Below the pieces are notes generated by a model that worked only from the letters and a program-made list of their open reading frames with translations, searched no databases and was not told the DNA's origin. From contig NZ_CP047931.1 in assembly GCF_014280175.1 (NCBI RefSeq), positions 1,860,001-1,892,000 on the forward strand: a stretch of DNA of 32,000 bases, written 5' to 3'. This DNA is from Synechococcus sp. A15-28. Lineage in GTDB: Bacteria > Cyanobacteriota > Cyanobacteriia > PCC-6307 > Cyanobiaceae. Below, one piece after another: positions 1 through 32,000 of this stretch. Position 1 is the stretch's first letter, and the number at the start of each line of letters is the position of its first letter. Both the position numbers and the translations under genes were made by a program.

Positions 1-435
1 CAGGCCCAGCGGACAGCTCGATAGGCAGCGACCACAGCCGTAACAACGCAGCTCGTCCACCGATCCCACCGCTGCGATCGCCTCTGCAGGACAGACCCGC
101 TGACAGGGGCGAGGACAGTCGACCGGACAACGGGCAGGGTCAAACCAGGCCTTGCGGAAGTGGGCATCACTGCCGTCACTGACGCTCACCATCAGCCATG
201 GCCGCGCCAGGCCGTTCTGATCCAGCCACTGGAGCCCCTGCCGAGCCGCCCTGACAACCGCTGGGTCGGCTGCGACATCGACGCAGTCGATGCCTGCAGC
301 TCCGTAAACGGCGCAGAGATCGGTGATCGCCGGCAGATCCTGGTTGCTGGCACCGCAGATCAACTTGACCCAGTGGCCCTGACGCAGGGCCTCCTGCGGA
401 TTCAGCTGGCCAGGAGGCCGCTCATCGGCTGCCAT
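1..435 (-). CDS. ldpA: LdpA-like iron-sulfur (4Fe-4S) protein, N-terminal 145 codons; continues past the left window edge
   Basis: Manual minus-strand translation from ATG at 435: [61 protein letters not shown]...[14 protein letters not shown]...[12 protein letters not shown]. The KLICGAS and VDVAADP motifs plus ferredoxin-type Cys clusters are typical of cyanobacterial LdpA. It is open to position 1, so it is missing from the ORF track. Confidence 0.7.
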
Positions 436-863
436 CGCAGGCTCCTGGCTCCACCCATTTCAACGATGATGCGCAGACGGGGTTCACGGCTGCAGAGATC
501 GCAGAGGGAGCTCAGCTCGGATTGCGACAACACCTGTCCCTCCAGCAGCCAGAGCGCCACCTGGGCGTCACCGTCGAGCAGATCCCCAAGCTGCGGCACC
601 ACCTCCTGCACCTCCCCCACGGCAGCACCGCGCCCGACGCTCTGATGGCCGAGATGGGGAGGGCGAATGCCGTGTTTCTGGGTCAGGAACACCTCCGGAT
701 CGCCGAGGCCACGGGCTGACGTGAGTCGGGTGCGGTAGCCGGCCCCACGCAGGCGACGCAACAGCCTGGTTTCCGCTCCACCCTCCAGCGGGGCATGCAC
801 AGCCAAGCAACCATGGGCCTCGAGATCACGGCGGAATGTCCGACCGCTGAGAAGCAGAGGCAT
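402..863 (-). CDS. ndhN: NAD(P)H-quinone oxidoreductase (NDH-1) subunit N
   Basis: ORF 402..905, with the likely start at the internal Met (863): [43 protein letters not shown]...ARGLGD...HGIRPPHLG...LWLLEG..LSQSEL...[12 protein letters not shown]. This matches the conserved NdhN pattern. Confidence 0.85.
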
Positions 864-1238
864 GACTGCAGGATGGCTGCGCAAGAGTCTGGCAGCCAAA
901 GGCAAGGGTGGGGAAGAGGAGAAAGGTGCTGCTGTATGGTCTTTGTTTGTTCTGCGTTTCTGTGCCCGTCCGCTAGCCGGGCCTCCAGTCGGCAGAACAG
1001 ACCCCGCGATTGCGCAGGGTCCTCAGGCCAGAGCGGATTCTCCAATCCGCCGGGAAACTTCCAGAGCACTCCGTGCACAGGTCAGTCCCAGCCTCGCTGA
1101 ATCGACCGCTAGCCCCATTCGAGAGACCTCCTTTCCGGATCCCTCCCTCGAACCACGTCTGCGTCCAACCGATCAGCACGCCATGCCCCATCCGGCTTTC
1201 CGGATGGTGGTAGTCCCGCTGGCGCTTCCTCCCCAACC

Positions 1239-1895
1239 ATGTCAATCGGCATTCTCGGGAAGAAGCTGGGCATGTCCCAGTTCTTCGACGAGCAGGGCAG
1301 AGCCGTCCCCGTCACCTTGATCGAGGCCGGCCCCTGCCGAATCACCCAACTCAAAAGCAGCGACACCGATGGCTATGCCGCGGTGCAGATCGGCTTCGGC
1401 GATACCCGCGAAAAGCTGATCAACAAGCCTGCCAAGGGTCACCTCAACAAAACCGGCGAGAGCCTCCTGCGTCACCTGCGCGAATACCGCGTGGATGGCC
1501 TTGAGGGTTTCGAACTGGGCGGATCGATCACCGTTGGTGATTTCGAAGCCGGCCAGAAGGTTGATGTCAGCGGTGACACGATCGGCCGCGGCTTCTCCGG
1601 TTATCAGAAACGCCATGGCTTCAGCCGTGGTCCGATGACCCACGGTTCCAAGAACCACCGCGAGCCCGGTTCGATCGGCCCCGGCACCACACCGGGCCGC
1701 ATCTATCCAGGCAAGCGCATGGCCGGTCGCTACGGCGGCAAGAAGATCACCACCCGCGGCCTGACCATCCTCAAGGTGGACAGCGAGCGCAACCTGCTGG
1801 TGGTGAAAGGGTCGGTTCCCGGCAAGCCGGGCGCCCTGCTGAACATCCGACCCGCCCTGCGGGTGGGTGCCAAGCCCGCCAAAGGAGGACAGTGA
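1239..1895 (+). CDS. rplC: 50S ribosomal protein L3
   Basis: [39 protein letters not shown]; first gene of the cluster. Confidence 0.97.
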
Positions 1896-2530
1896 TGGCT
1901 GACTGCGTGATTCGCGACTGGCAGGGAAAGGAAGCCGGCAAGGCGACCCTCGACCTGAAAGTGGCCAAGGAGACCACGGCCAACGATCTGATGCATCGTG
2001 CGGTTCTGCGCCAGCAGGCCCACAGCCGTCAGGGAACCGCTTCCACCCTCACCCGATCCGAGGTGCGTGGTGGTGGCCGCAAGCCCTACAAGCAGAAAGG
2101 AACAGGCCGGGCCCGTCAGGGTTCAATCCGGACTCCTCTGCGCCCCGGCGGCGGCATCGTCTTCGGACCGAAGCCCCGCACTTACAACCTTGCGATGAAC
2201 CGCAAGGAACGTCGTCTGGCCCTGCGCACTGCGCTGATGGCCCGCATCGACGACGTGACCGTGGTGAAGGACTTCGGATCGAGTCTTGAAGCCCCCAAAA
2301 CCAAGGAGATCACGGATGCCCTGGGACGTCTCGGCATCGCTGCCGACGCCAAGGTGCTGATCGTGCTCACCGAACCTTCCGAGGTGGTGCGCCGCTCGGT
2401 GCGCAACCTGGAGAAGGTGAAGCTGATCGCCGCCAATCAGCTCAACGTCTTCGATCTGCTCCACGCCAATGCACTGGTGCTCGGCGAGGACGCCCTTGCA
2501 ACCATCCAGGAGGTCTACGGAAATGACTGA
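1895..2530 (+). CDS. rplD: 50S ribosomal protein L4
   Basis: ORF 1892..2530. The ATG at 1895 shares its A with the rplC TGA (TGATG), and GTG at 1892 is an alternative start. [20 protein letters not shown] motif. Confidence 0.95.
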
Positions 2531-2825
2531 GCGTTTCCAGGGCCGCCTGGCTGACGTCATTCGTCGGCCACTGATCACCGAGAAGGCCACCCGGGCCCTC
2601 GAGTTCAACCAGTACACCTTCGAGGTGGACCACCGCGCCGCAAAACCTGACATCAAGGCCGCCATTGAGCAGCTCTTCGATGTAAAGGTCACCGGCATCA
2701 GCACCATGAATCCCCCCCGTCGCACGCGTCGGATGGGTCGCTTCTCCGGCCGTCGTGCCCAGGTGAAGAAAGCCGTGGTGCGCCTGGCGGAGGGCAACTC
2801 GATCCAACTCTTCCCTGAGTCCTGA
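2523..2825 (+). CDS. rplW: 50S ribosomal protein L23
   Basis: Internal Met of ORF 2469..2825: [27 protein letters not shown]. Overlaps the rplD stop by 8 nt. Confidence 0.93.
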
Positions 2826-2840
2826 GGGGTCTGAATCGTC

Positions 2841-3704
2841 ATGGCAATCCGTAACTTCCGCCCCTACACCCCCGGTACCAGAACCCGGGTGGTCACCGAC
2901 TTCAGCGAAGTCACCGGCCGCAAGCCGGAACGGTCCCTGGTGGTGTCCAAGCACCGCCGCAAGGGCCGCAACAACCGTGGTGTGATCACCTGCCGCCATC
3001 GCGGTGGCGGTCACAAGCGGCTGTACCGCGTGGTGGACTTCCGCCGCAACAAGCACGGCGTCACCGCAAAGGTGGCCGCCATCCACTACGACCCCCATCG
3101 CAACGCCCGTCTGGCGCTGCTCTTCTACGCCGACGGCGAGAAGCGCTACATCCTCGCTCCAGCAGGGGTGCAGATCGGTCAGACCGTGGTCTCCGGACCC
3201 GACGCTCCGATCGAAATCGGCAACGCCATGCCGCTGTCGGCCGTGCCCCTGGGTTCCAGTGTTCACTGCGTTGAGCTCTATGCCGGCCGCGGTGGACAGA
3301 TGGTGCGCACCGCCGGCGCCAGCGCTCAGGTGATGGCCAAAGAAGGTGACTACGTCGCCCTCAAGCTGCCATCCACCGAGGTGCGCTTGGTCCGCCGCGA
3401 GTGCTACGCCACCCTCGGCGAAGTGGGCAACTCTGAAGTTCGCAACACCAGCCTGGGCAAGGCCGGTCGTCGCCGCTGGCTGGGGCGTCGCCCCCAGGTT
3501 CGAGGCAGTGTGATGAACCCCTGCGACCACCCCCACGGTGGTGGTGAGGGTCGGGCTCCCATCGGCCGCTCCGGCCCGGTGACCCCCTGGGGCAAACCCG
3601 CCCTCGGTCTCAAGACCCGCAAGCGGAATAAGCCCAGCAACCAATACGTGCTCCGGAAGCGTCGCAAGACCTCCAAGCGGAGCCGTGGCGGACGCGATTC
3701 CTGA
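2841..3704 (+). CDS. rplB: 50S ribosomal protein L2
   Basis: [25 protein letters not shown]...[14 protein letters not shown]. Confidence 0.98.
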
Positions 3705-3739
3705 TGCCGACCATCGTTTTGCCGCTTGCTTAAACCGCT

Positions 3740-4015
3740 ATGGGACGTTCACTCAAAAAAGGTCCGTTTATTGCCGACAGCCTGCTTCGCAAGGTTGAAA
3801 GGCAGAACGACGCCGATGACAAGTCCGTGATCAAAACCTGGTCTCGGGCCTCCACAATCCTGCCGATGATGATCGGCCACACCATTGCCGTTCACAACGG
3901 CAAGACCCACGTGCCCGTGTTCATCACCGAGCAGATGGTGGGTCACAAGCTGGGGGAGTTCGCTCCCACCCGCACCTTCAAGGGCCACATCAAAGACAAG
4001 AAAGGAGGCCGCTGA
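3740..4015 (+). CDS. rpsS: 30S ribosomal protein S19
   Basis: [20 protein letters not shown]...[23 protein letters not shown]. Confidence 0.98.
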
Positions 4016-4019
4016 CGCC

Positions 4020-4385
4020 ATGACCACGTCATCCACCACGGCTCCCACCGCCCACGCCCACGGACGCTTCATCCGAGGCTCCGTGTCGAAGGTGCGCCGT
4101 GTTCTCGATCAGATCCGGGGTCGCACCTACCGCGACGCTCTGATCATGCTCGAGTTCATGCCCTACCGCTCCACCGGACCGATCACCAAGGTGCTCAGGT
4201 CCGCTGTGGCGAATGCTGAGCACAACCTCGGCCTTGATCCCGCCTCCCTGGTGATCTCCAGTGCCAGTGCCGACATGGGCCCTGCCATGAAGCGCTACCG
4301 CCCCCGGGCTCAGGGTCGCGCTTACCAGATCAAAAAGCAGACCTGCCACATCAGCATTGCTGTGGCGGCTCAGCCCGATTCCTGA
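4020..4385 (+). CDS. rplV: 50S ribosomal protein L22
   Basis: Internal Met (4020) of ORF 3885..4385: [50 protein letters not shown]. The track start at 3885 would overlap rpsS. Confidence 0.94.
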
Positions 4386-4405
4386 CCCCCGAGGACTCTG
4401 ACCCA

Positions 4406-5134
4406 ATGGGACACAAGATCAACCCAACCGGTCTGCGCCTGGGGATCACCCAGGAACACCGGTCACGCTGGTACGCCTCCAGCAAAAGTTATCCGGCCCT
4501 CCTTCAGGAGGATGATCGGATCCGCAAGTTCATCCACAAGAAATACGGTTCCGCAGGCATCAGTGATGTGCTGATCGCCCGCAAGGCCGATCAGCTCGAG
4601 GTGGAGCTCAAAACCGCGCGCCCCGGCGTGCTCGTGGGCCGCCAGGGCAGCGGGATCGAGGAACTCCGTTCCGGAATCCAGAAGACGGTCGGTGATCGGA
4701 GCCGCCAGGTTCGGATCAACGTTGTCGAAGTGGAGCGCGTCGACGGCGACGCCTTCCTGCTGGCTGAGTACATCGCCCAGCAACTGGAAAAACGTGTGGC
4801 CTTCCGCCGCACCATCCGCATGGCCGTCCAGCGCGCCCAACGCGCTGGGGTTCTCGGCCTGAAGATCCAGGTATCCGGTCGCCTCAACGGGGCTGAAATT
4901 GCCCGAACCGAGTGGACCCGTGAAGGTCGGGTCCCCCTGCACACCCTGCGGGCGGACATCGACTACGCCACCAAGGTGGCCAGCACGACCTACGGCGTGT
5001 TGGGCATCAAGGTGTGGGTCTTCAAGGGTGAAGTGCTGAGCGATGAAGCTCCGCAGATGCCGGTGGGGGCTTCCCCTCGCCGCCGGGCCAGCCGTCGGCC
5101 CCAACAGTTCGAAGACCGCTCAAACGAGGGTTGA
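4406..5134 (+). CDS. rpsC: 30S ribosomal protein S3
   Basis: [24 protein letters not shown]; KH and S3-C regions recognisable. Confidence 0.98.
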
Positions 5135-5150
5135 ACAGGAGGCCTGAACC

Positions 5151-5630
5151 ATGCTGAGTCCAAAACGCGTCAAATTCCGGAAAATGCAGCGAGGCCGCAT
5201 GCGCGGCGTCGCTACCCGGGGCAACACCATCGCCTTCGGCCAATTCGCGCTGCAGGCCCAGGAGTGCGGCTGGATCACCTCACGCCAGATCGAGGCCAGC
5301 CGTCGTGCCATGACCCGTCACGTCAAACGTGGCGGCAAGATCTGGATCCGGATCTTCCCGGACAAGTCGATCACCATGCGCGCCGCCGAAACCCGGATGG
5401 GTTCCGGTAAGGGCAACCCGGAATTCTGGGTGGCTGTGATCAAGCCAGGCCGCATCCTCTTCGAGATGGGTGGTGATGAAATCACCCCCGAAATCGCCAA
5501 GGAGGCCATGCGTCTGGCGCAGTACAAGCTGCCCGTGAAGACCAAATTCATCCAGCTGGATGAACAACAACAGAAGCAATCGGCTGCGGAAGCACCGGCT
5601 GCTGCTGATGCCGTCACCGTGGAGTCCTGA
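5151..5630 (+). CDS. rplP: 50S ribosomal protein L16
   Basis: [25 protein letters not shown], with a Gln/Ala-rich C-terminal tail. Confidence 0.98.
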
Positions 5631-5632
5631 CC

Positions 5633-5842
5633 ATGGCCCGTCCCAACGCCGCTGAGGTCCGAAAGCTGTCCGATGCGGACCTCACTGAACAGATTGACGG
5701 TCTTCGCCGCGAACTGTTTCAGCTCCGCTTCCAGCAGGCCACACGCCAGCTGGCCAACACGCACCGCTTCAAAGAGGTCCGCATCAAGCTGGCCCAGCTG
5801 ATGACGGTGCAATCGGAGCGCCAGCGCTCCGCCGCGTCCTGA
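5633..5842 (+). CDS. rpmC: 50S ribosomal protein L29
   Basis: [29 protein letters not shown]. Confidence 0.96.
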
Positions 5843-5859
5843 TCCCCCTCTCTGTACCC

Positions 5860-6171
5860 ATGGCAGTCAAGGAAAGGGTCGGCACCGTCGTCAGCGACAA
5901 GATGGAAAAAACGGTGGTGGTGGCGGTGGAAAGCCGCTTCCCCCACCCCATCTATCAAAAGACGGTCAGCCGCACCACCCGCTACAAAGCCCACGACGAA
6001 GACAACTCCTGTCGCGTCGGGGACCGTGTGCGCATCACGGAAACCCGACCGATGAGCCGGCACAAGCGCTGGGCCATCGCCGAGGTGCTGAGCCACAGCC
6101 CGAAGGCTGACAAATCAGCCAAGAGTGCTGCTCCCGCCACCGAGGCTGCGGCCGAGGAGGTGAGCGAATGA
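5860..6171 (+). CDS. rpsQ: 30S ribosomal protein S17
   Basis: [36 protein letters not shown], with an Ala/Glu-rich C-terminal tail. Confidence 0.97.
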
Positions 6172-6533
6172 TCCAGCAGGAGAGTTATCTGAGCGTTGCT
6201 GACAACAGTGGCGCCAAGCGCATCCAGTGCATTCGTGTGCTGGGCACCAACCGTCGCTACGCCCATGTGGGCGATGTGATCGTCGCCGCCGTCAAGGACG
6301 CCATGCCCAACATGGGCGTCAAGAAGTCCGATGTGGTGAAAGCCGTGGTGGTTCGCACCAAGGCAACCCTCCGCCGCGACACGGGCAACTCCATTCGGTT
6401 CGACGACAACGCGGCGGTGATCATCAACGCCGACAACAACCCCAAAGGCACCCGCGTCTTCGGACCGGTGGCCCGTGAACTGCGCGACCGCAACTTCACC
6501 AAAATCGTGTCCCTCGCTCCGGAGGTGATCTGA
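6168..6533 (+). CDS. rplN: 50S ribosomal protein L14
   Basis: [26 protein letters not shown]; ATGA start/stop overlap with rpsQ. Confidence 0.98.
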
Positions 6534-6535
6534 CC

Positions 6536-6892
6536 ATGGCCACCGCAACCAGCAAGGCCAAGCCCAGCGATCGCATCAAGATGCGCATCCGCAAAGGCGA
6601 CACCGTTCAGGTGATCGCCGGTAAGGACAAGGGCAAAACCGGCGAGGTGCTCCGCACCCTGCCCAACGAGAACCGCGTGATCGTGGAGGGCGTCAACATG
6701 CGCACCCGCCACGAGAAACCCACCCAGGAAGGTGAAACCGGACGCATCGTGAACGAGGAGGCATCTCTGCATGCGTCCAACGTGATGCTCTATTCGACCG
6801 CCAAGAAGGTGGCGAGCCGCGTCGAGATCGTCGTCGAAAAGGACGGCAGCAAGAAGCGCAGGCTCAAGAAAACCGGTGAAGTCCTCGACTGA
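6536..6892 (+). CDS. rplX: 50S ribosomal protein L24
   Basis: [26 protein letters not shown] (KOW motif). Confidence 0.97.
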
Positions 6893-6933
6893 AACCGACT
6901 TCTGACCAAGCCCAGAAGCACCCCACACCCCCC

Positions 6934-7473
6934 ATGTCACTCAAGAAGCGCTTCAGGGAGACCATTCAGCCCAAGCTGCAGAAGGATCTCTCCCTCACCA
7001 ACATCCACGAAGTCCCCAAGGTGGTGAAAGTCACCGTCAACCGGGGGCTCGGCGAAGCCGCCGCCAACGCCAAGTCCCTCGAGGCCTCGGTGAAGGAGCT
7101 GGCTCAGATCACCGGTCAGAAGGTGGTCGTCACCCGTGCCAAGAAGGCCATCGCAGGCTTCAAGATCCGCCAGGGCATGCCGATCGGTTGTGCCGTCACC
7201 CTGCGCGGTGACCGGATGTACGCGTTCCTGGAGCGCTTGATCAACCTGGCGCTGCCCCGCATCCGCGACTTCCGCGGGGTGAGCCCCAAGAGCTTTGACG
7301 GGCGCGGCAATTACACCCTGGGGGTGCGGGAGCAGATCATCTTCCCCGAGATCTCCTTCGACAAGATCGATGCCATCCGTGGCATGGACATCACCATCGT
7401 GACCACTGCCCGTTCAGACGAAGAGGGCCGGGCCCTCCTCCGCGAGATGGGAATGCCGTTCCAGAGCAACTGA
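6934..7473 (+). CDS. rplE: 50S ribosomal protein L5
   Basis: [40 protein letters not shown]. Confidence 0.98.
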
Positions 7474-7492
7474 GCCCTCCCCGTCGACACCT

Positions 7493-7894
7493 ATGGCCAA
7501 CCACGACCCCATTTCCGACATGCTCACCCGCATTCGCAATGCGAGTGAGAAGCGTCACGAGACCACCAAGATCCCTGCATCACGCATGACCCGCAGCATC
7601 GCCAAGGTGCTGCGGCAGGAGGGCTTCATCTCCGAAATCAGCGAACAGGGCGAAGGCGTGCGCACCGAACTGGTGCTCTCCCTCAAGTACAGCGGCAAGC
7701 ACCGGCTCCCCACCATCCGCTCCATGCAGCGGGTGAGCAAGCCAGGTCTGCGCATCTACAAGAACACCCGTGGCCTGCCCAAGGTCCTCGGCGGTCTTGG
7801 CGTTGCAATCATCTCCACCTCCAAGGGTGTGATGAGTGATCGCGATGCCCGCCGCGAGGGCGTCGGGGGCGAGGTGCTCTGTTACGTCTACTGA
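7493..7894 (+). CDS. rpsH: 30S ribosomal protein S8
   Basis: [17 protein letters not shown]...GGEVLCYVY. Confidence 0.98.
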
Positions 7895-7908
7895 TCCGGA
7901 GCTCAACC

Positions 7909-8448
7909 ATGTCACGCATCGGCAAAAATCCCGTTCCCGTTCCCGACAAGGTGACCGTCTCCCTCGACGGTCTCACCGTGAAGGTCAAGGGACCGAAGGG
8001 AGAACTGGAACGCACCCTTCCTGACGGCGTCAGCGTCAGCCAGGAAGAGAACACCATCGTGGTGGCTCCATCCACCACCAAACGTTTTTCGCGCGAACGC
8101 CACGGCCTTTGCCGCACCCTCGTCGCCAACATGATCGAGGGCGTCAACAACGGCTACAGCAAGAGCCTTGAAATCGTGGGCGTGGGTTCCAGGGCCCAGG
8201 TCAAAGGCAAGACCCTTGTGGTCAGCGCCGGCTACAGCCACCCCGTTGAGGTGGAGCCGCCCGAGGGCATCACCTTCAAGGTCGAGAACAACACCAAGGT
8301 GATTGTCTCCGGCATCGACAAGGAACTGGTGGGCAACGAGGCCGCCAAGGTCCGCGCCATTCGCCCGCCCGAGCCTTACAAAGGCAAGGGCATCAAGTAC
8401 GAGGGCGAGCGCATCCTGCGCAAGGCGGGCAAGTCCGGCAAGAAATAA
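7909..8448 (+). CDS. rplF: 50S ribosomal protein L6
   Basis: [33 protein letters not shown]. Confidence 0.98.
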
Positions 8449-8481
8449 GCCTTGTCCTGACGTTCCTCTCCCTTACCCACC

Positions 8482-8850
8482 ATGTCCAAACTGTCCCGCA
8501 AACAGCAGACGCAGAAACGCCACCGGCGTCTGCGTCGCCACCTCACCGGCACCTCCGACCGTCCGCGGCTGGCGGTGTTCCGCTCCAACAATCACATCTA
8601 CGCTCAGGTCATCGATGACGATGCTCAGAGCACCCTCTGTTCGGCTTCGACCGTCGACAAGGAGCTGCGTGTCGGCCTCGAGGCCAACGGCGGCAGCTGT
8701 GATGCATCCGTCGCCGTCGGCGAACTGGTCGCCAAGCGCGCCATCGCCAAGGGCATCCAAAGCGTGGTCTTTGACCGTGGCGGCAACCTGTACCACGGCC
8801 GGATCAAAGCCCTAGCCGATGCCGCCCGGGAAGCGGGCCTTCAGTTCTGA
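8482..8850 (+). CDS. rplR: 50S ribosomal protein L18
   Basis: [34 protein letters not shown]. Confidence 0.98.
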
Positions 8851-8864
8851 TTCCTGCTTGACCC

Positions 8865-9512
8865 ATGACAGATTCCTCTCCCCAGTCCAATCCCAACGCG
8901 GTGCCAGGCGCCGCAGATGTCCCCGCAGCCGCGGAGGGCCAGCAACAGGAGCAGCGTCGCGGCGGTGGCCGCGGTGAGCGTGGTGACCGCCGTGGCGGAC
9001 GCCGCGGTGATCGCCGCAACCAGGAGCGCGACTCCGAATGGCAGGAACGCGTGGTGCAGATCCGCCGCGTCTCCAAGACCGTCAAAGGCGGCAAGAAGAT
9101 GAGCTTCCGGGCCATCGTTGTCGTCGGGAACGAGAAAGGCCAGGTCGGCGTTGGTGTCGGCAAGGCCGGTGATGTGATCGGCGCTGTCCGTAAGGGTGTT
9201 GCCGATGGCAAGAAGCACCTGGTCAAGGTGCCTCTGACCCGTCACAACTCGATCCCCACCCTCTCTAATGGTCGCGACGGTGCCGCCAGCGTCCTGATCC
9301 GTCCGGCTGCCCCCGGTACCGGTGTGATTGCCGGCGGCTCCATCCGCACCGTGCTCGAGCTTGCCGGCATCAAGAATGTCCTGGCCAAGCGTCTGGGCAG
9401 CAAGACCCCCCTCAACAACGCCCGGGCTGCCATGGTGGCCCTGTCGCTTCTCCGCACCCACAAGGAGACGGCCAAAGAACGGGGAATCTCCCTCGAACAG
9501 ATCTATTCCTGA
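8865..9512 (+). CDS. rpsE: 30S ribosomal protein S5, with an Arg/Gly-rich N-terminal extension
   Basis: [43 protein letters not shown], preceded by [26 protein letters not shown]. Confidence 0.97.
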
Positions 9513-9518
9513 TTCGCG

Positions 9519-9977
9519 ATGACGACTCTCCGACTCGATTCCCTCAAAGCCAACAAGGGCGCCCGTCGCCGCAAACTGCGCAAGGGCCGTGGCATCGCCG
9601 CCGGCCAGGGCGCAAGCTGCGGTTTCGGCATGCGTGGCCAGAAGTCCCGCTCCGGCCGTCCCACCCGCCCAGGTTTCGAGGGTGGCCAGATGCCCCTCTA
9701 CCGCCGGGTGCCGAAGCTGAAGCACTTCCCCCTGGTGAACCCCAAGCACTTCACGGTGCTCAATGTTTCGGCTCTCAACAGCCTGAAGGACGGCAGCACC
9801 GTGAACATGGATTCCCTCGTCAAGGAAGGAATCGTCACCAGTCCGAAGCATCCGTTGAAGATCCTCGGCAACGGTGATCTGACGGCCAAGAAGCTGACGG
9901 TTCAAGCCGCTGCCTTCACCGCCTCAGCCCGCACCAAAATCGAAGCCGCCGGCGGCAGCTGCGAAACCCTGGACTGA
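9519..9977 (+). CDS. rplO: 50S ribosomal protein L15
   Basis: [38 protein letters not shown]. Confidence 0.98.
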
Positions 9978-10015
9978 TCCGGCCGGGTTCACCGTCCGTC
10001 AGCCCTAAGGTCTGA

Positions 10016-10050
10016 GCCGCCCGCTGGAAGTCATTCCACGGGCGGCTTTG
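10016..10050 (+). terminator. GC-rich hairpin followed by TTTG between rplO and secY; possible weak intrinsic terminator or attenuator
   Basis: gccgcccg (10016-10023) pairs perfectly with cgggcggc (10039-10046) around a 15-nt loop and is followed by tttg. The T-tract is short. Confidence 0.35.
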
Positions 10051-10081
10051 CTGCATTCAGCCCACCCCATTTCTCCTGTCC

Positions 10082-11407
10082 ATGCTCGTCAGTCGGGGCC
10101 GCAATCCCAACGCCGCCGAAGTCATCAGTCAGCTGATCGGCAACTCGGGCCTGCGCAATCGCGTGCTCACCACCCTGAGCCTGTTGCTTCTGGTACGTCT
10201 CGGGATTTACATCCCTATCCCAGGGATCGACCGTGAGGCCTTTGCCAGTTTCATCGAGCAGGGCGGCTCCCTGCTGGGATTCCTTGACATCTTCACCGGC
10301 GGAGGCATCTCCACCCTCGGGGTGTTCGCGCTGGGAATCCTGCCGTTCATCAACGCCTCGATCATCCTGCAGCTCCTGACGGCATCCCTTCCACAACTGG
10401 AGGATCTGCAGAAAAACGAGGGTGAAGCCGGGCGACGCAAGATCGCGCAGATCACGCGCTACGTCGCTCTGGGCTGGGGGCTGATCCAAAGCGTCGTCTT
10501 TGCCATGATCCTGCGCCAGTACGCACTGGAGGGGACCAGCGAAGTCGTGTTCGTGGTGCAAACCGCGCTCTGTCTGGTCACCGGATCGATGGTGGTGATG
10601 TGGCTCAGCGAGGTGATCACCGAGCGGGGCATCGGCCAGGGCGCGTCGCTGGTGATCTTCCTCAACATCGTTGGGACGCTGCCTCGCACCCTCGGCGCCA
10701 CGATCGAGGCTGCTCAGACCGGAGACCGCAACACCGTGCTGGGCATTGTTGTGCTAGCGCTGGTCTTTCTGGTCACCATCGTCGGCATCATCTTTGTGCA
10801 GGAAGGCGCGCGTCGCATCCCGATCGTCAGCGCCAAGCGGCAGGTGGGAGGTGTCGGCGTTGGTGTTCTGCCCACCCGTCAGAGCTATCTGCCGTTGAAG
10901 CTGAATGCCGGCGGCGTCATGCCGATCATCTTTGCCTCAGCGGTGATCTTCCTGCCGGTCACCATTGCCAATTTCACCAAGAACGAATGGTTGATCCGGG
11001 CGGCCAGCCTGCTCAACCCCGGAGCCGCCAACCCCTGGCCCTACGCCCTGGCCTTCTTCGCTCTCATCCTCGGCTTTGCTTACTTCTACGCATCGCTGAC
11101 GGTGAACCCCACGGATATCGCCTCCAACCTGAAGAAGGGCGGCGTCGCCATTCCTGGGGTCCGTCCCGGCAGTGCCACCGCCACCTATCTCTCCGGAGTT
11201 CAGAACAGGCTCACCCTTCTGGGAGGCCTGTTTCTGGGAAGCGTCGCCATCATTCCCGCCGCGGTGGAACGCGCCACCAACGTGCAGACCTTCCAGGGCC
11301 TGGGGGCCACCTCATTGCTGATCCTCGTCGGCGTGGCCATCGACACCGCCAAACAGGTGCAGACCTATGTCATTTCCCAGCGCTACGAAGGCCTGGTCCG
11401 TCAGTGA
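10082..11407 (+). CDS. secY: Preprotein translocase subunit SecY
   Basis: 441 aa, multi-pass hydrophobic protein. LLLLVRLGIYIPIPGID...LGILPFINASIILQLL, in the canonical position after rplO. Confidence 0.97.
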   Translation: MLVSRGRNPNAAEVISQLIGNSGLRNRVLTTLSLLLLVRLGIYIPIPGIDREAFASFIEQGGSLLGFLDIFTGGGISTLGVFALGILPFINASIILQLLTASLPQLEDLQKNEGEAGRRKIAQITRYVALGWGLIQSVVFAMILRQYALEGTSEVVFVVQTALCLVTGSMVVMWLSEVITERGIGQGASLVIFLNIVGTLPRTLGATIEAAQTGDRNTVLGIVVLALVFLVTIVGIIFVQEGARRIPIVSAKRQVGGVGVGVLPTRQSYLPLKLNAGGVMPIIFASAVIFLPVTIANFTKNEWLIRAASLLNPGAANPWPYALAFFALILGFAYFYASLTVNPTDIASNLKKGGVAIPGVRPGSATATYLSGVQNRLTLLGGLFLGSVAIIPAAVERATNVQTFQGLGATSLLILVGVAIDTAKQVQTYVISQRYEGLVRQ

Positions 11408-11458
11408 TCAAGGCGACTGGCACCTGATCTCACTTTTGTTTTCCATCCGCAGACACCA

Positions 11459-12010
11459 ATGAAATCCCGCCTCCTCTTCCTTGGCCCCCCTGGAGCAGGT
11501 AAGGGCACCCAGGCAGCGCGCCTGTGCGAAGCCAACGGCATGAAGCACCTGTCCACTGGTGATCTGCTGAGATCCGAAGTCGCTGCCGGCACAGCCCTGG
11601 GCCAGGAAGCCGAGGCGGTGATGAACCGCGGGGAACTGGTCAGTGATGCCCTGGTGCTGGCCATTGTGGAAAGTCAGTTGAAGGGCCTGTCGCGGGGCGG
11701 CTGGCTTCTTGATGGCTTTCCCCGCACCGTTCCCCAGGCCGACGCCCTCGAACCGCTGCTTGAAGAACTGAAGCAACCGATCGAAGCCGTGGTGCTGCTT
11801 GAGCTGGACGATGCCGTGCTGATCGAGCGTCTGCTGGCCCGTGGCCGCGACGACGACAACGAAGCGGTGATCCGCAATCGGCTTGAGGTCTACCGGGAGA
11901 AGACATCACCCCTGATCAGCTTCTATCGGGACAAAGGTCTGCTGGTGTCGGTTGAAGCGAACGGATCCGTTGAGGAGATCACAGATCGGATCACAGGAGT
12001 GTTGAGTTGA
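11459..12010 (+). CDS. adk: Adenylate kinase
   Basis: [17 protein letters not shown] (P-loop)...[10 protein letters not shown]. Confidence 0.97.
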
Positions 12011-12056
12011 CCTGTGTGATAGGGTTGCCGTTTGGAAATTTGGAGAGCCACGCCTC

Positions 12057-12170
12057 ATGAAGGTGCGCAGCTCAGTCAAGAAAATGTGTGACAAGTGCCG
12101 GGTGATTCGTCGCCACGGCAAGGTCATGGTCATTTGCGCCAACCCTAAGCACAAGCAACGCCAGGGCTGA
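12057..12170 (+). CDS. rpmJ: 50S ribosomal protein L36
   Basis: Manual translation, below the ORF-track size cutoff: [37 protein letters not shown], 37 aa. Confidence 0.95.
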
Positions 12171-12283
12171 CTCCCAGCCCCAGTCAGACCTAGGCGGATC
12201 CCTGAATCCCAGCTTTCGGCCTGCACAGCAACAATCACCGCCTCCGCTTCAAGGAGGCATTTGTCCCTCTCATTCAAATCTTC

Positions 12284-12649
12284 GTGGCACGGATCGCCGG
12301 CGTTGACATTCCCCGCGACAAGCGGGTTGAAGTGTCCCTCACCTACATCTATGGAGTTGGCCCGACCCGGGCACGAGCCATTCTGGCTCAGACTGGTGTG
12401 AACCCCGACATCCGGGTCAAGGATCTGGAAGACGGTGACCTTCAGAAACTCCGGAATGCCGCCGATGACTACACCCTCGAGGGTGATCTGCGCCGGCAGG
12501 AGGGAATGGCGCTCAAGCGCCTTCAGGACATCGGCTGCGTCCGCGGACGACGTCATCGCATGAGCCTGCCTGTGCGCGGCCAGCGCACACGGACCAATGC
12601 CCGTACCCGTAGGGGCGCGCGCAAAACCGTGGCCGGCAAGAAGAAGTAA
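12284..12649 (+). CDS. rpsM: 30S ribosomal protein S13
   Basis: GTG start; [25 protein letters not shown]. Confidence 0.97.
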
Positions 12650-12685
12650 TCCCCCCCTCGTCCTTTACACGACCGTTTCCGGCCC

Positions 12686-13078
12686 ATGGCCAAACCAGCC
12701 AAGAAAACAGGCCCCAAGAAGGCCAAACGCAACGTCCCGAATGGCGTTGCTCACATCCAGAGCACCTTCAACAACACCATCGTGTCGATTACCGACACAT
12801 CCGGTGAGGTCATCTCCTGGTCCTCTGCTGGCGCCAGTGGCTTCAAGGGCGCGCGCAAGGGCACACCCTTCGCAGCCCAGACGGCAGCTGAAGCCGCTGC
12901 CCGCCGCGCCCTTGATCAGGGCATGCGCCAGATCGAGGTGCTGGTCAAAGGTCCCGGATCCGGTCGTGAGACGGCGATTCGTGCCCTGCAGGTTGCCGGA
13001 CTTGAGATCACCCTGATCCGAGACGTCACCCCGCTGCCCCACAACGGTTGCCGGCGGCCCAAGCGCCGTCGCGTCTGA
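12686..13078 (+). CDS. rpsK: 30S ribosomal protein S11
   Basis: [28 protein letters not shown]...[18 protein letters not shown]. Confidence 0.98.
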
Positions 13079-13122
13079 ATCGCACCAATTCCCGGTTTAC
13101 GCCCCCTACCCCGCATCAGACC

Positions 13123-14061
13123 GTGCTGCAGTACCAGATCGACCGCATCGAGCATCAGGTGGAGGAGGATCGCTCCCAGAGCGGTGTGTTCCTCATCGGT
13201 CCCCTCGAGCGGGGTCAGGCGACCACCCTCGGCAACGCCCTGCGACGGGTTCTGATGGGCGGCCTCGAAGGCAGTGCCGTCACCGCCATTCGCATTGCCG
13301 GCGTTAACCACGAGTACGCCACCGTTCCCGGTGTGCGTGAAGACGTTCTCGACATCCTTCTGAACTGCAAGGAGCTCTCCGTCAACAGCCGCTCCCCAGA
13401 GCTCGAAATCGGCCGTCTCGTGGTGGCGGGTCCTGCTGAGGTGACCGCCAACGACCTGCAGTTCTCCTCGCAGGTGGACGTGGTCGACGGCAACCGACCC
13501 ATCGCCACCGTGGCCGATGGTTACAGCCTCGAGCTTGAGGTTCATGTCGAGCGCGGTGTGGGCTACAGGCCGGTGGATCGCCACAGCGAGGACACCAGCG
13601 CCATCGACCTGCTCCAGATCGATGCCGTGTTCATGCCGGTGATTCGGGTGAATTTCACCATCGATGAAACCGCTGTCGCCGAAGGGGGCTCAGCCCGTGA
13701 GCGTCTGCGCATGGAGATCGTCACCGACGGTTCCATCACGCCCGACGATGCTCTGGCTCAGTCAGCGAACCACCTGATCGAGTTGTTCCAGCCCCTCGCC
13801 ACGGTGACCCTCGTGGAGGAGCCTGGTGTCGAGCCTGAACCCTCTGCAGAAGCCCAGATTCCTCTGGAGGAACTCAACCTTTCAGTACGGGCTTACAACT
13901 GCCTCAAGCGGGCCCAGGTCAACTCCGTCTCCGACCTCATGGGCTTCAGCTACGAGGACCTGCTGGAGATCAAGAACTTCGGTTCCAAATCCGCCGACGA
14001 GGTGATCGAAGCGCTCGAACGCATCGGCATCTCCATCCCCCAGAGCCGCACCTCTGCCTGA
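13123..14061 (+). CDS. rpoA: DNA-directed RNA polymerase alpha subunit
   Basis: ORF 13048..14061. The GTG at 13123 gives [45 protein letters not shown] (312 aa) and avoids overlap with rpsK. C-terminal domain: [22 protein letters not shown]. Confidence 0.95.
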
Positions 14062-14108
14062 GATCGGCCTACCTGACCCCTTTCCCGACATCCGTCTCCG
14101 ACAGAACC

Positions 14109-14459
14109 ATGCGTCACCAATGCCGAGTTCCCCAGCTGGGCCGTCCTGCTGACCAGCGCAAGGCGATGCTCCGCGCCCTCACCACCCAGCTGATCCGCGA
14201 AGGTCGGGTGACCACCACCAAGGCCCGCGCCAAGGCCCTGCGCGACGAAGCGGAGCGGATGATCACCCTCGCCAAGGACGGCAGCCTGGCCTCCCGTCGT
14301 CGGGCTCTGGGCTACATCTACGACAAGCAATTGGTGCACGCTCTGTTCGACAAGGCACCCGACCGCTACAGCGACCGCAAGGGTGGTTACACCCGCATCA
14401 CCCGCACGGTGCCCCGTCGTGGCGACAACGCCGAGATGGCGATCATCGAACTGGTCTGA
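14109..14459 (+). CDS. rplQ: 50S ribosomal protein L17
   Basis: [45 protein letters not shown]. Confidence 0.98.
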
Positions 14460-14487
14460 TCCCCGCCCCCTGCGTCAGTTCTGACGT

Positions 14488-15387
14488 TTGAGCTCCGAAC
14501 CCTCGTCTGCAACTCCTGAGTCCCCGGTCCTTCGTCGGATCGCCCTCAGCCTGCAGTACGAGGGTTCTGCCTTTTGCGGATGGCAGCGACAACGCAATGG
14601 CCACAGCGTTCAGGCTCAACTGGAAGCGGCCATCGAGCAGCTGGATCCGCACCGACCGATCCAGACCTTCGCTGCGGGGAGAACCGACGCCGGCGTTCAT
14701 GCCGCGGGGCAGGTGGTGCATTTCGACTGTGGTGACAGGATTCCCCCCTCCAAATGGGCTCCAGCCCTGAACGGACGGTTGCCGTCCACAATCCGGGTGA
14801 GGGAGTCGGTGCCGCGGCCCATGGATTGGCACGCCTGCTACTCGGCCACCTACCGGCGCTATCGCTACACCATTCACAACGGTCGGCGGCCCAACCTGTT
14901 CCTCGCCCGCTGGAGTTGGCACCGCTATCGGCTCCGGCTGGATGAGTCCCGGATGCGGGACGCCCTCAACGGCATGCTCGGGCTCCATGACTTCAGCGCG
15001 TTCATGCGGGCCGGAAGCCGGCGGGCCCACGCCCGCACCACGGTTCAGGAGGTGGAGCTTGTGCGCCAGGGCGACATACTTCGCGTCGAGATCCAGGCCA
15101 GTGGGTTCCTTTACGGCATGGTTCGCCTGCTGATGGCTCAGCTGGTGGCCGTGGGCGAACACCGTCTGTCCGTCGGAGATTTCGAGCAGAGCTGGCGTCA
15201 GCGACGACGCCACGAGGTGAAGGAAGCCGCTCCTGGCCACGGGCTGTGCCTGCTCAGGGCAGGGTATGAGGACGACATCTTCACCAGAGCAGGCTGGTAC
15301 GATTGCCAACCTTGGTTTTTTCTGGCGGAGAGTGATCCCCCACCGGATCCTCCGCCTCTGCCGGAAGCAAGCGGATCTGAACTCTGA
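14488..15387 (+). CDS. truA: tRNA pseudouridine(38-40) synthase TruA
   Basis: [18 protein letters not shown]...[19 protein letters not shown] (catalytic Asp motif). The TTG start at 14488 is uncertain. Confidence 0.92.
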
Positions 15388-15531
15388 TTGCTGCTCTTCT
15401 CATCAGGAGAAGGGCCCTGTCGAAGAGTAAGCTCGATCCTTGAGCTCCCGTCAGGTCCTCCTCTGGACCAGACCATCCCTGACCAGCTCTGCCATCCCGG
15501 CTGAGCAATTCCGAACCGGCATGCCGGCGCG

Positions 15532-15984
15532 ATGAACAAGACCTCCCTTCCTCAGACTGATTCTCTCGATCGCCAGTGGTATCTGGTGGACGCTGAGAAC
15601 AAGACCCTCGGGCGCCTCGCCACCGAGGTTGCCGCTGTTCTGCGCGGCAAAAACAACCCGAGCTTCACCCCCCATCTGGACACCGGCGATTTCGTCGTGG
15701 TGGTGAATGCCGAGAAGATCCGGGTGAGTGGCAGCAAGCCAACCCAGAAGCTGTATCGCCGTCACTCCGGTCGTCCCGGCGGCATGAAGACCGAAACCTT
15801 CGAGGCGCTGCAGGAGCGCATCCCCGAGCGGATCGTTGAAAAGGCGATCAAGGGCATGCTTCCCCACAACGCCCTCGGCCGTCAGATGTTCCGCAAACTC
15901 AAGGTGTACAAGGGCAGCGAGCATCCCCATGCCGCCCAGAAGCCTCAGCCTCTTCAGCTCAACCCCTCTGCATCCGCCCAATGA
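15532..15984 (+). CDS. rplM: 50S ribosomal protein L13
   Basis: [33 protein letters not shown]. Confidence 0.98.
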
Positions 15985-16382
15985 GCAGCAATTCCGTCGT
16001 CTACTGGGGCACTGGTCGCCGTAAGACCTCCGTCGCCCGCGTTCGCCTTGTCCCCGGCAACGGCACGATCACCATCAATGGTCGTCCTGGTGACAACTAC
16101 CTGAATTACAACCCCGCCTACATCGCAGCGGTGAAAGCTCCCCTCGAGACCCTCGGTCTCGGCACGGAGTACGACATCCTCGTCAACGTTCACGGTGGCG
16201 GACTCACCGGCCAGTCGGGAGCCATCAAGCAAGGAGCCGCCCGTGCTCTCTGTGAATTGTCAGCCGACAACCGCAAGCCCCTCAAGACCGAAGGCCACCT
16301 CAGCCGTGACCCCCGAGCCAAGGAACGTCGCAAGTACGGTCTCAAGAAAGCTCGTAAGGCTCCTCAGTTCTCCAAGCGCTGA
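15981..16382 (+). CDS. rpsI: 30S ribosomal protein S9
   Basis: [16 protein letters not shown]...[25 protein letters not shown]; ATGA overlap with rplM. Confidence 0.98.
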
Positions 16383-16392
16383 TTTTCTACCC

Positions 16393-16647
16393 ATGCCCAA
16401 GCCCGACATCCATCCCACCTGGTATCCCGATGCCAAGGTGATCTGCAACGGCGAAGTTGTGATGACCACCGGCTCCACCCAGCCGGAGATTCACGTCGAC
16501 GTCTGGAGTGGCAACCACCCCTTCTTCACCGGCACCCAGAAGATCCTTGACACCGAAGGCCGCGTCGATCGCTTCATGAAGAAGTACGGCATGGGCAAGA
16601 AGAAGGCTGGCGACAAAGCCAAGGCCGAGGCCAAAACAGACGCGTAG
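16393..16647 (+). CDS. rpmE: 50S ribosomal protein L31
   Basis: Internal Met (16393) of ORF 16195..16647: MPKPDIHPTWYPDAKVICNGEVVMTTGSTQPEIHVDVWSGNHPFFTG. Confidence 0.95.
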   Translation: MPKPDIHPTWYPDAKVICNGEVVMTTGSTQPEIHVDVWSGNHPFFTGTQKILDTEGRVDRFMKKYGMGKKKAGDKAKAEAKTDA

Positions 16648-16667
16648 TTCTGATGTGAGCCCGGGGC

Positions 16668-17765
16668 ATGGACGCCTCGACCCTTGTTGCGCGGCTTGAG
16701 GCCGCTACAGCCAGCTTCCGCAACCTTGAGCGGCAGCTGGCTGATCCTGATGTGGCGGCCGACCCCACACGATTGGAAAAAATTGCCCGGGAACGGGCAC
16801 GGCTCGAACCCCTGGTGCTCGGCTTCGAAGAGCTGCAGGGATTGGAAGAAGAGCAGCAACAGACGCGCGAGCTGCTGAAGGAAAGCCGCGGGGATGCAGC
16901 CATGGAGGAGCTGGCCCAGGAGGACCTTGCCAGCCTCAACAGTCGCCACGCCGAGCTGACTGAGACGCTCACCCTGGCCCTGTTGCCCCGTGACCCCCGC
17001 GATGAACGCAGCGTCATGCTGGAGATCAGAGCAGGGGCGGGTGGCGATGAAGCCTGCATCTGGGCCGGTGATCTGGCGCGCATGTACGAGCGATACAGCC
17101 AGAAGCTGGGCTGGAACGTACAACCCATCAGCAGCAATGAAGCGGACCTGGGGGGATTTCGGGAACTGATCCTCTCGGTCAAGGGGGACAGCGTGTTCAG
17201 TCAGCTCAAGTTCGAAGCCGGAGTGCATCGGGTGCAGCGGGTCCCGGCCACCGAATCCCAGGGACGCGTTCATACCTCCACAGCCACCGTCGCCGTGATG
17301 CCCGAGGCTGATGCCGTGGAGGTGCAGCTGGACCCCAAGGATCTGGAGATCAGCACCGCCCGCTCCGGCGGAGCCGGTGGCCAGAACGTCAACAAGGTGG
17401 AAACCGCCGTGGACCTGCTCCACAAACCCAGCGGCATCCGTGTGTTCTGCACCCAGGAGCGTTCACAGCTGCAGAACCGGGAACGGGCCCTGGAGATCCT
17501 GCGAGCCAAGCTGCTGGAGCAGGAGCAACGGGAGGCGGCAGCGCGCGAGAGCAGCGACCGGCGCGCCCAGGTGGGTAGCGGAGATCGCAGTGAAAAGATC
17601 CGCACTTACAACTACAAGGACAACCGCACCACCGATCACCGGCTGGGCAGGAACTTCTCCTTGGAACCCGTGCTGGACGGTCAGCTCGAGGATTTGATCG
17701 GTGCCTGCATTGCGGACGAGCAACGGCAGAAACTGGAAGCCCTCAGCCAACAGAGCGAAGACTGA
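16668..17765 (+). CDS. prfA: Peptide chain release factor 1
   Basis: 365 aa; [17 protein letters not shown] (GGQ motif) and [12 protein letters not shown] (PxT-type recognition region). Confidence 0.97.
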
Positions 17766-17773
17766 CCCTCAGC

Positions 17774-18274
17774 TCAGGCCCCGATCACATATTTGGCCCA
17801 TTCACTGTGGCGGCCGGAATGAATCTGACGCGTGGCCTCAAAGCTGAGGCTGCTCAGAGGTCGGCGCGGCACTCGCATCAGCGGCATATCTGCTTCCTTG
17901 GGGGTGCGGTTGCCCTTGCGCACATTGCAGCTCAGACAGGCCGTGGTGACGTTTTCCCAGGTGTCACAACCACCCCGGCTGCGAGGCACCACATGATCGA
18001 TCGACAGCGGCTCATTACGGCAGCCGCAGTACTGACAGCTGTGGTTGTCGCGGTGAAACAGGTTGCGCCTCGTCAGCGGAAGCTGACGGAAGGGCACCCG
18101 CACGTACTGGCGCAGACGGATGACGGTCGGGAGATGGGTGCCACGCCGAATCTCACGGGTGGAATCCTGCTCGAGACTCTCAGCCTTGCCTTTGAGCATC
18201 ATCACCATGGCGCGGCGCCAGGTGGTGATGTTCAACGGCTCGTAGGACGCGTTGAGAACGAGAACCTGGCCCAT
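17774..18274 (-). CDS. Small HNH endonuclease-family protein (conserved core gene)
   Basis: ORF 17774..18367. The preferred start is 18274 (GGGAG about 6 nt upstream, no overlap with alr): MGQVLVLNASYEPLNITTWRRA...HSCQYCG...SIDHVVPRSRGG.DTWENVTTACLSCNVRKGN, an HNH / Zn-ribbon motif. Confidence 0.85.
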   Translation of the reverse strand: MGQVLVLNASYEPLNITTWRRAMVMMLKGKAESLEQDSTREIRRGTHLPTVIRLRQYVRVPFRQLPLTRRNLFHRDNHSCQYCGCRNEPLSIDHVVPRSRGGCDTWENVTTACLSCNVRKGNRTPKEADMPLMRVPRRPLSSLSFEATRQIHSGRHSEWAKYVIGA

Positions 18275-18348
18275 GCCAGCTCCCTGAATACAATTCATGC
18301 TATCGATCTCACCAAGCCCCCCTTTGTAACGCTGAGCACCAAAGCCCA

Positions 18349-19479
18349 ATGTCGGAGCTAAGTCCACGCCAGCGCGCCTGGTTGGAGGTTTCCCCCACAG
18401 CCATCGAGGCCAACTGCCGGCTGCTGCGCCATCAGCTGGCGCCAGGCTGTCAATTCATGGCGGTGGTGAAAGCCGACGGCTATGGCCATGGCGCCGTCAC
18501 TGTGGCGCGAGCCGCTCTCCGCGGTGGCGCTTCAAGCCTCGGGGTGGCCACTCTTCAAGAAGGTCTGGAGCTCCGCACCGCCGGCATCGAGGCCCCAGTG
18601 CTGATCCTCAGCGCCCTTCGAAGCCCGGAGGATCTCAGCTGTTGCCTGGACGGGCGACTGATGCCCACCCTGAGCGGCCTGGACGAGGCGAAGACCGCCG
18701 CAGCGATCGCCGCTGAACGGGGAACCGATCGCTTTCCGGTGCAGCTGAAACTCGACACGGGCATGGCCCGACTGGGGGGCGAATGGCAGGAGGGCGCTGG
18801 GTTGGTGCAATCCATCCGCGCCCTGCCGCAGCTGGAGCTGGTGGGCCTCTACAGCCACCTCGCCTGCGCAGACGAGCCCGATGATCAGCTCACCCAAGTG
18901 CAGCTGCAGCGCTTTCGATCTGTCATTGAGGCCCTGCCGGATGGCGGCAGGGGCCTGTGCTGCCATCTGGCCAATTCCGCCGGCACCATGCAGTCCCCCA
19001 GCCTGCACCTGGACATGGTGCGGGTCGGTCTGGCCCTCTACGGCCAAGCCCCCGCCAGCCACCTCGGGCGGGACCTTCCACTGCAGCCTGCCTTGGCGGT
19101 GAAGGCACGTGTCAGCCTGATCCGGGAGGTGCCGAGCGGCAGCGGCGTCAGCTACGGCCATCGCTTTGTCACCAGTCGTCCATCGCGTCTCGCCGTGATC
19201 GGGATCGGCTATGCCGACGGCGTGGTCCGGGCCCTGAGCGGCCGAATCGAGGTTCTGCACGGCGGCCGCAGGCTGCCGCAGGTGGGCAACATCACCATGG
19301 ACCAGATCATCCTGGATGCCACCGATGTTGATGACCTGACAGTGGGTGACATCGTCACGCTGCTGGGGCAGGACGGATCTGAACGCATCAGTCCAGAGGA
19401 GTGGAGCACTCGCTGCAACACGATCCCCTGGGAAATCCTCTGTGGTTTCAAACATCGCCTGCCGCGGGTCGAGATCTGA
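18349..19479 (+). CDS. alr: Alanine racemase
   Basis: 376 aa; AVVKADGYGHG (PLP-lysine motif), SYGHRF, and the C-terminal TIPWEILCG pattern. Confidence 0.95.
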   Translation: MSELSPRQRAWLEVSPTAIEANCRLLRHQLAPGCQFMAVVKADGYGHGAVTVARAALRGGASSLGVATLQEGLELRTAGIEAPVLILSALRSPEDLSCCLDGRLMPTLSGLDEAKTAAAIAAERGTDRFPVQLKLDTGMARLGGEWQEGAGLVQSIRALPQLELVGLYSHLACADEPDDQLTQVQLQRFRSVIEALPDGGRGLCCHLANSAGTMQSPSLHLDMVRVGLALYGQAPASHLGRDLPLQPALAVKARVSLIREVPSGSGVSYGHRFVTSRPSRLAVIGIGYADGVVRALSGRIEVLHGGRRLPQVGNITMDQIILDATDVDDLTVGDIVTLLGQDGSERISPEEWSTRCNTIPWEILCGFKHRLPRVEI

Positions 19480-19516
19480 CCGACTGTCCAACGCTTGGTA
19501 AGCTGGGTATGCAACT

Positions 19517-19605
19517 GGAGAGGTGGCTGAGTGGTTGAAAGCGGCTCCCTGCTAAGGAGTTACAGGAGGCAACTTCTGTCGAGGGTTCGAATCCCTCCCT
19601 CTCCG
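19517..19605 (+). tRNA. tRNA-Ser (anticodon GCU), class II with a long variable arm; CCA not encoded
   Basis: Acceptor ggagagg / cctctcc plus discriminator g. Anticodon stem gctcc / ggagt with loop cTGCTaa. Variable arm acaggag-gcaa-cttctgt. T arm gaggg-ttcgaat-ccctc. Folded by eye. Confidence 0.9.
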
Positions 19606-19855
19606 TTGAAAACCTGATTTAGGAGTTCTCAGAAGATCCCAAATCTGGCCAAATCAAAGACCACCACTGGGAAGTGCATCCCTAGGGAGCTTCCATTGTG
19701 CCCCGAAGTCCCTTCGTTGTCATGGGGGAATTTGTGGGGGAACCGGTCTCATAGCAAACCAGGCAGTCTGACTGCGCGGCAATGGATCCCAAGCGAACAT
19801 GTGGGGGATAAGCATTCACCAAGCCGACATCGACCATCTCAGGTCCAAGCCATCC

Positions 19856-20119
19856 ATGTCACTCCGCAAGAACTTCGACTCATTCACCTCAGAGCACAAG
19901 CTCCGTGACGCTCAGGAGGAATTCACGCACGCCGTTTATCGGTTTCGGGCAGCAGAGGAGGTCAAGGCCCCGAATCTGATCGCCTTGAAGCGAGAAATGG
20001 AGTTCTTAGAACGGAAGGTCGAGTACTGCCGGCAATGCGTCTATGCGGGACAACCGGTTGAGGAATACGCCGAATGGTCTGAGCTTCCAGAGCGGTGCCC
20101 TAAGCCAGCTTGGGCTTGA
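19856..20119 (+). CDS. Hypothetical protein (87 aa from the internal Met; the track ORF starts at 19799)
   Basis: Only an ORF in the first island segment: MSLRKNFDSFTSEHKLRDAQEEF...CRQCVYAGQPVEEY. No recognisable family. Confidence 0.4.
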   Translation: MSLRKNFDSFTSEHKLRDAQEEFTHAVYRFRAAEEVKAPNLIALKREMEFLERKVEYCRQCVYAGQPVEEYAEWSELPERCPKPAWA

Positions 20120-20176
20120 AGCTCTGGGCGCTGACGCGGCGAAAGCAGATGGGCTGGATAACTGCACTGTTTGTTC

Positions 20177-20199
20177 AAAAAAATGCCCCTCGACGGGGC
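20177..20199 (-). terminator. Putative intrinsic terminator read on the minus strand (GCCCC-5nt-GGGGC followed by a run of 7 T)
   Basis: The plus strand reads aaaaaaa t gcccc tcgac ggggc. On the minus strand this is a 5-bp all-GC hairpin followed by ATTTTTTT. No annotated minus-strand gene lies upstream of it. Confidence 0.3.
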
Positions 20200-20369
20200 G
20201 CTTGCTTGCCGACTGCCAATGCGATTGCCCCTGAGCAAGACGGCAAGACCTTTCAGGACAGGGGGAAGGATGCAGTGGTGGAGAAAGTTATGGATGGCAA
20301 CTGAGGAGATGTTCTCGACTGCACAAGCGGGCTAACCATTGGCATCCTTAGCTAAGAAGTCAGGCTCTG

Positions 20370-20531
20370 ATGGCACGAATCGGCAACAAAAAAGCGTTCA
20401 CCATCCATCTGAGCGATGAGATGGCGGCAATGATTGACCTCAAGCGCAAGGAGTGGGGCCTCAAAAGTCGAGGTGAAGTGATAGAGCGGCTTCTCGGTTG
20501 GATGATTGAGCCCACCGATTCCGATGGGTAG
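20370..20531 (+). CDS. Ribbon-helix-helix (CopG/Arc-like) small DNA-binding protein, 53 aa
   Basis: Manual translation, below the track cutoff: MARIGNKKAFTIHLSDEMAAMIDLKRKEWGLKSRGEVIERLLGWMIEPTDSDG. It shows a strand (KAFTIHL) then two helices. Its stop overlaps the start of the next ORF (ATGGGTAG). Confidence 0.6.
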   Translation: MARIGNKKAFTIHLSDEMAAMIDLKRKEWGLKSRGEVIERLLGWMIEPTDSDG

Positions 20532-20976
20532 TCGCAACGTCTCAGACCTGATCAAGCAACTCTTTGAGATCTCACGACAACTAGAGGCTGAGATCCCAGG
20601 CAGAAACTTTCTTCCCAGCGGTCAACAACTTGGAAACCTTGGAGAGGTCTTAGTTGCTGAGGCTTTCGGACTAAACCTTTGCAAGGCAATGACGAAGGGA
20701 ATTGATGCCCATACAGAAGATGGGCGAATGGTTCAGATCAAGACTGTTACGAGCAGATCTGCTGGGGTCCATCTCTCCAAGCGGCGTCCCAGCGTGAACA
20801 CGTACCTAATCGCAATCGAACTCAAACCAGATGGCACCTTTGAGGTGATCTACAACGGGCCTGAGATGCATGCGTGGCTTGTTCGCCAGTCAGGGAAGCC
20901 ATTCGTCTCGATGGGTCCTTTCCTGAAAGCTGCTGAAGCAATTCCGATGGACAAGCAACTCCCCTGTGTTGATTAA
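20524..20976 (+). CDS. Hypothetical protein with a PD-(D/E)xK-like (restriction-endonuclease-fold) signature, about 150 aa
   Basis: ORF 20506..20976, likely starting at 20524 (MGSRNVSDL). GNLGEVLVAEAFGL...KGIDAHTEDGRMVQIKT...YLIAIEL resembles an E...D...(Q/E)xK core. The third motif has Q rather than D/E, so catalytic status is uncertain. Confidence 0.6.
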   Translation: MGSRNVSDLIKQLFEISRQLEAEIPGRNFLPSGQQLGNLGEVLVAEAFGLNLCKAMTKGIDAHTEDGRMVQIKTVTSRSAGVHLSKRRPSVNTYLIAIELKPDGTFEVIYNGPEMHAWLVRQSGKPFVSMGPFLKAAEAIPMDKQLPCVD

Positions 20977-21073
20977 CAGGGCTAACCCCTGACCAAGCGT
21001 CAGAGGCGTGGCGGGAAAGCTTGGAACGAAGGAGGAGTGCTGAGGCCAGACTGGAGATGACTCAATCACCGTG

Positions 21074-21691
21074 ATGAACGAGGGCATCGTCTACGTCCTG
21101 ACCAATCCCGCCATGCCGAAGCTGGTGAAGATCGGAAAGACAGGTCGTGGTGTCGAGACGCGTCTGAACGACCTCTACACAACTGGCGTACCCCTGCCGT
21201 TTGAGTGCGCCTATGCCGCAAGGGTGGAGGACATGGACAAGGTGGAGAAAGCCTTCCACAACGCCTTTGGGCCATACAGGGTCAACCCAAGAAGGGAGTT
21301 CTTTGAGATTGAGCCCGAGCAGGCGATTGGGCTGCTGGATCTGATGAAGTTGGAGGACATGACTCCGGCAATGCAGGCTGAAGCCGAACAGGTGGACGTT
21401 CAGGCGAAAGCCTCAGCAGAGAAGCTCAAGCGTTCTCGTCGCCCCAACCTCAATTACATAGAGATGGGCATCCCTATTGGAAGCACCCTTCTGTATCAAG
21501 GGGATGGAGAGACCACTTGCACAGTTGCCGATGGCCGCAACGTCAGCTTTGAAGGGAGGACCCTCTCACTGACCAAGCTGACCAAAGAGCTACGACAGCA
21601 GCCAGATCGACCAATTCGCGGCCCTGCTCATTGGTCTTACAACGGACGACTTTTGGGGGAAATGTACGAAGAGACTTACGGAGAAGACTGA
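21074..21691 (+). CDS. GIY-YIG / T5orf172-family nuclease-like protein with a C-terminal extension
   Basis: GIVYVLTNPAMPKLVKIGKTGRGVETRLNDLYTTGVPLPFECAYAARVEDMDKVEKAFHNAFGPYRVNPRREFFEI is the T5orf172-type GIY-YIG pattern. GTG at 21071 is an alternative start. Confidence 0.8.
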   Translation: MNEGIVYVLTNPAMPKLVKIGKTGRGVETRLNDLYTTGVPLPFECAYAARVEDMDKVEKAFHNAFGPYRVNPRREFFEIEPEQAIGLLDLMKLEDMTPAMQAEAEQVDVQAKASAEKLKRSRRPNLNYIEMGIPIGSTLLYQGDGETTCTVADGRNVSFEGRTLSLTKLTKELRQQPDRPIRGPAHWSYNGRLLGEMYEETYGED

Positions 21692-21830
21692 TCTACATCC
21701 AACGCAATATTAGAAGAAGAGGCCAGCATCAAGGCGACTCAATGAAGCGAGATACTGGCTAAGAGTTCTGAATAGGAAGCTGATTCTCCCGCAATGACAA
21801 TGTCAACCTGTCCGCACTGCTGAAGCTTGA

Positions 21831-21859
21831 TTGACAAATTTAATAAACCAATTTAATAT
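21831..21859 (+). promoter_or_regulatory. Near-consensus sigma70-type promoter (TTGACA - 17 nt - TAATAT)
   Basis: ttgaca at 21831-21836, a 17-nt AT-rich spacer, and taatat at 21854-21859. Pattern match only. Confidence 0.4.
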
Positions 21860-21909
21860 AAATGCATTGCAAGGCAGTCGCTTGCGATATCACTTACCTT
21901 ATCTTTAAG

Positions 21910-22191
21910 ATGAAATCAACGAAATCTGCATGGTCTACCCACCTGGGCTTTAATATCTCCAAAGCAAAGCAAGAGCTTGGCGATGAGTTCCCAAGAAACT
22001 ACAACTCGCTCCTCAAAAAATGCGTATTAAGCGAAACTTCTAAACAAATCCTAGACATATATGCCGGGGACAAACGCTCACCAATTGATTACGATGCTTT
22101 CCTTGCGAGATTCTGCGACAAAGCCAAGTACAGGGCTGGAGTTATCGAGGCGATAAAGTGGACTCTTGAAGCCATGCAGCTTGGCAACTGA
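21910..22191 (+). CDS. Hypothetical protein, low-GC (93 aa from the second Met; the track ORF starts at 21862)
   Basis: ORF in AT-rich DNA: MKSTKSAWSTHLGFNISKAKQELG... The ATG at 21862 sits only 2 nt after the predicted -10 box, so 21910 is preferred. Confidence 0.45.
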   Translation: MKSTKSAWSTHLGFNISKAKQELGDEFPRNYNSLLKKCVLSETSKQILDIYAGDKRSPIDYDAFLARFCDKAKYRAGVIEAIKWTLEAMQLGN

Positions 22192-22252
22192 ATGATCTCG
22201 TCAATCCACAACTCGCAGTGGTAGAAAATAATTAGCGCGCCATCCCACCAGC

Positions 22253-22495
22253 ATGGCAACCCGCCTGATCACACCGAGCCAGCTGTCACTGTTCAGCATC
22301 AGCCCAGTGATCGGGGCCTGGTGGGAAGAGTTGCAGGCGCAGAATCTGTTTGAAGGCAGCAAGCCAGCGGTGAGTGAGCTGGATCAGCAGCTGGTGGCCG
22401 AATACGAGGCAAGGGGCGACTGGCTGCCCACCCCTCAACCTGCGAAAGCCAGTGCCAACAGACGTCAAGCAAAAGCACCCACCCGCTGTGGTTAG
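22253..22495 (+). pseudogene. Truncated 5' fragment of a RecB-like nuclease/helicase gene, paralogous to the start of 24095..27571
   Basis: Residues 6-47 (ITPSQLSLFSISPVIGAWWEELQAQNLFEGSKPAVSELDQQL) match residues 6-47 of the 1158-aa ORF with one substitution. It then diverges into 33 unrelated codons and a stop. Confidence 0.6.
22267..22393. repeat. Direct repeat copy 1 (127 bp, 120/127 identical to 24109..24235)
   Basis: Hand alignment of the two segments gives 7 mismatches and no gaps. Confidence 0.9.
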
Positions 22496-22677
22496 GTAGA
22501 ACCAACCACCACAGCACTTGTGCCTCGGATCAGGCTGTCGACGTAGTTCTGAACTATCAGCTCGATCTGTCCAGTGGCGCCCTTCCCATTACTAAAGGCA
22601 TCAACAATCAACTGAGGCCGCCAATAGAACAGCAGTGTAATGGCGCTCATATCCGCAATCACTGATCACAGCATTCT

Positions 22678-23196
22678 TCATCTTTTTACTTGACCTGTCA
22701 TCGTTATTTCCAGCGTTGGCTCTTCACTACAAATGCCGCAGACAAAATACCTAGCAAACTGATTGTCGGAAAAAAAATTCCATCCATCAGGCATCTTTTG
22801 TGTGAGCCTAAATGGCCTGAATCTTTCATTTTCTTCCGTCGTCAATATGGTGACCCTATCCGTCCAATCGAGGATTTTTGCAATTTGCACTACGTCATGC
22901 CTGTTGTTTACAATTTTTCTTCCAATCTCATTAGAAGGCACTGGGTGCTCATAAGTAAACTTATTTTTTTGCGATTTTAGCCCCCTTCTGAGCTTGCCAT
23001 CTCTCAGGAATCCGCTCCGGTCAAGGTATTCAATAGAGGACTCTGTGGCAAGATACGTATCTTTGGCAAGGCTATACTTTGCAATATAATTAAGAAGACC
23101 ATACCTAATTGTGTGATCTTCGTACATCCTATCAAACCCATCAATTTTTACTATGGAGCAAATAACTGTGTACAAGTCTTTTTGAAGTAAGTTCAT
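22678..23196 (-). CDS. Hypothetical protein, low-GC, 172 aa; possible His-Me finger (HNH/DUF1524-like) motif
   Basis: FTYEHPVPSN...(about 30 aa)...VTILTTEENERF resembles the (D/E)H-x2-P ... N-x-L-x3-N pattern. This is a weak motif-level call only. Confidence 0.55.
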   Translation of the reverse strand: MNLLQKDLYTVICSIVKIDGFDRMYEDHTIRYGLLNYIAKYSLAKDTYLATESSIEYLDRSGFLRDGKLRRGLKSQKNKFTYEHPVPSNEIGRKIVNNRHDVVQIAKILDWTDRVTILTTEENERFRPFRLTQKMPDGWNFFSDNQFARYFVCGICSEEPTLEITMTGQVKR

Positions 23197-23217
23197 CGCA
23201 AAATCCCCTCTTGGAGC

Positions 23218-23817
23218 TCACTGATTTTCATAATATGGATCTCTGTATTGAGTTGTAAGGTTGGTGATGGGAGATATATCCCAGAGATGATCCATGTCAA
23301 AACCTTCGCTATGAGCAATGGTTTCAGATTGCTTGTTTTCTTCGAAGCTGCCGGGGTGCACTCCCACTTCGCCATCATCTCCAATGCAGAAGTAGTCATC
23401 CCAAAAGCCTTCAAGAATATTTTGGCATTGGGCATCCTGATCGCTCCATTCAGGGCATGCCGCTTCTTCGGTGTAAAGATGACTACCTTTTGGCGTAGTT
23501 TTTGCGCCCTTCCATTCTCCTCCCGAAGAGTCTGAATAAAGCCAGAGTGAGTTGTTTCCATCACGCCTGAACAGGTAATCGCTTTGCATTCCGCCCCCAG
23601 AGTATCCATAGGCAAGTGCAGCTACCTCTTGCGTCTTTTCTCCATCTTCGTTGATGAAACCATCAAGAACAACATACAAAACAGCTACAAGAAGCTTTGA
23701 CTTACTCTCGTCAGAAAATTCGCAGAAAAATTCGGTTTCACTGATTCTGAGCGGCATGGCCTGTGAGCAAGTAAGTTGATTATAACTTAATAGATGCTTG
23801 GGTACCAGTAGAGGCAT
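23218..23817 (-). CDS. Hypothetical acidic Trp/Asp/Glu-rich protein, low-GC, 199 aa (an alternative start at 23757 gives 179 aa)
   Basis: Ends 21 nt upstream of the 172-aa ORF on the same strand, an operon-like arrangement. No family recognised. Confidence 0.5.
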   Translation of the reverse strand: MPLLVPKHLLSYNQLTCSQAMPLRISETEFFCEFSDESKSKLLVAVLYVVLDGFINEDGEKTQEVAALAYGYSGGGMQSDYLFRRDGNNSLWLYSDSSGGEWKGAKTTPKGSHLYTEEAACPEWSDQDAQCQNILEGFWDDYFCIGDDGEVGVHPGSFEENKQSETIAHSEGFDMDHLWDISPITNLTTQYRDPYYENQ

Positions 23818-24043
23818 TGTTTCTTGATTTATTCAGGAGCCATCTTCTCCCTGCCTCAATATGCACGAAAGCGAGGATTTCGTAGGCGGTGGACGCAATT
23901 GCCCGCTAGATGTGCGCATTGAATATCCCAATGAAACCAATTGCATTTTTCATTGGGAAAGTTTTTTGTTCGCTTGTGACGAGAGGATCTGTACGCAAAG
24001 AAATGATTTTATTTTTGCAGTCTTTGAACTACTAAATGAGTCT

Positions 24044-24072
24044 TTGACGCTGCGCTTTTATACTCATATTAT
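24044..24072 (+). promoter_or_regulatory. Near-consensus sigma70-type promoter (TTGACG - 17 nt - TATTAT) upstream of the helicase operon
   Basis: ttgacg at 24044-24049, a 17-nt spacer, and tattat at 24067-24072, about 22 nt before the TTG start at 24095. ggtgag (24081-24086) is a possible SD. Confidence 0.4.
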
Positions 24073-24094
24073 CTGGGCTTGGTGAGTTCTTGGC

Positions 24095-27000
24095 TTGAAC
24101 AACCGTCAGATCACCCCAAGCCAGCTGTCGCTGTTCAGCATCAGCCCAGTGATCGGAGCCTGGTGGGAGGAGCTGCAGGCGCAGAAGCTGTTTGAAGGCA
24201 GCAAGCCAGCGGTGAGTGAGCTGGATCAGCAGCTGTTTGCTGATGGCCTGCGCCACGAACAGGTACTGCTCACCAAGCTGGAAAAAGAAGGCCGCGGCAT
24301 TGCCCGGCTGCCCGGCAAACAAACCGAAGCCGATTACGCCGCCACCCGCCAGGCGATGACAGAGGGGGTGGAGTTCATCCACCAGGCCTCGCTATGTAAT
24401 GAGGAGATGCGCGGCAGTGCCGACCTGCTCAGGCGCATTGATCGCCCCTCATTACTGGGGGAGTGGAGCTACATCCCTATCGAGTGCAAGCTCGCCAGCA
24501 AACCGAAAACTACCTTCCTGGTGCAGGCTTCGGCCTACTGCGAAATGCTCACTCCATTGCTGGGGCATCGGCCCGATCAGTTCGAGCTCTATCTCGGCGG
24601 CGGCAAATTCCAGCCCTTTGGCACCGATCAGTTCTGGGCTTGGTACCAACTGCTGAGGCAGCGCTACCGCCAGTTCCGTGAGAGCTTCGATCCAGCGGTG
24701 ATTCCCGAGGATGCACCGGGGGATCACGGCGGCTGGTCGACGTTCATCGATCAACGGCTCGAAGAAGCGCGCGATCTGATGCTGGTGGCGGGCATGCGCC
24801 AGAGCCAGCGCCAGAAGCTGCGCGCTGCTGGCATCACCTCAATTGAGGAACTCGCAGCTGTTCCTGGTGGCACCGCTATCACCGGCCTGAATGGAGAGGC
24901 CCTACATGAGCTGCGCCAACAGGCCGAACTACAACTGCAGCCTGTGGATGCTGATGGCCGTCCGGCCTATCGCCTCAGGCCTATTGAAACCGGCAAAGGC
25001 CTTGCAGCTCTGCCGGCGCCTGATGCCGGCGACATCTGGTTCGACATGGAAGGGGTTCATGACCCGGTGAGCGGCAGCAAGCTCGAATACCTGTTTGGCG
25101 CCTGCTACCGGAATACCCCAGAGGGAAAGCCGTTGTTCAAGGCGTTCTGGGCCCATAGCGAAGCAGAGGAAAAACGCGCCTTCGAGGGGTGGGTGGATTG
25201 GGTGGAAGAACGACGCCGCCAGTGCCCGGGCCTGCGGATCTATCACTACGCCGCCTACGAGAAAACAGCGATGCGGCGCTTGGCGCAACAGCACGCCACC
25301 CGAGAAGCCGAGATCGATTCCTGGCTGCGCAACGAACTGCTTGTGGACCTGCTGCCAATCGTGACCAGCTCGATCGTTCTGGGCGAACCCAGCTACTCGA
25401 TCAAGAAGGTGGAGCACCTTTATATGGGTGCCCGCCATGCGGGGGTGACAAACGCCGGCGATTCAGTAGTGGCCTACCTGCACTGGCAGCTCTCCGGTGA
25501 GCCGGAGATGCCCGGAGAAGCGCCGGACGCCAGCCCGAAGCTGCAGGCGATTGAGGACTACAACCAAGAAGACTGCAAAAGCACGGTGTTCCTGCACGAC
25601 TGGCTGCTGAAGCTCAGGCGTGAGCAAGGCCTGCCGGATCAGCCCCTGCAGCTACCTCTGGATGAGGCTGCTCAGGAGCCACGGGAACCACAACCCCTCG
25701 AGCTGCTCAGCCAACAGCTACTCGAAGAAATCCCTGATCACCTGGCGGATAAACGTGCACTGGGTCCGCGCGGGATGAGCTGGCGGGCCCACAGGCTGCT
25801 GGCTCAGCTGCTGCCCTTCCATCACCGTGAAGCGAAGGTGGGCTGGTGGGCCTATTTCGATCGCCGCTCCAAGGCTGAACTCAGCCCATCGGAGCTGATC
25901 GACGACGGCGAAGCGATTGCCGACGCCCAATGGGTGGGGATGGACGAACGCCCCAGTGCTCGCACCGGCGCCGACATTCACCACTTCCGCTTTGACCCCA
26001 GCCAACCGCTGAAATTGCATGCCGGCGATGGCGACGGCCGGCTCACCGTTGAACTGCCCGCCACCAGCCTGAAGCTGGATGTGGATGCGCTCGATGCCGA
26101 ACGGGGAACGCTGAGCTTGAAGCTGCCCTGGAGCAAGCGCGATCAACGCCTCGCCAACGGCGAGGGCGAGGGCATCCCCAAAGACGCCACCTCGGTGATC
26201 AAGGTGCCGGCCGACATCAGCAAGAGCCTGCGCGAACGGCTGGAGGAGCAGGCCATGGCGTGGGTGCACGAGCACCAGCCGATCCCCCCAGCGATCCTGC
26301 AACTGCTGGAACGGCAACCCCTGCCGGCACTGCAAGAGCTCAATGCAGCCATTGCCGGGGATCCCAACGCCATTGCGGATGCCCTGGCGGGGTTTCTGCA
26401 GGAGCACTCCGGCATCAGCCTGGCGCTGCAGGGGCCACCGGGCACGGGTAAAACCACCGTCACCGGCCAGGTGATCGCCCAACTGGTGGCATCAGGCCAA
26501 CGGGTGGCAATCAGCTCCAACGGCCACGCCGCCATCAACAACCTGCTCAAGAAAGCCAAGAGCACCTGCAGCGCTGCAGGGGTGGCCGGCGAAGTGGTGA
26601 AGTGCAACAACAGCAAAGAAGAGGCGCTGAGCGCCGCAGGCATCAGCGTGGTGAAGCCCGGCCAACTCACGGAGGCCATGGCGGTGGTGGGTGGCACCAC
26701 CTGGATGTTCTGCAAAGAGGAGCTGGCGGATCAGTTCGATTGGCTGGTGGTGGATGAGGCGGGGCAGATGTCGCTCGCCAATCTGCTGGTGATGGCGCGT
26801 TGTGCCCGCTCGATCCTGCTGGTGGGCGATCAGCAGCAACTGGCCCAGCCCTCCCAGGCCGATCACCCCGGCGATTCAGGCCAAAGCTGCTTGGAGTACT
26901 GGATGGAAGGCGCCTCGGTGGTGCCAGACGATCGCGGCGTGTTTCTCTCCACCAGCTGGCGGATGGAACCAAGCCTCACCGCAATGGTGAGTGCGCTGTT

Positions 27001-27571
27001 TTATGAGGGCCGGCTGCAGGCCAGCTCCGCCAATTGCAGAAATCGCATCACATGGGCCACACCCTGCCAAGGCAGTGACGGACAGCTATACCCAAATCAA
27101 GGCCTGGAGTTTGATCCGGTGGCGCACAGCGGCAACAGCGTCTGCAGCGAAGAAGAAATCAACCGCATCGAAACGTTGGTGGATGCGCTGCTGGGGGGCC
27201 GCTACCAACACGCCAAAGCCGGGGGCATCGCAGCAGGCACGCTGACGCCAGACCAGATACTGGTGACGGCGCCCTACAACGTGCAGGTGAACCGGCTGCA
27301 GCAACGGCTGAATGGCAAAGCCCGGGTGGGCACGGTGGACAAGTTCCAAGGCCAGGAGGCACCCGTTGCCATTCACTCCTTAACGGCGAGCAGCGGCGAT
27401 GAAGCACCGAGGGGGCTGAGCTTTCTGCTGGAGCCGAACCGCTTGAACGTGGCGATCAGCCGCGCCCAATGCCTTTCGATCGTTGTGGGCTCACCCAGCC
27501 TGGCCAGCGGCATCGCCAACACGGTGGCGGAGGCCGAGCAGATCAATCGGTTGTGTGAGGTGATGGGCTGA
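24095..27571 (+). CDS. Fusion protein (1158 aa): RecB/Cas4-like PD-(D/E)xK nuclease, RNase H-like exonuclease module and SF1 (Upf1/Dna2-like, AAA_11/AAA_12) helicase; TM0106-family-like N-terminal half
   Basis: TTG start, the only start after the in-frame TGA at 24083. D110...E130-C-K132 (SADLL...IPIECKLASK); GITSIEELA (HhH-like); IWFDMEG and EDYNQEDC acidic motifs; LQGPPGTGKTT (Walker A, nt 26431-26454); LVVDEAGQM; VDKFQGQEAPV; LNVAISRA. Confidence 0.9.
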   Translation: MNNRQITPSQLSLFSISPVIGAWWEELQAQKLFEGSKPAVSELDQQLFADGLRHEQVLLTKLEKEGRGIARLPGKQTEADYAATRQAMTEGVEFIHQASLCNEEMRGSADLLRRIDRPSLLGEWSYIPIECKLASKPKTTFLVQASAYCEMLTPLLGHRPDQFELYLGGGKFQPFGTDQFWAWYQLLRQRYRQFRESFDPAVIPEDAPGDHGGWSTFIDQRLEEARDLMLVAGMRQSQRQKLRAAGITSIEELAAVPGGTAITGLNGEALHELRQQAELQLQPVDADGRPAYRLRPIETGKGLAALPAPDAGDIWFDMEGVHDPVSGSKLEYLFGACYRNTPEGKPLFKAFWAHSEAEEKRAFEGWVDWVEERRRQCPGLRIYHYAAYEKTAMRRLAQQHATREAEIDSWLRNELLVDLLPIVTSSIVLGEPSYSIKKVEHLYMGARHAGVTNAGDSVVAYLHWQLSGEPEMPGEAPDASPKLQAIEDYNQEDCKSTVFLHDWLLKLRREQGLPDQPLQLPLDEAAQEPREPQPLELLSQQLLEEIPDHLADKRALGPRGMSWRAHRLLAQLLPFHHREAKVGWWAYFDRRSKAELSPSELIDDGEAIADAQWVGMDERPSARTGADIHHFRFDPSQPLKLHAGDGDGRLTVELPATSLKLDVDALDAERGTLSLKLPWSKRDQRLANGEGEGIPKDATSVIKVPADISKSLRERLEEQAMAWVHEHQPIPPAILQLLERQPLPALQELNAAIAGDPNAIADALAGFLQEHSGISLALQGPPGTGKTTVTGQVIAQLVASGQRVAISSNGHAAINNLLKKAKSTCSAAGVAGEVVKCNNSKEEALSAAGISVVKPGQLTEAMAVVGGTTWMFCKEELADQFDWLVVDEAGQMSLANLLVMARCARSILLVGDQQQLAQPSQADHPGDSGQSCLEYWMEGASVVPDDRGVFLSTSWRMEPSLTAMVSALFYEGRLQASSANCRNRITWATPCQGSDGQLYPNQGLEFDPVAHSGNSVCSEEEINRIETLVDALLGGRYQHAKAGGIAAGTLTPDQILVTAPYNVQVNRLQQRLNGKARVGTVDKFQGQEAPVAIHSLTASSGDEAPRGLSFLLEPNRLNVAISRAQCLSIVVGSPSLASGIANTVAEAEQINRLCEVMG
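24109..24235. repeat. Direct repeat copy 2 (127 bp), inside the 5' end of the 1158-aa ORF
   Basis: See copy 1. 6 of the 7 differences are synonymous in the shared frame. Confidence 0.9.
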
Positions 27572-30500
27572 TGGATGTCTTTTCCTTCCGAGACCGGGTT
27601 ATTGAGGACTACGGCCAGTTCTCGCGCAGCTTCACCCAGATCAAATCGCCCGATCTCCAGTCGTTTGTGGACGGGACCTATGGCAAGGGCGAGTACTGGC
27701 CGTCACCACTCATCCAGCTGAATCCAAGCTTTGTGAGCGGCGGCGCCATCAGCAAGCTGGTGGACACAGGGCTCCTTCATCCGGAATGCAGCCGGATCTT
27801 CCGCTGGGGTAAGGACAACGGCACTGGTCAGGAACTCCAGTTACACCGCCACCAGCGCGATGCCATTGAAATTGCCAGCCGTGGCGGCAGCTTTGTCGTG
27901 ACGTCGGGCACGGGCTCCGGTAAGTCGCTGGGTTACATCATTCCGATCGTGAATCGGGTTCTGGAAGCGCGCGCGCGAGGGGATCAGCAGAAACGCATTC
28001 GGGCGATTGTGATTTATCCGATGAATGCACTGTGCAATAGCCAGCAAGAGGAATTACAGAAATATCTCGGCCTTGGCTATCCGGAAGGACCGAAAGTCAC
28101 TTTTGCGCGATATACAGGTCAGGAAAGCGATGAAGAGCGGGAGAAGATCAAGAATGATCCCCCCGACATCCTGCTCACCAACTATGTGATGCTCGAGTAC
28201 ATCCTGACCCGGCAGGATCCACTCGATCAGAAAGTCATCGGCGACGCCAAGGGACTGGAGTTCCTGGTGCTTGACGAGTTGCATACCTATCGAGGGAGGC
28301 AGGGTGCGGACGTCGCACTCTTGGTACGCCGAGTCAGACAACGACTGAATGCCAATCTGCTCTGCATTGGCACCTCGGCCACCATGGCCTCAGAAGGCAC
28401 GGCCAAGGAACGCAATGCCACCGTGGCGCATGTTGCAAGCAAGCTTTTTGGCACCGAAATCCCCAGCGAACACATCGTCACGGAGACGCTGCAGCGCTGC
28501 ACTGAAGGTGATCTTCCCAACCAGGAAGAGTTAACCCAGGCCCTAAGAGTTGATTATTCGACTCAAGTAACCGAAACCTGGACAGCTGAAGATTTACGCC
28601 AGCACCCTCTCGCCCGCTGGGTTGAGTTGAAGCTCGGCCTCGAGAAAGAAGACGGGTTGCCTGATGGCAAATGGGTGCGCTGTAAGCCGCACACCCTTCA
28701 GCAGGCCACCAGCACATTGGCCGAGCAAACAGGGCTAAATGAGGAACAGATCCTGGCAACGTTGAGGGATTTCCTTCTGGCTGCCTATCAGGTGGAAGTT
28801 GGACCGAATCGGCGCTTTTTTGCCTTTCGCCTGCATCAATTTGTCTCCGCAGGCGGCGAAGTGCAAGCATCTCTCCAAGCCCCTCAGAAACGCTATCTCA
28901 CGCTGAAGGCGCAGAAGTACCAACCCAATGCCGGGCGCCAGGCACTGCTCTACCCGGTTGTGTTCTGCCGGAACTGCGGGCAAGATTTTCACCCGGTGTG
29001 GGCCCATCTCAATAACAAGATTCCAGTCAATATCGATCCACGCGATTTCAAAGACGAATCAAGTCTTCGCGAACGGGATGTGGTGAATGGCTACTTCATG
29101 CCCGATGCCAACGGTGAATACACCATCGATGACTTGGAGAAAGCCAACTTTCCCGATGGTTGGCTTGAGCCTGACAAGAATGACGAGCTTGTCCTGAAGC
29201 GCACGTATCGGGAGTTTGCCCCGGTGCCTTGTCGTTTTCGCTCCGATGGAGGTGCGAGCAGTGATGGGCTTTCCGGCTGGTTTCTGAAAGGGAGTTTCCG
29301 CTTCTGCCCAAGCTGTGGTGTGGAGCACGGGGTGCGCAGCAGCGAATTTCGCAAGCTTTGTGGGCTCAACTCAGAAGGCCGCAGCTCCGCCACGACCACC
29401 TTGAGCCTGGCGGTGCTGAGGCAACTGCTGGCGTTCCCAGCGAAGGAGATCCCTGATCAGGCCCGCAAACTGCTGGCCTTCAGTGACAACCGGCAGGACG
29501 CATCACTGCAGGCCGGCCACTTCAACGATTTTGTGCGGGTTCTGCAGCTACGGGCAGGCCTCATTGCCGCATTGAGCGCGCAATCCGAGAAGGAACTGAG
29601 CCTTGAAACCCTGGCGCAGGCCGTGGAAAAAGCCCTACGGCTCGATGCGGAAGACTTCATCGCCATTCCCAACGTCAAACCCAACATCGAGCAAAGCAAT
29701 CGCCGTGCTCTGCGGGGAGTGTTGGAGTACCGGCTGATGGTGGACCTGCGCAAAGGCTGGCGGCTCACCAATCCCAACCTCGAGCAACTGCGGTTGCTTG
29801 AAGTGGATTATGCGGAGCTAGTGAATTGTGCAGAAGACCAGGAGGACTGGGGGCAGCGCCATCCTTTGCTGGCTCAAGCGAGCAGTGAAGAACGGTTCCT
29901 GATCTGCCATCGCCTCCTGGAAGAGCTCAGGGAACGACTTGCGATCGACTGTGATGCACTGATTCAAGAGGAATTCGAACGGCGCAAGAAGTCAGCAACC
30001 GATCTTGAGGAGGTCTGGAGCATCGGCCGCGAGGAGAAGCCAGAGCTGGCCCGCAGTGTGGTGACAAGCCCAGTCCCCCAGGAGCTCAGAAACCGTGGTG
30101 TTGAAGGCTTATCGCTCCGTGGTGAATTCGGTCGCTGGCTGAAGGCACGCGAACGCTGGCTCTCGGCAGAAGACCTCTACCGAACCCTGAAATGGAAGGA
30201 CGACCTCTACCAAGAGGTGATGGGTCACATCCTCGAGATGCTGTCGGCATGGGGCCTTGTGAAGACCGTGGACGTGCGGCTTGGCCGCAAGGCTCGTGAG
30301 GTGATGCAAGGTTGGCGCCTCAACAGCACTGCTCTGCGTTGGACTCTGGTGGACCCGGAATCACCACCTCAGGACCGCTACGCCGCGTGTTTGGAACAAG
30401 TGCGGCAGAACAGTGGGCGACGTGGGCCGGTCAACCCCTACTTCCGAAGTCTCTACGCCGACCTCGCCCATCTGATCGCAACAGAAGGCCGACCATTCCT

Positions 30501-32000
30501 GCAGACGCTGTCCGCACGGGAGCACACAGCCCAAGTGGATGCGAGTGAGCGCGAACGACGGGAAGATGACTTCCGCAGTGCTGCCCTGCGGCTGATGTAC
30601 TGCTCACCCACGATGGAATTGGGCGTTGATATTTCATCGCTCAACACTGTTTACATGCGCAATGTGCCGCCCACGCCGGCGAACTATGCGCAGCGCAGCG
30701 GACGCGCCGGCCGTAGCGGGCAACCAGCTCTGGTGTTGAGCTATTGCGGTGCCACCTCACCCCACGACCAGTACTTTTTTGCGGATCCAGTGCGGATGGT
30801 GGCGGGTGCTGTAAGTGCTCCAACGCTGGAATTGGCCAATGAAGAGTTGCTCAAGGCCCACTTCCGGGCGCTTTGGCTGGCAGCCACTCGGCAGCGCCTG
30901 CCCGGGAAGGTGAAGGAGCTGGTGAACATCAGTGCCCCAGGGCGGCCAGTTCAAGCAGAGCTGATGGAGGCCCTCTCCAGGGATGAGGCCTACCGCTCAG
31001 CCCAGGCTGATTGCCAGGCCATCGTTGACGACCTGATCGAGAAGCAATGCCTCGGAAGCACGCCACCGCCATGGCTCACAGGCAGCTGGCTAGAAGCGAT
31101 CACCCATGGCGCCGCGCTGGATTTCGAGGCCGCGCTCAGCCGCTGGCGTGAGCTTCTTGAGGCAGTGGATGGTCAGATCAACCAGGCACTCAAAGATCTG
31201 GGGAACCACGCCATCAGCGAGCGGGAGCGTCTGGCCGCCGACACCCGCCTCAAAGCAGCACGAATGCAACAACAGTTGCTGCTGGCGGATAAGCCAGGAA
31301 GCGGCAACAGCAACAACGACTTCAGCACCTATCGCTACCTGGCAAGCCAAGGCTTCATGCCGGGGTACAACTTCCCGCGTCTGCCGCTGATGGCGTACAT
31401 CCCTGGCACACGAGAACAAGTGGGCGGCGGCACTTACATCACTCGCCCGCGGTTTGTCGGCATCAGTGAATTCGGTCCCCACTCACTGATCTATCACGAG
31501 GGGAACACCTACAAGGTGAAAGGTGCACTGCTGGGGTTGCAGGACAACGCGGCTGCAGCCGGATCAGCCACCCTCGCCACGCAGGACGCCTTGGTGTGTG
31601 GGGCCTGCGGCCATGCCCATCTCGGTAATGCCGCTGAATCAGAACTGTGTTGCCACTGCGGCACACCGCTGAAGCTGCATCCCGAGGGCAAAGCCGTTCG
31701 GATCCCAAAGCTGTATCAAATCGAGCAGGTCACCACGAGGAGAGCTGATCGGATCACCTCCGACGACGAAGAACGGCAACGCCTCGGCTATGAGCTGATC
31801 ACCACCTACGAATTCCCCAAGGACAACGGGGTGGTGAAAGTGGCGAAGGCCCAGGTGAGCTGCGAGGGGCAGCCGTTACTGGAGCTCAGCTACGCACCAG
31901 CTACGCAGATCAGCCGGGTGAACCTCGGCTGGCGGCGGCGGGAGAACAAAAACGACATGGGCTTCCCGATCCACCCGATCAACGGACAGTGGGGCGGCGA
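27571..32000 (+). CDS. Large DExH-box (SF2) helicase with a DUF1998/MrfA-type zinc-binding module; partial, more than 1476 codons, running off the right window edge
   Basis: Not in the ORF track because it has no stop in the window. I translated frame 1 codon by codon from ATG 27571 to 31998 and found no stop. Motifs: TSGTGSGKS (res 111), DELH (235), TSAT (268), LLAFSDNRQDA (about 637), QRSGRAGR (1041), YRYLASQGFMPGYNFPR (1254), CGAC...CCHC (1343-1363). The ATG shares its A with the upstream TGA. Confidence 0.9.
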   Translation, partial: MDVFSFRDRVIEDYGQFSRSFTQIKSPDLQSFVDGTYGKGEYWPSPLIQLNPSFVSGGAISKLVDTGLLHPECSRIFRWGKDNGTGQELQLHRHQRDAIEIASRGGSFVVTSGTGSGKSLGYIIPIVNRVLEARARGDQQKRIRAIVIYPMNALCNSQQEELQKYLGLGYPEGPKVTFARYTGQESDEEREKIKNDPPDILLTNYVMLEYILTRQDPLDQKVIGDAKGLEFLVLDELHTYRGRQGADVALLVRRVRQRLNANLLCIGTSATMASEGTAKERNATVAHVASKLFGTEIPSEHIVTETLQRCTEGDLPNQEELTQALRVDYSTQVTETWTAEDLRQHPLARWVELKLGLEKEDGLPDGKWVRCKPHTLQQATSTLAEQTGLNEEQILATLRDFLLAAYQVEVGPNRRFFAFRLHQFVSAGGEVQASLQAPQKRYLTLKAQKYQPNAGRQALLYPVVFCRNCGQDFHPVWAHLNNKIPVNIDPRDFKDESSLRERDVVNGYFMPDANGEYTIDDLEKANFPDGWLEPDKNDELVLKRTYREFAPVPCRFRSDGGASSDGLSGWFLKGSFRFCPSCGVEHGVRSSEFRKLCGLNSEGRSSATTTLSLAVLRQLLAFPAKEIPDQARKLLAFSDNRQDASLQAGHFNDFVRVLQLRAGLIAALSAQSEKELSLETLAQAVEKALRLDAEDFIAIPNVKPNIEQSNRRALRGVLEYRLMVDLRKGWRLTNPNLEQLRLLEVDYAELVNCAEDQEDWGQRHPLLAQASSEERFLICHRLLEELRERLAIDCDALIQEEFERRKKSATDLEEVWSIGREEKPELARSVVTSPVPQELRNRGVEGLSLRGEFGRWLKARERWLSAEDLYRTLKWKDDLYQEVMGHILEMLSAWGLVKTVDVRLGRKAREVMQGWRLNSTALRWTLVDPESPPQDRYAACLEQVRQNSGRRGPVNPYFRSLYADLAHLIATEGRPFLQTLSAREHTAQVDASERERREDDFRSAALRLMYCSPTMELGVDISSLNTVYMRNVPPTPANYAQRSGRAGRSGQPALVLSYCGATSPHDQYFFADPVRMVAGAVSAPTLELANEELLKAHFRALWLAATRQRLPGKVKELVNISAPGRPVQAELMEALSRDEAYRSAQADCQAIVDDLIEKQCLGSTPPPWLTGSWLEAITHGAALDFEAALSRWRELLEAVDGQINQALKDLGNHAISERERLAADTRLKAARMQQQLLLADKPGSGNSNNDFSTYRYLASQGFMPGYNFPRLPLMAYIPGTREQVGGGTYITRPRFVGISEFGPHSLIYHEGNTYKVKGALLGLQDNAAAAGSATLATQDALVCGACGHAHLGNAAESELCCHCGTPLKLHPEGKAVRIPKLYQIEQVTTRRADRITSDDEERQRLGYELITTYEFPKDNGVVKVAKAQVSCEGQPLLELSYAPATQISRVNLGWRRRENKNDMGFPIHPINGQWGG

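Follow-up and report, generated by a model that had tools for sequence, protein, structure and literature searches.

In a stretch of 32,000 nucleotides from Synechococcus sp. A15-28 (the window), two long open reading frames, ORF1 and ORF2, adjoin so closely that the last base of the stop codon of the first (TGA, 27569-27571) is also the first base of the start codon of the second (ATG, 27571-27573; cTGATGg). The question raised by this locus is whether the two genes constitute one dedicated system or two neighbouring ones. A previous sequence-only reading proposed a distinct, undescribed two-helicase system without a methyltransferase. The comparisons below point elsewhere: ORF1 and ORF2 are probably two separate defence-island modules joined end to end, an autonomous Dna2/Nhi-like enzyme and an operon of ARMADA Type I (disARM-related Antiviral Defense Array; Bell et al., bioRxiv 10.1101/2025.09.15.676423), with ORF2 as its predicted first gene and the remainder running past the window. 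The ORF2 operon would then belong to a described system, and the ORF1 family is uncharacterised.

The locus and its junction

The limits of ORF1, the one-base overlap and the open frame of ORF2 from 27571 to base 32000 were all confirmed (Table 1). The tRNA-linked defence-island setting also found support, as past tRNA-Ser(GCT) the GC content drops from 0.62-0.65 to 0.44-0.53. The DUF6998 and T5orf172/PDC-S57 families encoded in this island also occur 5' of ORF1 homologues in two other loci (L095 and L096), and a relic of a second ORF1-like allele shares 91% nucleotide identity with the start of the ORF1 homologue of L015; the translations were also compared.

Table 1. Coordinates of features at the ORF1-ORF2 locus (window numbering)
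Feature	Position	Strand	Description
tRNA-Ser(GCT)	19516..19606	+	Left edge of the island holding ORF1 and ORF2
Other island genes	20506..21691	+	DUF6998 (20506-20976); T5orf172/PADLOC PDC-S57 (21071-21691)
Relic 5' end of second ORF1-like allele	22252..22401	+	47 codons, ATG start; within ORF 22253-22495
Promoter-like site TTGACG-17-TATTAT	24044..24072	+	About 23 bp 5' of ORF1 start; consensus match alone
ORF1	24095..27571	+	TTG start, 1158 aa
ORF1 nuclease module	24278..25606	+	aa 62-504; PD-(D/E)xK core, then RNase_H_2 exonuclease-like domain
ORF1 RNase_H_2 domain (PF13482)	25037-25606	+	aa 315-504; 2.6e-16
ORF1 SF1B helicase core (Upf1/Dna2/IGHMBP2-like)	26402..27505	+	aa 770-1137; AAA_11, AAA_12, AAA_30
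Apparent module junction	27565..27573	+	blastn boundaries and junction view
ORF2	27571..32000	+	5' 1476 codons, about 1815 aa expected; YprA-family DExH helicase-nuclease
ORF2 RecA1/DEAD domain	27847..28392	+	aa 93-274; PF00270 5.8e-28; Walker A K118, DELH 235-238
ORF2 insertions after RecA1	28522..29325	+	Helical domain aa 318-406; beta-rich zinc module aa 430-585
ORF2 RecA2/Helicase_C core	30508..30720	+	aa 980-1050; PF00271 9e-13
ORF2 YRYLASQGFMPGYNFP motif and CxxC...CCxC cluster	31330..31662	+	aa 1254-1363; precedes true MZB/DUF1998 domain

In blastn comparisons, ORF1 homology stops at 27555-27565 and ORF2 homology starts at 27565-27571, and the variable tail of 7-9 aa found in ORF1 relatives is replaced by 'G*' in the window copy. 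Because the one homology ends where the other begins, the overlap resembles a junction between cassettes, a scar left when one was exchanged at the 3' end of ORF1. It is not a coupling that evolved and was conserved. The start of the downstream system similarly overlaps the ORF1 stop in L001 and L096, and lies a few bp after it in L015. On the plus strand, no further promoter-like or terminator-like site was detected between the promoter-like site and ORF2. As there is no intergenic spacer, ORF2 expression needs either the ORF1 transcript or an internal promoter; through the overlap ORF2 is probably under the ORF1 promoter in A15-28, and some functional interplay between the two genes may exist in this strain.

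Domain organisation of ORF1 and ORF2

As judged from its sequence, ORF1 is a three-part RecB-like nuclease of the TM0106 family, comprising PD-(D/E)xK, RNase_H_2 and Upf1/Dna2-type SF1B helicase domains. The nuclease module scores 207 bits with NCBIfam TIGR03491 (TM0106 RecB-like nuclease), whose cut-off is 97. The motifs noted in the sequence-only reading were borne out by these matches and by an alignment of 14 sequences reaching down to 53% identity, in which the PD-(D/E)xK residues D110, E130 and K132, the RNase H-like residues D317 and E319 (WFDMEG) and D493 (YNQEDC), and the helicase motifs GPPGTGKT (780-787) and DEAGQ (887-891) are invariant. The helicase matches Upf1, Dna2 and IGHMBP2 among PDB sequences, and Foldseek places Dna2 (5ean, E 8e-17) first among the matches to the AF2 model, in line with the suggested Nhi/Dna2-like architecture. 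PADLOC MkoA matches to ORF1 fall in the helicase only, the best-scoring stretch among the matches listed being aa 858-1156. The nuclease region had no meaningful match among PDB chains (best E 0.12).

ORF2 is 90% identical across all of its 1476 residues to a homologue of 1815 aa (P0121). In full-length homologues (1740-1860 aa), the DEAD, Helicase_C and MZB domains are joined by a C-terminal DUF559/Vsr domain. For the RecA1/DEAD domain, the top Foldseek match of the model is MrfA (6znp); the nearest PDB sequences are two helicases of about 2000 aa (9tu7 and 9wae), followed by MrfA/YprA. The insertions after RecA1 agree in position with the BrxA-like and beta-barrel ZBM insertions of the ARMADA/Druantia clade. 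In the second of them C466/C469 and C579/C582 are invariant (AF2 model; alignment A3), and the BrxA fold itself was not demonstrated.

Among the searches suggested earlier (DefenseFinder/PADLOC and hmmscan), PADLOC gave DruE as the best match of ORF2 (DruE3 5e-96, DruE1 1e-80), with DrmA at 1e-13, which supports the kinship to Druantia and DISARM. Pfam and NCBIfam models returned TIGR03491, PF13482, AAA_11/AAA_12 and PF00270/PF00271, but not MZB in the window part of ORF2. The DExH half of the original ORF2 assignment is thus backed by Pfam (DEAD and Helicase_C) and the family is right by homology, but the supposed DUF1998 signature and zinc site at aa 1254-1363 are not MZB/DUF1998. Their cysteines belong to an additional zinc module that precedes this domain, which occupies aa 1525-1621 in P0121, past the window end at aa 1476.

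The operon of the ORF2 relatives

In all five independent contexts of ORF2 relatives, sharing 47-90% identity (L094, 90%; L006-9 and L014, 87%; L010-11, 79%; Magnetococcus L012-13, 49%), the gene immediately 3' encodes a DrmD/BrxHII-like SNF2 helicase, with matches to DpdE (up to 1.5e-192), DrmD (up to 1.7e-87) and BrxHII (6e-56). In every contig that continues past this gene, the next one encodes an N6_Mtase/MmeI/Eco57I methyltransferase of 1171-1354 aa (DrmMI/PglX-like, N6-adenine), whose PADLOC DrmMI score of 1e-66 comes from the L006 copy. In ARMADA Type I the order is likewise YprA-like helicase, SNF2 helicase and PglX/DrmMI-like methyltransferase, the YprA homologue being nearest that of Druantia and ending in an active Vsr nuclease (bioRxiv 10.1101/2025.09.15.676423). 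Since the relatives carry a methyltransferase after the SNF2 gene, the "missing" methyltransferase should lie past base 32000; by analogy with these operons, both genes are expected directly after that base. Its absence had been argued from the 4.5 kb upstream, the wrong direction for a gene expected downstream.

These contexts also bear on the proposal of a dedicated system in which ORF1 and ORF2 would together supply two motors and several nucleases, on an elaborated MrfAB logic and with no need of a methyltransferase. The one-base overlap and the absence of terminator-like sites between the genes are consistent with it, and the RNase H-fold exonuclease domain of ORF1 beside a YprA-family helicase recalls MrfA/MrfB, PF13482 being presumably linked to YprB/MrfB. 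However, no ORF2-like gene follows in any of the 142 ORF1-family loci whose downstream sequence extends for 500 bp or more (3 kb or more in 111 of them), nor does an ORF1-like gene precede the ORF2 relative in any of the five ORF2-family contexts. The pair is not conserved. Moreover, it is SNF2 and methyltransferase genes that accompany the ORF2 relatives, the junction coincides with the exact ends of two homology blocks, and the PDB chains that the ORF1 nuclease region failed to match include MrfB, if deposited. A dedicated pair is therefore very improbable; the proposal fails because a described operon appears to continue downstream and the homologues are not co-localised, both of them outcomes that the sequence-only reading had itself named as contrary to it.

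The ORF1 family and its neighbours

Homologues of ORF1 with 33-89% identity are present in hundreds of genomes and on plasmids, 55 plasmid records containing full-length copies. ORF1 is an autonomous gene of a widespread, uncharacterised family and is absent from the listed ARMADA components. No neighbour is conserved throughout the family, and a co-directional ORF of 150 aa or longer lies within 150 bp in only 33 of 111 loci. The closest relatives have as 3' neighbours BrxA/BREX (L095), HsdR and HsdM (L096), HsdM (L015), or PDC-S02, BrxA and BrxB (L001/2). The regularity with which methylation systems occur 3' of the closest relatives exceeds what simple island clutter might predict.

Two scenarios give ORF1 a more specific role. 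(i) It could be a lineage-specific auxiliary of methylation-based restriction cassettes, finishing DNA engaged by ARMADA, BREX or type I R-M, by analogy with ArmD of ARMADA II or with RecBCD acting after restriction. In all five contexts with an ORF1 at least 82% identical (window included), a co-directional methylation-based system begins within 150 bp 3' (ARMADA I in one, BREX in two and type I R-M in two), and a fourth gene, whose product is a nuclease-like domain fused to an SF1 helicase, is required in ARMADA II. However, these related contexts may represent a single inherited hotspot and not five independent associations, ARMADA I relatives work, or are at any rate maintained, with no ORF1-like gene, and distant ORF1 homologues adjoin unrelated, convergent or housekeeping genes (sbcCD, ADP-ribosylglycohydrolase, CysRS/Dxr), some being IS-flanked with no adjacent defence system. 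An auxiliary role thus appears unlikely. (ii) ORF1 could be a DNA-repair or damage-response enzyme, a bacterial analogue of Dna2 (its top structural match) that adjoins ARMADA by coincidence. Its GC content is at the level of the host core, unlike that of the surrounding island, sbcD-sbcC lies 0.1-2 kb 3' in 8-9 Cyanobium/Vulcanococcus loci, and HTH-WYL-WCX regulators (PafBC/BrxR type) adjoin homologues in at least nine loci. However, WYL regulators control defence systems too and do not discriminate between repair and defence, and the homologues occupy varied chromosomal sites in tRNA-linked or IS-rich islands and plasmids, near McrBC, HsdR, BREX and PDC genes, which leaves this scenario doubtful.

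For the autonomous enzyme that we prefer, there is about an even chance that its role is anti-phage or anti-plasmid defence; damage-inducible repair is a tentative possibility, and a mobile-element function is rather improbable.

Proposed mechanism

The steps proposed for ARMADA are drawn from ARMADA II genetics and DISARM/Druantia biochemistry. In the Type I operon, the methyltransferase would mark host DNA, and the YprA-like motor (ORF2) would load onto ssDNA-containing or unmodified invader DNA and translocate. The Vsr nuclease fused to this helicase would then cut, with the SNF2 ATPase needed alongside, and phage DNA would be cleared directly in a non-abortive manner. ORF1 would be a Dna2/Nhi-like enzyme uniting a PD-(D/E)xK endonuclease, a DEDD/RNase H-fold exonuclease and an SF1B 5'-3' helicase, and most likely acts alone, threading and degrading DNA ends or flaps.

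Comparison with known systems

For ORF1, the nearest parallels are Nhi (S. epidermidis SERP2475), an anti-phage enzyme encoded by a single gene in the vicinity of R-M genes, and eukaryotic Dna2. In these, too, a single chain joins an N-terminal PD-(D/E)xK nuclease to an SF1B helicase. Unlike them, ORF1 has an additional RNase_H_2 exonuclease domain and a middle region of about 260 aa. Its helicase is of the AAA_11/AAA_12 type and scores 19 bits against a cut-off of 24 with DUF2075/SLFN-g3 (the Nhi family), and no Nhi-named PADLOC model matched ORF1. The MrfA/MrfB (YprA/YprB) pair of B. subtilis mitomycin repair resembles the locus in having a YprA-family helicase and an adjacent RNase H-fold exonuclease gene; however, ORF2 falls in the defence branch of the YprA family, where the helicase has large insertions and is fused to a nuclease, the adjacency is not conserved, and the ORF1 nuclease region reaches only the PDB E value given above.

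It is DruE-like helicases, as in Druantia Type III (DruH-DruE), that ORF2 matches best both in PADLOC and among PDB sequences, but no DruH model matched any of the five L006 neighbour proteins scanned with PADLOC, the C-terminus of the ORF2 family is Vsr/DUF559 and not tandem PLD, and its partners are SNF2 and a methyltransferase. These partners match DrmD and DrmMI of class 1 DISARM (DrmD, DrmMI, DrmA, DrmB, DrmC) with the scores given above, whereas ORF2 matches DrmA models only weakly and a PLD DrmC is absent.

ARMADA Type II (E. coli armABCD), the type tested experimentally in the papers cited here, is a broad non-abortive anti-phage system that requires all ATPase motifs and the methyltransferase NPPW motif (bioRxiv 10.1101/2025.09.15.676423; mBio 2026, PMC13463889). 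The three core activities are common to both types, but Type II has the order SNF2, methyltransferase, YprA and ArmD (a RelE-GajB-like UvrD helicase), and EEP and Vsr domains are additional features of its ArmC. In the operons of ORF2 relatives no homologue of ArmD was found, and ORF1 is an upstream SF1B enzyme, not of the UvrD type.

From ARMADA Type I, the window operon differs in being joined to the 3' end of the unrelated ORF1 with no upstream region of its own, and in that its SNF2 and methyltransferase genes would lie beyond the window, as predicted from relatives. The picocyanobacterial loci are YprA-first, in contrast to the reversed order in many cyanobacteria (bioRxiv 10.1101/2025.09.15.676423). 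The ORF2 family shares with Type I an operon that opens with a YprA-like helicase and goes on with a BrxHII/DrmD-like SNF2 protein and a PglX/DrmMI-like methyltransferase; the helicase is nearest DruE and has insertions after RecA1 that include a CxxC-rich beta module, and full-length ORF2 relatives end in MZB and Vsr/DUF559.

Pairing of ORF1 and ORF2

The ORF1 and ORF2 genes had been read, from the sequence only, as a candidate new two-helicase system for defence or DNA surveillance, lacking a methyltransferase, whose members should be adjacent in other genomes as well. The comparison of homologous loci argues against this, and the pair is not a system. Among the 163 ORF1-family loci that were fetched, 142 extend at least 500 bp past the stop codon (111 of them at least 3 kb), and none of the 142 has an ORF2-like gene downstream of the ORF1 homologue; likewise, no ORF1-like gene was found upstream of the ORF2 relatives in any of their five contexts. 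The reported one-base overlap between the ORF1 stop and the ORF2 start is real. In nucleotide comparisons, homology to the ORF1 relatives stops right past the conserved ...AEQINRLCEVM, at the point where homology to the ORF2 relatives starts, and the overlap is therefore the junction of two blocks. The ORF1 relatives carry a variable tail of 7-9 aa, in place of which the window has 'G-stop', and upstream of the ORF2 relatives the DNA is unrelated from one locus to another. Just before ORF1 the sequence has a promoter-like site; neither a promoter-like nor a terminator-like site was found between the two genes, so that their co-transcription in this strain is plausible, if weakly so.

Coordinates of features in the window and in the loci of relatives (L-handles denote fetched genomic loci)
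Feature	Sequence	Position	Strand	Remark
alr	window	18349-19479
tRNA-Ser(GCT)	window	19516-19606
DUF6998 gene	window	20506-20976		weak match to methyl-directed type II restriction enzyme model
T5orf172/MUG113 gene	window	21071-21691		PADLOC PDC-S57, 3e-78
Relic of second ORF1-like allele	window	22252-22401		first 47 codons, ATG start; inside ORF 22253-22495
Low-GC block	window	22402-24094		GC 0.44-0.49, three ORFs
ORF in low-GC block	window	22678-23196	-	sub-threshold DUF6837, E 0.009
ORF in low-GC block	window	23218-23817	-
ORF in low-GC block	window	23861-24085	+
Promoter-like site	window	24044-24072
ORF1	window	24095-27571	+	TTG start at 24095, 1158 aa
Divergence right after ...AEQINRLC(E/R)V(M/I)	window	27540-27571
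Same divergence	L095	5322-5352
Same divergence	L001	13470-13501
Same divergence	L015	13460-13489
End of homology to ORF1 relatives	window	27555-27565
Start of homology to ORF2 relatives	window	27565-27571
ORF1 stop (TGA)	window	27569-27571	+
ORF2 start (ATG)	window	27571-27573	+	open to window end, 1476 codons
DruE-like gene	L005	1-1475
DUF8426 gene	L006	6955-8013
DUF8426 gene	L001	13498-14559
PIN toxin and RHH antitoxin	L010	13292-14121	opposite
PIN toxin and RHH antitoxin	L011	9477-10306	opposite
DUF4325/STAS_2 gene	L006	21501-22736		411 aa

ORF2 and its predicted operon partners

Pfam assigns aa 93-274 of ORF2 to DEAD and aa 980-1050 to Helicase_C. PADLOC model scores (DruE3 5e-96, DruE1 1e-80, DpdJ 4e-25, DrmA 1e-13) place ORF2 with Druantia DruE, away from DrmA and Dpd, as is described for the YprA homologue of ARMADA Type I, which is closest to that of Druantia and has a predicted active C-terminal Vsr nuclease (bioRxiv 10.1101/2025.09.15.676423). 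The nearest PDB sequences to ORF2 are two helicases of ~2000 aa (9tu7, 9wae); B. subtilis MrfA/YprA comes next. Full-length homologues of 1740-1860 aa combine DEAD, Helicase_C, MZB and a C-terminal, Vsr-like DUF559 domain, and MZB is in the same polypeptide as the helicase in every full-length homologue checked. In the homologue P0121 (1815 aa, 90% identical, gap-free) MZB/DUF1998 occupies aa 1525-1621, past the point where ORF2 is cut (aa 1476); the YRYLASQGF.PGY.FP motif and CxxC...CCxC cluster at ORF2 aa 1254-1363, which had been taken for a DUF1998 signature with a zinc site, are thus not the Pfam domain. DUF559, which in ORF2 would lie beyond the window, scores above the cut-off in homologue P0161 (4.8e-06) and at 0.003-0.005 in P0163 and P0121; homologue P0124 gave no match even at E<=1. 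The PDF...IDGPHH motifs are conserved in the ORF2 family alignment.

The relatives of ORF2 were found in five independent contexts at 47-90% identity: P0121 (90%, L094), P0124 (87%, L006-L009), P0123 (87%, L014), P0137 (79%, L010-L011) and P0163 of Magnetococcus marinus MC-1 (49%, L012-L013). In all five, the next gene, within ~25 bp, encodes a SNF2 helicase of 948-1011 aa, overlapping the helicase stop in L006-9, L014 and L094, and wherever the contig continues it is followed by a methyltransferase gene (1171-1354 aa; N6_Mtase, MmeI_Mtase, Eco57I). In PADLOC, the SNF2 proteins of L006 and L094 matched DpdE (1.5e-192 and 2.5e-168, respectively), DrmD (1.5e-81 and 1.7e-87) and BrxHII (up to 6e-56). 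Five flanking proteins were scanned in this way in L006, while the neighbours in L010-L014 and L094, other than the L094 SNF2 protein, were assigned by Pfam only; besides the SNF2 protein, the L006 set includes the methyltransferase (DrmMI, 1e-66), a PDC-S02 protein, a 411-aa protein matching the DrmA N-terminus and a 207-aa protein with no match. A system apart from those described is thus not what these relatives point to, as they carry the ARMADA Type I partners downstream, and by its sequence ORF2 is a predicted member of that type. The picocyanobacterial loci among L006-L014 and L094 all have the YprA-first order; the reversed order (SNF2-MTase-YprA) has been described for many cyanobacteria (bioRxiv 10.1101/2025.09.15.676423).

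Two further features accompany these operons. In L010 and L011, a PIN toxin and RHH antitoxin are encoded between the SNF2 and methyltransferase genes. The 411-aa DUF4325/STAS_2 protein of L006 is encoded two genes past the methyltransferase and aligns to the N-terminal 350 of 1750 positions of the DrmA model (1e-84), which suggests a free-standing form of a module that some DISARM systems have fused to DrmA.

Domain composition and distribution of the ORF1 family

The motifs listed for ORF1 in the sequence-only reading are present and invariant in an alignment of 14 homologues down to 53% identity (D110, E130, K132, D317, E319, D493), as are Walker A GPPGTGKT (780-787) and DEAGQ (887-891). 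The proposed comparison with the TM0106 family was borne out, with TIGR03491 (TM0106 family RecB-like nuclease) matching aa 62-504 at 207 bits against an NCBIfam curated cut-off of 97.45. Pfam places RNase_H_2 at aa 315-504 and assigns the C-terminal helicase to AAA_11/AAA_12; among PDB sequences, the helicase core resembles Upf1, Dna2, IGHMBP2 and Sen1. The AF2 model is of moderate quality (pLDDT 67.7, with a poor helicase 2A domain); its best structural match is the Dna2 nuclease-helicase, covered along its entire length (E 8e-17). A single chain is thus predicted to combine a PD-(D/E)xK nuclease, an RNase H-fold exonuclease-like domain and a SF1B helicase. ORF1 is a Dna2-like enzyme in its own right, as yet uncharacterised. 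A search for solved MrfB with the exonuclease domain gave no meaningful PDB chain (best E 0.12; three chance-level matches at E<=10), and a literature search on TM0106 gave nothing relevant.

The suggested likeness to Nhi, a single-gene defence enzyme, holds for the domain layout, which is analogous in Dna2 and Nhi, but does not extend to family membership: the Nhi helicase is a SF1B helicase of DUF2075 type, whereas ORF1 scores 19.4 bits with PF09848, below the cut-off of 24, and no Nhi-named model is among its PADLOC 2.0.0 matches. Mokosh, indicated by a MkoA match, was rejected as well, since only the generic Upf1-like helicase core is covered and there is no PLD partner.

At E<=1e-5 the ORF1 family counts 2646 database proteins, some of which perhaps match the generic helicase core only, and it is spread over more than 465 species genomes, 595 metagenome stretches and 55 full-length plasmid copies; the best identities to ORF1 are 84% in the genome scan and 88% in the metagenome scan. 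The sole annotation across the family is 'TM0106 family RecB-like putative nuclease', which is also the RefSeq label of the homologues. All-against-all clustering of flanking ORFs detected no conserved neighbour common to all homologues; synteny was local to lineages, as with sbcCD and the WYL regulators. Of 111 loci, just 33 have an ORF of 150 aa or longer in the same direction within 150 bp of the homologue, and convergent neighbours are frequent.

In a Cyanobium/Vulcanococcus subgroup (L005, L023, L024, L025, L041, L052, L058, L090, L099), the ORF1 homologue is followed at 0.1-2 kb by sbcD and sbcC, and the small inserts in between vary. HTH-WYL-WCX regulators (PafBC/BrxR-like) are found upstream in at least nine loci, of which eight are from non-cyanobacterial bacteria (L043, L045, L055, L060, L063, L067, L070, L074) and one is a Sphingomonas plasmid (L178); four were confirmed by Pfam (L043, L045, L067, L178). 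These regulators hint at a damage- or infection-responsive control of the family. L005 (Cyanobium sp. NIES-981) is alone among the loci in having any YprA-type gene close to its ORF1 homologue: a gene for a 2133-aa DEAD-YjiV_N-Helicase_C-MZB (DruE-like) protein ends 8.5 kb upstream, with several IS and transposase genes in between.

Repair is one possible role of the enzyme, which its sbcCD neighbours and PafBC/BrxR-type regulators would fit. A role in defence is somewhat more likely, given the occurrence of the family in islands and on plasmids and its McrBC, HsdR and BREX neighbours. ORF1 may act autonomously, threading and degrading DNA ends or flaps.

Island structure and possible exchange of cassettes

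The placement of the genes in a defence island proved right. Past alr and the tRNA-Ser gene, the GC content drops from 0.62-0.65 to 0.44-0.53, a T5orf172/PDC-S57 gene is nearby, and ORF1 itself is back at a host-like 0.59-0.65. Upstream of ORF1 homologues, the DUF6998 family recurs in L095 and T5orf172 in L096, and the two families may form a shared island backbone. The relic of a second ORF1-like allele shares 91% nucleotide identity with the 5' end of the L015 homologue. It precedes the intact gene by 1.85 kb and points to an earlier recombination or replacement of ORF1. No significant Pfam or PADLOC family was found in the three ORFs of the low-GC block between them.

Among the closest ORF1 relatives (82-89% identity), the cargo at the same spot after the homologue is BrxA/BREX in L095, HsdR and HsdM in L096, HsdM in L015, and PDC-S02 followed by BrxA and BrxB in L001/L002; a methylation-based system is directly downstream in all five close contexts. 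Judging from these sequences, the 3' end of ORF1 looks as if it were a fixed border for exchangeable cassettes. A Mrr-like DUF8426 gene (PDC-S02, 1e-146) is present both in L006, upstream of ARMADA I, and in L001, between the ORF1 homologue and BREX; the copies are 72% identical. Such recurrence again indicates a mosaic in which a small set of modules is reshuffled.

Since all five neighbours are methylation-based and ARMADA II requires a nuclease-SF1-helicase fourth gene, ORF1 might, with rather low probability, be an auxiliary factor or the marker of a hotspot for cassette exchange. The fuller reading, that the family is an unrecognised stand-alone or auxiliary immune enzyme whose 3' end in marine Synechococcus is the fixed left border of a hotspot for methylation-based cassettes (ARMADA I, BREX, type I R-M), and that ORF1 is co-transcribed with, and perhaps boosts, the docked system, appears rather unlikely.

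Implications and comparison with known systems

No new kind of two-helicase system emerges from the analysis. It points to a marine picocyanobacterium with an apparent ARMADA Type I system, a class described only in 2025, in a tRNA-Ser defence island, which may be of use for cyanophage-host ecology and for the choice of a Type I representative. It also flags a large, uncharacterised family of Dna2-like nuclease-helicases that frequents defence islands, and an ORF1 3' end that in this lineage seems to be a repeated border of exchangeable restriction-type cassettes.

The ARMADA class was named by Bell et al. (bioRxiv 10.1101/2025.09.15.676423). For Type II, armABCD of E. coli, a direct, non-abortive action against phages has been validated, and it depends on each of the four genes and on their ATPase and methyltransferase motifs; the literature yielded no experiment on Type I. 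DruE of Druantia III was recently characterised as a ssDNA-dependent 3'-5' helicase. By analogy with the ARMADA II genetics and the DruE work, in the ORF2 operon a PglX-like enzyme would methylate host DNA, the YprA-like motor would load on ssDNA-containing or unmodified invader DNA, and the fused Vsr nuclease would cleave it, the SNF2 ATPase being needed alongside.

Druantia Type III with ORF1 in place of DruH was considered and rejected, as PADLOC found no DruH match in ORF1 or in the five L006 flanking proteins and the partners are SNF2 and a methyltransferase. DISARM class 1 has separate genes for DrmA and DrmB (DUF1998), whereas the ORF2 homologues unite helicase and MZB in a single protein. 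The SNF2 partner of ARMADA Type I is found in all five ORF2-relative contexts and the methyltransferase wherever their contigs continue; at this locus both would lie past the end of the window. Insertions that follow RecA1 in Type I helicases are a domain resembling BrxA, a CxxC beta-barrel, placed at the start of RecA2, and a MarR-like domain (bioRxiv 10.1101/2025.09.15.676423). In the AlphaFold model of ORF2 aa 1-900 (pLDDT 76), RecA1 is followed by a helical domain (318-406), in which a BrxA fold was not demonstrated, a beta-rich domain (430-585) with invariant C466/C469 and C579/C582, and a long helical region. By their positions, the helical and the beta-rich domain may correspond to the BrxA-like and beta-barrel insertions.

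Follow-up and report, generated by a model that had tools for sequence, protein, structure and literature searches.

Genes at the locus

Two adjacent genes on the forward strand occupy the end of the window, i.e., the whole 32,000-nucleotide stretch of DNA analyzed here, and all the armC domains described below lie on this strand. The first gene (24095..27571) encodes a protein of 1158 residues belonging to the TM0106 family, in which a RecB-like nuclease and an RNase-H-like domain accompany an SF1 (AAA_11/AAA_12) helicase (NCBIfam TIGR03491, E 5e-61; Pfam RNase_H_2 and AAA_12). Its TGA stop codon overlaps by 1 nt the ATG of the second gene (27571..32000), which we annotate as armC, the YprA-family helicase-nuclease gene of ARMADA type I, from its open frame, its identity to orthologues and the listing of its relatives in Table S1 of PMC12458937.

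Re-translation confirmed that frame 1 stays open from ATG 27571 to position 32000, giving 1476 codons without a stop, as the first-pass annotation had described; it was also right that the open reading frame list skips this frame for want of a stop codon, as frames running off the source are omitted. By our own estimate, a stop-free run of this length at about 60% GC has a chance probability of ~1e-21. Picocyanobacterial orthologues that are 87-91% identical align with all 1476 residues with no gap (tblastn), which excludes an overlooked frameshift or stop. The start at ATG 27571 is supported by the N-terminus MDVF, which hardly varies in an alignment of 79 sequences. Full-length ArmC is expected to have ~1807-1816 residues, of which the window carries the N-terminal ~80% (residues 1-1476), while the last ~335 residues would lie beyond the window end and, judging from the orthologues, would comprise an MZB/DUF1998 domain and a Vsr-like nuclease. 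The protein was rightly described at first as far longer than MrfA, which has 751 residues compared to 1736-1876 in the orthologues.

Helicase core and inserted domains

The helicase core is of the SF2 YprA type, with motifs I, II, III, V and VI intact and invariant across the 79 homologues, and the best structural match of the AF2 model is MrfA (PDB 6ZNP; Foldseek, E 1e-9). The RecA1 lobe (residues ~91-295; 27841..28455) is marked by a Pfam DEAD match at 93-274 (E 5.8e-28) and contains motif I (GTGSGKS, 113-119), motif II (DELH, 235-238) and motif III (SAT, 269-271), all residues of which are invariant in the 79 sequences. RecA2 is found in two segments. The first (residues ~601-645; 29371..29505) holds the motif IV-like LLAFSDNRQDA (634-644), in which F637, D639, N640, R641, Q642, D643 and A644 are invariant in the same alignment and which aligns with SDSRQDA of the solved chain 9wae_A (PDB 9wae, a 1970-residue 'Helicase' chain for which our literature search found no matching paper). 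The second (residues ~982-1110; 30514..30900; Pfam Helicase_C at 980-1050, E 9e-13) contains REHTAQV (983-989), motif V (MELGVDI, 1015-1021) and motif VI (QRSGRAGR, 1041-1048), and aligns with residues 1077-1198 of the E. coli DruE structure 9TU7. Every motif and cysteine was found at the residue given in the first-pass annotation, and the insertion of about 350 residues that it placed inside RecA2 is real, measuring ~340 residues (645-982); a second block of ~300 residues separates RecA1 from RecA2. The motif V/VI stretch (1014-1049) is among the most conserved parts of the protein and has low pLDDT (38-50) in the AF2 model of residues 1-1200, which we regard as an artefact caused in the model by the truncated canopy.

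The AF2 models have an overall pLDDT of 83-85, and their helical, all-beta and helical/winged blocks are those expected for ArmC of ARMADA type I, so that the insertions specific to this clade are all present (300-408, 409-600 with two CxxC motifs, and 646-981). The helical domain following RecA1 (residues ~300-408; 28468..28794, boundaries approximate), delimited from the AF2 model and the published domain order, is mainly helical with two short strands at a pLDDT of about 85-94. Within these approximate boundaries it appears to correspond to what Bell et al. term the BrxA-like domain and to the WH domain of DruE.

The next block (residues ~409-600; 28795..29370) is an all-beta zinc-binding module, recognized from the AF2 secondary structure, where residues 409-573 are almost all strands, and from the conservation of its cysteines. 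Two CxxC knuckles occur in it, C466/C469 (FCRNCG, 465-470; 28966-28977) and C579/C582 (FCPSCG, 578-583; 29305-29316), and both align with 9wae_A. These four extra cysteines, the conservation of which had been singled out for checking, are invariant in all 79 sequences at identities down to about 48% and are hence functionally constrained; they probably form one four-Cys zinc site. The counterpart of this module is named the beta-barrel ZBM in Bell et al. 2025 (PMC12458937) and the dZBD in DruE (bioRxiv 10.64898/2026.05.13.724758).

The large RecA2 insertion (residues ~646-981; 29506..30513) is helical and winged-helix-like according to the AF2 model and the published domain order, with long helices and a beta hairpin at 897-926, mostly at a pLDDT of 85-97. 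As modelled, it corresponds to what is termed the MarR-like domain in Bell et al. and to the DruE duplex-binding domain with its inserted dimerisation helices. A Foldseek search with the insert alone (residues 296-985) gave no match below E 0.5, the matches being weak, non-significant ones to wHTH regulators (AbfR2, PadR and Pex among others), and the BrxA-like and MarR-like labels were therefore taken from the literature.

RecA2 is followed by another helical domain (residues ~1111-1240; 30901..31290, boundaries approximate; AF2 helices within 1129-1199), and a helical/HTH domain in this place occurs in all YprA homologues (PMC12458937). The OB-CON canopy then begins (residues ~1241-1476; 31291..32000), as judged from the cysteine consensus and the alignment with 9wae_A. 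It contains an inserted zinc module made up of C1343, C1346, C1360 and C1363 (31597-31659), with a further cysteine at 1361 beside C1360. The C-x2-C-x13-C-x2-C consensus of this module (1343-1363) is nearly invariant in the 79-sequence alignment and aligns with the OB-region CxxC of 9wae_A; a single ZBM inserted in the OB region is likewise described for ARMADA type I (PMC12458937). The initial naming of this cluster as the DUF1998 zinc site was wrong, since the Pfam MZB match (PF09369) lies at residues 1525-1621 in a 91%-identical full-length orthologue (L006; E 2e-9 to 2e-10), past the window end. The MZB cysteine motif of the solved DruE aligns with positions 1581-1622 of the family profile. 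The cluster at 1343-1363 is the OB-region zinc module and should not be named DUF1998.

At the C-terminal end of the family, a Vsr-like domain was detected in more distant relatives (L017, P0041 and P0054; PF04480/DUF559, E 3e-6 to 7e-6) and gives a weak match in L006, the closest orthologue (PF04480, E 0.004). The C-terminal motif PDF...IDGPHH...D shows almost no variation across the homologue alignment, and Bell et al. label the Vsr-like nuclease domain 'active?' (PMC12458937).

Assignment to ARMADA type I

ARMADA was named by Bell et al. 2025 in a bioRxiv preprint of September 2025 (PMC12458937). An orthologue with 89% identity to the window protein was found on contig JACVZV010000024.1 (tblastn), and Table S1 of that work lists MBD1194497.1 on this contig as 'ARMADA Type I helicase'. 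Five further homologues (ABK44516.1, MBF0614661.1, GIX15834.1, MCX8087040.1 and MBX7133455.1), which show 47-50% identity over 100% of the query, are catalogued under the same label. Within the YprA family, the protein can thus be assigned to the clade of ARMADA type I, a placement based on the Table S1 classification of its relatives and not on a tree. Full-length homologues carry DEAD, Helicase_C and MZB and, in part, DUF559, and the domains agree one by one with the published description of ARMADA type I (PMC12458937).

The genes downstream of the orthologues point the same way. A SNF2/RapA-like helicase gene follows armC on the same strand in 48 of 48 loci with enough DNA, and a PglX/DrmMI-like methyltransferase gene comes next in 41 of 41. 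For L006, the models matched were DpdE/DrmD/BrxHII for the helicase and DrmMI/PglX for the methyltransferase in PADLOC, and SNF2-rel_dom and Eco57I/N6_Mtase in Pfam. The order armC, SNF2 helicase, methyltransferase is the one published for type I (PMC12458937). The window ends inside armC, and by analogy with the orthologue loci both partner genes would be expected to follow it. The order is reported to be reversed in many cyanobacteria (PMC12458937), unlike the picocyanobacterial armC loci observed here, which keep the standard order.

It is very likely, in our judgement, that the product of the open reading frame is ArmC as far as residue 1476, and that this SF2 helicase-nuclease of the YprA family belongs to the anti-phage system ARMADA type I of a picocyanobacterium (Cyanobium/Synechococcus/Vulcanococcus group). 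Its domain order would be an N-terminal region, RecA1, the BrxA-like/WH helical domain, the four-Cys beta-barrel and RecA2 split by the ~340-residue insertion, then the helical domain and the OB-CON canopy with one zinc module and, as predicted from the orthologues for the part beyond the window, MZB/DUF1998 and a Vsr-like PD-(D/E)xK nuclease. ArmC of ARMADA type I (representative WP_108720193.1) is of the same family and has the same domain order, with the same operon order in the relatives; no substantive difference was found, except that the window copy is cut by the window end and that an unrelated nuclease-helicase gene abuts its start.

Defence-system models give a different name, as the best PADLOC matches are DruE3 (4.7e-96) and DruE1 (1e-80). 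Together with E. coli DruE 9TU7 as the best sequence match in the PDB (E 1e-66 against the family profile) and the 1-nt overlap of the upstream gene with the armC start codon, these matches could suggest DruE of Druantia type III, partnered by the upstream gene. We consider this most improbable. The PADLOC matches are partial and fragmented, reaching 321 bits compared to 720 for the genuine DruE in locus L068, and PADLOC-DB v2.0.0 dates from 2023, two years before ARMADA was named, so that DruE was probably the nearest available model. No DruH match was obtained in PADLOC for the upstream gene, which is absent from the closest armC loci; the orthologues end in MZB and a DUF559/Vsr-like domain and not in PLD, have SNF2 and methyltransferase genes following them, and are themselves catalogued as ARMADA type I in PMC12458937. 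DISARM (DrmA/DrmB/DrmC, the last a PLD nuclease) does not fit either, as the orthologues carry helicase and MZB in one polypeptide. DrmA/DrmB share the SF2 core and the canopy principle but have the helicase and DUF1998 split into two genes, and the DrmA model matches only the motif V/VI block of the window protein (PADLOC, 1e-13).

With the protein read as ArmC, DruE of Druantia type III-A (E. coli EDL933; PDB 9TU7-9TUC) belongs to a sister clade of YprA helicases. Its RecA1 spans 98-318 and its motif V/VI block 1077-1198, and it shares the split RecA2, the WH, Zn-binding, duplex-binding and dimerisation domains between or inside the lobes, the MZB site and an OB region that contains zinc modules. 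It differs in its length of 2108 residues ending in two PLD domains, where ArmC orthologues end in a Vsr-like nuclease, in having two zinc motifs in dZBD and two in OBZ, where the window protein has one conserved four-Cys site in either region, and in its partner, DruH as opposed to a SNF2 helicase and a methyltransferase. MrfA/YprA of B. subtilis (6ZNP) has the same SF2 core and canopy principle in 751 residues, without inserted domains or nuclease. ArmC of the experimentally validated ARMADA type II (E. coli NCTC 12900 / EDL933) is a YprA-like helicase with a C-terminal Vsr-type nuclease and is accompanied by a helicase resembling BrxHII/RapA and a PglX-like methyltransferase as partners; it differs in its extra inactive EEP/Vsr domains, in the strict armA-armB-armC-armD order and in a fourth gene encoding a GajB-like helicase with RelE.

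The layout is therefore ordinary, as an 'interrupted' RecA2 is normal for the ARMADA/Druantia clade. The first-pass annotation had called it atypical and its insertions family-specific, but the same insertions, and the length, were found in the well-characterised DruE 9TU7, where the counterparts have been solved. Of its proposal that the inserts are sensor or partner-binding domains, the accessory role is upheld and the family-specificity is not: in DruE the double Zn-binding and duplex-binding domains form a platform holding the duplex, and dimerisation occurs via a helical domain (bioRxiv 10.64898/2026.05.13.724758). The family, the split-RecA2 architecture, the zinc modules and the operon are known from 2025 and DruE was solved by cryo-EM in 2026, so the finding has little weight as a discovery. 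What it provides is an annotation of the gene as armC of ARMADA type I and not as the DruE that 2023-era models return, and an added picocyanobacterial example of a type I system, experimental validation so far concerning type II, in a host group where cyanophage defence has ecological weight.

A likely mode of action can be drawn from the relatives. Host DNA would be marked by the PglX-like N6-adenine methyltransferase encoded after armC, and ArmC would engage invading DNA that lacks the mark, at ssDNA or 3' overhangs, and translocate 3'->5', with the duplex held and split on the platform of zinc beta-barrel and RecA2 insertion and the DNA presumably cut by the C-terminal nuclease. The SNF2/RapA-like ATPase would be a required partner, and the outcome may be a direct, non-abortive protection. 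DruE is a 3'-5' DNA helicase in which dZBD and DBD hold the duplex (bioRxiv 10.64898/2026.05.13.724758), and E. coli ARMADA II protects without cell death and needs all its genes, the Walker motifs of ArmA and ArmC and the NPPW motif of ArmB (PMC12458937).

The upstream TM0106-family gene

The TM0106 gene was judged to be a separate module, neither DruH nor an obligate ARMADA gene. It could be proposed as a functional component of a four-gene ARMADA variant, analogous to ArmD of type II, as it lies on the same strand as armC with the 1-nt stop/start overlap and the junction sequence is identical in three diverged loci (the window, L068 at 85% nt identity and L009 at 74%). Moreover, a fusion of SF1 helicase and toxin domain is required in ARMADA type II, ArmD being a UvrD-like helicase with RelE (PMC12458937), and at most inspected loci the picocyanobacterial TM0106 homologues immediately adjoin a BREX, type I R-M or ARMADA cassette. 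However, the gene is missing upstream of armC in the closest orthologue loci (L001-L008, 87-91%), where homology starts exactly at the armC start, and only its last 101 codons remain in L009, where armC is intact. It also has unrelated neighbours in L069 and L071, and downstream genes in the wider TM0106 family (33-38% identity) were heterogeneous in a first look at 85 loci. A functional part in ARMADA is thus very unlikely, and our literature search on TM0106 returned nothing relevant.

With the gene regarded as a separate module, it might still be a conserved 'leader' in picocyanobacteria, either acting together with interchangeable defence cassettes based on methylation or marking the site where these integrate, a reading that we hold to be speculative and rather unlikely. 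The cassettes found beside it are ARMADA I in the window, L068 and L009, type I R-M in L074, and BREX in L065/66, L070, L072/73 and L075. This recurrent place beside BREX, R-M and ARMADA is the sole lead that might go beyond the literature consulted. In the window, a 141-nt duplicate of the 5' end of the TM0106 gene flanks a 1.7-kb low-GC insert at 22261-24243; if the leader reading were true, this duplicate would be the scar of a cassette exchange by recombination within the TM0106 gene.

The armC reading frame and its family

The plus-strand frame beginning at 27571 remains open up to 32000, the end of the window, and its translation runs through 1476 codons without a stop. The frame does not appear in the ORF list for want of a stop codon, as the first-pass annotation had supposed, since frames running off the source are left out. 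The motifs and cysteines that it had described were all located in the window protein, namely the RecA1 motifs GTGSGKS (residues 113-119), DELH (235-238) and SAT (269-271), the CxxC knuckles FCRNCG (465-470) and FCPSCG (578-583), the motif LLAFSDNRQDA (634-644), the RecA2 motifs REHTAQV (983-989), MELGVDI (1015-1021) and QRSGRAGR (1041-1048), and a cluster of cysteines at 1343, 1346, 1360, 1361 and 1363. A possible frameshift was checked and the frame was found to be intact, as all 1476 residues align without gaps to orthologues of 87-91% identity. Together with a start codon that fits the nearly invariant family N-terminus MDVF, the open frame, the motifs and this alignment confirm the observation.

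Only the DEAD (93-274) and Helicase_C (980-1050) domains were found by Pfam in the window protein, and its best PADLOC matches are fragmented hits to models of DruE, the YprA helicase of Druantia (321 bits). A search of 5.8 billion proteins yielded thousands of relatives, the full-length ones having 1736-1876 aa and containing DEAD, Helicase_C, MZB (PF09369) and sometimes DUF559 domains. The closest relatives (87-91% identity) occur in freshwater picocyanobacteria of the Cyanobium/Synechococcus/Vulcanococcus group, and those of about 47% identity in Magnetococcales, Gemmatimonadota, Alphaproteobacteria and others.

ARMADA systems were defined around a YprA-like helicase by Bell et al. 2025 (PMC12458937), in whose Table S1 MBD1194497.1, on contig JACVZV010000024.1, is entered as an 'ARMADA Type I helicase'. 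Our homologous locus L001 lies on this contig and its product shares 89% identity with the window protein. The same designation is given (PMC12458937) to ABK44516.1 (Magnetococcus marinus), MBF0614661.1, GIX15834.1, MCX8087040.1 and MBX7133455.1, which are our homologues P0043, P0042, P0067, P0097 and P0102 respectively (47-50% identity, 100% coverage). Table S1 is the decisive link of the window protein to ARMADA type I. The frame is thus an incomplete armC of a known system; the last ~335 residues of ArmC, with the MZB and Vsr-like domains, would lie outside the window, as would the two partner genes.

Domain layout and zinc sites

Members of this clade have a BrxA-like helical domain immediately following RecA1, then, inserted where RecA2 begins, a beta-barrel bearing two or more CxxC zinc motifs, and a neighbouring MarR-like domain likewise inserted into RecA2. 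RecA2 is followed by a helical domain, an OB-CON-DUF1998 canopy that carries additional zinc modules (a single one in ARMADA type I) and, in ARMADA, a C-terminal Vsr-type nuclease. This domain order was recovered in AF2 models of residues 1-1200 (pLDDT 83.1, pTM 0.74) and 296-985 (pLDDT 84.7, pTM 0.73), where residues 300-408 are helical, 409-600 are nearly all beta and contain both CxxC knuckles, 601-645 form the first segment of RecA2, 646-981 are helical with a beta hairpin, 982-1110 complete RecA2, and the region beyond 1110 is helical.

The layout had been regarded as atypical and family-specific. DruE from E. coli (PDB 9TU7) matches the window protein in RecA1 (98-318 to 93-296) and in the motif V/VI block (1077-1198 to 983-1105), and the gap between them is comparable, with about 760 residues in DruE versus about 690 in the window protein. 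The alignment with the solved helicase chain 9wae_A (1970 aa) covers both CxxC knuckles and also the SDxRQDA motif. These matches place the same insertions in the well-characterised DruE, and the layout is instead the normal one of the clade. The suggestion that the insertions may be sensor or partner-binding domains holds in part: they are constrained accessory DNA-handling modules, but are not specific to this family.

Conservation of the four extra cysteines was borne out, as 79 sequences, with identities as low as ~48%, all have C466, C469, C579 and C582. The block of this alignment that holds them contains no other conserved cysteine and just one conserved histidine, from which we infer that the beta module probably carries a single four-Cys zinc site.

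In the AF2 model of residues 1-1200, a pLDDT of only 38-50 was observed at residues 1014-1049 (30610-30717), which comprise helicase motifs V/VI and are the most conserved part, unlike the poorly conserved insertions, which were modelled confidently. The packing canopy being cut off from the model may account for this low confidence.

The cysteines at 1343, 1346 and 1360-1363 had been assigned to the DUF1998 zinc site; this assignment is wrong, as MZB maps further C-terminal. In the full-length orthologue of 91% identity, Pfam places MZB at residues 1525-1621, and the DruE MZB segment DCSCDKFCHHCLLSY (1684-1725) aligns to CEAGCYRCLLSY of the family at profile positions 1581-1622. Both locations are past the window end. 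Three MZB cysteines of DruE (C1681, C1683 and C1687) were mutated in the study of that protein (bioRxiv 10.64898/2026.05.13.724758). The spacing of the cluster at 1343-1363 fits C-x2-C-x13-C-x2-C, a family consensus that hardly varies, and the cluster corresponds to the single zinc module of the ARMADA type I OB-fold region. Going by the conserved four-Cys clusters, each chain would bind about three Zn, in the beta-barrel, the OB region and MZB.

Partner genes and proposed mechanism

In related loci with enough DNA, a SNF2/RapA-like helicase gene comes next after the YprA gene on its strand (48 of 48), and then a PglX/DrmMI-like N6-adenine methyltransferase gene (41 of 41). For the 91%-identical orthologue, the SNF2 protein matches PADLOC DpdE (4e-194), DrmD and BrxHII as well as Pfam SNF2-rel_dom, and the methyltransferase matches PADLOC DrmMI (1.5e-65) and Pfam Eco57I and N6_Mtase. 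The published type I gene order is likewise YprA gene, SNF2 helicase and methyltransferase (PMC12458937), in agreement with an ARMADA type I identity. About 2 kb of extra DNA separates armC from the SNF2 helicase gene in five loci (L001, L002, L008, L011 and L013). In L001 this gap holds a 654-aa GmrSD_N (DUF262) gene (15451-17415; Pfam 2.9e-31), a candidate modification-dependent nuclease.

ARMADA type II of E. coli protects directly without cell death, and none of its genes is dispensable; it also depends on the Walker motifs in ArmA and in ArmC and on an NPPW motif in the methyltransferase. DruE binds ssDNA and unwinds 3'->5', with Zn-binding and duplex-binding domains forming a duplex platform and an OBZ/MZB lid that shuts over the tracking strand (bioRxiv 10.64898/2026.05.13.724758). 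By analogy, ArmC would share the helicase mechanics of its DruE relatives, the C-terminal Vsr-like nuclease would provide the cutting activity, the methyltransferase would mark self, and the SNF2 ATPase would be a required partner of ArmC.

The TM0106 gene and the surrounding island

Upstream of armC is a gene at 24095-27571 (+) encoding a TM0106-family protein of 1158 aa with a RecB-like nuclease, an RNase-H-like domain and an SF1 helicase; its stop shares one base with the armC start. A role as a needed ARMADA part was rejected because the gene is missing where armC is most similar, in loci that become homologous to the window exactly at the armC ATG, and is reduced to its last 101 codons in L009. 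Its identification as DruH was also rejected. Homologues are common in picocyanobacteria, where the next gene varies, often with overlapping stop and start codons. Directly 3' of it we found BrxE-BrxA-BrxB-BrxC-PglX (L072/73), BrxA (L070) or an Mrr-like PDC-S02 with BrxB (L065/66), all three counted as BREX loci, and type I R-M HsdR-HsdM (L074); a convergent BREX lies 3' in L075. The gene or its remnant adjoins ARMADA I in the window, L068 and L009, and stands beside other genes in L069 and L071. Synteny on its 5' side is variable among loci. We take it to be a self-standing nuclease-helicase gene at the edge of a variable defence hotspot; it may be such a flank or an accessory gene. The main alternative, less likely, would be a functional tie to methylation-based systems.

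Further upstream, prfA (16668-17765) and alr (18349-19479) are followed directly by tRNA-Ser(GCT) (19516-19606), where GC falls from ~0.65 to ~0.54 and a lower-GC island follows, with the stretch 19607-24094 and then the TM0106 gene. Based on this drop, the tRNA gene seems to mark the start of the defence island; a second copy of the tRNA 3' end was not found within the window. Two small island genes encode a DUF6998 protein (20506-20976), which PADLOC matched weakly to a methyl-directed type II restriction enzyme (7.7e-10), and a T5orf172/MUG113 protein (21071-21691) matching the PADLOC candidate system PDC-S57 (3e-78). A DUF6998 gene is also found immediately 5' of the TM0106 gene in L070.

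A 141-nt direct repeat of 91% identity (22261-22401 and 24103-24243) encloses an insert (22402-24102) of ~1.7 kb with 43-45% GC versus 60-65% in the flanks. The first copy duplicates the 5' end of the TM0106 gene, with an ORF (22253-22495) that starts MATRLITPSQLSLFSISPVIGAWWEEL; the two minus-strand ORFs of the insert (22678-23196 and 23218-23817) gave no family match. The arrangement resembles a scar left by insertion or recombination at the start of the TM0106 gene.

The metagenomic picocyanobacterial contig L068 (1-9251 and 10001-14180) contains a genuine DruE of 2133 aa (PADLOC DruE1, 2.8e-216), preceded by 1299-aa and 331-aa genes without a family match and followed after ~750 nt by the TM0106 gene and then armC. 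This co-localisation of Druantia and ARMADA resembles the arrangement in E. coli O-island 172.
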